From an uncultured Nitrospiraceae bacterium (GTDB lineage: Bacteria > Nitrospirota > Thermodesulfovibrionia > Thermodesulfovibrionales > SM23-35), in contig CAVSHB010000002.1 of the NCBI GenBank assembly GCA_963727775.1, positions 320,001 through 384,000 on the forward strand: a stretch of DNA of 64,000 bases, written 5' to 3'. A program made the translations under genes and the position numbers. A model generated the notes under the pieces. That model saw only the letters and a program-made list of their open reading frames with translations, was not told the DNA's origin and searched no databases. Below are positions 1 through 64,000 of the stretch, piece after piece; the first letter of the stretch is position 1; the number at the start of each line of letters is the position of its first letter.

Positions 1-180
1 CTCCCGCCGCGTATTCAAACGGTGGGCTATTTCGTCGTTCGTTAACCCATCCGCGGCCAATAGAATCATCTTGGCGCGAAGTACTTGATAATACGGTAAC
101 GTATATTTTGTGGCACATCTCATCAAGTGTTCCACTTCCTCTGGCGTCAGCCTTATGCTATATGGACTTTTCCTTGGCAT
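1..180 (-). mobile_element. IS630-family transposase, N-terminal HTH part (runs off the window's left edge; not in the ORF track)
   Basis: Reverse strand from ATG at 180 reads MPRKSPYSIRLTPEEVEHLMRCATKYTLPYYQVLRAKMILLAADGLTNDEIAHRLNTRRE, with an AGGAGG SD upstream. The RAxxILLAADGxxNxEIAxxL pattern is typical of IS630 HTH N-termini. The likely element end is near 267-268 (GTAC-TA). Confidence 0.8.
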
Positions 181-268
181 TGATGACCTCCTTACGATCA
201 ATCATGCCATATTCGATTCTATTTAGCAAGCTAATATTACGTTAGTGTAGTTATGATATTATGTACTA

Positions 269-461
269 AGGTATCGAAAAATAATTAATTAATCTCCATA
301 CCCCGCCGTCTCTGCGGCGGGCACCTTACATCGTCGGGGTGCAGGGCGTCGGAGCGAAGCGCAGACCCTTGCCGACCCACGGGGTCTAATACCCCGCGGT
401 GTCGAAACGAGCAAAGCGAGTTTAGTTTATTTCACAACACCCGCATTTTTCTAATTGCAGT
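269..461. repeat. Copy 1 of a dispersed intergenic motif, carrying a ~140 bp GC-rich multi-hairpin insert (MITE/REP-like)
   Basis: 269-286 and 430-461 match the contiguous sequence at 8889-8939. Internal hairpins include cccgccg-tctctg-cggcggg (302-321) and ggggt-ctaat-acccc. Confidence 0.7.
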
Positions 462-486
462 CTTTGGATGAATAACATGGGTCTCA

Positions 487-495
487 TGATATACT
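487..495 (+). promoter_or_regulatory. Extended -10 (TGnTATACT) 6 nt before the polX ATG; probable leaderless promoter
   Basis: tgatatact at 487-495, ATG at 502, no SD. Confidence 0.55.
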
Positions 496-501
496 TTGCA
501 T

Positions 502-2214
502 ATGAAGAACCGGGAGATTGCGAGTATCTTCAATGATATTGCCGACCTGCTCGAGATCAAAGGTGAAAACCCATTCAGGATAAGGGCTTACAGACGCGCC
601 GCGCTGAATTTGGAAAGTCTTGCCAGGGATGTTGCTGAGACGTCTAAAGACGAGTTGATGGAAGTCCCCGGCATCGGGCAGGACCTTGCGGGAAAAATTG
701 AAGAATATGTGAAGACAGGAAGGCTGGAGTTTTATGAAGACCTTAAGAAAGGAGTGCCTGAAGGCCTCGGTGTGCTTCTGTCTGTCCCCGGCCTTGGCCC
801 GAAAACCGCAAAGCTTCTTGCCGAAAAACTGAAGATAAAAAACCTGGGAGACCTTGAACGTTTTGCGAGGGAGCACAAACTCAGCGGCCTGCCGGGGATT
901 AAGGAAAAGACAGAGGAGAATATCCTGAAAGGCATCGGGATGTTGAAACGAGGGATGGAGAGGCAGCCGTTGGGGAAGGTGCTGCCCGTTGCAAACGATA
1001 TTTTAGACCATCTCGGAAAGAAAGCCCCCGTTAATAAGATCATTGTCGCAGGGAGTATCAGGAGATGGAAAGATACGGTTAAAGACATTGATATCCTCGC
1101 TACGTCACGGGACCCGAAGGCTGTTATGAGCGCCTTTATTCATCTGCCCCATGTCAAAGATGTCCTCATGCACGGCCCGACAAAATCGAGTGTCATAATA
1201 CACGAAGGTCTTCAGGTTGATCTTCGTGTTGTTGAAGAGGAGAGCTTCGGCGCCGCTCTGGCATATTTTACAGGAAGCAAAGCCCATAATATCAGATTGA
1301 GAGAAATGGCGGTCAAAGCCGGCCTGAAGATAAATGAATACGGCATATTCAGGGAGAAGGACGATCAAAAAATCGGCGGCAGCAAAGAGGAAGATGTTTA
1401 CAGGATACTCGGGCTTCCCTACATCCCACCCGAGTTGAGGGAAGATTCAGGGGAGATAGAAGCGGCAAGAGAAGGCAGGCTGCCAAATCTTGTCGCTTTA
1501 AGTGACATAAAAGGTGACCTCCATGTGCATACGAAACGAAGTGACGGGAGCCATGATTTTGAAGAATTGATTGCAATAGCGAGACAAAGAGGATATGAAT
1601 ATATAGCAATAACAGACCACTCCAAGGGTCTCGGCATTGCGAGGGGACTGAATGAAGAAAGACTGATAGAGGAGAAAAGGGAGATAGAGGCGTTTAATAA
1701 AAAGTTAAAGGGGTTCAAACTATTGGCCGGCGTGGAGGTGGATATACTAAGCGACGGACATATGGATCTGCCCGATGAAATTCTGAAACAGTTGGACATT
1801 GTGGTTGCATCGATTCATTCAGGATTCAGGCAGAGCAGAGACCGTATTACACAAAGAATAGTGTCTGCCTTGAGAAACCCTTATGTATCGGTGATAGCAC
1901 ATCCAACCGGACGGCTAATCGGAGAACGCGACCCGTATGACGTCGATATGGCCGAGGTTCTCAGGGTTGCCGCTGAAACAGGAACGGCAATGGAAATCAA
2001 TGCTTATCCCCTCAGGCTGGATTTAAGCGACATGCATGCAAAGATGGCAAAAGAAATGGGGGTGCCTGTTGTAATAAGCACAGATACCCATGTGACCGAC
2101 CAGTTTTCTTATATGTCTTATGGGGTATCGATTGCAAGAAGGGGTTGGATAGAGAAAAAGGATGTTCTGAATACAATGAGTTATAATAGTTTGATAAAAG
2201 CTTTAAAAAAGTGA
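502..2214 (+). CDS. polX: DNA polymerase X / 3'-5' exonuclease with PHP domain
   Basis: N-terminal 8 kDa and HhH domains, GSIRR..DIDIL and QVDLR catalytic Asp motifs, PHP motifs HVHT/TDH/DTH. The ORF track starts at 496 (TTG); ATG 502 is preferred. Confidence 0.95.
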   Translation: MKNREIASIFNDIADLLEIKGENPFRIRAYRRAALNLESLARDVAETSKDELMEVPGIGQDLAGKIEEYVKTGRLEFYEDLKKGVPEGLGVLLSVPGLGPKTAKLLAEKLKIKNLGDLERFAREHKLSGLPGIKEKTEENILKGIGMLKRGMERQPLGKVLPVANDILDHLGKKAPVNKIIVAGSIRRWKDTVKDIDILATSRDPKAVMSAFIHLPHVKDVLMHGPTKSSVIIHEGLQVDLRVVEEESFGAALAYFTGSKAHNIRLREMAVKAGLKINEYGIFREKDDQKIGGSKEEDVYRILGLPYIPPELREDSGEIEAAREGRLPNLVALSDIKGDLHVHTKRSDGSHDFEELIAIARQRGYEYIAITDHSKGLGIARGLNEERLIEEKREIEAFNKKLKGFKLLAGVEVDILSDGHMDLPDEILKQLDIVVASIHSGFRQSRDRITQRIVSALRNPYVSVIAHPTGRLIGERDPYDVDMAEVLRVAAETGTAMEINAYPLRLDLSDMHAKMAKEMGVPVVISTDTHVTDQFSYMSYGVSIARRGWIEKKDVLNTMSYNSLIKALKK

Positions 2215-2288
2215 GATATAATGAGATATCTGGAATAGAAATTGCTATTATATTCATTTTTAAATAAAATTGCGATAATCGGGAAATA

Positions 2289-3698
2289 ATGAAAAAAGAA
2301 ATATTCGTTTATGAGAGAGATGAAGATGTCCTTAAGTTTTTGAAATATTTCTTTAAGGGAAAAGATGCGTATTCGGCCCGTTTTATTAAAGAAAGGGATA
2401 TCTTAAAACAAAGGCTGAAAAAGAAAGCGCCTGATGTCCTGATCATAGGCAGCACTGACGGGCTCAGGCATCTGACCTCTTCGGAGATTCAATGTCCCAT
2501 CATAGCCGTTCTTCCCCCGGTTAAAGACGATAAAACCGTCGGCGCCGGTTCTGCGGTAAAACCGGAGGTGGATTGTTATCTGCTCAGTCCGTTCCATAAG
2601 GACGACCTTGATAATAAACTCATGACGGCAGTTAAGGGACAGCACTGGTTTGATATTTTTTACCGGGAAAAGAAAGACTTGCAGGCCATTATTGAGCTTA
2701 CCTCCATCATTTCTTCGACTCTCAATCCCAAAGAAGTGCTCTATCATATTGTGAAGAAATTGTCTGAAATTGTTCAATTGACGCGGTGTTCCATGATAAG
2801 CATAAATGCCGATAATCAGAGATTTGCGAATATCGTTTCTTCATTCGAAGACCCGTCGATCACGAACTTGAAAATCGATCTCCGGAAATATCCGGAAATA
2901 AAAAAGGCATTGTCCGTTAAAAAGCTCATACTGATCAAAGACGCGCAAAGGGACCCTCTGATGAAAGAGGTTAGGGACATTATTGCTCCGATAGGAATTC
3001 GTTCTATTATTGTGGTCCCCGTGATCTTTCGCGACGAGGTCATAGGCTCCTTATTGTTGAGGACGTCAAGGGCGGGCCACTCTTTTACGAAAAGAGAAAT
3101 AAAACTCTGCACCGCTTTTGCTAATTCCTCTGCGCACGCCCTGTATAATGCATTCTTGTATGAAAGTCTTGATAAGGAGAAGTCAAAGATAGAGAGGCTT
3201 GCGATCACGGACTATCTGACGGGCGTTTACAACATCAGATATTTCTACAACAGGCTTCAGGAAGAATTCAGTAGGGCTGAAAGGTATAAAATCCCCTTAA
3301 GTTGCATAATGTTCGATATCGACTATTTCAAAAAGATCAACGATACCTATGGACACAGGGTCGGAGATATGGTGCTCAGGGAATTTGCGCAATTTGTTAA
3401 GACGCGCACGAGAAAGTCCGATGTCTTCGCCAGATACGGAGGGGAAGAGTTTATCATGCTCCTGCCCCAGACAACGGCTAAAGGCGCGCTTTCCGAGGCA
3501 GAGCGACTTAAAGAGGCTGTCGGGTCACATCGGTTCCATGCCGATCATGGGGAGATCCGCATAGCGATTAGTATGGGGATATCATGCAGTCCTCATAAGA
3601 AGATAAAAAACTACGATGATCTAATAAATTCCGCTGACAATTCCTTATATGTTGCTAAGGCCAAGGGACGCGATCGGATCGTAGTAACCCCTTCTTAA
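2289..3698 (+). CDS. Diguanylate cyclase (degenerate REC - GAF - GGDEF)
   Basis: GGEEF active site, RKSD I-site, DIDYFKKINDTYGH motif, central GAF domain, N-terminal receiver-like fold. Confidence 0.92.
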   Translation: MKKEIFVYERDEDVLKFLKYFFKGKDAYSARFIKERDILKQRLKKKAPDVLIIGSTDGLRHLTSSEIQCPIIAVLPPVKDDKTVGAGSAVKPEVDCYLLSPFHKDDLDNKLMTAVKGQHWFDIFYREKKDLQAIIELTSIISSTLNPKEVLYHIVKKLSEIVQLTRCSMISINADNQRFANIVSSFEDPSITNLKIDLRKYPEIKKALSVKKLILIKDAQRDPLMKEVRDIIAPIGIRSIIVVPVIFRDEVIGSLLLRTSRAGHSFTKREIKLCTAFANSSAHALYNAFLYESLDKEKSKIERLAITDYLTGVYNIRYFYNRLQEEFSRAERYKIPLSCIMFDIDYFKKINDTYGHRVGDMVLREFAQFVKTRTRKSDVFARYGGEEFIMLLPQTTAKGALSEAERLKEAVGSHRFHADHGEIRIAISMGISCSPHKKIKNYDDLINSADNSLYVAKAKGRDRIVVTPS

Positions 3699-3736
3699 GA
3701 AAGACCTTGGATTATTTCTTAAGGGTATATTAAGAA

Positions 3737-3794
3737 ATCGAAAAATAACTTTTCCACAATCCCGATATCCATCGGGACATTATCTCAATTGCAA
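3737..3794. repeat. Copy 2 of the dispersed intergenic motif, with a short palindromic insert (tcccgat-atcc-atcggga)
   Basis: atcgaaaaataacttttccacaa (3737-3759) is 21/23 identical to 8893-8915. Downstream cattatctcaattgca resembles catttttctaattgca. Confidence 0.6.
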
Positions 3795-3815
3795 TTTTTA
3801 GGTTAAAATAGACCT

Positions 3816-6422
3816 ATGGATATAATAACCTCACATATAAATGCTGACTTCGATTCTCTTGCCTCAATGGTGGCTGCGAAGAAACTGTATCCAAAAGCGG
3901 AAATAGTTTTTCCCGGTTCCCAGGAGAAGAAACTCAGAGATTTTCTTGAGGTGTTCCATCCCACAACGATAAAACGCATAAAGGACATAGATCTTTCGAA
4001 GGTCACAAGGCTTATTATCGTAGACACAAAGCTGCCCGGAAGGATCGGTCCTTTGGCTGAACTGCTTTCCAATAAGAACATAAAAATACATATCTATGAC
4101 CACCACCCGTTTAGTAAAGGTGATATCAGAGGTGAGGTTGAGGTAATCGAGAAGGTCGGGGCGACCGCGACCATTTTTGCGGAGATGCTGAAAAACAAAA
4201 AATTACACCCTGCGCCGATGGAAGCGACCATACTCGCATTGGGGATATATGAAGAGACAGGCTGTCTCCTTTTCCCTTCAACAACGGAGAGAGACCTCCT
4301 TGCCGCCGCATATCTCCTTAAAAGAGGGGCCAACCTGAATATTGCATCAAACTTCCTGAAGATGGAAATGAGCATGGAAGAATTCGATGTCCTGAACGAG
4401 CTTGTCCAGTCATCGAAGGAGTTTGTTATACAGGGGATCAGGATAAAGATAGGGAAGGCTTCACGAGAACAGTACCTTGGAGACGCGGCGCATTTTGCGC
4501 ACAGGATGATGGACATGGAAGATATAGACGCAGTGATTGTCCTTCTGAGTATGGACGGGAAGATACTGATGGTCGCAAGGAGCAAGGTCCCCGAGCTTGA
4601 TGTATCGAAAGTGATGAAGGAGTTTGGAGGAGGAGGGCATCCGACTGCTGCTTCGGCAACAATAAAAGAGGCGTCTCTCGAAGTCGTTGAAGAGAGACTG
4701 ATCGATATGCTGGATTCATCCGTAAAACCCGGGAAGGTTGCAGCCGATATCATGACCCGCCCCGTCATCAGCGTTCAGTCTGATGTGCCCGTCAAGGATG
4801 CAGAGTCAATGATGACGCGGTATGGTGTTAATGTGCTGCCGGTCCTGGAGGGTGAAATCTATGCGGGTCTTATATCGCGCGAGATTGTGGAGAAGGCCTT
4901 ATTCCATGGTTTCGGGAAAAGCCGGGCGATAGATTTTTCGACGCCTGACGCGATAATTGTAGATCCGTCCGCCCCGATCAGAATGATAGAGACATTGATG
5001 ATCGAACAGAACCAGAGGTTCATGCCGGTTGTCGAGGACGGCAGGATTATCGGCGCAATAACGAGGACGGACCTGCTCCGCACTCTTTATGAAGAATTCC
5101 TCAGGAGGAGGAGGATAGAAGAAACCGTTACAAAGGAAAAGCCGACTATCGGGAGAAATTTATCTTCATGGCTCAAAGATAAGTTCCCGCCGGAGGTATA
5201 CGGCCTCCTGAAACTTTCAGGAGAGGTAGCTGAAGAGTTGGGATTCGGCGCATATATTGTCGGAGGATCGGTGAGGGACCTGCTGCGGGGCGAAGCAAAC
5301 CTTGATATTGATATCGTTATCGAAGGGGACGGTATTTCATTTGCAAGGGCATTCGGTGAAAGGCTGAGCGCAAAGGTGAGGACACATCAAAAGTTTGCTA
5401 CTGCTCAGATCATCACTGATAAAATGAAACTCGACGTCGCAACTGCAAGGACGGAATACTACGAATCACCCGCGGCCTTGCCCAAGGTCGAGACGTCATC
5501 CATTAAGAAAGACCTTTACAGAAGAGACTTTACTATAAATACCCTCGCTATTAAATTAAACCCGAGGGATTTCGGCTTTCTCATAGATTTTTTCGGCGGA
5601 CAGAGGGACTTAAGAGAGAAAGCGATCAGGGTGCTTCATAATCTCAGTTTTGTTGAAGATCCTACAAGGGCGTTCCGCGCGGTCAGATTTTCTGAAAGGT
5701 TCGGATTTAAGATCAGCAGGCATACGGAAAACCTTATTAAATCCGCTATTGAGATGAACCTATTCAACATGCTTTCAGGCCCGAGACTCTATGAAGAACT
5801 CCGCCTGGCATTTCATGAGACCGAGCCGATCAAAACATTGAGGAAACTTTCCGATATGGGCCTCCTGAAGGTCATACATCCCAGTCTTGTGTTTACAATA
5901 GAGCTTGAAACAACGCTCAAAGCGATGCAGGAGACACTCTCATGGTTTAACCTTCTTTTTCTCGAAGAAAAGACAGACAAAGGGGTCCTCTATCTTATGG
6001 CTTTACTTGCGGGGTTAAAGGAGGAGGATATAAAGGCTGTTGTGGATAGGCTGGCGCCGCCGCCAAGAGTGAGGGAGGTGATTTTGCAGGGAATTCCTCT
6101 GGCAAAGAACATATTGCGGAAGTTTCCCACTGGTGATCCGGTGGAGATACATAAACTCCTGAGCAATCTTAAACTCGAAGTTGTCCTGGTTTTGATGGCA
6201 CTGAGCAAAGACAGAGAAAAGCAGAAGATGATATCCCATTATCTTACTGAATTGAGGAACGTTAAGACGGTCTTTAAGGGAGAGGACTTAAAGAGAATGG
6301 GTATTCATCCGGGGCCGGTCTATTCAAAAATTCTCACGAAACTCCTCGAAGAAAAGCTCAGGGGCAATCTTACAACGAGAGAAGATGAAGAGAAATTTGT
6401 AGAAGAATTTGTTAAAGGATAA
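3816..6422 (+). CDS. tRNA nucleotidyltransferase (class II; DHH-DHHA1-CBS-PolA architecture, probably A-adding type)
   Basis: HINADFD/DHH motifs, GGGH, CBS pair, GGSVRDLL..DIDI, RRDFTIN and EDPTR motifs. Confidence 0.92.
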   Translation: MDIITSHINADFDSLASMVAAKKLYPKAEIVFPGSQEKKLRDFLEVFHPTTIKRIKDIDLSKVTRLIIVDTKLPGRIGPLAELLSNKNIKIHIYDHHPFSKGDIRGEVEVIEKVGATATIFAEMLKNKKLHPAPMEATILALGIYEETGCLLFPSTTERDLLAAAYLLKRGANLNIASNFLKMEMSMEEFDVLNELVQSSKEFVIQGIRIKIGKASREQYLGDAAHFAHRMMDMEDIDAVIVLLSMDGKILMVARSKVPELDVSKVMKEFGGGGHPTAASATIKEASLEVVEERLIDMLDSSVKPGKVAADIMTRPVISVQSDVPVKDAESMMTRYGVNVLPVLEGEIYAGLISREIVEKALFHGFGKSRAIDFSTPDAIIVDPSAPIRMIETLMIEQNQRFMPVVEDGRIIGAITRTDLLRTLYEEFLRRRRIEETVTKEKPTIGRNLSSWLKDKFPPEVYGLLKLSGEVAEELGFGAYIVGGSVRDLLRGEANLDIDIVIEGDGISFARAFGERLSAKVRTHQKFATAQIITDKMKLDVATARTEYYESPAALPKVETSSIKKDLYRRDFTINTLAIKLNPRDFGFLIDFFGGQRDLREKAIRVLHNLSFVEDPTRAFRAVRFSERFGFKISRHTENLIKSAIEMNLFNMLSGPRLYEELRLAFHETEPIKTLRKLSDMGLLKVIHPSLVFTIELETTLKAMQETLSWFNLLFLEEKTDKGVLYLMALLAGLKEEDIKAVVDRLAPPPRVREVILQGIPLAKNILRKFPTGDPVEIHKLLSNLKLEVVLVLMALSKDREKQKMISHYLTELRNVKTVFKGEDLKRMGIHPGPVYSKILTKLLEEKLRGNLTTREDEEKFVEEFVKG

Positions 6423-6456
6423 CCTCTCTTTGAGTTTTCCGCAAACTGTCTGTAAT

Positions 6457-6762
6457 TTATTTTTTCAGTGATTTCCCTATTCTTTTTTCTATTGATTTTA
6501 CCTTTTCATCTATCCTGTTGCGTTTCCCCTTCCTGTCATCGATAGATATCGTTGTAAGCGCTCTTTCCCCTTTTTTCATTACAGCCATATGGCATTTCTT
6601 GATGAGCTTTATTATCTCATCCCATTCGCCTTCAACAACCGTGCCCATCGGGTTAATCTTGTAAGGGAGACCGCTTGCATCGACGATCTTCAATACTTCC
6701 GCGAGACGGTCGCCTATACTGCTGCCCATACCTATTGGAACTATGCTGAATTCCGCAAGCAT
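6457..6762 (-). CDS. MTH1187 family thiamine-binding protein
   Basis: MLAEFSIVPIG...PMGTVVEG...DDRKGK...KVKSI matches the UPF0045 pattern. Confidence 0.9.
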   Translation of the reverse strand: MLAEFSIVPIGMGSSIGDRLAEVLKIVDASGLPYKINPMGTVVEGEWDEIIKLIKKCHMAVMKKGERALTTISIDDRKGKRNRIDEKVKSIEKRIGKSLKK

Positions 6763-6829
6763 ACAACACCTCCTTGGCTGATTAAATACACACTATAAAA
6801 AGTGATGATAGCAAAAGGTTTCTTAAAAG

Positions 6830-6859
6830 AAAAGGGGCAAGAATAACTCGCCCCTTTTT
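6830..6859. terminator. Rho-independent terminator downstream of hup
   Basis: aaaaggggc (6830-6838) pairs with gcccctttt (6850-6858), with A/T tracts on both sides. Confidence 0.75.
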
Positions 6860-6874
6860 ATGAAAGCTATTATA

Positions 6875-7147
6875 TTATTTTACTGCGTCTTTGAGAGATT
6901 TGCCTGATGTAAACTTCGGTATCTTTGCGGCAGGAATGGTGATAACAGCCCCGGTCCTGGGATTACGGCCCTTCCTGGATTTTCTTTTCACGACCGAGAA
7001 GGTCCCGAACCCGACGAGAGTGACCTTCTGCCCTTTCTTTAACGCTGCCCTGATAGAAGTAAGAGTTGAATCCAGCGCTCTTGAGGCATCTGCCTTGCTC
7101 AACCCTGTGCCGGATGCGATCTTGTCAATAAGCTCCGCTTTTGTCAT
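6875..7147 (-). CDS. hup: DNA-binding protein HU
   Basis: MTKAELI...GFGTF...GRNPRTG...IPA..PKF; 90 aa. Confidence 0.97.
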   Translation of the reverse strand: MTKAELIDKIASGTGLSKADASRALDSTLTSIRAALKKGQKVTLVGFGTFSVVKRKSRKGRNPRTGAVITIPAAKIPKFTSGKSLKDAVK

Positions 7148-7209
7148 CTATTATTTCCCCCCTTTCATGGAAATAGAATTAGTTAATAATAATAAATAAT
7201 GCTGAGATA

Positions 7210-7239
7210 ACAGTATCAAGGAAGAAATCCATTTGTCAA
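7210..7239 (-). promoter_or_regulatory. Sigma70-type promoter for hup
   Basis: Minus strand TTGACA-18 nt-TACTGT with a TGn extension. Confidence 0.5.
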
Positions 7240-7509
7240 GCCAAAAATGAGCCTTTATTGTTAGAAAAACTCGTGCCAGATAATGGTTTGCGTCTGTACA
7301 TTTTTATGTGTGAGATTAAGCACGAGCATATTAAGGCGGTAAAAGCGATAGCCCCGTTTGTTCTGCGGCGACCAAAGGTTGATAAAATACTCAGGCATAT
7401 GATATCTTTAACAATATGCCGGCATCAGAGAGTCTCGTGTTAAAGCCCTAATACGCATTGGAAATTTATAAAATAAGACAAAAACTGATTTCGTAGTTTA
7501 TATTTTTAA

Positions 7510-8727
7510 ATGGCTAGCAATCAATTTCCTGTAATCATTTTCCCTAATAATCCGCGCAGTCCCGATATAGAAAAACCAGGCTTCAGCAGTGGTCTTTATC
7601 TGAAATCTGCCGCGTCAGTATGGTTAATTCTTTTGTCGGTGGTTTGTATCATGGTTTTTCTTGATCCTTTTGGACACACCGTTACTCCTGTTTATCACAT
7701 GGCGGTCGAGAAATGGCTTTCGAATGAATCTCTTTATTCCAGCAATGTGATGCACTATTTCCCGCAGTTTGTTTTTATGTTTATGCCGTTCCACCTTTGT
7801 CCGGTTCCTGTCGGTGACATCCTTTGGAGAATAATTTCTGTCGGATTATTAGCATGGAGCTTATGGAGGCTTGTCGGTCTTGAAGGTTCACCGAGAAACG
7901 CTGAGCTTTTTTTATATGTCTCTTTGCTTGCGATCGCGCCGTGTATCGGCGCAATACGGAACGGGCAGGCCAACGTTGTTTTCGCCGCCTTAACGATTCA
8001 TGCTGCTGTTTCGATTGCCCGGTCACAATGGTGGATTGCGACGGTTTGCCTTATTGTTGCTTTAATAAGCAAGCCTATTGGATTGGTAATGATGCTGCTT
8101 GCATCCGCGGTCTATCGGCCCCTCATCCCGAGACTCTGCATCGGCTTGGCTCTTTTTTTGTCGTTCCCTTTTTTCTTCGGCGGTCCTTTTTATGTATTCT
8201 CGCAGTATCAGCAATTTTATTATCATATGATTCAGTGTTCTCTTATCCTTAAACACATTTTCGCCGATCTTAACGGCCTCCTGAGATTTATCGGTATCGG
8301 CCTGCCGGGAAATGTTTCGCAAATCGTCCGGATTTGTGCCGGCATAGTAACATTGGGTCTGTGGTGGGTGGGGTCTGCCCGCACCAAAGAGCCTGAACGG
8401 GCATGGCTTCTCCTTGGCCTGACTACTGCCTATCTTATGCTTTTTAACCCAATGACCGAAGTGAACAGTTATGTCATCGTGGCGCCCGTCATTGCGTTTT
8501 ATGCAGTCCATTTTCTAAAGATCGAAGACAGTCCCGTACTCGGTTGGGGGTTAGCGCTGAGCGGACTTTCAATCGGCCTTTTACCTGAGATCTTCAGCCA
8601 TGCGGTCCGTGGATTCGGACTATTATGGGATCCGTTGATGGCGATTGTCTTTTTTGTTTTTTTAGTGTCTATGGTCTTATCAAAATGGTCACCGAAGAAA
8701 AAGTCTCTCCAGATACCTCTGCCTTAG
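7510..8727 (+). CDS. Glycosyltransferase family 87 (DUF2029-like, GT-C fold) membrane protein
   Basis: Multi-TM; HYFPQF..FMPF, RNGQAN, K-P and MLFNPMTEVNSY motifs. Confidence 0.75.
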   Translation: MASNQFPVIIFPNNPRSPDIEKPGFSSGLYLKSAASVWLILLSVVCIMVFLDPFGHTVTPVYHMAVEKWLSNESLYSSNVMHYFPQFVFMFMPFHLCPVPVGDILWRIISVGLLAWSLWRLVGLEGSPRNAELFLYVSLLAIAPCIGAIRNGQANVVFAALTIHAAVSIARSQWWIATVCLIVALISKPIGLVMMLLASAVYRPLIPRLCIGLALFLSFPFFFGGPFYVFSQYQQFYYHMIQCSLILKHIFADLNGLLRFIGIGLPGNVSQIVRICAGIVTLGLWWVGSARTKEPERAWLLLGLTTAYLMLFNPMTEVNSYVIVAPVIAFYAVHFLKIEDSPVLGWGLALSGLSIGLLPEIFSHAVRGFGLLWDPLMAIVFFVFLVSMVLSKWSPKKKSLQIPLP

Positions 8728-8888
8728 GAAAAGACATCCTTTTTTTAAAAAACTGTCTTTTTCAGATCAACCCGAAAAATGCGGATATTGTTCACAAAAT
8801 TATTTAACTCGATAAATTTATATTGAGAATATAGTTATGTCGGTGATCATAAAAATATTCCTGGGGTCATACACATAAGGGTACACTT

Positions 8889-8939
8889 AGGTATCGAAAA
8901 ATAATTTTTTCACAACACCCGCATTTTTCTAATCGCAGT
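8889..8939. repeat. Copy 3 (uninterrupted) of the dispersed intergenic motif
   Basis: aggtatcgaaaaataattttttcacaacacccgcatttttctaatcgcagt; both halves recur at 269-286 and 430-461. Confidence 0.7.
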
Positions 8940-9007
8940 TTATTAAGTCTATATATAGTAGCCCATCGATTCTATTCATACAGAATATTGATTCCAAAAT
9001 TTTTTTC

Positions 9008-9036
9008 TTGACATTCGATTTTAATATATATATATT
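9008..9036 (+). promoter_or_regulatory. dcw operon sigma70 promoter
   Basis: TTGACA (9008-9013) -17 nt- TATATT (9031-9036). Confidence 0.75.
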
Positions 9037-9039
9037 GAT

Positions 9040-9065
9040 GTGGAGGAAAGTGGTAAAAGGTGGAG
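9040..9065 (+). promoter_or_regulatory. MraZ-binding direct repeats
   Basis: Three GTGG boxes at 9040, 9050 and 9060 (10-nt period) directly upstream of mraZ, as in known MraZ operators. Confidence 0.8.
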
Positions 9066-9070
9066 GAGAA

Positions 9071-9523
9071 ATGTCTGCTTTCTCAGGTAAATATTACTAC
9101 ACGGTTGATCCAAAAGGAAGAATTATAATTCCCGCTCCTTTCAGGGAGATTATTACAAGTAATTATAGCGCAAAACTTTGTGTTACGAATGCGCCATTTG
9201 ATAAGTGTCTTTATATATATCCTATGGAGGAATGGAATAAGCTGCAGGATCAAGTGCGGACAAAGCCGAAATCTGATGAGGCGATAAGATTTTTCTTAAG
9301 GAGAGTAGTAGCATCAGCCATCGAAGTTGATATGGACAAACAAGGAAGGGTTCTCGTCCCTGCTGCCCTCAGGGAGGATGCGAATATCAATTCGAATGTT
9401 GTTATGGCCGGGCAGATAGAAAGGATTGAATTATGGGACAGAAGTGAGTGGGACTCCTTATTTGATCCTGCAAAGATAGATAGAAAAGCTATTGAAGAAA
9501 GACTTGCAACCCATGGTCTTTAA
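9071..9523 (+). CDS. mraZ: Division/cell wall cluster transcriptional repressor MraZ
   Basis: DPKGRII / DKQGRV repeats; GGAGGA SD before ATG 9071 (the ORF track start 9008 overlaps the promoter). Confidence 0.97.
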   Translation: MSAFSGKYYYTVDPKGRIIIPAPFREIITSNYSAKLCVTNAPFDKCLYIYPMEEWNKLQDQVRTKPKSDEAIRFFLRRVVASAIEVDMDKQGRVLVPAALREDANINSNVVMAGQIERIELWDRSEWDSLFDPAKIDRKAIEERLATHGL

Positions 9524-9547
9524 GCTTATATAGACAGGAGATTAACT

Positions 9548-10423
9548 ATAGAGACTACGCATCTGCCGGTTATGCAGCACGAGGTGATTGAGATGCTTAA
9601 GCCCGGGCAGGGGGGAGTGTATGTAGATGCAACGATCGGAGCCGGGGGACATGCTGAAAAGATATTGGCCCGTATCGGTCCGGAAGGAAAACTCATCGGA
9701 ATAGACAGAGATGCTGATGCCCTGAAAATAACAGAAAGAAAGCTGTCGGATAAAAGGGTTGTTTTGAAAAGGGGGAGTTTTTCGGATATGGAAGGTCTGC
9801 TCCATGAAGAAAGGATATCCGTGGTTGACGGAATTCTTTTTGACCTTGGTGTATCAATGATGCAGTTAAAGGACCTTAACAGAGGATTTAGCTTTTCCTC
9901 TGTCGAACGTCTCGATATGAGAATGGATGAAAGGCAGAAGGTGTCCGCATGGGATGTCGTGAACAAATACCCGGAAAAAGAGCTTGAACGGATACTGAAA
10001 GATTTCGGTGAGGAGCACCTGTCAAGAAAGATAGCCAGGGCAATAATCATGGTAAGGGGTAAAAAACCGATTCAAACAGGCGTTGAACTGTCCAAAATCG
10101 TGGAAGGCGCTTATGGCGGAAGGGGGAGATTGCATCCCGCTACAAGGACATTCCAGGCATTGAGGATTGAGGTCAATAAAGAGCTTGACCAACTGACAAA
10201 AGGGCTTAAAGCGGCCCTGCGTCTCCTTAAGAAAGGCGGCAGGTTGTGCGTTATCGCATATCACTCCTTAGAGGACAGGGTTGTAAAGCACTTTCTGGCG
10301 GATTGCTCGAAAAGCGGTTTGATGAAGATAATCACGAAGAAGCCGATAACTCCGTTACTTGAAGAGCAAAGATTCAATCCCTCTTCAAGGAGCGCAAAAC
10401 TCAGAGCGGCGGAAAGGATATGA
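9548..10423 (+). CDS. rsmH: 16S rRNA m4C1402 methyltransferase RsmH
   Basis: DATIGAGGHA, DLGVS, HPATRTFQALRI, NPSSRSAKLR. The conserved H-x-P-V lies upstream of ATG 9572, so the start is placed at ATA 9548. Confidence 0.95.
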   Translation: METTHLPVMQHEVIEMLKPGQGGVYVDATIGAGGHAEKILARIGPEGKLIGIDRDADALKITERKLSDKRVVLKRGSFSDMEGLLHEERISVVDGILFDLGVSMMQLKDLNRGFSFSSVERLDMRMDERQKVSAWDVVNKYPEKELERILKDFGEEHLSRKIARAIIMVRGKKPIQTGVELSKIVEGAYGGRGRLHPATRTFQALRIEVNKELDQLTKGLKAALRLLKKGGRLCVIAYHSLEDRVVKHFLADCSKSGLMKIITKKPITPLLEEQRFNPSSRSAKLRAAERI

Positions 10424-10767
10424 TGCGGAAAGGCATTCTGAGCATGTTGTCTTTCATCGTCAAACCTTGCCTGATCATCCTACTGATCTTTGGGGTATTC
10501 GGCGTTGTTTATATCAGGTCAAGCTTTTTGAGATTGGAATATAGCCTCGGTGAACTCGAAACAAAAAAGATGAATTATCTTAGGGAAAGAAAGATACTGC
10601 TTGCCGAAAAGATAAGCCTGCTGTCTTTTGCAAAATTTGAGGGGGATCAAAGGGGCAGCGACAGTTTTATCTTGCCTGACAGGATTAAGGTAATTCACGT
10701 AGATAGGCAGAAAAGATTTTTGCCTTATAAGGCCTCTCTGGAGAGAAAGCAATTGTCCGAACCTTAA
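10420..10767 (+). CDS. ftsL: Cell division protein FtsL-like
   Basis: Single TM plus coiled coil, positioned between rsmH and ftsI. Confidence 0.7.
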   Translation: MMRKGILSMLSFIVKPCLIILLIFGVFGVVYIRSSFLRLEYSLGELETKKMNYLRERKILLAEKISLLSFAKFEGDQRGSDSFILPDRIKVIHVDRQKRFLPYKASLERKQLSEP

Positions 10768-10785
10768 AGAGACGGGGGTGGGGGG

Positions 10786-12486
10786 TTGAGTAAAAAAAGG
10801 GCGATCATCCTCAATACTGCAATAATCTTTAGTTTTATATTAATATCTCTGCGCCTTGTTGACCTGATGGTCATCAACCATAAGCGTTTGACGGATAAGG
10901 CGAACCAGCAGCATATAAAAGTTGAAGATATCCAGGTCAGAAGGGGGATAATATTCGACAGGCGCGGCAGGGAACTTGCGCTGAATCTCGACCTCGAATC
11001 TCTTTACGGTAACCCTGATAGCCTTAATCTTGACGATGAAGGAGTAAAAAAACTTGCATCGGTGATAGAAAAAAATCCCGGAGATATTATCTCAAAAATT
11101 CCTCAGGAAGGGAAATTTGTGTGGATAGAGAGGAAGCTCGATCCGGATATCGCAGATAAAGTAAAGGGGTTGGACATCGATGGATTGGGGTTTATGACGG
11201 AGGCAAAGAGATTTTATCCGAAAGGAGAACTCGCCTCTCATATCCTCGGGTTTGTCGGTGTTGACAATCAGGCGCTTGAAGGTGTCGAGTTAAAATATAA
11301 CAAATATCTTAAAACCACAGGCGGGAAAGTATTCCTGGAGAGGGACGCAAGCGGCAGGACATTGTCATCGGGAGTGAATACAGAGGCCAAGGGGAATAAC
11401 ATTGTGCTGACAATAGATGAAGTGTTGCAGCGCCTTGTTGAGAAGGAGCTCGATAAAGCCATGTCGCAATGGAGGGCTGCCGCCGCTTCAGTAATCATGA
11501 TGGACCCTTTTACAGGAGAGATACTCGCCCTTGCAAACAGGCCTGCATACGACCCGAACAAAGGGAGTAAAGCGGGCGCTAACGAGAAGCGGAACAGGGC
11601 CATTACCGATTGCTATGAGCCGGGATCGACATTCAAGATAATAATCGGCACAGGTTCACTCGAAGAGAACATAGTAAAACCGGGCACATTATTTGATGTC
11701 AGCAGGGGAGGGATAGACGTCGGAGGGAAGACTATCCGGGATGTCCACAAGCACGGAGTCCTTACTTTTAAGGAGGTCATCCAGAAATCTTCGAATGTAG
11801 GTTCAATCATGATCGGCATGAAGCTCGGTAGGGAAAGGGTTTACAAATATGCAAAGCTGTTGGGTATCGGCGAAAAGACAGGAATAGACCTTGTGGGTGA
11901 GGTTTCAGGCTGGATACATTCGCCTGAAAGGTGGTCGAGTACATCCATCGGCGCAATACCTATCGGGCAGGAGGTCGCTGTGACACCTTTACAGATTCTA
12001 AGAGCTTATTCAGCGGTTGCCAATGGCGGGTTTCTTGTCAGGCCGCATGTTGTGACCGAGATAATCTCACCTGAGGGACAGATTATCGCGTCAATGAAGG
12101 ACAAAGAAATGAAACGGGTTCTTTCTGCAAAAACTGCGGAAACCTTTAAAGATATATTAAAAAGCGTTACAGAAGAAGGCGGGACAGGAAAGGGCGCAGC
12201 GGTAGAAGGGAATGAGGTGGCCGGCAAAACAGGCACCGCGCAGATAATAAACCCCTTAACAAAAAGGTATTCGAAAGAAAAGTATGTCAGCTCGTTTGTG
12301 GGGTTTGTGCCGGCCGACAAACCGAGGTTTGCAATAATCGTCGTCGTTTATGAGCCGAAAGGCGCGATTTATGGCGGCGCGGTGGCCGCGCCTGTCTTCA
12401 AGGAGATTGCGAGCCAATCATTGTCGTATCTTGATGTGCCGATGGAAGACAATCGTTCCCGCAATCCTTTGATGGTTTTGAGATGA
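10786..12486 (+). CDS. ftsI: Septal penicillin-binding transpeptidase FtsI/PBP3
   Basis: RG.I.DR.G, EPGSTFK (SxxK), SSN and KTGT motifs. Confidence 0.95.
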   Translation: MSKKRAIILNTAIIFSFILISLRLVDLMVINHKRLTDKANQQHIKVEDIQVRRGIIFDRRGRELALNLDLESLYGNPDSLNLDDEGVKKLASVIEKNPGDIISKIPQEGKFVWIERKLDPDIADKVKGLDIDGLGFMTEAKRFYPKGELASHILGFVGVDNQALEGVELKYNKYLKTTGGKVFLERDASGRTLSSGVNTEAKGNNIVLTIDEVLQRLVEKELDKAMSQWRAAAASVIMMDPFTGEILALANRPAYDPNKGSKAGANEKRNRAITDCYEPGSTFKIIIGTGSLEENIVKPGTLFDVSRGGIDVGGKTIRDVHKHGVLTFKEVIQKSSNVGSIMIGMKLGRERVYKYAKLLGIGEKTGIDLVGEVSGWIHSPERWSSTSIGAIPIGQEVAVTPLQILRAYSAVANGGFLVRPHVVTEIISPEGQIIASMKDKEMKRVLSAKTAETFKDILKSVTEEGGTGKGAAVEGNEVAGKTGTAQIINPLTKRYSKEKYVSSFVGFVPADKPRFAIIVVVYEPKGAIYGGAVAAPVFKEIASQSLSYLDVPMEDNRSRNPLMVLR

Positions 12487-14078
12487 TGCTGAAACAGATA
12501 CTCGATGATTGTCGTTATATGAGTAATAATATAGATATGGAGAGAGATATATCAGGGATAGCGTATGATTCACGAAACGTTAAGGATGGATATCTTTTCG
12601 TCGCGATAAAAGGAGAAAAGGTTGACGGGCACGATTTTATCAAAGACGCGGGAGAAAGGGGCGCGGTCGCGGTAGTGTGCGAGCGCAATTATGCAAAATA
12701 CAACCTGTCTCAATCGGAGATGAACGAGGAAAGTAATTCGGAATTCTCTTTAATACACGTCGATAACAGCAGGATAGCGCTGGCATGCATAGCGAATAAT
12801 TTTTACGAAAGACCGTCGGAGAAATTGACGTTAATAGGCATAACCGGTACAAACGGAAAGACGACGACCACATATCTGCTGAAGTCTATTCTTGAATCAT
12901 GGGGGCGGCATGTTGGACTCATCGGCACTATTCAATATATGATAAAAGATAGGGTCTGCCCCGCGCTCCATACAACACCTGAATCCCTCGAGTTTCAGTG
13001 TCTTTTAAGGGAGATGTTTTTATCGGGATGTACTCATGTTATCTCAGAGGTCTCTTCTCACGCCCTTGCGCAGCATAGGGCGGACAGAGCTGTCTTCCAT
13101 ACGGCAGTGTTTACTAATCTTACAAGGGACCATCTGGATTTTCATAAAACAATGGAGGATTACTTTAAGGTAAAAGAGAGGCTGTTTACAGAACTTCTCG
13201 ATGATAAAGGTACGGTTGTCCTCAATGCGGATGACCCCTACGGGAGGAGACTGGGTTCTGAGCTGAAAACCGCCGGCAATGGCTATAAAAATATATTGAC
13301 ATACGGCCTTGGGAAAGGGGCGGATATCGCTGCCGGAGATATTGGCAACTCAATCCTGGGGTTGAGATTTAAGCTCTCGTTTAATGGGGAAAACTTTTAT
13401 ATTACATCTCCGCTGATGGGACTCCCTAATGTATATAACATATTGTCTGCGGTGGGGGCCTCGATATCATTGGGTGTGTCCTGGCAGGCAATTCTTGAAG
13501 GCATTGCAAAAACGGGAAATATACCGGGCAGGTTTGAAAGGGTTGATATAGGACAAAGCTTTTTATGCGTTATTGATTATGCTCATACTGAAGATGCGCT
13601 CGAAAGGCTGATATCTACCGCAAGGGAGCTGATTGCGTCCTCCCATCCCCACCTTACTAAGGGGGGGTATGAGGGGGGTGAGTACTCCACGGTAGCCGCT
13701 CGTCATCCCCGGCTCATCACCGTATTCGGCTGCGGGGGAGACAGGGACCGGGGCAAGAGGCCTGTGATGGGAGCGATTGCAACGAGGCTCAGTGACGTTG
13801 TGATTATCACCTCTGATAATCCGAGGTCTGAAGAACCGACAGCAATCATTAAGGATATCGAAGAAGGGACGATAAGGAAAAACTATATCATAGAGACTGA
13901 CAGAAGACAGGCCATTGTGAAGGCAGTTGAAACGGCTGATGACGGCGACCTCATTCTCATCGCAGGGAAAGGGCATGAAGATTATCAGGAGATAAAAGGC
14001 GTCAGGTTTCATTTCAGCGACAGGGATGAGCTGACAAAGGCAATCAAAGATAAATTAAGAATTGATAATACTCAATGA
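12483..14078 (+). CDS. murE: UDP-MurNAc-tripeptide ligase MurE (meso-DAP specific)
   Basis: GTNGKTT, DYAHT, DNPR (DAP specificity), AGKGHE. Confidence 0.96.
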   Translation: MMLKQILDDCRYMSNNIDMERDISGIAYDSRNVKDGYLFVAIKGEKVDGHDFIKDAGERGAVAVVCERNYAKYNLSQSEMNEESNSEFSLIHVDNSRIALACIANNFYERPSEKLTLIGITGTNGKTTTTYLLKSILESWGRHVGLIGTIQYMIKDRVCPALHTTPESLEFQCLLREMFLSGCTHVISEVSSHALAQHRADRAVFHTAVFTNLTRDHLDFHKTMEDYFKVKERLFTELLDDKGTVVLNADDPYGRRLGSELKTAGNGYKNILTYGLGKGADIAAGDIGNSILGLRFKLSFNGENFYITSPLMGLPNVYNILSAVGASISLGVSWQAILEGIAKTGNIPGRFERVDIGQSFLCVIDYAHTEDALERLISTARELIASSHPHLTKGGYEGGEYSTVAARHPRLITVFGCGGDRDRGKRPVMGAIATRLSDVVIITSDNPRSEEPTAIIKDIEEGTIRKNYIIETDRRQAIVKAVETADDGDLILIAGKGHEDYQEIKGVRFHFSDRDELTKAIKDKLRIDNTQ

Positions 14079-15454
14079 ATACTTTGGAATGCAGTAAAAC
14101 AGATAGTACGGACATGTTAAAAACCGAAGACATTATAGAGGCAACGGGCGGTAATGTCATTTATGGAAATGCAAGGCCTTTTACAGGGGTTTGCATAGAT
14201 TCAAGGCAAATAAAGGAAGACGAGCTGTTCATAGCGCTTAAAGGTGACAGATTCGATGGACATGATTTCCTCACGGAGGCATTGGAGAAAGGAAGTGGCG
14301 CTATCGTAAGCCTTCACGCAGTGAAACCTGTCAGGGATAAAACGATATTCCGTGTGAACAATACATTAAAGGCATTGCAGGATTTAGCGCGTTTTATGCG
14401 TTTCCGAAAGGATGTCCCGGTTGTTGCTATAACCGGTTCGAACGGAAAGACAACGACAAAGGAGTTGGTCGCTTCAATCCTTGCGAAGAAATATCGGGTA
14501 TTGAAGAATACAGGGAATCTGAATAACCATATCGGTCTTCCTTTGACTCTGACAAAGATAAGCGATGAGGACGAAGTTGTTGTACTTGAGATGGGTGCGA
14601 GCGGACCCGGTGAAATCAAGGAACTCTGCAGGATAGCGGCCCCTGATTACGGAATCTTGACGAATATAAGCCGTGCCCATCTTCAGGGATTTAAGGATAT
14701 TGAAACAATAAGAAAGACGAAGCTGGAACTTATAGACACTGTGAAGACGGCTATTGTTAATGCGGATGATATTTTTATGATGGAAGGAGTTCATGCGTCA
14801 GGGTTTAGAGGTTTGCTAATCAGATACGGGATAAAAAACCCTGCGGAGATCAGTGCCGCTGATATAAAACTGTATGATAGAGGTTCAAGCTTTACATTGC
14901 ATACCGCCGGGGATAAGTCTGTGGCAGTCAACTCAAAGGTATCGGGGATGTTTAATATTTACAACATCCTCGCAGCTGCTTCAGTCGGCCATCTCATGAA
15001 CATTGACCCAACGGATTTGAAGGATGCGATCGACTCTTTCACAGGCGTTCCGATGAGGCTTGAGCTAATAGAATTGAATGGGATTAAGGTGATTAGTGAC
15101 GTCTATAATGCCAACCCTGCGTCAATGGAAGAAGCTGTGAAAGAGCTTGTCAGAATAAAGAAAGGAAGGGCAATCGCTGTCCTTGGAGATATGCTGGAGC
15201 TCGGACCATATGAAGAGGAGGCCCACAGAAAAATCGGCATCTTGATGTCGGAGCTTCCGGTTGACATCTTTATTGCAGTGGGACATCGTATGGCATTCGC
15301 CGCGTCTGAATTTAAGGGGGAGGTTCATAAACTGAATACCTCAACGGAAGCAGGAAGGATGTTAAAAGATCTTGATAAAAAGGGAGATACGGTTCTAATA
15401 AAGGGATCGAGGGGAATGAACATGGAAAAGGTTCTGGAGGAATATGCTCTATAG
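14075..15454 (+). CDS. murF: UDP-MurNAc-tripeptide:D-Ala-D-Ala ligase MurF
   Basis: GSNGKTTTKE, NNHIGLP, YNANPASM, LGDMLELG, KGSRG. Confidence 0.96.
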   Translation: MNTLECSKTDSTDMLKTEDIIEATGGNVIYGNARPFTGVCIDSRQIKEDELFIALKGDRFDGHDFLTEALEKGSGAIVSLHAVKPVRDKTIFRVNNTLKALQDLARFMRFRKDVPVVAITGSNGKTTTKELVASILAKKYRVLKNTGNLNNHIGLPLTLTKISDEDEVVVLEMGASGPGEIKELCRIAAPDYGILTNISRAHLQGFKDIETIRKTKLELIDTVKTAIVNADDIFMMEGVHASGFRGLLIRYGIKNPAEISAADIKLYDRGSSFTLHTAGDKSVAVNSKVSGMFNIYNILAAASVGHLMNIDPTDLKDAIDSFTGVPMRLELIELNGIKVISDVYNANPASMEEAVKELVRIKKGRAIAVLGDMLELGPYEEEAHRKIGILMSELPVDIFIAVGHRMAFAASEFKGEVHKLNTSTEAGRMLKDLDKKGDTVLIKGSRGMNMEKVLEEYAL

Positions 15455-16526
15455 CCTTTTATATGGCCTGCATGATTGGTTTTCGCCCCTGAATGTCTTC
15501 AGATATATAACATTCAGGACATCGTTGGCTATTATTACAGCGATGCTTTTTGCTTTGTTGCTGGGGCCTCGGATAATCGGTAAACTCAAGAAATTGAGCT
15601 TGACCCAGCATATACGCGATGACGGCCCCAAGGCCCATATGGGCAAAGAAGGCACGCCTACCATGGGGGGGCTTCTTATTATCCTCTGTATCCTCCTCTC
15701 TATACTGATGTGGGGTGACCTCAGAAATATCTATATCTGGGTAATGATTATTCCATTGATAGGGTTTGGGGGAATAGGTTTTCTTGATGATTATCTGAAA
15801 ATTGCGAGGAACAGCCACAAAGGTCTCAGGGCTTATCAAAAATTCGGACTTCAGATAGTCCTTGCTGTGCTTATTGGACTATTCCTTTACATGAACCCCA
15901 AAGACCCCTATGCAGATGTGCTGAGCATCCCTTTTTTTAAGAAATGGCTCGTTGATCTTGGACTGCTCTATATACCTTTTTCGGTGGTGGTCATGGTAGG
16001 TTCATCAAATGCCGTTAACCTCACCGACGGTATAGACGGGCTTGCGATCGGTCTTGTCGCTGTAGCGGTCCTGGCCAATGGGGTACTTGTTTATATATCC
16101 GGGAATAAGGTATTGGCACAGTATCTCCAGGTTTTGTATCTGTCCGGTACCGGGGAGCTTACGGTTTTTTGCGGCGCAATGTTCGGGGCCGCGCTGGGGT
16201 TCCTATGGTTCAACTCTTATCCGGCAGATGTTTTTATGGGCGATGTGGGGTCTCTCGCGCTTGGCGGTACACTCGGTACCCTTGCTGTAATAACTAAGCA
16301 CGAGATAGTTTTGGCCATTGTCGGCGGTATCTTTGTTATCGAGACAATCTCCGTAATGGTGCAGGTGGCATCCTTCAAGCTTACAGGAAAAAGGGTTTTC
16401 AGAATGGCGCCCATCCATCACCATTTTGAGTTGAAGGGCTGGCCTGAGCCGAAGGTAATCATAAGGTTCTGGATAATCGGAATCATGCTTGCTCTCTTGA
16501 GCCTGGCAACTTTAAAAGTGAGGTGA
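15444..16526 (+). CDS. mraY: Phospho-MurNAc-pentapeptide transferase MraY
   Basis: GTPTMGG, DD, NLTDGIDG, APIHHHFE. Confidence 0.97.
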   Translation: MLYSLLYGLHDWFSPLNVFRYITFRTSLAIITAMLFALLLGPRIIGKLKKLSLTQHIRDDGPKAHMGKEGTPTMGGLLIILCILLSILMWGDLRNIYIWVMIIPLIGFGGIGFLDDYLKIARNSHKGLRAYQKFGLQIVLAVLIGLFLYMNPKDPYADVLSIPFFKKWLVDLGLLYIPFSVVVMVGSSNAVNLTDGIDGLAIGLVAVAVLANGVLVYISGNKVLAQYLQVLYLSGTGELTVFCGAMFGAALGFLWFNSYPADVFMGDVGSLALGGTLGTLAVITKHEIVLAIVGGIFVIETISVMVQVASFKLTGKRVFRMAPIHHHFELKGWPEPKVIIRFWIIGIMLALLSLATLKVR

Positions 16527-17647
16527 TTATGAACAAAAGTATACAGAATATAGCAGTCCGTAGAAAGGGAAAGAATAAAAGGTATTTATTTATTTTCCTG
16601 TTTGCTGTCTGCTGTTTGCTGCCTGCCGGCTCTTTCGCTGGTGAGATTCGGTCCCGTGCCGCTGTAGCGATAGATGTGTCAACGGGGAAGACCCTTTACG
16701 CAAAAAACCCTGATCTCAGATGCGCTCCGGCGAGCACAACAAAACTGATGACCGCAATAGTCGCGATAGAAAATGCTGACTTTAAGGATGTTGTTACGAT
16801 AAGCAGGAATGCGTCTCTCGTCTCCCCCCATAAGGCGGGGTTTAAAGCCGGCGATAAGGTAACGATAGAGAAGCTCTTGTATGCTGCGCTTATCGGCTCT
16901 GCGAACGATGCAGCCGTTGCTCTTGCAGAAGGGGTTGCCGGCTCCGAGGCTGAATTTGTCGAACTCATGAACAGAAAGGCCGCGACAATCGGTGCAAGGA
17001 ATACGAGATTCATAAATCCTAACGGGCTTCCGGGACCCGGACAATATACCACTGCGTCAGATTTATCAAAGATAATGAATTATGCGCTCAGATATCCAAA
17101 GCTGAGGGAGATCATAGGGACCCGCGTTGCGGAGATCTCGACACAGAGCGGTAAAACCATATTTTTGAAGAACACGAACAGGCTTTTATGGTCCGATGAA
17201 GAACTTGTTGGAGGAAAGACGGGATATACACGAAAAGCAAGACACTGCTTTGTATGCGCTGCCGAACGCGACAAAGATACGGTCATTGTCGCAATTCTCG
17301 GCAGTCCGAGCAGGGATGAACTCTGGAAAGAGTCGGAAACACTTATCGGGAAGGGATTTGAAGTAAAAGGAAACAGGGAGAACCCGGTTGTTTATGTTAC
17401 ACAGATAGACAGCGATTCATTTGATTCAGAGAAAGCATCCTTCAAGAAAAGGTCAAAAATCAAAGGTCAAAAATCAAAAATACACAAGGGTAAAAGATAT
17501 ATAGCACAGAAGGCTGGAAAACATAAGAAGGCAACGGCATTGGCAAAGAGCAAGTGTAAAGCAAAGATATATGCAAAATGCAAGAGCACTAAAAGGAAGA
17601 ATTACAGGGTTGCAAAGAAAGGCGCAATTGAAAGAAGTGAAGGGTAA
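16523..17647 (+). CDS. D-alanyl-D-alanine carboxypeptidase (peptidase S11) with a Lys-rich C-terminal tail
   Basis: PASTTK (SxxK), SAN, NPNGL and KTG motifs; signal peptide. Confidence 0.9.
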   Translation: MIMNKSIQNIAVRRKGKNKRYLFIFLFAVCCLLPAGSFAGEIRSRAAVAIDVSTGKTLYAKNPDLRCAPASTTKLMTAIVAIENADFKDVVTISRNASLVSPHKAGFKAGDKVTIEKLLYAALIGSANDAAVALAEGVAGSEAEFVELMNRKAATIGARNTRFINPNGLPGPGQYTTASDLSKIMNYALRYPKLREIIGTRVAEISTQSGKTIFLKNTNRLLWSDEELVGGKTGYTRKARHCFVCAAERDKDTVIVAILGSPSRDELWKESETLIGKGFEVKGNRENPVVYVTQIDSDSFDSEKASFKKRSKIKGQKSKIHKGKRYIAQKAGKHKKATALAKSKCKAKIYAKCKSTKRKNYRVAKKGAIERSEG

Positions 17648-19052
17648 AAATGTTGCGGTCGTCGGTCTTGCGAGGAGTGGAGCAGGCGCCGCAAACCTGC
17701 TTTCTGAACTCGGCGCAAAGGTGACCGTGACAGACATAAAAACAGAGGAAGAGTTGAAGGATTTCATTCCGGGGCTTAATCCGTCCGTCAGGCTTTCTCT
17801 CGGATCACATCCTGCGGGTATTTTTATTAACGCTGATCTTGTGGTAGTAAGCCCCGGAGTCCCGCTTGATATCCGGCCTGTTCTTGACGCGCGATCGAGA
17901 GGGGTCCCGATTATAGGTGAACTTGAACTTGCATATCAAACGGTAAACAGCCTGCAGGATAGAGTGCAGATACCGTTCCTCTCCGTTACCGGAACAAACG
18001 GGAAATCAACAACTACAGCGTTGCTTGACTTCATGATGAAAAAGGCCGGATTCAGAACAATCCTCGGAGGGAATATCGGAAATGCACTGACAGAGGAAGT
18101 TTATAAGCAGAAAATATTCGGCAGGGAACAATCGGTAGATTTTATCGTTGCCGAGGTGTCGAGCTTTCAGCTTGAAACTATAGTGGAGTTCAGGCCGAAG
18201 GTTGCCGCGATAGTCAATATTACTCCCGACCACCTCGACAGGTATCATTCATCGGATGAGTACAGCAGCGCAAAGGCAAGGATGTTCGAAAACCAGAAGA
18301 AGGAAGACTCCCTGGTATTGAACTTTGATGACGCCGGAACAATGAAAGTATTTAGAGACTCGTTGAGAACTCGGAGTTCGGAGTTTCCCAAAACCTTTTT
18401 CTTCAGCAGGAAAGGAGAAGTCAACGGCATCTATTCTAAAAATGGTGTTGTTTATTGCAATTTTAAGGACTCAGAACTCATGACTCAGAACTCAGAACTT
18501 ATAAAGGCCGATGAGATAAAAATAAAAGGTGTCCATAACCTGGAGAACGCCATGGCTGCTTCAGCCATGGCTCTCCTTGCAGGCTGTCCTGTCGGGGCGG
18601 TTATAGAATCCCTGAAGGAATTCCAGGGTCTTGAGCACAGGCTCGAATTTGTCAGAGAACTGAACGGGGTTTCATATTTTAATGATTCAAAGGGAACGAA
18701 TGTCGGAGCGGTCATGAAGTCACTCGAAAGTTTTTCAAGTCCCGTTATTCTGATAGCTGGAGGCAGAGATAAGGCGGGTGACTTCTCTATATTAAAGGGA
18801 TTGGTAAAAGAAAGAGTGAAGTCAATTGTACTTATAGGAGAAGCAAGTCAAACGATCAGGAAGGCCCTTGGAGATATCTCTGATACCGTTATGGCCGTAG
18901 ATTTACGGGACGCCGTAAACAAAGCAAGAAGCATAGCGTTAAAAAGAGATATTGTTCTCCTTTCGCCTGCATGCGCCAGTTTCGATATGTTTTTAAATTT
19001 TGAGGACAGAGGGAAACAATTCAAAAAGATCGTAATGGAAATGGAACAATGA
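17628..19052 (+). CDS. murD: UDP-MurNAc-L-Ala:D-Glu ligase MurD
   Basis: GLARSG, SPG, GTNGKSTT, EVSSFQL, NDSKGTN, SPACASFD. The ORF track starts at 17571; TTG 17628 is more likely. Confidence 0.96.
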   Translation: MKEVKGKNVAVVGLARSGAGAANLLSELGAKVTVTDIKTEEELKDFIPGLNPSVRLSLGSHPAGIFINADLVVVSPGVPLDIRPVLDARSRGVPIIGELELAYQTVNSLQDRVQIPFLSVTGTNGKSTTTALLDFMMKKAGFRTILGGNIGNALTEEVYKQKIFGREQSVDFIVAEVSSFQLETIVEFRPKVAAIVNITPDHLDRYHSSDEYSSAKARMFENQKKEDSLVLNFDDAGTMKVFRDSLRTRSSEFPKTFFFSRKGEVNGIYSKNGVVYCNFKDSELMTQNSELIKADEIKIKGVHNLENAMAASAMALLAGCPVGAVIESLKEFQGLEHRLEFVRELNGVSYFNDSKGTNVGAVMKSLESFSSPVILIAGGRDKAGDFSILKGLVKERVKSIVLIGEASQTIRKALGDISDTVMAVDLRDAVNKARSIALKRDIVLLSPACASFDMFLNFEDRGKQFKKIVMEMEQ

Positions 19053-20224
19053 GGAAATACGACAAGTGGCTCTTGCTCGTGACGGCTTTGCTCATAGGAT
19101 TCGGAGCGCTCATGATATACAGCTCCACATCCGTCATTACGCCTGTCCTCGCAAAGAAAAAGATTTCGGAATTTTATTATTTTAAGCGGCATCTATTTAC
19201 AATCATCATAGGGTTCTGTTTCCTTGTCTTTGCTTACTTCAAACTGAAACCTTCTTATATGAAAAAAATTGCCGTTACCCTTCTGATCTTTTCAGGTGTG
19301 CTTCTTATACTCGTTTTTCTGCCCGGCATTGGGGTTACAGCAGGCGGCGCGAGGCGGTGGATAAGGCTGTGGCCTTCTACCTTCCAGCCGTCGGAACTCG
19401 TAAAGCTCTCTATGGTTATATTCCTTGCGAAGTATATGTCTATGCCTGATTACAAAATAGATAGCTTTGTATCATTCATAAAACCTGTCCTTATTATGGC
19501 TTTATTTCAGCTGGCCATACTGAAACAACCCGATTTCGGGGCTGCCATGAGTCTTGCGTTTCTCACGTTTGCAATGCTCTTTCTTTCGGGGATCAGGATA
19601 AGGTATCTCGCTTCCTTGCTGGTCCTTGCCGTGCCGGTAATCATAAAATTGGCCATGGAGCCTTATCGCCTGAAGAGAATAATCAGCTTTCTTGACCCAT
19701 GGAAAGATCCGCAGGGGTGCGGCTTTCAGCTGGTGCAGTCCTTTATAGCGCTCGGGAGCGGAGGGTTGACGGGAGTGGGTCTTGGAAGTTCGAAACAGAA
19801 ATTATCGTACCTCCCCGAGTCGCACACGGATTTTATATTTTCCATTATAGGTGAAGAGTTCGGGCTAATCGGGGTCTTATTTGTGATAACGCTTTTTCTC
19901 ATTTTATTCATAAAAGGGATATCCATTGCCAACAGGGCAAAGGACAGTTTTGTCTATTACCTTACTGTAGGACTTTCTATGATGATAGCTCTGCAGGCGC
20001 TTATTAACTTTGCGGTTGCAACAGGCCTGGTCCCCACAAAAGGGCTGCCCTTACCATTTGTGAGCTACGGCGGCTCTTCACTCCTTGTTAACATGACGGC
20101 GATAGGTATGCTCCTGAACATATCCAAGGGTGAAGAGAGTCAGCCGTTAGTATATGACCGCGAAATGATTATAAGGAGAAAAGCAAGGCGAAATGTATAC
20201 GGCAACAATTCAGCCGCGAGATAA
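19049..20224 (+). CDS. ftsW: Peptidoglycan glycosyltransferase FtsW
   Basis: ARRWI, FQPSE, QPDFG, LPESHTDF, SYGGSS. Confidence 0.96.
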   Translation: MRKYDKWLLLVTALLIGFGALMIYSSTSVITPVLAKKKISEFYYFKRHLFTIIIGFCFLVFAYFKLKPSYMKKIAVTLLIFSGVLLILVFLPGIGVTAGGARRWIRLWPSTFQPSELVKLSMVIFLAKYMSMPDYKIDSFVSFIKPVLIMALFQLAILKQPDFGAAMSLAFLTFAMLFLSGIRIRYLASLLVLAVPVIIKLAMEPYRLKRIISFLDPWKDPQGCGFQLVQSFIALGSGGLTGVGLGSSKQKLSYLPESHTDFIFSIIGEEFGLIGVLFVITLFLILFIKGISIANRAKDSFVYYLTVGLSMMIALQALINFAVATGLVPTKGLPLPFVSYGGSSLLVNMTAIGMLLNISKGEESQPLVYDREMIIRRKARRNVYGNNSAAR

Positions 20225-20253
20225 TCGTCGATCCATACCCGCCTGTCGGAGAG

Positions 20254-21405
20254 TTGGATGAAGACTTTTTCATGAGGCTGATAATAGCGGGGGGTGGTAC
20301 AGGAGGGCATCTCTTTCCGGGGCTGGCGGTTGCTGAGGAGTTTAAGCACAGAGACCCTTCAGCAGAGGTAGTATTCGTCGGGACCGAACATGGAATAGAA
20401 GCGAGGGTAATCCCGCGCGAGGGATATCCGATCAAGTTTTTGAGGGCGGAAGGTTTGGTAGGGGTGTCTGTACTAAAAAAGATAAAGGCGATGATAAAGC
20501 TGTTCTTCTCTTTTGTTGAGTCATTTAATATTATTAAGACCGTTAAGCCTGATATCGTGATCGGCGTCGGCGGGTACGCGTCCGGGGCGATAATGGTTGC
20601 CGCGTTCCTTATGTCGATACCGACCATTATACTCGAACAGAATTCGGTCCCAGGCCTTACAAATAAAATTCTTGGGAAGGTCGTCAATACAATCTGCGTG
20701 ACGTACCAGGAGAGTATCTCGTTTTTCCCGAGGGACAAGACTTTTCTTGCTGGAAACCCTGTCAGGATGCAGGTGCTGAAGGGTAACATAGAGTCCGCAT
20801 ACAGGCTTTTTTCTCTTGAGAAGGGGTTGTTTACCATATTGATCTTTGGCGGCAGTTCAGGCGCAAGGAGAATAAATACGGCGTTGGTAGATGCGCTTAA
20901 CCATATGCATGACCTGAGAGCGGATATTCAATTCCTCCATCAGACAGGACCGCACGATTATGAAAATATCAGGGGAGCGTACAGGGAAAAGGGATTCAAA
21001 GGAACGATAACCCCGTTTATCTATCAAATGGGAGAAGCATATGCCGTAGCCGATTTAGTCATCTCAAGGGCAGGCGCGACGACCTTGGCAGAATTGACCG
21101 CTCTGGGGAAACCGGCAATATTAATCCCTTATCCTTTTGCCGCCGGAAGACATCAGGAAATGAACGCGAGAAAACTTCTCAAAATGGGAGCAGCGAAAAT
21201 GATACTTGACGGCGAACTGCAGGGCGAAACTTTGGCAGGCGCTTTAAGGGAATTATATCTGAACCGGACTTTAAGGTCGGAGATGCAGAGAAACAGCAAG
21301 GCGGTCGGAAGGCCGGAGGCATGTTCAAAAATAGTTGATATTGCGATGGCCCTTATTAAACAGTCGATAGTAGTCAGCTCAAAGGAACGTAAGGATAATG
21401 TTTGA
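20254..21405 (+). CDS. murG: Undecaprenyl-PP-MurNAc-pentapeptide GlcNAc transferase MurG
   Basis: GGGTGGH, EQN, GNPVR, SRAGATT. ATG 20272 is an alternative start. Confidence 0.96.
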   Translation: MDEDFFMRLIIAGGGTGGHLFPGLAVAEEFKHRDPSAEVVFVGTEHGIEARVIPREGYPIKFLRAEGLVGVSVLKKIKAMIKLFFSFVESFNIIKTVKPDIVIGVGGYASGAIMVAAFLMSIPTIILEQNSVPGLTNKILGKVVNTICVTYQESISFFPRDKTFLAGNPVRMQVLKGNIESAYRLFSLEKGLFTILIFGGSSGARRINTALVDALNHMHDLRADIQFLHQTGPHDYENIRGAYREKGFKGTITPFIYQMGEAYAVADLVISRAGATTLAELTALGKPAILIPYPFAAGRHQEMNARKLLKMGAAKMILDGELQGETLAGALRELYLNRTLRSEMQRNSKAVGRPEACSKIVDIAMALIKQSIVVSSKERKDNV

Positions 21406-22825
21406 AAGATACAGGGTGATACATTTTGTCGGGATAGGCGGAATAGGCATGTCCGGGATTGCAGAAGTGCTCAGTAATCTCGGATACGAAGTGACGGGCT
21501 CCGATTTAAAAGTCTCGAAGACGACAGCGAGATTACAAGGTTTGGGGATAAAGGTTTACACAGGACATAAAGCGGAAAATATAGATGACGCGCATGTAGT
21601 AGTCATATCATCGGCGGTTTCAATGGATAATCCGGAGGTGATTGAAGCAAAAAGAAGATCTATTCCGGTAATACCGCGCGCAGAAATGCTCGCAGAGCTG
21701 GCAAGACTGAAATACGGGATACTCGTTGCGGGAGCTCACGGCAAAACTACGACAACGTCTTTAATATCAACAGTCCTTGCCCATGGCGGGTTCGATCCGA
21801 CTGTTGTTATAGGTGGAAGACTGAAGGCAACCGGAAGCAATGCAAGGCTCGGACAGGGAGAGTTCCTTGTGGCCGAGGCGGATGAAAGCGACGGTTCGTT
21901 CCTGAAGCTGTCTCCGACAATTGCGGTTGTCACAAATATTGACAGAGAACACATGGATTTTTTCAAGACAATGGATTCATTGAAAGATGCTTTCCTTTCT
22001 TTCATAAATAAGGTCCCATTCTATGGCGCAGCAATAGTGTGCTTTGAAAATGACCATCTGCGGGAACTTCTGCCGTATATCCACAGGAGATGCATAACCT
22101 ACGGGCTTACCAAGGACGCGCTGCTTTATGCTGAAAATATCAGAAAAGGTTTTATGTCGTCAAGCTTTGACGCGGTTTATAAAGGTAAGCACATAGGGGC
22201 TTTCGAACTCCCTGCGCCGGGAACACACAACATTCTCAACAGTCTTGCAGCTATTGGAGCGGCATTGCTTCTGAAGGTGGATATCACGGTCATTCAACAT
22301 GCGCTGGAAGGTTTTAGCGGAATACAGAGACGATTGGAGTTCAAAGGCGAGATAAACAGGGTAAGAGTTTACGATGATTATGGACATCATCCTGCAGAGA
22401 TTCAGGCAACATTAAAAGCCGTAAAAGAAGGGCTTGTCGCCGGGAATCAGTATGCGACCGGGAAACCTGAAGGCAGCGCGCGCGACAGCAAACGGTTGAT
22501 TGTTTTGTTCCAGCCCCATAGATATACGAGAACAAAAGACCTGGCTGATGATTTCTCGGTTTCATTCCATGATGCGGACATGCTGATAGTCCTGGATATT
22601 TATCCAGCCGGAGAAAAACCCATAGAAGGTGTGAATGCCGCAGCCCTGGTTGAAAGGATAAAAAAAGCAGGTCATGAATATGCGGTGTACGAGAAAAACA
22701 GGAATGAAGCAATCAATAATGTTGTCTCTTCCATCAGGGAAGGAGATATTTTCCTTACCCTCGGCGCGGGCGATGTATGGAAGGCGGGAGAAGATATATT
22801 GGATAGGTTAAAAATAAAAAGTTAA
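21398..22825 (+). CDS. murC: UDP-MurNAc:L-Ala ligase MurC
   Basis: GIGGIGMSG, HGKTTT, EADESD, DDYGHHP, FQPHRYTR. Confidence 0.97.
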   Translation: MFERYRVIHFVGIGGIGMSGIAEVLSNLGYEVTGSDLKVSKTTARLQGLGIKVYTGHKAENIDDAHVVVISSAVSMDNPEVIEAKRRSIPVIPRAEMLAELARLKYGILVAGAHGKTTTTSLISTVLAHGGFDPTVVIGGRLKATGSNARLGQGEFLVAEADESDGSFLKLSPTIAVVTNIDREHMDFFKTMDSLKDAFLSFINKVPFYGAAIVCFENDHLRELLPYIHRRCITYGLTKDALLYAENIRKGFMSSSFDAVYKGKHIGAFELPAPGTHNILNSLAAIGAALLLKVDITVIQHALEGFSGIQRRLEFKGEINRVRVYDDYGHHPAEIQATLKAVKEGLVAGNQYATGKPEGSARDSKRLIVLFQPHRYTRTKDLADDFSVSFHDADMLIVLDIYPAGEKPIEGVNAAALVERIKKAGHEYAVYEKNRNEAINNVVSSIREGDIFLTLGAGDVWKAGEDILDRLKIKS

Positions 22826-22827
22826 AA

Positions 22828-23760
22828 ATGGAACGTCAAGAATTGAAGGACATTTTCAATGAAGTACTTATTGAAGGAGAGGCTAAATTTATGGAGCCTA
22901 TGAGCGCTCATACTTCTCTCAGGATCGGAGGACCTGCGGATATCTTTGTTATGCCCCGAACCCGTTCGTCGCTCATGAACCTCCATATGAATTGTAAAAG
23001 AAGCCGGATCCCTTTTTTCCCTTTAGGCGGCGGCACCAATGTTTTAGTCAGGGACGGCGGCATTGAGGGAGTTGTCTTGTCGTCTATGCAGTTCAGAAAC
23101 AAAGAAGCTGTGAAGGAAGACGATACGCATGTATATTTATCCGTTGACGCCGGGACAATGCTTCAGGGGCTTGTGAATTTTTCCAGGGAAAACGGGTATT
23201 CGGGAATAGAAGGACTTGCAGGTATCCCTGGAACTGTAGGCGGGGCAATCTGCGGGAATGCCGGAGCCTACGGTTATGAAATAAAGGATGTCCTTGTTTC
23301 GGTTGAGAGTATGGATTCAGAAGGCAAGATTGGGCGGGTAAGGGCGGCTGAAATTTTTTTTGGATATAGAAGCTCAGGTATTTTGCCGGGTGAATTAGTT
23401 CTAAGCGCGGAGATAAAACTCAGGAAGGATGAAAAACGCGAAGTTTCTGCAAGGGTTGATAATTTTCTGAAGATGAAACGGGAGAAACAGCCTTTACGGG
23501 AGATGTCTGCAGGATGTGTATTTAAGAACCCTTCAGGCGTGTCCGCCGGCAAGCTTGTGGATGAAGCAGGATGCAAGGGGCTGAGGACCGGAGATGTCGA
23601 GGTGAGCAGACTACATGCGAATTTTTTTATCAATAAAGGAAAGGCGAGCGCCTCTGATTTTATAAGGCTTATGGAAGAAGTCTCCCGTAGGGTTAAGGAA
23701 AAACTCGGTGTTGTACTCGAGCCGGAAATAAAGATTGTGGGGAGAGATGCGGTTAACTGA
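22828..23760 (+). CDS. murB: UDP-N-acetylenolpyruvoylglucosamine reductase MurB
   Basis: [37 protein letters not shown]. Confidence 0.96.
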
Positions 23761-24658
23761 TAGAAAAATAGGGGTATTGATGGGTGGTGTATCTACCGAG
23801 AGAGAAGTGTCTCTAAGGAGTGGAAGCGCAGTCTATAATGCTCTGAAAGGATTGGGCTATAACGCGGTTGCCGTAGATGTCGGCCCGGATATTTGCAGCG
23901 TGTTAAAGAGTGAAGGGATAGAAATAGCATTCCTCGCTCTCCACGGCGGATATGGAGAAGACGGTTCTATGCAGGGAATGCTTGAGGTTTTGGAGATCCC
24001 TTATACAGATTCGGGAGTGCTTGCGTCTGCCCTCGCAATGGACAAAGAAGCATCCAAAAAGATATTCCTCTATCACAATATCCCGGCGCCGCCTTTTATT
24101 GTTTTGAGCGGCGGGCGCGGAACCGGTGATTTACACTTCGGGTTCCCGTGTGTTGTAAAACCGGTGTCGGAAGGATCGAGTGTCGGGGTGAGTATTGCGA
24201 AAGATAAGGATGGTTTTGAGAATGCGCTGAAAGAAGCCTATGTCCACGGATCAAGGATTATCGTTGAGAAATATATTGATGGTAAAGAGATTCACATCGG
24301 AATTCTCAACGGCAAGGTGTTGGGAGGGGTTGAAGTAAGACCATCTCTTGAATTTTACAATTATAAAGCTAAATACACGTCAGGACTTACGGAATATATA
24401 CTGCCTCCGGAAATAGACCGTGAAATTTATGACAAAGTGAAGATAACGGCCCTGTCTGCTCATAATGCCTTGGGGTGCAAAGGCGCTACAAGGGTTGATC
24501 TAAGAATAGATGCAGCGGGGAATCCATATGTGCTTGAGGTGAACACTATCCCCGGCATGACGGAAACAAGCTTGTTGCCCAAGATTGCGAAGCTTGCAGG
24601 TTTTGACTTCCCGGGCTTGATAGCAGAGATCCTCAAAGGTGTTATTGATGAAGGCTAA
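23747..24658 (+). CDS. ddl: D-alanine--D-alanine ligase
   Basis: [37 protein letters not shown]. Confidence 0.96.
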
Positions 24659-25412
24659 TAAAGTGAGAAAAACCGGCCAAAGGAAAAATCTGTTCAGCAT
24701 AGTCTGTAATATTGCTGTCCCGGTATTTATCTTTACGGGCGCGATTATTATTTATTTCTATATTTATTCCCACCCTCTGGAAGTGTTTTGCCCGCTGAAA
24801 CAGATTGCTTTTGCCGGGAACAAGCATTTGACGGATGAGGAGTTGAAAGCGATTTGCGGAGTCAACATGCGTGAAAGTCTGGTGACGATTTCAAATAATA
24901 AAATCAGCCGGCAGTTGCTTAAATCTCCATGGGTAAAGTCTGTAAGCCTCAGGAAGGAATTTCCCGGCACATTGTCTGTGACAATAAAGGAGGCTGAACC
25001 GTTTGCTTTGCTTGATATGAACAAACACCTCTTTATAATAGACGAGAACGGGAGTTTGCTTGAAGAGCTCAAAGGGGATGCGATACCTTTCCTGCCCATA
25101 ATAACAGGGGATCCGTTCAAAGAAAAGGAGGGTTTCTCCGAGGCACTCAACCTTGTAAAACTGATGGATGCCAAAGGGTTTCCTTCGGAGAGGGACCATA
25201 TCGGGATAACCGCGCATAAACCGCATGAACTCAGCGTGGATATGGACGGGATAGTTGTAAAAATAGGCGCGGGCAGGCATGAAGAAAAACTCGAAAAGCT
25301 GATACGACTGGAAGAGGACATAAAGAGTATGCATATCCCGGTTGACTATATTGATTTAAGGTTCGAGAACAAGGCGATTGTGAAACCTGTAGCCGAGAAG
25401 GTGATTAAATAA
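24648..25412 (+). CDS. ftsQ: Cell division protein FtsQ/DivIB
   Basis: TM, POTRA domain, YIDLRF C-terminal motif; position before ftsA. Confidence 0.9.
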
Positions 25413-26635
25413 TGACACATCGAGACCATCGTGGAAATATTATTGTGGGGCTTGACATAGGGACGACAAAGATTTGCGCTGTTGTCGGCGAAGTTGTCAA
25501 TGGCGGGCTGGAATTCCGAGGTGTCAGCACTTCTCCGTCAACAGGCCTCAGAAAGGGGATGGTAGTAAATATCGACGCGACGGTCGAATCAATAAAGAAC
25601 GCCGTGAAGACAGCGGAGTCTTTAACCGGGGTCGAAATAAATACAGTATATGTAGGTATTTCAGGTGGGCATATAAAAGGCTTTAACAGTTACGGAGCTG
25701 TCGGGATAAAAGGCAAAGAAGTTACGTATGCTGATATAGATCGCGTGATCGATTCTGCAAGCGCGGTTTATGTACCGCTTGACAGGGAGGTGCTCCATGT
25801 GATCCCGGCCGGATATACGCTCGACGGGCAGAACGGCATCAAAGACCCTATCGGGATGGTGGGGGTTAGGCTTGAGGCAAATGTTTATATACTGACGGGC
25901 GCTGTCACTTCATTACAGAACCTCATGAAGTGCTGTGAGAAGGCCGATATCGAGGTTATCGATATCGTATTTGAGCCCTTGGCTTCCGCGGAAGCGATAT
26001 TAACCGATGATGAAAAAGATCTCGGGGTTGCTGTTGTGGACATCGGAGGCGGCACAACGGATATTATCATTTATAAAGATGGCTGCCTTAGACATTCATC
26101 CGTCCTTGCCATCGGCGGGAATCATTTTACAAATGATATCGCCGTCGGTCTAAGAATTTCCGTGGCCGAAGCCGAACGGATAAAAAAGAGTTTCGGTTCC
26201 TCAATAGTAAATATGGTTCCCGACTCTGAAGAAATTGAGATTGTCCAGGCGGAACAGGGCAGGAATATTTTGCGCAGGCACTTATCCGAGATTATCCAAC
26301 CGAGGACGGAGGAACTGCTTGATTTAATAAAAAAAGAACTGCTTTCCTGCTCAGGATATGAAATGGCATCGGCGGGCGTTGTCCTTACGGGGGGCGGGTC
26401 TTTGCTCGATGGTCTCGACAGGATGGCGGAGATAGTCCTGGGGCTGCCCATTAAGGCTGGGTTGCCGGGATGCGTTGCAGGATGCGAAGAGATTATAAAC
26501 AACCCTATATTCGCAACCGGCGCAGGTCTTGTCCTTTACGGATTTAATAGCGAATCAGACAGGGTGATCTGCCCTGATACTTTTACAGGAATATTCGGGA
26601 AGATGAAGGATTTGGTTAAAGGAATTTTGAGATAA
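25412..26635 (+). CDS. ftsA: Cell division protein FtsA
   Basis: LDIGTTKI, DIGGGTT, LTGGG, C-terminal amphipathic helix. Confidence 0.97.
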   Translation: MTHRDHRGNIIVGLDIGTTKICAVVGEVVNGGLEFRGVSTSPSTGLRKGMVVNIDATVESIKNAVKTAESLTGVEINTVYVGISGGHIKGFNSYGAVGIKGKEVTYADIDRVIDSASAVYVPLDREVLHVIPAGYTLDGQNGIKDPIGMVGVRLEANVYILTGAVTSLQNLMKCCEKADIEVIDIVFEPLASAEAILTDDEKDLGVAVVDIGGGTTDIIIYKDGCLRHSSVLAIGGNHFTNDIAVGLRISVAEAERIKKSFGSSIVNMVPDSEEIEIVQAEQGRNILRRHLSEIIQPRTEELLDLIKKELLSCSGYEMASAGVVLTGGGSLLDGLDRMAEIVLGLPIKAGLPGCVAGCEEIINNPIFATGAGLVLYGFNSESDRVICPDTFTGIFGKMKDLVKGILR

Positions 26636-26647
26636 AAAAAGGAGGGT

Positions 26648-27820
26648 ATGATTATGTTCGAGATCGAAGAGGTAAGGGGACAGAAGGCAAAGATCAAAGT
26701 AGTCGGGGTCGGTGGGGCCGGCGGGAATGCGATAAACAACATGATAGCGTCGAACCTCCACGGAGTTGAATTCATCGCGGTCAACACCGATATGCAGGCA
26801 TTGGAAACCTCTCTGGCGTCCGTTAAAGTCCAGATCGGGGCTAATCTTACAAGAGGTCTCGGGGCAGGGTCGAACCCCCAGATCGGAAGGGAGGCGGCCC
26901 TTGAGGATCCCTCCGTGATCGCTGAGCATCTTGAGGGATCCGACATGGTATTTATAACCGCCGGCATGGGTGGCGGCACGGGGACAGGCGCGGCACCTGT
27001 GATTGCGGGTATTGCAAAGGAACTCGGAGCTATAACGGTTGCGGTTATCACAAAACCGTTTTTCTACGAAGGAAAGATCAGGTACATGAACGCGGAGGAC
27101 GGGGTAAAAGAGCTGAAGAAAAATGTGGATACCCTGATCGTTATTCCGAATGACAAGATCGGACTTGTAGTCGATAAAGGAACTCCTCTGCTCAAATCCT
27201 TTGCCGTAGCCAATGACGTCCTGAAACAGGCGGTACAGGGGATATCGGACATTATCCTGATTCCGGGACTTATCAATGTCGACTTTGCAGATGTTAAGAC
27301 CATTATACAGGACAAAGGGCGCGGAGTTATGGGGTCAGGTGTCGGCAGAGGAGAAGGCGGTGCGATTGATGCGGCAAAAAAGGCCATATCAAATCCGTTG
27401 CTCGAAGAGTCCTCGATTGAAGGGGCAAAAGGCATTCTCGTCAATATTACGGGAGGGCTTGAACTTCCGCTCAACGACGTTAAGGATGCTGTTTCTTATA
27501 TATATGATTCTTCACATGAGGAAGTACACCTCATATTTGGCGCGGTTATAGACCCTGATATCGGAGACGAAGTCAGGGTTACGGTAATCGCAACGGGCTT
27601 TGACGGTCAGAAAGAGAAGGTAGATCTTCCCCAGATTAAAAAGTGGACTCCCGTTAAGGAGCCATTGGCTTACAGGGGTTCCGACAGGGTTTTGTCAAAG
27701 AGTCTTAAGTCCGGCTACGGGCTGGACCTTGTTGTAACGGATATCATGTCATCATATGAAGAACATATTGATGTGCCTACCTTTATGAGGAAGGCGCCTC
27801 AACCCCAAAAAGACATATAA
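26648..27820 (+). CDS. ftsZ: Cell division protein FtsZ
   Basis: GGGTGTG tubulin motif, NVDFAD, C-terminal IDVPTFMRK. Confidence 0.98.
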   Translation: MIMFEIEEVRGQKAKIKVVGVGGAGGNAINNMIASNLHGVEFIAVNTDMQALETSLASVKVQIGANLTRGLGAGSNPQIGREAALEDPSVIAEHLEGSDMVFITAGMGGGTGTGAAPVIAGIAKELGAITVAVITKPFFYEGKIRYMNAEDGVKELKKNVDTLIVIPNDKIGLVVDKGTPLLKSFAVANDVLKQAVQGISDIILIPGLINVDFADVKTIIQDKGRGVMGSGVGRGEGGAIDAAKKAISNPLLEESSIEGAKGILVNITGGLELPLNDVKDAVSYIYDSSHEEVHLIFGAVIDPDIGDEVRVTVIATGFDGQKEKVDLPQIKKWTPVKEPLAYRGSDRVLSKSLKSGYGLDLVVTDIMSSYEEHIDVPTFMRKAPQPQKDI

Positions 27821-27835
27821 GTTTCCCTCCCACAA

Positions 27836-27859
27836 GGGGTCTCCTCCCCCGGAGACCCC
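27836..27859 (+). terminator. GC-rich hairpin after ftsZ (possible terminator)
   Basis: ggggtctcc / ggagacccc perfect 9-bp stem; the U-tract is weak and displaced. Confidence 0.5.
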
Positions 27860-27918
27860 CCCCCATATTTTAATTGCATTATTCAGCATAATTTTGCAAG
27901 ATGTAATATAAGAATAAA

Positions 27919-28356
27919 ATGTTAAAGAACCAGATTAAATATATTCAAAATTTATTTTATGACCTGCTGAATGATTACGGACAGGTTTATGTGGCCGTAA
28001 GGTATTCTGAAAATTCAGCTGTAGGAAACCGGGGCTTCACAGAGGAGGAGAAAAAGAAAGGTCTTGTCCTGGTCTTTAACCGTAGAAATCATAATAACCT
28101 TGTGTGGAATGAAGATGGAAGTATTACGGCTACGCTGGGCTTTGGGGTCGGCAACAGGTCTGAAAAATGTTTTCTCCACTATGATGACATAGTGTCCGTA
28201 TTTTCTCCGGATGCGAGAATTAAGCTTGACAGGTGGGACATCTGGAGCGCGAAAGACCAAACTCAAACCGCTGAAATATCCGGCGTGCCTGAAGCCGGAG
28301 AATCCACCGATAAAAAAATAGTGTCCCTCGACAGTTTCAGAAAAACAAAAAACTGA
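27919..28356 (+). CDS. SspB-like ClpXP adaptor (stringent starvation protein B family)
   Basis: NLVWNEDG.ITATLGFG...C.LHYDDI..VF core resembles SspB; C-terminal KIVSLDSFRK resembles the alphaproteobacterial SspB ClpX-binding tail. Confidence 0.65.
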   Translation: MLKNQIKYIQNLFYDLLNDYGQVYVAVRYSENSAVGNRGFTEEEKKKGLVLVFNRRNHNNLVWNEDGSITATLGFGVGNRSEKCFLHYDDIVSVFSPDARIKLDRWDIWSAKDQTQTAEISGVPEAGESTDKKIVSLDSFRKTKN

Positions 28357-28427
28357 TTCTATCTCTTGACTGCGACATTCCCGATCCCCGAAGGTTTCCG
28401 TCCATGAACAGGTCCCTACATCGATCA

Positions 28428-29435
28428 TCAAGATTGCATTTTTATGTCATAACACCGGTGAGCCAATTCAACGAGCTTATCGAGCTTCCACGTGCCTCGG
28501 TCATTAAGATAACCTGTTAAGCGCGCCGGTATTGCGCTGATTCCCAAATGGGCCCCGCTGACAGCCCCTGCCATCGCCGCAGTTGTATCGACATCTCCCC
28601 CAACTCCAATAGCCGTGCATATCGTCTCCCAGTAGTTATCGGGGGTCTTAAGAAAGGAATAGAGGCTCCAGAGAACACTACTGATAACATATGCGGACAT
28701 GCCTTTCCATTCATCGTCATCAATATATTCAGCATCAAATCCGGCCTTTGCGATAAAAGTCGCCGCCTCTCCAGGAGGTTTCGGCAGCCATTCAACTAAT
28801 TTCTTCAGCTCGGAGGCAAAGCGGGCGTCAACGACGCTTGTCCATTCCGCAAGGGTAGAGATAAAAGACCCGGTGTCTATCGCTTCGTTCTGCAATGCCA
28901 ATGCAATCGCTCCGCTGATTGCCACTGCGCCTGCCGAACACCGCGGATCTGTATGGGTAATGCGTCCCTGATTATGTGCTGCCTGCACAAGTGTCTGTGG
29001 ATCATCAAAAAAGAACAAACCTATCGGAGCGGCCCGCATTGCGCTGCCGTTTCCCGCTGAAGGAGCCGGTGTGCCGGATTCTTCCCAGGAGACACCCTGC
29101 GCCAGCTTTTTTGCAGCTTCTTTTGTGGAATATCCGAAGGCAACGATCCTTTTTTCGGCGAAGATAAGTTTTATCCTTTCCGCATAATCTGCGGGATCGA
29201 ATTTCCTGCGTTCCTCATAGCTCTGCATCAGCTCACGCGCGAGCTGTGAATCATCGGAATACTGACCGAAGAGGAACGGGAAATGACCAAAATCTATTGC
29301 CTGGCCCGTTCTCAGGATATCTTCGATATATCGTTTACACGCCTCTGGGGAAAAACCTTCAACGACAAACCCGAGCGCGTCTCCCAGGCACTGACCGATC
29401 AGGCAACCGCTGTATTGATCTTTATGTGGCAACAT
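28428..29435 (-). CDS. ADP-ribosylglycohydrolase family protein
   Basis: GDALG, YSDDSQ, GNGSAMRAAP, TH, GGDVDTTAAM. Confidence 0.93.
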   Translation of the reverse strand: MLPHKDQYSGCLIGQCLGDALGFVVEGFSPEACKRYIEDILRTGQAIDFGHFPFLFGQYSDDSQLARELMQSYEERRKFDPADYAERIKLIFAEKRIVAFGYSTKEAAKKLAQGVSWEESGTPAPSAGNGSAMRAAPIGLFFFDDPQTLVQAAHNQGRITHTDPRCSAGAVAISGAIALALQNEAIDTGSFISTLAEWTSVVDARFASELKKLVEWLPKPPGEAATFIAKAGFDAEYIDDDEWKGMSAYVISSVLWSLYSFLKTPDNYWETICTAIGVGGDVDTTAAMAGAVSGAHLGISAIPARLTGYLNDRGTWKLDKLVELAHRCYDIKMQS

Positions 29436-29446
29436 GCGGGGACGGA

Positions 29447-29767
29447 TTATCTTATGATACTTCCGGGCGGGACATCTCTATCCGGATGTAAAAGGAAGGG
29501 TTTTCCGTTGACGGATACCGCGAGAATCATTCCTTGGCTTTCGACCCCTCTTATATTCCTCGGCTCCAAGTTCATAAGCACAGGGACTTCTTTCCCGATT
29601 AGCTGGTCGGGCTGATATGTCTCGGCTATACCGGCAACGACCTGTCTTTTTCCAGTATCAAAGTCGACTGCCAATTTTATTAATTTATCGGTTCCATCCA
29701 CTTTCTCAGCGGACAAAATTTTCCCGACGCGTATGTCCAATTTTTTAAAATCATCAAAAGTGATCAT
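29447..29767 (-). CDS. Stand-alone tRNA-binding OB-fold protein (MetRS C-terminal / Trbp / CsaA-like)
   Basis: DFKKLDIRVGKI...NLEPR..RGVESQGMILA. Confidence 0.9.
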   Translation of the reverse strand: MITFDDFKKLDIRVGKILSAEKVDGTDKLIKLAVDFDTGKRQVVAGIAETYQPDQLIGKEVPVLMNLEPRNIRGVESQGMILAVSVNGKPFLLHPDRDVPPGSIIR

Positions 29768-29772
29768 TGCTT

Positions 29773-29801
29773 ATTATCTATAGTAATAACATTTTTTGCA
29801 A
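29773..29801 (-). promoter_or_regulatory. Promoter for the tRNA-binding/ARH pair, probably leaderless
   Basis: Minus strand TTGCAA-17-GATAAT, 5 nt before ATG 29767. Confidence 0.5.
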
Positions 29802-29834
29802 TAAGATCTTTTCTCGATCCTTATAAGAGAAGGG

Positions 29835-29863
29835 TTTACATAGTTCTCCCTGTATGATAGAAT
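29835..29863 (+). promoter_or_regulatory. Promoter for the lptCAB-rpoN operon, probably leaderless
   Basis: TTTACA-17-TAGAAT with a TGn extension, 5 nt before ATG 29869. Confidence 0.65.
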
Positions 29864-29868
29864 TTTTA

Positions 29869-30378
29869 ATGAAGAAAGTTTTAATGGTAGGGCTTTCTGT
29901 CTTGTTTTTCAGCGGTCTTTTCCTGATGGTGAGGACCGGTAAGGAATTCAGCGGGGACCTGAAAATAACCGGGGGGTCTTTTATCGAAGGCCTCAAGATT
30001 TTGCAGAAGAAAAACGGAACAACAATCTGGACTCTTACGGCAACCAAGGCGCATTTTTTGGAAGACGAGAACAGAGCTGAGTTGAGCGATATCAGCATGA
30101 GGTTACAAAAAAACGGAGTGGTGCTCTATGCCGATAAGGGTATCTATAACCTTTCTGAAAGAAGCTTCACAACAAGCAGTGTTGTAAAGGCTGATGCGAA
30201 GGATTACAAAATAACAGCCGACTCGGTTGATTATGATGTGTCTTCAGGGAATATTAAGACGGGAGGCAGGATAAAGGTTGAAGGTAAAGGGTTTAAGGTT
30301 GAAGGCAAAGGGATGGAATCAGACGGCGACAAGAAGGTGAAAATATTAAACGATGTCACTGCAACATTTGATAGATAA
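29869..30378 (+). CDS. lptC: LPS export periplasmic protein LptC
   Basis: N-terminal TM, beta-jellyroll pattern (WTLTATKA, ADKG.Y), upstream of lptAB. The ORF track starts at 29854. Confidence 0.85.
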   Translation: MKKVLMVGLSVLFFSGLFLMVRTGKEFSGDLKITGGSFIEGLKILQKKNGTTIWTLTATKAHFLEDENRAELSDISMRLQKNGVVLYADKGIYNLSERSFTTSSVVKADAKDYKITADSVDYDVSSGNIKTGGRIKVEGKGFKVEGKGMESDGDKKVKILNDVTATFDR

Positions 30379-30859
30379 GTTTTCCCGCGTCAGCGCTTCT
30401 CTGATCATCTTGCTTTTACTGTCTGTAAACGGTTTTTCGGCGGAACAGAAAAAAACGGGACAGGAAAAGAAGATAAAGGGACCTATCACCATAACATCTA
30501 AAACGATGACGACTGATAATAAGGCCCATACAGCCCTTTTTGAGAATTCCGTTGTGGCAAGAACGACGGGTATGACCATATACTCCGATAGGATGCTTGT
30601 CTACTACGAAGAAGGCACAGGAAATGTCACAAGGATTGATGCGGCAGGAAATGTGAAGGTGATTAAAGAAAATAAGGTCATTACTTCCAATGAGGCCATC
30701 TATTATGCCGGGGTGGAAAAAGTTATTTTTACGGGTGAACCGAGGGCCGTAGAGGGTGAGAATGTTGTTACAGGCAAAATAATGACCTATCTTATGGATG
30801 ACGACCGTTTCCTTGTTGAAGACAGTAAGGTTATTCTCACAAAGAAGAAAGAACAGTAA
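30353..30859 (+). CDS. lptA: LPS transport periplasmic protein LptA
   Basis: Signal peptide, PITITS, IDAAGNV, FTGEP; OstA-like. Confidence 0.88.
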   Translation: MSLQHLIDKFSRVSASLIILLLLSVNGFSAEQKKTGQEKKIKGPITITSKTMTTDNKAHTALFENSVVARTTGMTIYSDRMLVYYEEGTGNVTRIDAAGNVKVIKENKVITSNEAIYYAGVEKVIFTGEPRAVEGENVVTGKIMTYLMDDDRFLVEDSKVILTKKKEQ

Positions 30860-30870
30860 CAGGGTTACGT

Positions 30871-31593
30871 ATGCATCTCCTTGAGGCAAAAGGACTTTCA
30901 AAACATTATGGGAAAAGGCATGTTGTCAACGGCCTGAATCTAAGTGTCCACACAGGTGAGATTGTGGGCCTCCTCGGCCCTAACGGCGCCGGGAAAACAA
31001 CAACCTTCTATATGATGGTTGGGCTTATTAAACCCGATGGCGGGAATATCTTTCTTGATAATGAAGACCTGACAACGCTCCCCATGTACCGAAGGTCCAG
31101 GATGGGGATCAGCTATCTGCCACAGGAACCGTCCATCTTCAAAAAGCTTACTGTTGAAGACAATCTCCGGGCTGTGCTCGAGATAAAGGGACTCCGCCGG
31201 GATGAAATTGAGGTTGAAACGGACCGTTTGCTAAAAGAATTTAATCTTGTCGAGCTTTCGCAAAAGGACGGCTATAAGCTTTCGGGGGGGGAGAGAAGGA
31301 AGACGGAAATAGCCAGGGCCATTGCGATAAAGCCCAGGTTTATACTGTTTGACGAACCTTTCGCGGGAATTGACCCTATTGCGATTATAGAACTCAAGAA
31401 AATGCTCAGTTATCTGAAAGAAAAAGGCCTCGGCGTATTGATAACGGACCATAATGTGCGGGATACCCTTTCCATAACGGATAGGGCTTATATTATTAAT
31501 AACGGCGAGATACTCGAAGAGGGAAGTCCCGGGAAAATTATAGTTAACCCGCGGGTTAAAGAGGCCTTTCTTGGAGAGGAGTTCACACTGTAA
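30871..31593 (+). CDS. lptB: LPS export ABC transporter ATPase LptB
   Basis: GPNGAGKTTTFYM, YLPQEPSIF, LSGGERR, DEPFAGIDP, TDHNVR. Confidence 0.97.
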   Translation: MHLLEAKGLSKHYGKRHVVNGLNLSVHTGEIVGLLGPNGAGKTTTFYMMVGLIKPDGGNIFLDNEDLTTLPMYRRSRMGISYLPQEPSIFKKLTVEDNLRAVLEIKGLRRDEIEVETDRLLKEFNLVELSQKDGYKLSGGERRKTEIARAIAIKPRFILFDEPFAGIDPIAIIELKKMLSYLKEKGLGVLITDHNVRDTLSITDRAYIINNGEILEEGSPGKIIVNPRVKEAFLGEEFTL

Positions 31594-33035
31594 TGGCGTT
31601 GGAAAGCAGACTTGAACTCAGATTATCGCAAAAATTAATACTTACGCCGCAGCTCCAGCAGGCAATAAAGATGCTCCAACTGCCCCATCTTGAGCTTACC
31701 GAGTTCCTGAATCAGGAACTTATGGAAAATCCGTTGCTGGAAGAAACTCCGGATGAGGTACCGGATGAAGAACTTACAGCCGAAGAAAGAGATTCGATAG
31801 AAGTCGAAGATACCTTTGAAGACGCAGGCGCTCCGCTCGAAAGGCTTATGAACTTTTCGGTAGATGAATACTTTGAGGAGAGAGGGTCTGACGGAAGGGA
31901 CATGGGGTATTTCAATCCCGGTGTTATAACTCCTCCATCATTCGACCAATTCCTCTCCAAAAAACCGGACTTGTACGACCATCTCCTGTGGCAATTGCGG
32001 ATGTCAAATTTGCCGGAGGAGATAAAAAAAGCCGGTGAAATAATAATAGGCAATATAGATGAAAACGGATATCTGATCTCTTCTGTTGAGGAGATGGTTG
32101 AGATGGAAAAAATCCCGCCGGAGACAGTCGAAAAAGCACTCTATTTGGTCCAGAGTTTTGACCCTTCAGGGGTCGGAGCAAGAAATATCAAGGAATGTTT
32201 ACTGCTGCAGTTATGGGTGTTGAACCTGCAAGGCACGATCATAGAGAAGATAATTGCGAACAATATGGATGATCTCGAAAAAAAGAAATATACATCTATT
32301 GCTCAACAGTACAATCTGCCCCTAAAGGATATCATGACGGCAGTGAATGTTATCGAGGGGCTTGAACCGAAGCCGGGCAGAAATTACTCCAGCACAAGTA
32401 CTAATTATATCATCCCTGATGTCTACCTGATCAAGACAGCGGAAGGGTATCAGATTATTTTGAATGACGAAGGATTGCCGAGACTGAGGGTGAGCAGTTT
32501 TTATAGAAAACTTATTCAGCAGAACAACGCCTACCCAAAAGAAGATAAACAGTTTCTTATGGAGAAATTGCGTTCCGCCGTCGGCCTGCTGAAAAGTCTG
32601 GACCAGAGAAACAGAACTATATATCGGGTAACAGAGACATTGCTCCATCTGCAAAGGGACTTCTTTGAGAGGGGGGTGGAACATCTCAAACCTTTGACCC
32701 TTAAAGATGTTGCGTCAACTCTTGACTTACACGAAAGTACGGTCAGCAGAGTTACTTCGAACAAGTTCCTGTCCTGTGAACATGGGGTGTTCTGCTTCAG
32801 GTATCTCTTCAGCAGCGCATTGCACAGCGGCTTGGGGAGTATCTCGTCAACATCTGTAAAAAGTACCATAAAAAAGATTGTAACAGAAGAGGATTCCCTG
32901 AAACCCCTGAGTGATCAGCAAGTAGCCGAGATATTAAGGAAAACCGGCATCGTAATTGCCAGAAGGACCGTTGCAAAATACAGAGAGGAAATGGGAATCC
33001 CGTCACAAGCGCAGAGGAAAAAATCGATAAGCTAA
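31593..33035 (+). CDS. rpoN: RNA polymerase sigma-54 factor
   Basis: LTPQLQQAI, HESTVSR, RpoN box ARRTVAKYRE. Confidence 0.98.
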   Translation: MALESRLELRLSQKLILTPQLQQAIKMLQLPHLELTEFLNQELMENPLLEETPDEVPDEELTAEERDSIEVEDTFEDAGAPLERLMNFSVDEYFEERGSDGRDMGYFNPGVITPPSFDQFLSKKPDLYDHLLWQLRMSNLPEEIKKAGEIIIGNIDENGYLISSVEEMVEMEKIPPETVEKALYLVQSFDPSGVGARNIKECLLLQLWVLNLQGTIIEKIIANNMDDLEKKKYTSIAQQYNLPLKDIMTAVNVIEGLEPKPGRNYSSTSTNYIIPDVYLIKTAEGYQIILNDEGLPRLRVSSFYRKLIQQNNAYPKEDKQFLMEKLRSAVGLLKSLDQRNRTIYRVTETLLHLQRDFFERGVEHLKPLTLKDVASTLDLHESTVSRVTSNKFLSCEHGVFCFRYLFSSALHSGLGSISSTSVKSTIKKIVTEEDSLKPLSDQQVAEILRKTGIVIARRTVAKYREEMGIPSQAQRKKSIS

Positions 33036-33046
33036 AAGGAGAACTT

Positions 33047-33571
33047 ATGAACATTATTGTAACAGGAAGACATCTTGAAGTTACGCCTGCTCTGAAAGAC
33101 TACGCAGAAAAAAAGATTAAGAGATTTGACCGCTATCTCTCCAACATATCTGAGGCTGTTGTGACCCTCAGCGTGGAAAAGTACAGACAGAAAGCGGAAG
33201 TCCTGCTCAAGGTCAACGGAGTCCTGATACAGGCAGAAGGGATTACCGGTGATGTCTATTCTTCGATTGATGAAGTTGCGGAAAAACTCGAAAGGCAGAT
33301 AAAAAAGTATAAAGAGAAACTCGTTTCGCATAGAAAGTCCGAAGGAAAAGCCGGCGCGGTTGAAGAAGAGGTTGCGGTCCCGGTTGAGGCCGGCAGGATC
33401 ATAAAAAATAAACGCTTTGAACTGAAGCCGATGAACCCTGATGAGGCGGTTATGCAGATGGAACTTCTCGACAAGGATTTCTTCGTCTTTACGAATGATA
33501 ACAGCGGGGATATAAATGTTCTCTATCGCAGGAGAGACGGGAATTTCGGTCTCATAGAACCTGTGAAATAA
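33047..33571 (+). CDS. hpf: Ribosome hibernation promoting factor (long HPF/RaiA)
   Basis: S30AE N-domain plus C-terminal KPM..DEA..QM...YRRRDG. Confidence 0.95.
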   Translation: MNIIVTGRHLEVTPALKDYAEKKIKRFDRYLSNISEAVVTLSVEKYRQKAEVLLKVNGVLIQAEGITGDVYSSIDEVAEKLERQIKKYKEKLVSHRKSEGKAGAVEEEVAVPVEAGRIIKNKRFELKPMNPDEAVMQMELLDKDFFVFTNDNSGDINVLYRRRDGNFGLIEPVK

Positions 33572-33604
33572 AGCGGTCAGACGCAAAGGATAACCGGCTT
33601 AAGG

Positions 33605-34450
33605 ATGAAACCGATGATTGTCATAATTACGGGACTTTCAGGTTCCGGCAAAACCGTTGCGCTACGGTCCATTGAGGACGCCGGTTTTTTTTGCGTAGAT
33701 AACCTTCCTATAGCGCTGATAGATTCATTTGTCTCAATTATATCGGAAAATATTCATATAAAAAAAATTGGGATAGGTATTGATATCAGGGAAAAAGGGC
33801 CGTTTTCCAGTATCAGCGATGTTCTGAGCATCCTAAGAGATAAATATCGTACCGAGATCCTTTTTCTTGAAGCGGAAAAAGACATACTTGTGAGGCGTTT
33901 TAAAGAGACGCGCAGGCCTCATCCACTGGGGGGCAGTATTGAAGAAGCGATACGAAAAGAAAAGGAAAGGCTTTTCCCTCTGCGAGAGTATGCAGATAGG
34001 ATTGTCGATACATCTTCTTTTACACCGCATCAATTGAGACAGATCGTTACGTCTCTTTACAAGTTCCGCATAGGCAAAAAAGCAATGACGGTTGTCCTCA
34101 TTTCGTTCGGTTTTAAGCTCGGTACGCCTCAGAACATCGACCTGCTATTTGATGCGAGGTTTCTTCCCAATCCGAACTTTGTGCCTGAATTAAAGGCTTT
34201 GAAGGGGACCGATAAAAGGGTCTCCGAATATGTGTTCAAGAATAAAACAACAAGACAATATGTGGACAAGATAGAGGAACTATTGGACTTCCTTGTCCCT
34301 TTGTATATTAAGGAAGGCAGGTCTTACCTGACAATCGGCATCGGGTGTACGGGTGGAAATCATCGCTCTCCGGCAATTGTTGAAAAACTGCGTGGTTATC
34401 TTAAGAAACATCCAATTGATATTAATATCGTTCACAGGGATATAAGTTAA
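33605..34450 (+). CDS. rapZ: RNase adapter / P-loop protein RapZ
   Basis: GLSGSGKT, CVDNLP, RRFKETRRPHP, GCTGGNHRS. Confidence 0.95.
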   Translation: MKPMIVIITGLSGSGKTVALRSIEDAGFFCVDNLPIALIDSFVSIISENIHIKKIGIGIDIREKGPFSSISDVLSILRDKYRTEILFLEAEKDILVRRFKETRRPHPLGGSIEEAIRKEKERLFPLREYADRIVDTSSFTPHQLRQIVTSLYKFRIGKKAMTVVLISFGFKLGTPQNIDLLFDARFLPNPNFVPELKALKGTDKRVSEYVFKNKTTRQYVDKIEELLDFLVPLYIKEGRSYLTIGIGCTGGNHRSPAIVEKLRGYLKKHPIDINIVHRDIS

Positions 34451-34509
34451 CGTACCCCGGTGTATTTCTTTACAAAGTTTAATTTAAGTTGTTAGTATAT
34501 AAACCTTGA

Positions 34510-34602
34510 GGAGAGGTGGCCGAGCCGGTCGAAGGCAGCCGCCTGCTAAGCGGTTGTGGGGATAAAACCTCACCCAGGGTTCGAATCCCTGCCTCTCCGC
34601 CA
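34510..34602 (+). tRNA. tRNA-Ser(GCT)
   Basis: GGAGAGG acceptor stem, anticodon loop CT-GCT-AA, long variable arm, GTTCGAATC T-loop, encoded CCA. Confidence 0.95.
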
Positions 34603-34653
34603 TAAAAAGTTAAAAACTAAAATGTTAAATCCGCAGGCTACAAGGAGGCAAAG

Positions 34654-35268
34654 ATGAAAAAGAAAGTATTAGTAATTGCATTATCTCTCGCATTGACTTT
34701 TGCTATAGGTGCATGCAAGAAAAAAGAAGAGCAGCCTGTCCCGAAGACTCAGGGACCGATGGCAACGGGTCCCGTGATGCCGCCAGGACAAATGCCGCCA
34801 GGACAAATGCCGCCAGGACAAATGCCGCCAGGACAAATGCCGCCAGGGGGGCAGCAATTTGCGAAGCCCGGTATGATGATGCAAAAAGGTCAAACAAAGA
34901 TAGTGGTGCCTGAATCGGTTAGGGGGCAATGGACTTCCGCAAAGCTGATTGTTGAAGATAAGGGCACAAAGGCAAAGCAGGAATATACAGTCAAGCTGAA
35001 CAGTGACTTTAAAGTCCCGAACTCCAATCTAAAGCTTCATGTGGGTGAGTTTCTGCCTGACTTCAAAATGGACGGTCTCAATCTTACTTCCGGATCAAAT
35101 GATCCGAGAAATCCGGCTTTGGGTATCCGGGTTTTTGAAAATAATAAGCAAATATTCCCTGCGCCTGGGAAACAATGGGGGTGGCTGTTTTCAAGAGTGC
35201 CTACAATACACCCATTTGAGCATCCGAAGTACAGCATTATCCTTAAAGAAGGACTGAAAAAAGGGTAA
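34654..35268 (+). CDS. Lipoprotein with MPPGQ repeats and a DUF2155-like domain
   Basis: Lipobox AIGAC; C-terminal EFLPDF..SN.P.NPA...GWLF..P..HPFEHPKY. Confidence 0.75.
   Translation: MKKKVLVIALSLALTFAIGACKKKEEQPVPKTQGPMATGPVMPPGQMPPGQMPPGQMPPGQMPPGGQQFAKPGMMMQKGQTKIVVPESVRGQWTSAKLIVEDKGTKAKQEYTVKLNSDFKVPNSNLKLHVGEFLPDFKMDGLNLTSGSNDPRNPALGIRVFENNKQIFPAPGKQWGWLFSRVPTIHPFEHPKYSIILKEGLKKG
34777..34847 (+). repeat. 15-bp perfect tandem repeat (atgccgccaggacaa x4.7)
   Basis: Four exact copies plus an 11-nt partial; encodes MPPGQ. Confidence 0.95.
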
Positions 35269-35300
35269 GGTATTATATTTTATTATGCCGCCAACTGAAA

Positions 35301-35377
35301 GCGCCCATAGCTCAGCTGGATAGAGCGTCGGACTACGAATCCGCAGGCCGGGGGTTCGAATCCCTCTGGGCGCGCCA
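35301..35377 (+). tRNA. tRNA-Arg(ACG)
   Basis: GCGCCCA acceptor stem, AGCTCAGCTGGATAGAGC D-arm, CT-ACG-AA loop, GTTCGAATC, CCA. Confidence 0.95.
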
Positions 35378-35380
35378 CCC

Positions 35381-36274
35381 ATGAACGTTGTCATAAATCT
35401 TAATAAACCTGAAAATATATCTTCACAGCAAGCAGTAACGAGGGTCAAACATCTTTTGGCTGCCAAAAAGGCAGGGCATGCCGGAACGCTTGACCCGATA
35501 GCGACAGGTATATTAATTGTTTGCCTGAATGAGGCAACCAAGATAACCGGATTTCTATCAGACCTTGATAAGGAATATGAGGTCCGCTTAAAACTCGGGG
35601 AAAGGACCGATACCTACGATTCGACCGGTACGATTATCAGTAAGACGGAGTTGGCTGTTATTAGTGAGGAAAAAATATTTAGTGTCCTGAATAATTTTAC
35701 CGGCCGGATAAAACAAACGCCTCCTATGTACTCTGCAATTAAAATAGGCGGACAAACCCTGTACAAACTTGCACGTAGAGGTATAACTATAGAACGTCCG
35801 GAAAGAACGATTATTATTTCTGCAATAGATATCTTAAGTTTTGACGAGCCCTATCTTGATCTGAGGGTATCATGCTCAAAGGGGACTTATATACGGACCC
35901 TCTGCGATGATGTCGGCAACGCTCTCGGCGTAGGCGCTCATATGGTTTCGCTAAAACGAATAAGGATCGGGCCATTCAGGATTGAAGATTCGGTAACAAT
36001 GGCAAATCTTCAGCGAAAAGATGCATTCCATTCTATGGATGCTGCGATTTCACATCTCGGTGAAATAATTTTTAATGAGAATTCCTATAGAAAAGCCAGA
36101 AACGGCATGTCTATCAATTTTGATGAAATTCCTTTGCTCGCCCCAACACTAAAGGATGGGTTAGAAAAATTAATTGTAAATCAATATGTTAGACTCAAGA
36201 ACCACGAAAATCTGCTCTTCGGGATAGGAAAAATAGAAAATAATAGAATAAAAATCGAAAGATTGTTAAACTAA
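35381..36274 (+). CDS. truB: tRNA pseudouridine(55) synthase TruB
   Basis: GHAGTLDP, PPMYSAIK, CSKGTYIR. Confidence 0.97.
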   Translation: MNVVINLNKPENISSQQAVTRVKHLLAAKKAGHAGTLDPIATGILIVCLNEATKITGFLSDLDKEYEVRLKLGERTDTYDSTGTIISKTELAVISEEKIFSVLNNFTGRIKQTPPMYSAIKIGGQTLYKLARRGITIERPERTIIISAIDILSFDEPYLDLRVSCSKGTYIRTLCDDVGNALGVGAHMVSLKRIRIGPFRIEDSVTMANLQRKDAFHSMDAAISHLGEIIFNENSYRKARNGMSINFDEIPLLAPTLKDGLEKLIVNQYVRLKNHENLLFGIGKIENNRIKIERLLN

Positions 36275-36330
36275 TTTCTTGAAGTTTTAGAATAACTCCT
36301 CTTATATTAAAGAAAAAATAGAAAAAATAC

Positions 36331-36359
36331 TTGACAATATCTTTTTTTTCTGGTATTCA
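36331..36359 (+). promoter_or_regulatory. pilM operon promoter, probably leaderless
   Basis: TTGACA-17-TATTCA with TGn, 6 nt before ATG 36366; no SD. Confidence 0.55.
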
Positions 36360-36365
36360 TAATCT

Positions 36366-37403
36366 ATGTTCTTTGGCGGAAGGAGTTCCATTGGTTTAGA
36401 CATAGGCTCAGGTTATCTTAAGGTTGTTCAACTGAAAGATACAAAAAGCGGGTATGAACTTGAGCTTTTTGATACGCTTCCTTTACCTCCGGAACTTATC
36501 GTCGATGGCTCAATAATAGATTCTCTTCGCCTCGAAGATTCCCTCAAAGAGCTTTCAAGGAAGGCAAAGATAAAGACAAAGGATGTTGCTATTAGTATAG
36601 CGGGTCATTCGTCTGTAATCATTAAACGGGTCTCCTTGCCTGATATGTCTGAAGAAGAGCTATCCGAATCCATAAAATTTGAGGCGGAGCAATATATACC
36701 ATTTGATATAGAAGACGTAGCCCTCGACTTTCAGATCCTTGGACCAAAAGAAGAGCCTGGACAGATGGATGTTATCATCGTTGCGGTAAAAAAAGATATC
36801 ATAAATGAATATATTTCTGTTGTAAAAGGAGCAGGATTTAATTGTCAGATTGTTGATGTTAATTCGTTTGCCCTTGAGAATATTTATGAGATCAATTATG
36901 AGATCGAACCTGGGAAAAATGTCGCTTTGGTGAATATCGGCACAAGTACGATCAATATGAATATTCTTAAAGGCGGCATTTCCGTTTTTACAAGGGATAG
37001 CGCAGTGGGAAGTAATCTCCACACTGAAGTCCTTCAGAGGGAATTCAATCTGACTTATGATGTAGCTGAAAGACTTAAGAGGGGTGACGCCGTTGAAAAT
37101 GTATCCCCGCAGGACGCCTTTTCAGTAATGGAATTGGCTTCAGAGGAGATAATAGGAGAAGTAAACCGTTCGCTGGAGTATTTCCATGAGGAGATCAACG
37201 AAGTAATATTAAGCGGCGGCTGTGCGCTTGTAAAAGACTTTTCTAACCTTGTCGCAGAAAAAATAGGGGTTGAGACAAAAATTATGCAACCCTTTAAGAA
37301 TATTCGAATTCCGAAAAAATTTGATGTGACGTACATAGAAGAAATGGCGCCTATGGCTGCTGTAGCAGCAGGATTGGCACTGAGAAGACCGGGCGACAGA
37401 TGA
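36366..37403 (+). CDS. pilM: Type IV pilus assembly protein PilM
   Basis: GLDIGSG actin-like fold, EAEQYIPF, GLALR C-terminus. Confidence 0.95.
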   Translation: MFFGGRSSIGLDIGSGYLKVVQLKDTKSGYELELFDTLPLPPELIVDGSIIDSLRLEDSLKELSRKAKIKTKDVAISIAGHSSVIIKRVSLPDMSEEELSESIKFEAEQYIPFDIEDVALDFQILGPKEEPGQMDVIIVAVKKDIINEYISVVKGAGFNCQIVDVNSFALENIYEINYEIEPGKNVALVNIGTSTINMNILKGGISVFTRDSAVGSNLHTEVLQREFNLTYDVAERLKRGDAVENVSPQDAFSVMELASEEIIGEVNRSLEYFHEEINEVILSGGCALVKDFSNLVAEKIGVETKIMQPFKNIRIPKKFDVTYIEEMAPMAAVAAGLALRRPGDR

Positions 37404-37939
37404 TAAAAATCAATCTCTTACCCGTCAAACGGAAAAAGAAAGCCAAGCCCATCCCGGCTTTTTTACTTGTTACAATTATCGTAACTCTGGTTTCAGGTAT
37501 TGTAATGGCCTATCTCGTCTTCTTTTTTAACTCCCGGCTGGCTGCAAAAAAAGCGCAGGTTGCCGCTAATGAAAAGACAATTGCAGAGCTCAAGGCAAAG
37601 ATAAAGGCAGTCGAAGATTTTGAGCAGCGTAACAAAACCTTTAAGGAACGAAGTGATATAATAGAGCAACTCAGTAAAAACAAGAGCATGCCGGTGAAGA
37701 TTCTGGATGAAATAAGCGCCCTCCTTCCCACCGGTGTCTGGTTCAGTTCATTGTCGGTTTCAGAAAGCGGCATAAGTATAGACGGCACCGGCTTTACAAA
37801 CCCTGATATCGTTTCGTATGTAGATAATCTTAAGAATTCAAAATTGTTTACTGAAGTTTATTTGCAGGAGACCCGGAGTCTCGAAATAGAAAAGATACCG
37901 GCGTATGTGTTCAAGTTAACATTCAAGGTAAAGGGGTGA
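37400..37939 (+). CDS. pilN: Type IV pilus assembly protein PilN
   Basis: MIKINLLP motif, TM, coiled coil. Confidence 0.93.
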   Translation: MIKINLLPVKRKKKAKPIPAFLLVTIIVTLVSGIVMAYLVFFFNSRLAAKKAQVAANEKTIAELKAKIKAVEDFEQRNKTFKERSDIIEQLSKNKSMPVKILDEISALLPTGVWFSSLSVSESGISIDGTGFTNPDIVSYVDNLKNSKLFTEVYLQETRSLEIEKIPAYVFKLTFKVKG

Positions 37940-37940
37940 A

Positions 37941-38552
37941 GTGGCCTTAAAAATTAATATCAACGTTAAGAAGTTACCTTTATACGCAAAAGTATTATTA
38001 GCCGTAGCGCCGGCGGTTATTATCATTGCGGTTGTTGTTTTTCTTTTGATTCTGCCGAAGAACAAGGAAATTAAGAACTTTGAAATAAAAATATCGGCGC
38101 AGGAAAATGAAATAGCAAAAAACCAGGCAAAGGCTGCAAAACTTCAGGAATTGACCCTGGAGAACGAGAGACTCAGAAAAAGGCTTGATGAGTTAAAATT
38201 GCAATTGCCGGAAGAAAAAGAGGTTTCTACCTTACTTAAACAGGTATCTGACCTATGTATCAGGTCCGGTCTTAAAATAGCGCTATGGAAGCCGGAACAG
38301 AAGAAGACCCATCCAAGCGGTATAGTTTATGAAATTCCGGTGAGGGTCGAGCTTTCGGGCAGTTACCATAACCTCGGTCATTTTTTCAGCAGCCTGACAA
38401 AGTTCAACAGGATAGTAAATATTTCTGACATAAAACTCTCTGATCCCAAGCCGGAAAAAGGGAGCGCCGTACTGAAGGTATCATTTATTGCTACGACATT
38501 TTCAGCGGTACCCGATGGAGAGATAGGAAAAGAAAAAGGGAAAGGCAAGTGA
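37941..38552 (+). CDS. pilO: Type IV pilus assembly protein PilO
   Basis: TM, coiled coil, LPEEKEV..LL, G.YH.LG.F...RIVNI. Confidence 0.93.
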   Translation: MALKININVKKLPLYAKVLLAVAPAVIIIAVVVFLLILPKNKEIKNFEIKISAQENEIAKNQAKAAKLQELTLENERLRKRLDELKLQLPEEKEVSTLLKQVSDLCIRSGLKIALWKPEQKKTHPSGIVYEIPVRVELSGSYHNLGHFFSSLTKFNRIVNISDIKLSDPKPEKGSAVLKVSFIATTFSAVPDGEIGKEKGKGK

Positions 38553-39064
38553 TAAGAAATACGGTATACCTTCTCTTGGTTATTTTTTTCTTTATCCCCT
38601 TTATCGGGTGTCAGAAAGAGACTGCTACAGGCAAAAAGCCGATGGCTGAAAAAGTTAAATCATTAGAAGCTAAGCCGGCTGCAACAAAGGCCGACGAGAC
38701 AAAGAAGGTTGAACAAGAAGAATACAAATATGATTCAAAAGGAAGAAGAGACCCTTTCCTTTCCCTTGTAGTTACAACAAAAGAAAAACCTACAAAGAAA
38801 AGAGGGGCGAGCCCTATCGAAAGTTTTGATATCGACGAAATACAGTTGTTGGCGATTGCATGGGACCATAATAAATATTATGCATTAATAATGCTTCCCG
38901 ACAAAAAAAATTATACTATTTCAGAAGGGATGACGCTCGGACTGCAGGGCGGAAAAGTATACAAGATAAACAACGATACCGTAGTAATCAGAGAATATGT
39001 GAAGGATTATAAGGGAGAAATGAAGCCAAGAGATTCAATATTGAAACTCCATAAGGGGGAATGA
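38549..39064 (+). CDS. pilP: Type IV pilus lipoprotein PilP
   Basis: Lipobox FIGC, RRDPF motif. Confidence 0.9.
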   Translation: MIRNTVYLLLVIFFFIPFIGCQKETATGKKPMAEKVKSLEAKPAATKADETKKVEQEEYKYDSKGRRDPFLSLVVTTKEKPTKKRGASPIESFDIDEIQLLAIAWDHNKYYALIMLPDKKNYTISEGMTLGLQGGKVYKINNDTVVIREYVKDYKGEMKPRDSILKLHKGE

Positions 39065-41457
39065 TAATGAGCCAGAAGTTAAAAATAAAAAATCAGAGAT
39101 TGAATCGCATAATACTGTACATAGTGCGATGCCTTAAACTAATGAGCTTATATACTGCACTCCTGTGTTTTTCCCTGTTATCCTTTGCAGTGTGTGCTTC
39201 TGCAAAGAGCGGCAGCGAGACGCAAAAGCCCCAGGAAGCCGCTGTGATAACCGGCATAAACATCCAGGAGAATGCCGTCTCAATAACGGCTGACAAGCCT
39301 TTCATCTACACAATATACAAGCCGGGCGATCCGTATAAAATGGTCGTCGACCTCCCTGAGGTGTCAATCGGTCCGTTCAATCAAAAGATAGTCTCCAATA
39401 AGGCCGGCATAACAGAGGTAGTGCCTTCACAGATTGAAGCCCCGACTCTGATGGCAAGGCTTGAAATATTGCTCCAAACACCGGCGTCCGTTGACCGGGA
39501 CTATAAGAACAACATGCTGACTATTAAAATAAAAGATGATCTGCCTAAAGCTGAAGAGCCCTCCGGAAGAACGAGGCCGGTCCTTTTAGCCAAAGAAGAG
39601 AAAGAATTATATGCAAAGAAAGACAGACCTAATGCCGACGCGCCGAAACAGACGCCGCAGTCGAAGGCAACAGAGATATCCGGCATATCATTTGAGACTT
39701 ACGGAAACGCTGTTAAGGTCGTGATTAAGGGAAACGGTCCGATGATACCAAATGTCTTCCCCCTGGACGACCGGATCGTAATAGACATCCCCGGCGTTGT
39801 AATGAATGCGACTGTTCCTTCCGACGTTATTTCTCCTGTGAGGGGAATACGTTCCGGTATGCATGATGACAAGATAAGACTTGTCCTTGATATTAAGGAA
39901 AAGACAACCTTTGATGTGGCTGCAATCGGCGATTCCATAATTGTGACCCTCAAGAATCCGGAAATGGGAACTTCGGCATCCTCTGTATCCAGAAACCCTG
40001 TTCGCAAGATAGAAGAAGGGATCGAACCTTCTGAGAAAAAAGAGAACGGAAGGTCTGTCCAGGCAAGATGTGAAACATATGTTGCGGGCAGAGAGAATGT
40101 AAACCTCGATTTCCAGGACCAGGATATCGTTCCGATACTCAGGCTGTTTGCGGACATAAGCGGTTGCAATCTCTTCATCCACCCTGATGTAAAAGGCAAG
40201 GCTACGATGAAGTTCAGGGATGTCCCCTGGAACCAGGCGCTGGATACATTACTCAAAACCTTTGGTCTCGGCAAAATTATTGAAGGGAATATCATACGGG
40301 TTGCCCCGAATTCTGTTTTAGCCCAGGAAAGCGATGAATCGAAAAAGGTGGAAATAGCAAAAAAGGCGGCGGAATTGGAATTGGCGCCGCTTGAAAGAAA
40401 AACATACCGTTTAGTCTATGCTAATGCGGAAGACGTAAAAGCAAAGTTATTGGGCCAGGTAAGGGCGGTAAGTTCCGAAGTTGAAGGGGGAACAAGCACA
40501 TCCACTACCGGACGCACAGGGGGGGCTTCTTCCTCTTTTGGCGCCGCATATGCCCGTACAGAATACGATGAAAAATTAAGGGTCCTCTCGCGCAGGGGCA
40601 ATGTAATGGCGGACAAGATATCAAATACGCTGACTGTTGAAGACGTGTCGATCAAGATAAAACTTATTGATGATTTTATCGCGGAAATCGACCAGCCCAT
40701 AAGGCAGGTATTAATAGAGGCAAGGATTGTTGAGGTCAACACAAACGTGCAACAGGATTTTGGAGTACAATGGGGGACGTTCTTTAACGGCGCTAATACT
40801 TTAACCTCTGTCGGCGGATTGTCAGTGCTGAATAAAGGCACATTTACCGGGAACAATTATCTTGTAGATTTTGCCGGAGGCTCATCAGCGAGCTCGGGCT
40901 CGGGTATTTCCTTTGGGGTCATGAATGCTGCAAAGACTATGGGTCTCGACCTTCAGCTTTCCGCTTTTCAATCACTCGGCACTGCCAAGGTCGTTACAAA
41001 CCCCAAGGTGATGACTATGGACAGGCAGGAGGCAAGAATTCTGCAGGGCAAGAGCATACCGGTCCGCCAGCTTACGCCGGAGGGAACTGTCTCAACACAA
41101 TTTAAGGATATAACCATGGAACTGGTCGTAACTCCATCCATAACCCGCGAGAAGACTCTGGACTTGGCCCTCAGTATTAAAAAGGAAGAGCTTGACCCTA
41201 CTGTCCCATCAATAGATGGAGTGCCCGGGACCGATAAAAAAGAGGCGAGAACCAAGGTCATGATGCAGGACGGAGAAACGGTTGTTATCGGGGGCCTTTA
41301 TAAAATAAATACATCTGATACGTCTACAGGGGTCCCGGGGTTAATGAATATCCCGGTCCTGAAATGGCTTTTCAGCAAGAAAAATACACAATCTACTACC
41401 AGCGAGCTTATGATCTTTATTACGCCGCGTATCGTGGTTTTGGAGAGAAAAGAATAA
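39061..41457 (+). CDS. pilQ: Type IV pilus secretin PilQ (two AMIN-like domains)
   Basis: LDFQDQDI..ILR, VPWNQALD, QVLIEARIVE, IFITPRI. Confidence 0.95.
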   Translation: MIMSQKLKIKNQRLNRIILYIVRCLKLMSLYTALLCFSLLSFAVCASAKSGSETQKPQEAAVITGINIQENAVSITADKPFIYTIYKPGDPYKMVVDLPEVSIGPFNQKIVSNKAGITEVVPSQIEAPTLMARLEILLQTPASVDRDYKNNMLTIKIKDDLPKAEEPSGRTRPVLLAKEEKELYAKKDRPNADAPKQTPQSKATEISGISFETYGNAVKVVIKGNGPMIPNVFPLDDRIVIDIPGVVMNATVPSDVISPVRGIRSGMHDDKIRLVLDIKEKTTFDVAAIGDSIIVTLKNPEMGTSASSVSRNPVRKIEEGIEPSEKKENGRSVQARCETYVAGRENVNLDFQDQDIVPILRLFADISGCNLFIHPDVKGKATMKFRDVPWNQALDTLLKTFGLGKIIEGNIIRVAPNSVLAQESDESKKVEIAKKAAELELAPLERKTYRLVYANAEDVKAKLLGQVRAVSSEVEGGTSTSTTGRTGGASSSFGAAYARTEYDEKLRVLSRRGNVMADKISNTLTVEDVSIKIKLIDDFIAEIDQPIRQVLIEARIVEVNTNVQQDFGVQWGTFFNGANTLTSVGGLSVLNKGTFTGNNYLVDFAGGSSASSGSGISFGVMNAAKTMGLDLQLSAFQSLGTAKVVTNPKVMTMDRQEARILQGKSIPVRQLTPEGTVSTQFKDITMELVVTPSITREKTLDLALSIKKEELDPTVPSIDGVPGTDKKEARTKVMMQDGETVVIGGLYKINTSDTSTGVPGLMNIPVLKWLFSKKNTQSTTSELMIFITPRIVVLERKE

Positions 41458-41504
41458 CGGAAATATAAAATAGGAATATTGAAAAACTAAAAATAGGGGG
41501 CAAG

Positions 41505-41942
41505 ATGAGAGGCAAGATTTTAATATTAACTGTCTGCTGTTTGGCGCTCAGTTTGATCTTATGTGGCTGCGGAGGAGGGAGTGCACCGCCTGGTTCGGTG
41601 ATCACGATAAACCCTACTACTAATACAGTCACTGATGGAAGCACTGAACCATCATCTCATACCCTTTTTTATACTATCTCACTTGTGGATTCTACCGGCA
41701 GACCTTTGGGACATACCCGAATTTCGCTCTCGTTCATATGGGCAAATCCGGACGTATACAATGTAGTGCAGCTTTTTGACGGTACTACGCCGAAAAAATC
41801 TCCATTTGATGCGGAGACAGATGATTTTGGCGCATATATACTGCGTTTAGATTTTCAGTCCGGCGGTGGGCTAAGTTATACAGGCAATGTAGAAGCGCGT
41901 TCCGGCGCATCATTCGTAAGCTCGACGCTTACGGTACAATAA
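41505..41942 (+). CDS. Small beta-rich (Ig-like) lipoprotein
   Basis: Lipobox LCGC followed by GGG; beta-strand-rich body; GGGGG SD. Confidence 0.7.
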   Translation: MRGKILILTVCCLALSLILCGCGGGSAPPGSVITINPTTNTVTDGSTEPSSHTLFYTISLVDSTGRPLGHTRISLSFIWANPDVYNVVQLFDGTTPKKSPFDAETDDFGAYILRLDFQSGGGLSYTGNVEARSGASFVSSTLTVQ

Positions 41943-41988
41943 CGATATTTACAGGTTAGAGATAGATATGGCAGATATATAGCATATT

Positions 41989-44900
41989 ATGAACTGGAGG
42001 GATAAATTGAAAAATACAGATTACCAAATGCAGAGGGGAGGACATAATTTTGCAGGCCATAGGCTGAGAGCGGCTGCGAGCATATTGCTATTTATTATTT
42101 GTTCCGTTTCTTTAAGCGGATTATACGGCTGTTCGGGGGATCATTCGCCTTCGAAGGCGTCCACTGTTGTGGGTGTTGAGAATATAGACGGCAAGGTGAA
42201 GATAGCCAAACTCGTCGGATCCCAAATCCCCATTGCCAATGGATTAGGCGATCAGCAGAACCCGCATGTCATATACCTCCCGAATAAGGACCTCTGGTTT
42301 ACGGTTTATGAGGACTGGGGCAACCTGAGTTCAGGCTCGGACATTAAGGGACGTTTTTTGAAAAATGACGGTACGTTTTGCGGTAGTGAGGTGACTATTA
42401 CCAATGCGCAAGGCGACCAGACAGCCCCATGGGCTGCATACCGTGAAAAGGATATCCTTGCATCTCCAACAGGGCACGACACGATAGTTGTGACGTGGCA
42501 GGATACGAGAGGGACCGGTACCGGAGGCTATGTTTATTACAAGGCAATTAATATCGACAGCCCTGCTTTTAATGTGAATGACTGTTCAGGTTCTTCCCTG
42601 GGAAGCGATACCGCGATATTATATCACCAGATTTCTCAATATGTAGACACGACTCCAGCCCCGGTGACATCAACAGTCACAGCTACGCAGACTATTGCTC
42701 TTGGAGATGGCAAGACAACTGCGTTTATTGCAACTCTAAAAAATACGCCCATAGTGCCGACAAGCGTTAACGTTACTGCTGGAAGTATTAGTCTAAATGA
42801 TACAGGTGGTTCCAGTGGCCTCAACCAAACTTCTCCACCTCCAACATGTGCATTCGGCACGGTAGATTATTCGACCGGTGCTTTGACACTTAACTTCTCT
42901 ACTACTGGTCTATGTACTGCACCTGCTTTCGGCACACCGATAATAGTAAGTTATACATATATTGCTACTACACCGTCGCCATTTTCAGTTGCTACTTCTC
43001 CGCTGGGTGATACCCTCCTTTCAAGGAAATTACCGAGAATCAGCTATGATCCGGGGAGGGACAGGTTCTGGGTTGTATGGAATGAGTCACGAAGCACATT
43101 GCAGAGGATATCCGAGATATGTTTCGGTCTCGCTATCGCCACGTGGGATTTCGGAGATAATTCATCTTTCCCTGGCTATGTGATGCTCGATGGCGTAACA
43201 TTGGCGGAACTGCCGAACGATATAGGGACTAATGGCGCAGATATAATAAGGAACGGGCTGGTGAGAACGAACCGGATTATCAGCGCCGGCCTTGCTGCAT
43301 TGACAGAGACGTATGATTACGAATTTTTTACCGGACTCAACAATATCGCCAATGCAACCGATACAACAGGACCTGAGACCTTTATGGCATGGGAAGGCAC
43401 AAGGCAAAAAGGGGAAATGGTCTGTACATGTACCGATAAGAACGGCAACGGCGTCTGCGACACGGGTGAAGTCATAACTTCTACATTTACTGTATCTCCT
43501 TTTGATGATGGGTTCAATCATGCATACGGCCTTTTTGATAAGGAAATTTCCAAAACTTCCATACTTTCGAAGAGACTGGATACCTCGAATACTACAACAG
43601 CTCATAATCCCGCTATAGGCTTTGATCCTGTAACAAAGAGATTTCTTACAGCATGGGAAGATCTGCGCGACGGTGCGACCAAAAAGATATGGGGGCAGCT
43701 TGTTTTTTCGGGCGGCGGCCTCTATAACGGAAATTTTCTTATAAGCTTCCAGGATACTACAGGCAGCGGAAAGCAGGACGCCAATATAGCGAGTTCAAAC
43801 CAGACAAAGCCTTTCATATCATATGACTCAGTGAACCAGAGGTACTTTGTTGCATGGGAGGACGGCAGAAACGGGACTGTATCACTGGAAAACCTTGATA
43901 TTTTTGGGCAGTATGTGGATACAGAGGGTTCTTTACGCGGAACGAACTATGCCATAACAACAGCGCCTTCAAACCAGTTAAGTCCGGCCATTGCTTATAA
44001 TTCAAAGGAGAATCTTTTTCTTGCCGTCTGGAAAGACGCGCAGAATAACTCCATACCATTCGAAGGCTCTGACATATACGGCCAGAGGTTTTCCTTAGGC
44101 CAGCCGCAACTGACGCTTTTAAACCTAGATAATACGACGTTGTCGCCGCCCCTGCTCAACTTCGGATCTGTTACGGTCGGGCAGTCTTCTACAATGTCGT
44201 TTAAGGTAAGAAACACCGGAGATACAAACCTCAAGATAGACTGCCTGTCACCTTTCCCTGCGGGTTCTCCTTTTTCCCACCAGACCCTGACTTCGGAACT
44301 TCAGACATGTGAAGGCACGTATGCTTCGGGTACGTTTCTTCAGATTATCCCTGGGGCGGAGCTTACATTTACGGTGCAATTCTCGCCAGCGTCTCAGAGC
44401 ACCTTTACTTCAAGTTTTACTATCCAGTCCGACGGAGAGATTCAGACCGTAAACGTTCAGGGTGGAGGAGTGACGCCGAGCATTGTCGTAAGCTCAAACA
44501 ATATTACATTTGGCAATGTGCATGTCGGACAGAGCACAGACCGGCCACTGAGGATAACCAACAATGGGACTGTCAGCTATCAGATAACGAACATTACAGG
44601 TGTAAGTGATCCATTCAGCATCGTATCGCCTCCGACATTCCCTCTGACCCTGAACGCCGGACAGTTTTTGGACCTGACTTTGCGTTTTACTCCTTCACAA
44701 TCAGGCGGTTTCAACGGCCAGATGAATATCCAGACGAACCTCCAGGGAGTCGGCCAGACAGTGCAACTCTCAGCCACCGGTACAGCGCCTGTATTATCTG
44801 TTTCAACAATAAGTCTTGATTACGGGGCTATAACTGTAGGTACTAACTCCGACCAGAATATAACCCTCAGCAATACAGGAAATGAGATCCTCACTATAAA

Positions 44901-47900
44901 TACGCTCAGCATTCCGGGCAGTTCAGGGTTCAGTGTTGTCGGCGCCGTATTGCCTATCAGCATCAGCCCGGGCAGTTCCCAGCCGATTACCGTAAGGTTC
45001 TCCCCGACTGATGTAGTTAGTTACAGCAGCGCATTGTCCATCCAGAGCAATGGAGGCAACCAGACAGTAAATTTGGCCGGGCAGGGCGCGGGAGGGAAGA
45101 TTTCGGTGTCTCCGGCCCAGGTGGACTTTCAGACCGTTGCAGTCGGCGCGTCAAAGACCGTAGCCGTCACTGTTTCAAATACGGGAAATGCGCCGATGAG
45201 CATAACGGGAATCACAAGCCCGCCTCTATCTACGCCGTTCAGCCTGATATTTACCGGCACGCCCACAATACAGCTTTTGCCTGGCACAAGCTATACAATT
45301 CTGGCAGTGTTCAGCCCTACAGCCGAAGGCACATTTAATAACAATACTTTTGTCGTCTCTACAAATGCGGTCAACACTTTAACAGGCGAAACTATAAAAG
45401 GCCAAGCGACGATTAAACTTCAGGGTGCTGCCGTAGTGCCGAAAGTTATTATTACCCCATCGTCGGTTGTTTTCCCTGATACCGCTGTGAACCAGATACA
45501 GTCCACCAATATTTCGATTAAGAATAACAGCCCTATCCCGGTCAAAATAAATGCTTTCAGTTTGCCTCAATCAGCATCTTTTGGTACGCTTTTTCAAGTC
45601 TTTAATATGTCGAGTGGGTCCCCTGTTTTATTGAAAGCAACCGATACATTTACCTTGCAGCCAGGTACGACATTGAATTTCGTGATAACGTTCCAGCCGC
45701 CTCAAACAGGTACTTTTAGCTCTACTTTCGGGATCCTTTTCGATTTCGCTTTGTCGCCGACTTATGTGCAAATAAGCGGGACTTCATCGGCGAGCATGAG
45801 CGTGACGCCTGCAGGCAGTGTCCTCGATTTCGGAACTGTTAAAGTCGGATCAACGAAAGACTTGGGCGTCACTGTTGCAAATACCGGTAAGTCAGTATTT
45901 AATTATCAGATTATAGGGTTGACTTCACCTTTTGTTGAGCCCATTTTTGTCTCTCTTCAACCAGTATCTCCGGGGCAACAGGACAGTCAAACAATTAGCT
46001 TCGCTCCTTCAGCGCGCGGGACATACCAACAGACATTGACTATTATTACTGACCAACAGGGGCTTAGCCAGACAATAACAGTGAAAGGGCAGGCAGTAGC
46101 GCCTATCCTGAGGGTCGAGCCTCTGAGTGTAGATTTCGGTTCGGTAACAGTTGGGTCAACTGCAACGCAAAACATCACACTATTTAACGATGGTGACGGG
46201 GACATGAATATCACAAGCTGCGGCTCTCCTCCTGACGGTTTTTCAATAAGCACATGTCCGTCTACCATACCTGCCGGTGCGAACGCGAAGCTGACTATTA
46301 CGTTCAAGCCGACAGATGCAATAGTGAATTCCGGGACAATGGATATTCAGACCGATGGAGGGACTAAGACTATTACTCTAACAGGAACAGGCCAGGGAGG
46401 AAAGATAAGCCTTTCTCAGGAGCAGATCGACTTCGGGACAGTAGCTCAAAATGCAACCGGCACAATCCCGTTAACCGTTACAAACACAGGCAATGGGCCT
46501 TTGAATATCACGAACATAACAAGTCCTACATCGCCCTTCAGCGTTAGCTTTGTAGGTACGGCACCGATAAAACTTCTGCCCAATACAACTTTTACAATTA
46601 ATGTCAACTTCAATCCGATAACTGCAGCTAATTATAGCTCGTCGTTTGTAATACAGACGGACGGGATTAACGGCAACAAAACTGTCAACCTTCAGGGCAC
46701 AGGTGTGTTACCGGCTATCAGCGTAAACCCTTCGCCTATAGTATTCACCGATACAGGCGTCGGCCTAACCCAGTCCCAAAATCTTTTTATCAAAAACAAT
46801 GGGACGCTGCCTGTTACCATAACGAGCTTTGATTCCCCTATTGCGCCATTTACGATTTCAGGGTTACCTACAGTGCCGTTTTCACTTAACGCCGGCGCAA
46901 CGTTAAGTCTTGTTGCGCAGTTTGCTCCGACGACTGCAGGGAGTTTCAGTTCCTCGCTTGGTATCCTTTTTGATACTGCGACGATGCCGACACTTGTCAA
47001 CATGACCGGCACTTCTTCAAATCCGGCAGGTAATATAATCTTTCAGCAGGGAGGTTCACTGATAACATCCGTGGGCTTTGGCAATGTACTGAAAGGGACT
47101 CCGAGCACAACACATCTAAGTATAATGAACACCGGCTCAATAACAAGATACGTCAATACTGTTACTCTGTCAGATCCTGCTTTTATGACGACTCTGAATG
47201 CACCGTTTACTTTAAATAGCGGAGAAACAAAATATTTTGATGTGATCTTCAATCCTACAGCGATACAGTCTTACTCTGCTACTCTGACATTGACGGATGC
47301 ATCGAATAATACGCAGCAGTTAAGCCTCACCGGGGCAGGTTCGTCGATCAGCGTAGGAGTCGATCCAGACTTTCCAGGGACAGTAACCTTCTTTACGGCG
47401 CTTACTTCATCACAACTGCCGGTATCCTCAAAACCGGCCAATTTCAATATCAGCAACGCGGCAGAATTTGTGATAGAAGGTGTTAATCCGGGTTCTTCGG
47501 TCTATGTGAGCATAACATTTAGTAGCCTGCCGGCGTCCCCTGTCTTCTATAAGGTCGTTGGGAACACATGGACAAAGCTTACTGACTATAGTCTGCAAAA
47601 TAATGTGCTGACCTACAGCATAACTGATAAGATCAGCATAACTGATAATAATGGTCCATTTGACAGTGACCCGACACCTGGTAAAATACAAGATCCGATT
47701 GTTGCCGGCAGCACAACCGGCGGTGGCGGCGGCGGTGGTGCTATCCATAACTCAGGCGGCGGCGGTTGTTTCATAGCAACGGCAGCATATGGCTCATACC
47801 TTGACGCGCACGTAATGGTCCTCAGGGAATTCAGAGACAAGTATCTTTTGACCAATGCGCCGGGTAAAATATTTGTAGCGCTGTATTACAAATATTCCCC

Positions 47901-48063
47901 GCCTGTAGCTGATTTTATCAGGGAGCACGAAATGTTAAGGACGGCGACAAGATTTGTACTGACGCCGATAGTTTATGGCGTAAAATACCCGTTGCCGGCA
48001 ATGGGGTTACTGTTCTTCAGCATCTCATTTTTCGGCATCAGGAAACGGAGGAGAGATTCTTAA
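41989..48063 (+). CDS. Giant surface protein: propeller-like N-region, 10 ASH/choice-of-anchor-D Ig repeats, choice-of-anchor-U-like domain, CFI-box-CTERM
   Basis: Lipobox LYGC; repeated DFG.V.VG....I.N.G units; C-terminal [14 protein letters not shown]...LR.FRD..L...G..FV..YY..SPP.A, then TM and RKRRR. TTG 42007 (GGAGG SD) is a likely alternative start. Confidence 0.88.
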
Positions 48064-48082
48064 TAAGATTAGACTTGCGAAA

Positions 48083-48391
48083 TTGATTGTAATCATAGGG
48101 CTTGTACTTGCCGTCTCGGCTTGCGGCTCAAAGGAAGGCTGCCCGACAAAAGAGACTGTAACGTCGGCAGTGAAGAATATAATGCCTGTGCGCTTCGAGA
48201 TAGTGAGTATCGCGGAAACCAGTCAGATACACGGGATGTGCGAGGTGGTTATTAAAATAGACAAAGAGCCCGTGATTTTTTACACAGACAAGACCGGCGG
48301 ATATTTCTTCTCTGGGAGCATGGTTTCAACAAAGGACAAGACTGATATCACTCAGAAACGCCGGGAGTATTTTAAAACAAAACTGCAATGA
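48083..48391 (+). CDS. Lipoprotein with a stand-alone DsbC/DsbG N-terminal dimerisation-like domain
   Basis: VSAC lipobox; I.G.CEVV......IFYTDK.G.YFF.G...D.T pattern; no thioredoxin CxxC. Confidence 0.65.
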   Translation: MIVIIGLVLAVSACGSKEGCPTKETVTSAVKNIMPVRFEIVSIAETSQIHGMCEVVIKIDKEPVIFYTDKTGGYFFSGSMVSTKDKTDITQKRREYFKTKLQ

Positions 48392-48443
48392 CCTTCATGC
48401 CCTCCCGTCAAGGAAGGGTTATATTTTTGGTCGAGGATATTTA

Positions 48444-49322
48444 TTGAAATCAAGCCTTTTTTCACATAGAAATATTTTTTATCTGAACGCGCTCGTAGGT
48501 GTAGTCCTTGTCATAGCAACTCTTTTTTTTATGCGGGATATTATTTCAGTCTATGCCGGCAAACAAAAAATCCTTAAGAGAGATGTCCCGGCGTCTAAAA
48601 ATACGCTGACCGGCAGGCAAAAAATGCAGCTTACAGATTATGCTTCGATAATGAAAAATAACCCTTTCGGTTTTCCGGGAGGTGAATTAAAGCCCCTAAC
48701 AGCTTCTTCGACGGAGGCCGATACCCGGCGTGCAGATATTCATCTCCTCGGCACGATAGTAGGACCGAAGGACCTCAGTTACGGCGTTTTTAAAAGCAGC
48801 TCAGGACCGCAGGAACTGTTCAAGGTCGGAGACTCTGTATTCGGTATCGGTAAATTGAGCAAAGTGGAGAGAGACAAGGTGATTATAAGACAGGGGGGTA
48901 AGGCAATAGAGGTACCCATTGAAGATGTGAAGGTGGAAGAGATTAAACAACCGGGCGCCGGAGGGTCACCATTCACCTCTTCTTTTGCCCAAAAGGTGGG
49001 GAAAGATACATATATGGTCGACCAGCGGAATTTACAACAGGCGATCGCCAACCCCGGACAGATAATGACTGACGCAAGGCTCAGGCCGAATACTGTTAAC
49101 GGTAAAGAGGAAGGGTTTATGTTGAGCGAAGTCAGGCAGGGAGGGATTTACAATAGCCTCGGGCTTCAGAACGGCGACGTGCTTTTGAGGATCAACGAGT
49201 ACGACATATCTAATCCGGAAAGGGCCCTACAGGCATTTACCGCACTGAAAGGCATGGACAGGGTGCAGATTGATTTGATCAGAGATGGAGCACGGATGAC
49301 AATGACTTACCAGATAAAGTAA
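48444..49322 (+). CDS. gspC: Type II secretion protein GspC (HR + PDZ)
   Basis: TM, NNPFG, LLGT.V, GLQNGDVLLRIN PDZ domain. Confidence 0.92.
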   Translation: MKSSLFSHRNIFYLNALVGVVLVIATLFFMRDIISVYAGKQKILKRDVPASKNTLTGRQKMQLTDYASIMKNNPFGFPGGELKPLTASSTEADTRRADIHLLGTIVGPKDLSYGVFKSSSGPQELFKVGDSVFGIGKLSKVERDKVIIRQGGKAIEVPIEDVKVEEIKQPGAGGSPFTSSFAQKVGKDTYMVDQRNLQQAIANPGQIMTDARLRPNTVNGKEEGFMLSEVRQGGIYNSLGLQNGDVLLRINEYDISNPERALQAFTALKGMDRVQIDLIRDGARMTMTYQIK

Positions 49323-49336
49323 TATAAGGCTATTAT

Positions 49337-51589
49337 ATGAAAAAGTTAGCGATCTTTGTTCTCATGGTTTTTTCTGTTTTTATCCTCAGGTCAAATGCGT
49401 CATGCGCTCCTGTAAATGCTCCTGCAGCAACGGCTGATCAAACCGCGGAAAAATCTGCTGAAGCGTCTCTGAGTGAAGTCTCCGTCCGGGAATCGGTCCA
49501 TCCTGAGAAAGAGGGCATCAAGGACAAGAAAGTTACTTTTAACTTTGTTGATGTTGATCTCTCGGCCATAACAAAATTTATCAGTGAGATCACCGGTAAA
49601 AATTTTATCTTCGATGAAAAAGTAAAAGGCAAGATAACAATAATCGCTCCTTCAAAGCTGTCGGTCCAGGATGCATACAGCCTTTTTACTTCAGTGCTGG
49701 AGCTTAAAGGGTTCACGATTGTTCCTTCGGGCGTCGCCGTATATAAGATTGTGCCCGCCATAGAGGCGAAACAACGAGGTATGCAGATTTCTACGGGAAG
49801 AGTTCCTGTTAATGAAAGTTATACGGCGCGATTGATTCCCATAAAATATATATCTTCCGACGACGCGCTCCGTTTCCTTCAGCCGATCGTTTCAAAGGAC
49901 GGCCATATATCCGCCTTTGGACCGGGAAACCTCTTGTTGGTGATTGATTCAGGACTGAACCTGGAGAAGGTCCGCTCCATTCTTGAAGTGATAGACCAGC
50001 CTTTATTGAGGGAGGAGCCCGAGATTGTTCTCCTTAAATATGCGAGTGCGGAAGTTATCGCGAGGATATTAAACGAAGGAATAAGTTACGGCAAAAGCAG
50101 ACCGGGATCAGGGCAAGTGGCCAAATCCGAAGAAGTGAAGGTAGTCCCCGACCAAAGGCTGAACGCCGTAGTTATATTCGGAGATAAACTCGTGAGGGAG
50201 TCGATTAAGGGGCTTGTCGCCCTTCTTGATATCCCCGCACCCGGGGCGCAGGGACGTATAAACGTATGTTTTCTCGAAAATGCTGATGCGACGGAATTAT
50301 CAAAGGTCTTGGAAGGGATGTTGAAAGGGACCCCGGTAAAACAAACCGCTACAGCCGCAGCGGGGAGCCAGGCTGTTACGCCCTTTGAAGCCGGAGGAGG
50401 AATAGTCATTACGCCTGATAAGGCAACAAATTCACTTGTGATAGTTGCATCGCCCGCCGACTACCAGAATCTTATCCAGGTAGTAAAACAGCTCGACCGC
50501 AGAAGGAAACAGGTTTACGTCGAAGGAATGATTGTAGAGGCATCGATTGATAAAGTGCAGGATCTTGGATTGAAATGGAGGATTACCGCCCAAAAAGGAG
50601 GAGCTCCTGTAGCAATAGGCGGTTTTGGAACTATCGACTCCTCTTCCGTACAGGGTATCCTTTCCGGTCTATCCGGTATGACCGTCGGTGGTATGGGAAA
50701 CTTTATCAATGTTCCTTTTACAACGGTCGGGTCGGATGGCACAGTCACAAATTCGACCCTTACAGTTCCCGGTTTTTCAGCGTTGTTCAGCATGCAGGAA
50801 TTCAAGGATGCAATTAATGTCCTTTCAACACCGCAGATCCTGACGTCTGATAATAAAGAGGCGGAAATAATTGTCGGCGAAAACGTGCCTTTGATTTCCA
50901 AGCAAGAAGCTAATGCGGCACAACCGCAAGCTCTCTTTACCGATATAGAAAGAAAAGATGTCGGTGTCATCTTGAAGCTTACTCCGCAGATTACGGAAGG
51001 TGATTATGTGAAACTTGATCTCTATCAGGAGATTACAGCTGTCGAACAGGGACAGGCAAATATTATAGCTACAGTGGGCCCGAACTTGTCAAAACGCTCA
51101 ACAAGGACTTCTGTAGTTGTAAAAGACAATCAGACAGTTATTATCGGCGGGCTCATACAGGAAAGGGTTGAAGAGACTGTGACCAAGATCCCTTTCTTAG
51201 GAGACATACCGGGGCTTGGGCTGCTTTTCAAAAACAAATCAAAAGAGAAAACGAAAACGAACCTGCTCGTATTTTTGACGCCGCATATTGTGAAAGAAGC
51301 GGAACAGCTTGCGAAACTTACAGACAGGAAAAAAGTTGAATTTGCGAGGACTGAGGACACGTACATACAGGGAGAGTTGCTTGTGAAGTTCAGGGAAGGA
51401 ATTACCGGAGAGAGGATGACCGAAATACTCTCCGGCGAAGGGGCAACTGTGATTTCTTTATCAAAGCTCCAGGGACTTTACCATATAAGCCTGAAGAAAG
51501 GGCAGGATGTTGAAGATGCCGTCAAGATATTCAATGCCTATAAAGAAGTGGAATACGCGGAACCTAACTATATGATGAAGATAAAATGA
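49337..51589 (+). CDS. gspD: Type II secretion secretin GspD with a C-terminal subtilase-propeptide-like domain
   Basis: TFNFVDVDL..ITGKNFI N0, N-domains, QVYVEG.IVE, NVLSTP, NLLVFLTPHIV; extra C-terminal GELLVKF...EVEYAEPNY. Confidence 0.95.
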   Translation: MKKLAIFVLMVFSVFILRSNASCAPVNAPAATADQTAEKSAEASLSEVSVRESVHPEKEGIKDKKVTFNFVDVDLSAITKFISEITGKNFIFDEKVKGKITIIAPSKLSVQDAYSLFTSVLELKGFTIVPSGVAVYKIVPAIEAKQRGMQISTGRVPVNESYTARLIPIKYISSDDALRFLQPIVSKDGHISAFGPGNLLLVIDSGLNLEKVRSILEVIDQPLLREEPEIVLLKYASAEVIARILNEGISYGKSRPGSGQVAKSEEVKVVPDQRLNAVVIFGDKLVRESIKGLVALLDIPAPGAQGRINVCFLENADATELSKVLEGMLKGTPVKQTATAAAGSQAVTPFEAGGGIVITPDKATNSLVIVASPADYQNLIQVVKQLDRRRKQVYVEGMIVEASIDKVQDLGLKWRITAQKGGAPVAIGGFGTIDSSSVQGILSGLSGMTVGGMGNFINVPFTTVGSDGTVTNSTLTVPGFSALFSMQEFKDAINVLSTPQILTSDNKEAEIIVGENVPLISKQEANAAQPQALFTDIERKDVGVILKLTPQITEGDYVKLDLYQEITAVEQGQANIIATVGPNLSKRSTRTSVVVKDNQTVIIGGLIQERVEETVTKIPFLGDIPGLGLLFKNKSKEKTKTNLLVFLTPHIVKEAEQLAKLTDRKKVEFARTEDTYIQGELLVKFREGITGERMTEILSGEGATVISLSKLQGLYHISLKKGQDVEDAVKIFNAYKEVEYAEPNYMMKIK

Positions 51590-51673
51590 TGGATGCAAAA
51601 AATAAGTTTTTCCATAACAGCTTTACCATCTAAACTGCATAATCCATGTCGATCAATGGACCGTAATTAAGAA

Positions 51674-53194
51674 ATGGAACATATTGAAGTTATAAAAGAG
51701 GAAGACATAGAGGTTTCCATCCTTAAGAATATCCCGCTTAGTTTTGTAAAAAACAACCAAATATTTCCTATGAAGATAGATAATTCCGAACTGGTTGGAG
51801 CTGTTGCCGACGATAAGGGGGTGCTTGCTCTCTCTGAGGCGTCGAAAATGTTCGGCCTGAAGCCGCGGGCGTTAAAGGCGTCTGCCGGGGTCATCCTCGA
51901 CGCGATCAACAAGTTCTACGGAAACATGGGGTCTGCTGAAGAAGTGATGGATACCATAACTGGAGAGGACCTTTCCTCCGTTGCCACGGCATTTGAGGCC
52001 CCCAAAGACCTGCTTGAATTGACTGAAGAGGCGCCTATCATAAGGCTCCTTAATGCCTTGCTTCTGCAGGCAGTCAAAGAGAGGGCAAGTGACATCCACA
52101 TCGAGCCTTACGAAAAAGAGCTCGATGTAAGACTACGCGTCGATGGTGTGCTTCATAAGGTGCTGACACCGCCGAAGATCATTCAAGATGCATTAATCAG
52201 CAGAATAAAAATTATGTCCAATCTTGATATAGCGGAAAAAAGATTACCACAGGATGGAAGGATACGGCTTCTGCTCGGGGGAAGAGATATAGACATCAGG
52301 GTATCGGTCATCCCCACTTCTCATGGCGAGCGGGCGGTGCTCAGACTATTGGACAGAAAACAGGGCCTTCTGGGTTTATGGGAAGTCGGGTTTGACAAGA
52401 ATGACGAAAAGAAACTCGAAGAATATCTTCGGAGACCCGACGGCATCATACTTGTAACGGGCCCTACAGGCAGCGGTAAAACTACAACCCTCTACGCTGC
52501 ATTGAACAGGATACATACGGAAGAAAAGAACATCATAACAGTTGAAGACCCGATTGAATATCAATTGAAAGGCATCGGCCAGGTCCACGTGAACCCGAGA
52601 ATAGGGCTGACATTCGCGTCGGGACTGAGGTCGATTTTAAGACAGGACCCGGATGTTATTATGGTCGGAGAAATAAGAGACCTCGAGACTGCCGAGATAG
52701 CGATGCAGGCATCTCTCACCGGTCATCTGGTCTTAAGTACCCTTCATACAAATGACGCGCCGAGTGCGCTGGTAAGACTCATCGACATGGGCATAGAGCC
52801 TTTTTTGGTCGCCTCATCTCTGAGTGTTGTTCTGGCGCAGAGGCTTGTAAGGTCAATTTGTCTTCATTGTAAAGTATCTTATAGTCCGTCCGAGCTTGAA
52901 AGGTCTTACTTCAACAAACCGCCTGAAGTTTTATATCGAGGGACCGGATGCGATAAGTGCAGCAATAAAGGTTATTTCGGAAGGATAGGCATATTTGAGC
53001 TCCTTGCAATAGATAATGAAATACGGCCGATGATTACCGATAAGATTGATTCTCAGAGCGTAAAGAACCATGCGCTTTCCAGGGGGATGAAAACCCTTCG
53101 CCAGGACGGTCTCGAAAAGGTCATCGGCGGCGTTACAACCCTTGAAGAGGTTTTGAGGGTCACGCAAAAAGATTATGCCGATATTTCAATATAA
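51674..53194 (+). CDS. gspE: Type II secretion ATPase GspE
   Basis: ASDIHIEP, GPTGSGKTT, RQDPDVIMVGEIRD, CxxC/CxxC zinc site. Confidence 0.96.
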   Translation: MEHIEVIKEEDIEVSILKNIPLSFVKNNQIFPMKIDNSELVGAVADDKGVLALSEASKMFGLKPRALKASAGVILDAINKFYGNMGSAEEVMDTITGEDLSSVATAFEAPKDLLELTEEAPIIRLLNALLLQAVKERASDIHIEPYEKELDVRLRVDGVLHKVLTPPKIIQDALISRIKIMSNLDIAEKRLPQDGRIRLLLGGRDIDIRVSVIPTSHGERAVLRLLDRKQGLLGLWEVGFDKNDEKKLEEYLRRPDGIILVTGPTGSGKTTTLYAALNRIHTEEKNIITVEDPIEYQLKGIGQVHVNPRIGLTFASGLRSILRQDPDVIMVGEIRDLETAEIAMQASLTGHLVLSTLHTNDAPSALVRLIDMGIEPFLVASSLSVVLAQRLVRSICLHCKVSYSPSELERSYFNKPPEVLYRGTGCDKCSNKGYFGRIGIFELLAIDNEIRPMITDKIDSQSVKNHALSRGMKTLRQDGLEKVIGGVTTLEEVLRVTQKDYADISI

Positions 53195-54350
53195 AGGATA
53201 CAGGACTGACGGGTCTGAAATAGCCGGAACCATCGAAGCGAACAGCCAAAAGGACGCCGTATTAAGGCTAAAGGAATCGGGACTCTATCCAAAGGATGTA
53301 AAAGAAGCAATATATAAAGGCAAAGCAGGCTTTTTCCGCAGGCCCGATATTTCACTCCTTCCATCTACAACAAGACAATTATCCACACTCCTTTCTTCAG
53401 GGGTCACTTTAATGGAGGCGTTAAGTTCCATCTCTGAAGAAAATAAAGGTTTCTGGAAGAATATGTTGGTTGATATTAAAGAACGGGTCGAGGCCGGTTC
53501 AAGCTTTTCAAAGGCATTGGAGGAATATGGAAATATCTTCCCGGAATTTTACGTGAATATGGTTGCCGCAGGAGAGGCAAGCGGGACCCTTGATAAGGTC
53601 CTCATACGCATGGCTGATTTCCTGGAAGACCAGGACAACCTGAAATCAAAAGTGAGAACTTCGATGGTTTATCCCGTCTTCATGATCTGCGTGGGGTTCA
53701 TTGTCCTTTCTTTTTTATTCGCATTTGTCATACCGAAGATTACAAAGATTTTCAAGGACACCGGCAGCGCCCTTCCCCTTATCACAACAATCCTTATATT
53801 TGTCAGTGATATTTTTCAGCGCTACTGGTGGCTTTTGATCGGGTTGGTTATAGGAGGGTTTTACGGTCTCAGGAGGATGAAAGAAAAGAATGCTTTGTTT
53901 ATTGACGGTCTCATTTTGCGGATGCCGGGCAATGTATTGCAGAGCCTTTATTTCGGAAGGTTCACACGGACATTAGGCTTCTTGCTGGAGGGAGGCCTTC
54001 CTGTTCTCAAAGCGCTTGATCTTGCTGCAAAATCAATCGGCAATGAGGTGATCGAGGCGCGGGTGCTCGAAGCCGGGAAACGGGTCGCGGAGGGGGCGAG
54101 GCTTTCTGCATCTCTGGAGGGGTTCCCGCCTGTGCTGTTGCAGCTTATTTCGACAGGGGAGAAAAGCGGGCAGTTGGTCCAAATATTGGGAAATGCGGCT
54201 GACTCGTATGAGGAAGAATTCTCAAGGAGAGTGCAGAAGGCTTTGTCTCTCCTTGAGCCCGGGATGATTTTGGTTATGGGATTCGTCGTAGGGCTTATAG
54301 TTCTCGCTATCCTTTTGCCGATATTCCAGTTGAACCAGCTGATAAAATGA
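53175..54350 (+). CDS. gspF: Type II secretion inner membrane platform GspF
   Basis: RQLSTLL.SG, AGEASG.L, YP, GE.SG.L, LEP. Confidence 0.95.
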   Translation: MPIFQYKGYRTDGSEIAGTIEANSQKDAVLRLKESGLYPKDVKEAIYKGKAGFFRRPDISLLPSTTRQLSTLLSSGVTLMEALSSISEENKGFWKNMLVDIKERVEAGSSFSKALEEYGNIFPEFYVNMVAAGEASGTLDKVLIRMADFLEDQDNLKSKVRTSMVYPVFMICVGFIVLSFLFAFVIPKITKIFKDTGSALPLITTILIFVSDIFQRYWWLLIGLVIGGFYGLRRMKEKNALFIDGLILRMPGNVLQSLYFGRFTRTLGFLLEGGLPVLKALDLAAKSIGNEVIEARVLEAGKRVAEGARLSASLEGFPPVLLQLISTGEKSGQLVQILGNAADSYEEEFSRRVQKALSLLEPGMILVMGFVVGLIVLAILLPIFQLNQLIK

Positions 54351-54360
54351 ATATGGTAGA

Positions 54361-54470
54361 AAAGCCGGGTCATCGTATTTGCGCTCATTCTCGTCCCCGA
54401 AAGCTTTCGGGGCCTCCGAGGTTTTCGCTTATCAGCGAAAAAAACCGCTCAAATATTATAACCCGGCTTT
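54361..54470. repeat. Structured intergenic palindromic element between gspF and gspG
   Basis: Outer inverted repeat aaagccgggt/acccggcttt encloses ccccgaaagctttcgggg and ttttcgct-tatc-agcgaaaa. Confidence 0.7.
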
Positions 54471-54490
54471 CGTGAAAATAGGAGGAACGA

Positions 54491-54919
54491 ATGAAAAATA
54501 AAGGGTTTACGCTTCTCGAAATTATCGTGGTGGTTTTCATACTAAGTCTTCTGGTGGCTATTGTGGCGCCTAAGATAATCGGTAGGACTGATGATGCGCG
54601 CATTGCAGAGGCCAAGGTCCAGATCAGGAATTTTGAGACGGCACTCAAGCTTTTTAAGATCGACAACGGCTTTTATCCAAGCACAGAGCAAGGGCTTGCG
54701 TCATTAGTGGAAAAACCGAACACAGGACAGATTCCTCAGAAATACAGAGAGGGCGGGTACCTTGAACAGAAAAAGATCCCACTTGACCCTTGGGGCAACC
54801 CCTATGTGTATATATCTCCGGGTGTATACGGTGACTTTGATATCATGAGTTATGGAGCGGATGGAAAAGAAGGCGGGGAAGGCAAGAATGCCGATATCAA
54901 GAGCTGGGATTTGCAATAG
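54491..54919 (+). CDS. gspG: Major pseudopilin GspG
   Basis: GFTLLE prepilin site, YPSTEQGL..LV, DPWGNPY, SYGADG.EGGEG..ADI. Confidence 0.97.
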   Translation: MKNKGFTLLEIIVVVFILSLLVAIVAPKIIGRTDDARIAEAKVQIRNFETALKLFKIDNGFYPSTEQGLASLVEKPNTGQIPQKYREGGYLEQKKIPLDPWGNPYVYISPGVYGDFDIMSYGADGKEGGEGKNADIKSWDLQ

Positions 54920-55394
54920 CCGCGGGTTCACTCTCCTTGAACTCATCGCTGTAATGTTCATTATTTCTGTGGTTGCGGCCATTGCTCTGCCGTCTTTTAT
55001 CGGGGTTGGAGAAAGCAAAGTCAAATCAGAGGCACGGGAAATGGCCTCAATATTGACTTATCTGAACGATAGCGCAGCCTCAAGGAAAGAGACATTTGTC
55101 ATGAGATTTGATCTTGATAATAATACGGTATTCTGGAAAGGGCCTGAGGGAGAGAAGACAAAAAAGTTTGATGATATGACAGGAGTGACCACTCAAGCGG
55201 CCGGGACCGTCTCCAAAGGAGAACTGACCTTCTTATTCGGGCCGTTTGGAATTGGTGAAAATATCAGTGTTCATATGAGCAAGGGAGACCAGAGCATGAC
55301 AATCACTTTGAACCATTTAAGCGGAAGGGTGAAGATAAAGGATGACGCAGGAAGCAGTGAGGATGAAAACGGGGCCCGCAAAGAAGGGCAATAA
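54888..55394 (+). CDS. gspH: Minor pseudopilin GspH
   Basis: RGFTLLEL type IV prepilin motif; position after gspG. The ORF track starts at 54852. Confidence 0.85.
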   Translation: MPISRAGICNSRGFTLLELIAVMFIISVVAAIALPSFIGVGESKVKSEAREMASILTYLNDSAASRKETFVMRFDLDNNTVFWKGPEGEKTKKFDDMTGVTTQAAGTVSKGELTFLFGPFGIGENISVHMSKGDQSMTITLNHLSGRVKIKDDAGSSEDENGARKEGQ

Positions 55395-55755
55395 GTTTGT
55401 CCTTGATCCTTCTTTTTTTATTCACCGGGAAAATGGTTTTTCTTTGCTTGAAGTGTTGATCGCTCTTGCGATTGTCGGCGGTCTTTTGGTGACCCTCATA
55501 TATACTTTGAACTATCAGTTGAGTCTCGTGGACAGGCAGGAGGTCATTACTGTCGCGACCTTTCTCGCAAAGAGTAAAATGGCCGATTTAGAAAAGAGTC
55601 CCGAAAATAAGAAAGGGGATTTTGAAACTCCTTACGATGGCTATTCATACGAGACCTCTATTAAGGACTCGCCATACGTCGGCATATCTGAAATTATGGT
55701 TTCGGTAAAAGGAGGCAGGGAAGAGGTAAAATTGAATGAGTTTGTTTTTAAATAA
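55342..55755 (+). CDS. gspI: Minor pseudopilin GspI
   Basis: GFSLLEVLIALAI; position in the operon. Confidence 0.85.
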   Translation: MTQEAVRMKTGPAKKGNKFVLDPSFFIHRENGFSLLEVLIALAIVGGLLVTLIYTLNYQLSLVDRQEVITVATFLAKSKMADLEKSPENKKGDFETPYDGYSYETSIKDSPYVGISEIMVSVKGGREEVKLNEFVFK

Positions 55756-56380
55756 AAATCATCGTATATCTCTCCATACAGCTATTGCCGGGAACGAGCG
55801 AAACGGTGGAGGTTTCACCCTTATCGAAATCCTTGTGGCTTTTACAATTCTTTCAATAGTTCTGGCCGCTGTCTACAGCACTTTTTTCTTGAGCCACAAG
55901 GCAATGGACGGCATGGATGAATACATGTTAAAACTCCGGGAATCACGGAGGGCGATTGACATCCTAAAGCGCGAACTCGATTCTGCTTTCTATCGGCGTG
56001 ACGATCAGAGTACATTGTTTAAGATATATGACAAGGACATATTCGGCAAACAGGCGTCTCAGCTTGCTTTTACGGCTTTTTCAACACTAAGGCCGGGGGT
56101 TTCGAGAATCGTTTATTATATCGAAGATAAAGACGGGAAATTAAATCTTCTTAAGAAAATAGAGTCGCCTTTTCAGAAGGAAGAAACCGACGGGGTGGAA
56201 ATAATAGAGGACCTGGACGCGTTCACCGTTGAAGCAAAATACGGTGATACGTGGGTAAAAACATGGGATGCGGACATGAATAACGACACCCCGGAAGAAA
56301 TCAGAATAAGCCTCTCCGTGATGATAAAGGATAAAAAAATGACTTTGTCCGATGTATCAAAACCAATGGTCAAATCGTAA
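55736..56380 (+). CDS. gspJ: Minor pseudopilin GspJ
   Basis: GFTLIEILVA, W..TW....P..IRI. Confidence 0.87.
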   Translation: MSLFLNKNHRISLHTAIAGNERNGGGFTLIEILVAFTILSIVLAAVYSTFFLSHKAMDGMDEYMLKLRESRRAIDILKRELDSAFYRRDDQSTLFKIYDKDIFGKQASQLAFTAFSTLRPGVSRIVYYIEDKDGKLNLLKKIESPFQKEETDGVEIIEDLDAFTVEAKYGDTWVKTWDADMNNDTPEEIRISLSVMIKDKKMTLSDVSKPMVKS

Positions 56381-56385
56381 TACAC

Positions 56386-57306
56386 ATGACACAAGGACAA
56401 TCAGATCAGCAAAGTTATATGGCAAACCATAAGGGAATAGCTTTAGTTATTGTCCTTCTGGCATTGGCCCTTATCACCGCCATGGTAGTCGAGTTTTCGT
56501 ATGCAGTATATACCGGCACCAATGATCTTTATAATTGGCGCGATGGCCAGCGCCTCTCTATAATGGCAAGATCAGGAATAAATGTGACTATAAAGTTATT
56601 GCCGTATGTGCTTGCAGAGCAAAAATATTCGCAGGGCGTGATGGAGCGGCCTATAGAGAACCCTTTTGAAGATTTCAATGGAACCATAACAGTGAGGGTT
56701 GAGGATGAGAGTTCCAAGCTCAGCCTGAAATTCTTAGTAGATGATTTCGGGAATCATAATAATGTCGCTTATGATGAATTCAAGAGACTTCTAAGCGTGC
56801 TTTCGTTGAATGAAAAGATTGCGGATAGAGTTGTCGACTGGATTGTGAAAAAGAGAGAAACCGGATTCTCTGCCTCCGGAGAAAACAATAAGCATTATAG
56901 ACTCCGCAGTGTCGATGAACTCCTAATGATAGATGGAATAGACAGGAACGCTTATGATAAATTATTGCCATATGTTACTGTTTATGGGCCGGATATGACT
57001 GATTACTCTATTAATGTTAACGGCGCCGGGAAGCCCTTATTGATGAGCATATTGCACGCCAATGGATCGTTTCCCATAACAGAGGACCGAGCTGATAGAA
57101 TAATTAAATATAGAGAGCTCTCTCCTTTTTTATTCTGGGGAGATTTTAATAATTTTGCAGGGACATCATTTTCAGCAGACCGGATCAAGACTATGGGTAC
57201 AGATTTTTCAATAAAAGCGACCGCCTCTTCCGGCGGAGTAAAAAGGATAATCGAATCAGTTTTAAATACATCAGCCGGTAAAATTGAATACTGGAAGGAA
57301 TATTAA
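56386..57306 (+). CDS. gspK: Minor pseudopilin GspK
   Basis: KGIALVIVL, DESSK, DW, EL..I.GI, INVN.A. Confidence 0.9.
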   Translation: MTQGQSDQQSYMANHKGIALVIVLLALALITAMVVEFSYAVYTGTNDLYNWRDGQRLSIMARSGINVTIKLLPYVLAEQKYSQGVMERPIENPFEDFNGTITVRVEDESSKLSLKFLVDDFGNHNNVAYDEFKRLLSVLSLNEKIADRVVDWIVKKRETGFSASGENNKHYRLRSVDELLMIDGIDRNAYDKLLPYVTVYGPDMTDYSINVNGAGKPLLMSILHANGSFPITEDRADRIIKYRELSPFLFWGDFNNFAGTSFSADRIKTMGTDFSIKATASSGGVKRIIESVLNTSAGKIEYWKEY

Positions 57307-58370
57307 TGGGCAAGGCTTTGTTTATCGATATAAAGGAAAAAGAACTCAGCACATATCTGTTTGATATCAAAGTCAACAAATATGAAATAGGGGAAATCAG
57401 GAAATATCCCGTCTCTGAAAAATTTGATTTCTCGTTTGACATCGGGACCGAGAAGATTGAAAACGCCTATGTAAGCCTCCCATTGAGCAGCCTGAACTTC
57501 AGGGTCATTGAACTGCCGTTTTCCGATAAAGACAGGATTAGGGAAGTGCTTCCGTTTGAGCTCGACGGGATGATATTGGGCGGGACTGACACAGTAGTCT
57601 TTGACAGTGTGATCGTAGGAACATCCGACGATAAGCAACAGGTGCTTGCGGCATATATTGATAAAAAAGATCTCCGGCATCTGCTCGGAAAATTAAAAAC
57701 ATATCATATTGATCCTGTCTTTATTACGTCATTGGAGCTTAAAAACATTCTGAATGATTTTTCTATGGGAAGTCTTCTTTCCCCTCCTGAGCTTGAGGAC
57801 AAAGACAGGATAGAACTGGCTTCCCGGGAAATAAAAGCCCCAGTGATCGACCTGAGAAGGCACGAGTTTTCATACACACGGGAACGTGAGAAGACAAAAA
57901 AGAAGCTGAGGTTAACGGCTGCGCTTCTGGCGTTGCTTGCGCTTGTTCTGTCCGCAGACTTATTGATGAAGATTGTGTCTGCGCGGAGTGAGGCGGCATT
58001 ATTAAAGAACGAGATGCGGAAACAGTATCAGGAAGTCTTTCCCGGAGAGAAAAATATCATGAATGAGCTTTATCAGTTTAAATCCCATATGAAGGAGTTG
58101 AAAAGTAAAGAGGATATTTTCATTGGCGTTGATCCTCTCAGACTGCTTTTAAGTCTCTCCCGTTTGGAGAAACAAGGTGTTGCTTTCAATGAGATAACTG
58201 CGGAAAAAGGGAATATCACCTTGAAAGGTGAGACTGCGTCCTTAAGCGAAGTCCAGCAGATAAAGGGGAAGCTGGAAAGTATTTTTAATGAGGTGAATAT
58301 ATCCGATTCAAAATCCTCTGCGCAGGGCAGGATGCTGTTTACCATAACAGCAAAGGAGAAAAGGTCTTGA
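57306..58370 (+). CDS. gspL: Type II secretion protein GspL
   Basis: LPF....I..VLPFEL cytoplasmic domain, DLR..EF, TM, ferredoxin-like periplasmic domain. Confidence 0.87.
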   Translation: MGKALFIDIKEKELSTYLFDIKVNKYEIGEIRKYPVSEKFDFSFDIGTEKIENAYVSLPLSSLNFRVIELPFSDKDRIREVLPFELDGMILGGTDTVVFDSVIVGTSDDKQQVLAAYIDKKDLRHLLGKLKTYHIDPVFITSLELKNILNDFSMGSLLSPPELEDKDRIELASREIKAPVIDLRRHEFSYTREREKTKKKLRLTAALLALLALVLSADLLMKIVSARSEAALLKNEMRKQYQEVFPGEKNIMNELYQFKSHMKELKSKEDIFIGVDPLRLLLSLSRLEKQGVAFNEITAEKGNITLKGETASLSEVQQIKGKLESIFNEVNISDSKSSAQGRMLFTITAKEKRS

Positions 58371-58876
58371 TACCAGCGCTGGTGAAGGACAGAAGGATCC
58401 AGGTTGCATCGAGTTGTTTGATCGCTTTTGTGCTTGCTGTAATGTTCGGAGTGCATTTGCTTTCATCCGAGAGAAAAGAACTCAAACAACTGAATGAACA
58501 GAGAAAAGAAATGCTGCTGCTGAAAGATGAATTCATATCTTTGAAACAGAGAATTAATGTTGTGGAAAGCAAGAAGAACCTGTCAAATGCTCAGGGTATT
58601 GTTCAGGCTGTTGATGAGGTTTTTCTGTCTGTCGGGCTGAAGGATAAGGTCAAGTCGGTTAAATCTACGGGGAAGAGAGAAGTCAAGGACGGATTTGAAG
58701 AAGAGGCCGATATTTACATCGAAAAAGTAAGCATGAATGAAATGGCAAATATTTTTTACAGGATCGAGAACGCGCCGGTTATTCTCACGATCAAAAAAGC
58801 CGCAATAAAAAAATCCTTTGAAAACCCCGAGCTCCTGAACATATCCCTCGCTCTTTCTTTTCTGAAAACGAAGTGA
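58367..58876 (+). CDS. gspM: Type II secretion protein GspM
   Basis: TM plus coiled coil; position between gspL and gspN. Confidence 0.75.
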   Translation: MIPALVKDRRIQVASSCLIAFVLAVMFGVHLLSSERKELKQLNEQRKEMLLLKDEFISLKQRINVVESKKNLSNAQGIVQAVDEVFLSVGLKDKVKSVKSTGKREVKDGFEEEADIYIEKVSMNEMANIFYRIENAPVILTIKKAAIKKSFENPELLNISLALSFLKTK

Positions 58877-59652
58877 AAAAAATCCTCATTGCACTGGTTT
58901 TTATCATGGTTATTGTCTGTAGCTTATGGATAATGTTCCCTGCAAATTCTATCCAGTCTATTATTGAGGATTCTGTTACGGACAAGAAATTTAATTTAGA
59001 GATCAAAGGTCTTAAAAAAGGGTTGTTTTATAATCTGAGCGCCGACAGTATAATATTGAAGAGCTCCGGCCTAAAGGTAGTCTCCTTAACCGGTATTCAC
59101 GGAAATATCGATCCTATGAGTCTCGCGGTGTTGCGTCCAAAGGTAATGATGAATGGGAATATCGGCGGGGGGAATTTTTCAGGCACTGTCGGTTTTGCAA
59201 AAAACAACGTGCAGGTGAACATTAATTTTAAGCAGGTCGGCATAAATGAGGCGCCGTTTTTCAGCCAAATCGGTATACGCGGCGAAGGGACTGTTTCAGG
59301 TAAATTAGTTATGACGGACAATAAGGGGAATATTGGATTTGTTACGAAAGACGCAAACTTCGAGCAGGCGAAAATCGCCGGGGTCAGTGTGCCGCTGAAT
59401 CTTTTCCATGCTGTTTCAGGCATTGTCGACATAAACGGTAATCTGCTCAGTATTGGTTCTCTCTTCCTTGAAGGCAAGGATATCAGTGCGAGGCTAAAAG
59501 GTATAATAAAAGATACTGGTATGGACCTTAAGATGGAAATAATGCCCGGCAGATCTTTTGCTGAAAATCCATTATTCATTTCCGGACTCGAAAGATATAA
59601 AATTTCTCCGGGATATTATGTAATCCCTCTAAAGGGCAATCTGTCCCTCTGA
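58873..59652 (+). CDS. gspN: Type II secretion protein GspN
   Basis: N-terminal TM ending ..FP, beta-rich AsmA-like body, C-terminal L.G.L. Confidence 0.78.
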   Translation: MKKILIALVFIMVIVCSLWIMFPANSIQSIIEDSVTDKKFNLEIKGLKKGLFYNLSADSIILKSSGLKVVSLTGIHGNIDPMSLAVLRPKVMMNGNIGGGNFSGTVGFAKNNVQVNINFKQVGINEAPFFSQIGIRGEGTVSGKLVMTDNKGNIGFVTKDANFEQAKIAGVSVPLNLFHAVSGIVDINGNLLSIGSLFLEGKDISARLKGIIKDTGMDLKMEIMPGRSFAENPLFISGLERYKISPGYYVIPLKGNLSL

Positions 59653-59661
59653 GGAGATAGC

Positions 59662-61998
59662 ATGTCAAAGTATATACTGCTTGCACTTATCCTGCTGAGT
59701 CTTGTTTCATGCGGCGGGGATACGTCCGGACAAAAACCCTCAGCTTATAAAGAAGGTGAGATAATAGTTAAATTCAAATCAGGCGCGGATCCAACGCAAA
59801 GATATGTGGCGCATAAAGCTGCCGGAGCGAAATCGGTGAAGACCCTGGGTGATCAAAGGTTTGAAAGGGTCAAGCTGCCTCACGGCGTCACTGTTGCAGA
59901 GGCAATCAAAACGTATACAACGAACCCCGAGGTCGAATATGCCGAGCCTAACTATATTGTAAAGGCTTACAGATTGCCGAATGATGCGCGTTTTAATGAT
60001 TTGTGGGGACTTCATAATACCGGTCAGAACGTAAACGGTACCACGGGCACAGCCGGCGCGGATATCGATGCGACTGATGCATGGGATATCAGCGCGGGTT
60101 CTCCTTCCGTAATCGTTGCCGTCCTCGATACCGGCGTCGATTACAATCACCCCGACCTTAAAGACAATATCTGGAGAAATTCGGGAGAGACCAGTTGCAC
60201 CGACGGGATTGACAACGATAAAAACGGTTATATCGATGACTGTATCGGGTGGAATTTTTTGGAGTCCAATAATGACCCTGCGGACGATAACGGCCATGGT
60301 TCACACATTGCCGGTATTATTGGTGCCGTTGGGAATAATGCCTTAGGGGTTGCCGGGGTAAGCTGGTCTGTAAAGATTATGTCTCTGAAAGTGCTCGATA
60401 ATAATGGAGAGGGTGATATAGCTACTATCATAGAGGCGATATCATATGCTGCCGCAAAGAACGCCGGGATTATCAATATGAGTTTTGGAAGTACCGGGTT
60501 TTCGCAGTCTTTGTATGATACGATAGGAAAATATCCTAATATGCTTTTTGTCGCTGCTGCGGGCAATGAGGGGGCCAACAATGATCAGCCCTCCGTGGCT
60601 GATTATCCTGCGAGCTTCGGCCTGCCCAATATTATTTCAGTGGCTGCAACCGACCAGAACGATAACTTTACAAGTTTCTCTAATTACGGGGTTAAATCTG
60701 TTGATGTTGCTGCGCCGGGTACAGACATTCTCAGCACTATCCCGTCTTTCACTGCAGGAATTACATATAGCGGAACGTACAAGGTGGTTTATTTTTCTTT
60801 TGGCTTTGAAGGTATAGATGGCGCTTTATTGCGCGCGGACGTCATGCGAAGGGTGCTGGAGTTTAACGGTGTTTCACCGGGAGACGGTATTCTTCTCGTG
60901 GATGACGACGGCGGAGACACATATGAGACTTATTATAAGCAGGCCCTTGAGTATCTCGGATATTCGTATGATTATTACATGGTCCCCGTTAATGATGACG
61001 GCCCTGACGCAACCAAACTGAGACAGTATAAACTGGTGATCTGGTTTACAGGCAATGAGTACAGTCCAAACTCTCAAACGCCAACCAATGTGACCCCTAA
61101 TGATCAGGCAAACATCCAATCTTTCCTCGACAACGGAGGCAGGCTTTTTATATCCGGACAGGACATAGGATACGACATCGGTTCCACGAGCTTTTATAAG
61201 AACTATCTCCATGCGCGGTTTATCACTGATGATGCGAACGGATCATTCTACACAGGGCTTAATGACTTCGATGGCTTGTCTCTTGATCTTTCGTCGACAT
61301 ACGGTGACGGAGCGCGGAACCAGAGATCAATTGATGCGGTAAAGCCTGTGGACGGCTCTACGGCTTTTTACATTCCCTATAGCGCCGCCTACCAATTCTT
61401 TGACGGCACATCTATGTGTACGGCAATGGTCTCCGGTGTTGCGGCCCTCGTATCGTCTTATTACAGCGATTTCACCACAAGCCAGATAAAGGGCACGATT
61501 CTGCTTTCCGTTGATGGGCTACCGTCTTTGCAGGGAAGGATACTCTCAGGGGGAAGGGTAAATGTCTATAAGGCGTTGTCTTCACTCATCGCGCCGACTG
61601 ATCTGACCGCTGCGCTTTCCGGGAAACAGGTTGTGCTTGCATGGACAGATAATTCTTCCGGCGAGACGGGATTTTCTATCGAGAGAAAGGAGGCAGGAGG
61701 AAAGTACATCCAAATAGCCTCGGTGCCGTCAAACCAGACGAATTACACAGACGATGCTGTAAAAGCCGGTAAGGCTTATTCATACAGGGTAAAGGCATTT
61801 AATGCCGTCGCCGGTTCGTCATATACCAACGAAGCTTCTCAGAAAATACCCGGCGTCAGCTTCAGCGGAGGCGGCGGATGTTCCAGCGGTAAAACGCAAA
61901 ACGTTCAGACAGCTTTAGCAGACATGTCAGTGCTCTTTATGCCTTTAATGGTTGTCTTCATAATCAAAAGATCAGGAAAAGATTTAAAGAAACCATAA
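59662..61998 (+). CDS. S8 subtilase lipoprotein with propeptide, inserted domain, FN3 and a Gly-Gly-Cys C-terminal sorting signal
   Basis: Lipobox LVSC; triad VLDTG / HGSHIAG / GTSM; AAAGN; FN3 (WTDNS..E.GF.IER...YSYRV.A.N); GGGGC..TM..KR. Confidence 0.93.
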   Translation: MSKYILLALILLSLVSCGGDTSGQKPSAYKEGEIIVKFKSGADPTQRYVAHKAAGAKSVKTLGDQRFERVKLPHGVTVAEAIKTYTTNPEVEYAEPNYIVKAYRLPNDARFNDLWGLHNTGQNVNGTTGTAGADIDATDAWDISAGSPSVIVAVLDTGVDYNHPDLKDNIWRNSGETSCTDGIDNDKNGYIDDCIGWNFLESNNDPADDNGHGSHIAGIIGAVGNNALGVAGVSWSVKIMSLKVLDNNGEGDIATIIEAISYAAAKNAGIINMSFGSTGFSQSLYDTIGKYPNMLFVAAAGNEGANNDQPSVADYPASFGLPNIISVAATDQNDNFTSFSNYGVKSVDVAAPGTDILSTIPSFTAGITYSGTYKVVYFSFGFEGIDGALLRADVMRRVLEFNGVSPGDGILLVDDDGGDTYETYYKQALEYLGYSYDYYMVPVNDDGPDATKLRQYKLVIWFTGNEYSPNSQTPTNVTPNDQANIQSFLDNGGRLFISGQDIGYDIGSTSFYKNYLHARFITDDANGSFYTGLNDFDGLSLDLSSTYGDGARNQRSIDAVKPVDGSTAFYIPYSAAYQFFDGTSMCTAMVSGVAALVSSYYSDFTTSQIKGTILLSVDGLPSLQGRILSGGRVNVYKALSSLIAPTDLTAALSGKQVVLAWTDNSSGETGFSIERKEAGGKYIQIASVPSNQTNYTDDAVKAGKAYSYRVKAFNAVAGSSYTNEASQKIPGVSFSGGGGCSSGKTQNVQTALADMSVLFMPLMVVFIIKRSGKDLKKP

Positions 61999-62055
61999 TA
62001 GTATTTCTCTGCCGACCAAATTATCCTTGTACCTGTGGTATACTCAAAATACTTT

Positions 62056-63291
62056 ATGTCTGCTTTAAGATACTTGACAGCGGGTGAATCGCATGGGAAG
62101 GCCCTTACCGGGATTATCGAGGGTGTTCCTTCAGGGCTTACTGTTTCCGGGGATTTGATTGATAAGGACCTTAAAAGAAGGCAGGGCGGCTATGGTCGCG
62201 GCGGCCGCATGAAGATAGAGTCCGATCATGCTGAAATATTGTCCGGCGTAAGGTGGGGAAAGACTATCGGTTCGCCGATAACCCTGCTTATTGAAAATAA
62301 GGACTATAATAATTGGCTCGAAGCCATGTCTGCGGATGCGTCTGCTGAAGGTTCGATTCCTCCTGTCACGAGACCGCGTCCCGGGCATGCCGACCTGACA
62401 GGCGCGATAAAATATGGCCATCGCGATATAAGAAATATCCTTGAACGTTCAAGTGCGAGAGAGACGGCCATGCGGGTGGCATTAGGCGCGGTCGCAAAGA
62501 GGTTTCTCTCGGAATTCGGCCTCCGGGTCGGCAGTTATGTTGTTCAGATAGGCAAAATCAGTGGCCCAACCCTCGAAGCTTTGAAACCACGAATACTTGC
62601 ATCTATTTTTGAAAAAGCTGAAAAATCTCCTGTCAGGTGCCCGGATGAGGCGGCATCGATAAAAATGATCAAACTCATAGACAGAGCCGTCAAAGAAGGT
62701 AACTCACTCGGCGGTATTTTCGATGTCTTTGTAACAGGTGTGCCTGTTGGTCTCGGCAGCCATGTCCAGTGGGACAGGAAGCTTGACGGCCGGCTTGCGC
62801 AGGCGGTGATGAGTATCCAGGCGATTAAAGGTGTAGAGGTAGGTCTTGGTTTTGAGATGAGCGGGAAATCAGGGTCAGAAGTGATGGACGAGATATTTTA
62901 CACCCGCCGGGACACAAGGCGAAAAATGGCTGCAAAATCTCGTGAAGATTTACTCCATACACCTTATGGGTTTTATAGAAAAACAAATAATGCCGGTGGT
63001 ATTGAGGGCGGCATGACAAACGGTATGCCGATAATCCTGAGAGCTGCGATGAAACCGATCCCGACATTGAGAAGACCGTTACGTTCTGTGGATATAGTTA
63101 CAATGAAGCCAGTAGAAGCGGCTTACGAACGTTCCGATATCTGTGCGGTCCCGGCAGCAGGCGTCGTAGGAGAGGCAATGGTTGCCCTAACTATTGCAGA
63201 CGCCTTTCTCGAAAAATTCGGCGGAGACAGCATGGACGAAGTAAGACGTAATTTTAACGCTTACGAGACAATCAAGAATTTCACCAAATGA
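62056..63291 (+). CDS. aroC: Chorismate synthase
   Basis: [36 protein letters not shown]. The ORF track starts at 62035. Confidence 0.98.
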
Positions 63292-63426
63292 CATTGTGTG
63301 CTGTACTTCCTCCTACCAACACATCTTGCTTTTGTTATAGGAAGCAACCTTTCAAATAGAAATCTTCACATAGTACAAATCACAAACTAATAACATTCAT
63401 TGTTCACAAACGCTATGTTTGTTCCA

Positions 63427-63455
63427 TTGACAAATAACAAATAGATAAATACAAT
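63427..63455 (+). promoter_or_regulatory. brnTA promoter (leaderless)
   Basis: TTGACA-17-TACAAT, 6 nt before ATG 63462. Confidence 0.75.
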
Positions 63456-63461
63456 GTAATT

Positions 63462-63758
63462 ATGGAAGCAATATCGTTCGAGTGGGATGAAAAGAAAAGT
63501 GTTTCAAATAAGAAAAAACATGGCATTAGTTTTGAAGAGGGCCGGACAGTATTTGCAGATGAGAATGCGTTACTTATTCATGACCCTGACCATTCGGACG
63601 ATGAAGATCGATTTGTTATGCTCGGATTAAGTGCACGCCTCAGGGTATTGGTTATTTGTCATAGCTACCGTAGAGACCTAACATCAATAAGAATTATTTC
63701 TGCCCGTAAAGCAACGCGCTTTGAGCAGAAGAAATACTGGGAGAGGTGGTCAAGATGA
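63462..63758 (+). CDS. brnT: BrnT family toxin
   Basis: FEWDEKK...N.KKHGISFEE...VF.D...HS..E.R...IRIISARKA. Confidence 0.93.
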   Translation: MEAISFEWDEKKSVSNKKKHGISFEEGRTVFADENALLIHDPDHSDDEDRFVMLGLSARLRVLVICHSYRRDLTSIRIISARKATRFEQKKYWERWSR

Positions 63759-63970
63759 GAAAAGAATATGATTTTTCAAAAGCAAAGAAAAATCCCTATG
63801 CGAGTCAACTTAAGAAGCAAGTAACTATTCGCCTTGATGAGGGGACAGTGGAATATTTTAAAAGACTGGCCAAAGAAGCGGGGATTCCCTATCAGACGCT
63901 GATCAATCTGTACTTGCGGGACTGTGCTGCAGCGGGTAGGAAACTCTCGATACAATGGAAAGCAGCATAA
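63755..63970 (+). CDS. brnA: BrnA family antitoxin
   Basis: MRKEYDFS...KNPY...K.VTIRLD....YFK......PYQTLIN; overlaps the brnT stop. Confidence 0.9.
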   Translation: MRKEYDFSKAKKNPYASQLKKQVTIRLDEGTVEYFKRLAKEAGIPYQTLINLYLRDCAAAGRKLSIQWKAA

Positions 63971-64000
63971 ATTATAAGCGGAGATTTTTCAGGATCTCTC

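Follow-up and report, generated by a model that had tools for sequence, protein, structure and literature searches.

The window (the whole stretch of 64,000 nucleotides that was analysed) holds pilMNOPQ, a gene for a large CFI-box-CTERM protein, the gspC-N operon of a type II secretion system (T2SS), an S8 subtilase gene and then aroC. Between 36366 and 63291 the type IV pilus genes pilMNOPQ, the T2SS operon, the S8 gene and aroC all run in the same direction, and several relatives likewise have pilQ upstream and aroC downstream. The following features were assigned:

41989..48063, + strand: 2024-aa protein with choice-of-anchor D/U and CFI-box-CTERM domains
48444..49322, + strand: gspC with a PDZ domain (Pfam/NCBIfam)
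49337..51589, + strand: gspD, T2SS secretin of 750 aa with N0, three Secretin_N repeats, a secretin domain and a C-terminal propeptide-like domain
51299..51352, + strand: predicted helix, GspD aa 655-672, the equivalent of the first S-domain helix in solved T2SS secretins (AlphaFold2 model)
51353..51589, + strand: propeptide/I9-like tail, GspD aa 673-750, up to the stop codon (PF22148, model pLDDT 91.4, fold matches)
51560..51568, + strand: E742-P743-N744, matched in the alignment to the subtilisin BPN' propeptide (1spb_P) by its helix-capping residues Glu69/Asp71
51584..51586, + strand: K750, the last GspD residue, aligned with the C-terminal (P1) residue of a propeptide (3bgo_P 77)
51674..59652, + strand: gspE, F, G, H, I, J, K, L, M and N
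59662..61998, + strand: S8 subtilase of 778 aa with its own prodomain, catalytic D156/H212/S584, a ~200-aa insert and fn3
59728..59970, + strand: prodomain built into the S8 (aa ~23-103), which has 34% identity with the GspD tail

Of the operon genes, gspE, gspG, gspL and gspN scored above their NCBIfam cut-offs, gspM gave a weak NCBIfam match, and gspF, gspH, gspI, gspJ and gspK were assigned by sequence features and gene order. The gspD reading frame (49337-51589) scored 527.7 bits with TIGR02517, against a cut-off of 351, and its product has the make-up of a T2SS secretin (N0, N repeats and a secretin domain, encoded within a gspC-N operon). In the S8 protein a lipobox-like Cys17 and a Gly-rich-Cys/hydrophobic/basic C-terminus can be read off the sequence. 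Its ~200-residue insert (60780-61390, S8 aa ~373-575) lies before the catalytic Ser, has no Pfam match, and is present in S8s encoded after gspN and absent from S8s encoded before gspC; the helix after the catalytic Ser584 (61405-61425, S8 aa 582-588) carries an Ala at a position that is Pro in at least 90% of 32 aligned relatives.

Several neighbouring genes deserve mention. The 2024-aa protein (41989-48063), encoded upstream of the PDZ-bearing GspC, contains many HYDIN/VesB-like Ig domains besides CFI-box-CTERM and is a probable surface cargo of the T2SS; in Vibrio, the Ig fold of VesB is described as a PDZ-dependent secretion signal (in the available text of PMC12369372). Directly before gspC, 48083-48391 encodes a 102-aa probable lipoprotein consisting of a lone DsbC N-terminal domain. 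Elsewhere, a D-Ala-D-Ala carboxypeptidase-like gene (16523-17647) forms an insertion in the cell-division cluster that separates mraY from murD.

The initial annotation proposed, from a hand-counted ungapped alignment to the prodomain of the S8 protease, that GspD ends in a subtilase propeptide domain. Both the alignment and the domain were borne out. BLASTP of GspD against the S8 returned the same ungapped alignment (25/73 identities, GspD 676-748 to S8 29-101, E 6e-09), and PF22148 (Fervidolysin N-terminal prodomain; cut-off 21 bits) matched both proteins, GspD over aa 666-744 with 53 bits and E 4.6e-14, and the S8 over aa 23-97 with 63 bits. In the whole genome, which is 96.8% complete, there are two PF22148 domains and one S8. 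Among the sequencing runs listed for this DNA there was no RNA run, and all shares were below 0.2. The GspD tail has no catalytic domain in cis, as it is followed by a stop codon and then gspE, and it is hence unlike an in-cis prodomain. PF22148 and the secretin domain occurred together in 120/120 relatives (those listed, of 492 in the protein database). Misassembly as the source of the fusion is ruled out, since the fusion is present in these relatives and in 119 genomes of the class (Thermodesulfovibrionia).

An AlphaFold2 model of the tail, made from 114 homologues, reached a pLDDT of 91.4 and has a four-strand, two-helix fold. With this model as query, Foldseek ranked the propeptide of subtilisin BPN' first (E 4.8e-3) and gave no match at E <0.001. 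VIA-align placed four propeptides together with the inhibitor POIA1 in its first five ranks, at Z 9.8-7.9 and with their C-termini in register: the best had Z 9.8 and rmsd 1.5 over 68 aligned residues, POIA1 had Z 7.9 and rmsd 2.6 over 68, and residues 6..78 of the model aligned to 3bgo_P 9..77 and to POIA1 (1v5i_B) 2..76. RRM domains also reached up to Z 7.9 against the model, and the fold alone is not specific for propeptides. Against solved structures, the tail searched as a single sequence had no relevant match, and searched as a profile it had only weak propeptide matches (E 0.006-0.07).

In a model of GspD 388-750 (mean pLDDT 71), the single helix 655-672 lies between the barrel and the tail, and the GspD profile matches solved T2SS secretins only as far as this helix; the tail therefore occupies the place of the pilotin-binding helix. 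In the Vibrio and E. coli secretins that helix is the distal helix of the S-domain, and some GspDs are pilotin-independent (both according to the accessible part of PMC6532946). GspD of the window has no distal S-domain helix for pilotin binding, only one helix and then the propeptide fold, which marks it as a variant. The initial placement of the tail at the S-domain position was thus correct for the distal end, the first S-domain helix being retained. No pilotin of the PulS/OutS (PF09691) or AspS (PF16549) families scored above the cut-off in the genome. The S-domain region is periplasmic in solved secretins, and the SPOR domain that follows the tail in some relatives agrees with a periplasmic C-terminus.

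Of 201 class genomes, 118 had a match that ran across the secretin end and the tail, and inspection showed one more to be fused; ten fetched GspDs had no tail. The tail is thus present in 119/129 GspDs checked, a count that stands apart from the remaining 72 genomes, which gave no GspD-level match with the query used. The suspicion that relatives might lack the fusion is answered by these 119 genomes. In the other classes of the phylum (266 genomes), no full-length match was found among the 150 of 325 matches listed. In the GspD tree (made with FastTree only, G362 left out) the fused/unfused label changes four times, which is compatible with one gain and a few losses, and the three tail losses that were checked are clean deletions. 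Two records titled Syntrophaceae have an eroded tail and SPOR-like domains and nest within the class tree, suggesting transfer. Four columns of the tail alignment are conserved at 90% or more, and the tail is duplicated in some GspDs. The fusion is old within the class. As for domain order, the GspDs of L154, P0087, P0076 and P0122 have two propeptide-like domains and then a SPOR domain, and that of L254:5775-8081 (G208) has a SPOR-like C-terminus and no propeptide-like domain.

In the subtilisin BPN' propeptide, Glu69 and Asp71 cap two helices of the catalytic domain (PMC6993865, in its available text). The corresponding pair, E742 and N/D744, is kept in 99/119 tails, and a hydrophobic P4 residue in 100/119. 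Ile, Leu or Met occupies P2 in 86/119 tails compared to 10/38 built-in prodomains. The chain stops exactly at P1 in 30/119 tails and adds four further residues or fewer in 71/119; by alignment of the model to solved propeptides, the C-terminus of GspD of the window reaches P1 and a hydrophobic P4 is present. In at least 12 relatives the tail runs on for another 160-310 residues, so a free C-terminus is not required. I9-type inhibitors have a hydrophobic plug at the beta-hairpin; at 708-712 of the tail hydrophobic residues are common, yet variable. The motif is eroded in some S8-bearing lineages (family f7).

We asked how closely the tail is linked to the S8 protease encoded beside it, which the initial annotation took to be its specific match. 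Of the 118 other fused loci, 51 reach past gspN, and an S8 gene is found there in 8/51 and is absent from 43/51; at the level of the locus the fusion thus occurs independently of a neighbouring S8. All 8 loci with an S8 after gspN belong to this bacterium's family, as do the 10 loci with an S8 upstream of gspD, and any S8 within the fetched stretch (up to 20 kb) was found in 14/118 other fused loci. Across the class, the link between the tail and an adjacent S8 is weak. The mean identity of the window's tail is 34% with S8 prodomains (best 41%), 37% with free copies and 43% with other tails, and its identity to the prodomain of the neighbouring S8 (34%) equals the S8 prodomain mean. Since this identity is no higher for the neighbour, the tail is not a copy made for the neighbouring protease. 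Prodomains of neighbouring S8s are likewise not consistently the closest to the tail (ranks 1-28 of 37-38), and a recent duplication of the neighbour's prodomain is rejected by the tree and the identities. What has lasted of the earlier interpretation is the homology, the fold, the S-domain position, the conservation and the retained capping residues; the specific match to the co-operonic S8 has not, as the tail resembles other prodomains equally well, belongs to a different subfamily, and in most loci has no adjacent S8.

Searched genome-wide at 1e-15, an S8 was detected in 100/119 fused genomes and none was found in 19/119. When ten of these 19 were searched again at E 0.1, there was no match in eight; one, the single-contig genome G106, had two weak matches that look like sedolisins by sequence, and one had an S8 broken by a run of N. 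S8 'absence' in draft genomes is uncertain, some cases being assembly gaps (G411). The motif was intact in 79/100 genomes with S8 compared to 8/19 without (Fisher p 0.003). With independent pairs (G362, G411 and G445 left out), motif and S8 changed in the same direction in 3 pairs and in the opposite direction in 1, with 10 unchanged (p 0.625). Co-evolution of the intact motif with S8 presence was therefore rejected, as the raw link vanishes in independent pairs.

A profile search with the tails retrieved 6412 proteins at E 0.001. Among the best 150 of these, 110 are 240 aa or shorter; ~15 of the 110 are GspD fragments (judged by eye), and most others consist of a signal peptide and a propeptide domain. 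These free copies mostly end 9-13 residues past the capping Glu. Tyr or Phe is found at position 715 in 114/119 tails and 7/8 free copies but in only 1/38 built-in prodomains. In the prodomain tree the tails stand apart from built-in prodomains, and 6/8 free copies nest among the tails with weak support; this was a quick tree of 83 columns and 85 rows (40/119 tails and 37/38 prodomains, one with an unknown residue being left out) in which 45/82 branches are open. From its sequence and this weakly supported tree, the tail appears to group with a widespread family of free secreted propeptides, not with built-in prodomains.

The surroundings of the free copies were compared as well. Among 80 metagenome loci, found with a pattern search that favours loci with two matches, a free copy is present in 17, and S8 adjoins it in 12, does not in 2, and 3 end too soon. 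Among 15 Nitrospirota loci (from short-ORF matches, most from one genus), 14 free copies, one of them broken, lie directly upstream of an S8 with its own prodomain; the 15th locus has a broken S8. Two Nitrospira-like loci plausibly represent the state before fusion: in L326:477-7499 a free copy and S8 pair lies between gspG-F-E and gspC, and in L280:96-4648 a free copy lies beside gspG-F-E, the S8 being truncated where the contig stops. The pair in L326 is followed by a hydrophobic ORF of 167 aa, which may be an intramembrane sorting protease. In six S8s (P0126, P0140, P0144, P0154, P0199 and P0246) a second propeptide-like domain is C-terminal, after CFI-box-CTERM, and these may be enzymes that release their own inhibitor. 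The hydrophobic end of CFI-box-CTERM in these six resembles a signal-peptidase site, and free proteins such as P0173 begin with a motif like this end. P0121 (942 aa), P0128 and P0124 match the tail profile in 6-10 stretches, and in some of these proteins no S8 domain was detected.

The class-wide variant of the T2SS secretin is real, and it is probably an inhibitor fusion, with a weaker link to a cognate protease than first proposed. We give roughly an even chance to the reading that the tail is a periplasmic subtilase inhibitor fused to the pore, likely catching secreted subtilases that are activated too early. This reading is favoured because the other settings of the subfamily found here are beside or inside a subtilase and because free propeptide mimics are proven inhibitors in eukaryotes (as reported in the accessible text of PMC6993865). 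The tails would line the outside of the secretin ring on its periplasmic wall, with each subunit contributing one at most. Through its beta-sheet and E742/N744 a tail would bind two surface helices of the mature subtilase and reach into the active site with its last residues; the bulky P2 residues would make it a poor substrate that resists cleavage. As the tail cannot share a site with the enzyme's own propeptide, it would compete for that site, ignore the zymogen and bind the matured enzyme only. In this way it could catch subtilases that lost their own propeptide before export and protect the pore and the envelope. Its origin would likely be a single fusion of a free inhibitor gene within the T2SS cluster. 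In this genome the sole candidate target is the S8 after gspN, but across the class no fixed neighbour would be the target. Against the inhibitor reading stand the retention of the tail where no S8 was found, the erosion of the motif where S8 is present, and the long C-terminal extensions. Propeptide inhibition can also be very selective (PMC10580911, in the part available), which is hard to square with a single conserved tail facing diverse S8s.

A possible though doubtful alternative is that the propeptide was co-opted as a replacement S-domain that stabilises the ring or binds a pilotin or envelope protein, no protease being involved. The place of the tail at the pilotin-binding helix (PMC6532946, available text) agrees with this, as do the lack of a PulS/OutS or AspS match above cut-off in the genome, the missing phylogenetic co-evolution, and the extra C-terminal modules (SPOR) common among these GspDs. 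It explains the points that stand against the inhibitor reading, but not the conserved capping pair and P4 or the frequent stop at P1, which a purely structural role does not predict. Moreover, the tail was cleanly lost more than once with the operon intact, and a conserved lipoprotein partner did not turn up: the DsbC_N lipoprotein encoded ahead of gspC had no BLAST match in the related loci compared.

The tethered inhibitor also has to be weighed against a docking or chaperone role, in which the tail recruits a subtilase or swaps with its propeptide and keeps it silent during export, making a protease-coupled T2SS. The S8 genes that flank the operon in this bacterium's family (8/51 after gspN, 10 upstream of gspD) are in line with it, and S8 is commoner in fused genomes (99/118) than in genomes without a GspD-level match (26/74), kin in this comparison not being independent. 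Export of C-terminally anchored proteins by the T2SS is documented (bioRxiv 2023.06.07.544157 and PMC12369372, each in its available text), and the C-terminal signal of the S8 resembles that of T2SS-dependent surface proteins (bioRxiv 2023.06.07.544157). We nevertheless consider a dock quite unlikely: the S8 already brings a prodomain of its own to occupy the site in question, and the neighbouring prodomains are not consistently the closest match of the tail. The secretin S-domain lies outside the channel and cargo enters through the N-domains; the tail, too, would lie outside the channel. That a ring of up to fifteen propeptide mimics docks and silences subtilases and hands them to the pore, coupling export and activation to the channel, is unlikely.

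The initial annotation also suggested that the lipidated S8 acts as the pilotin of the secretin or processes it at the tail, e.g. freeing a SPOR anchor in the longer forms. This gained no support and is very improbable: the lipobox-like Cys17, the lack of a known pilotin in the genome and the linker and SPOR placed directly after P1 in longer forms speak for it, but 43/51 informative fused loci have no S8 after gspN, some genomes have no detectable S8, maturation would part the lipid anchor from the catalytic domain, and the bulky P2 would disfavour cleavage. That the tail is a tolerated relic of an old fusion without current function is suggested by several losses and eroded copies, but is highly unlikely for a domain that is intact in 119/129 class GspDs, conserved at 90% or more in four columns and duplicated in some.

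To our knowledge, how diderm bacteria shield their periplasm and secretion machine from secreted proteases is poorly understood. If the tethered inhibitor is correct, an entire bacterial class would protect itself by means of a protease-inhibitor fold in its secretin, a strategy of which we found no published account. The fusion, which the initial annotation did not recognise as described, indeed did not appear in the literature searched (most subscription papers and supplements lay outside its scope), nor did the free bacterial family. The pair of secretin and PF22148 is already in precomputed Pfam annotation, and the fusion is unremarked rather than invisible. The fusion also links the secretin to a large family of free propeptide mimics in prokaryotes that has apparently gone unstudied. 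The 78 residues of the tail are predicted to fold by themselves, and GspD may be able to exchange its pilotin-binding end for a functional module.

The stand-alone subtilisin propeptide-like inhibitors of MEROPS I9 include POIA1, yeast PBI2, Arabidopsis SPI-1 and Plasmodium SUB1-ProM (PMC6993865, available text). The tail has their fold (a four-stranded sheet and two helices), their capping Glu with Asp/Asn (Glu and Asn in the window), a C-terminus placed for the active site, and no protease in the chain; SUB1-ProM, like the tail, departs from the S2 preference. Unlike these inhibitors, which are separate small gene products, the tail is bacterial and fused to an outer-membrane pore, where it is likely multivalent and tethered, and its inhibitory action is putative; free relatives of the tail exist. 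The tail is homologous to built-in prodomains (PF22148; fervidolysin 1R6V, subtilisin BPN' 1SPB) and 34% identical to that of its neighbour, but it is C-terminal, lacks a catalytic domain in cis and has its own signature (Tyr/Phe715 and bulky P2). It takes the same position as the S-domain in the PulS/OutS/AspS pilotin systems, with the first helix retained (PMC6532946, available text), whereas a globular propeptide fold stands in for the distal helix and no known pilotin was found in the genome. The potempins of Tannerella forsythia are envelope-tethered inhibitors that guard the cell from its own secreted proteases, PotC inhibiting the S8 mirolase (PMC9890683, in the text available), and the role proposed for the tail, protecting the envelope from the cell's own secreted proteases, would be similar. 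The potempins, however, are separate, small beta-barrel lipoproteins of unrelated fold that belong to type IX secretion, each encoded directly upstream of its one protease (same source), and the tail differs from them in fold and context. Finally, Legionella LspD is a secretin with an N-terminal SPOR domain (PMC6617341, available text). GspD resembles it in carrying an accessory periplasmic domain, and some relatives here add SPOR too, but the domain added to GspD has a protease-regulator fold and not a peptidoglycan-binding one.
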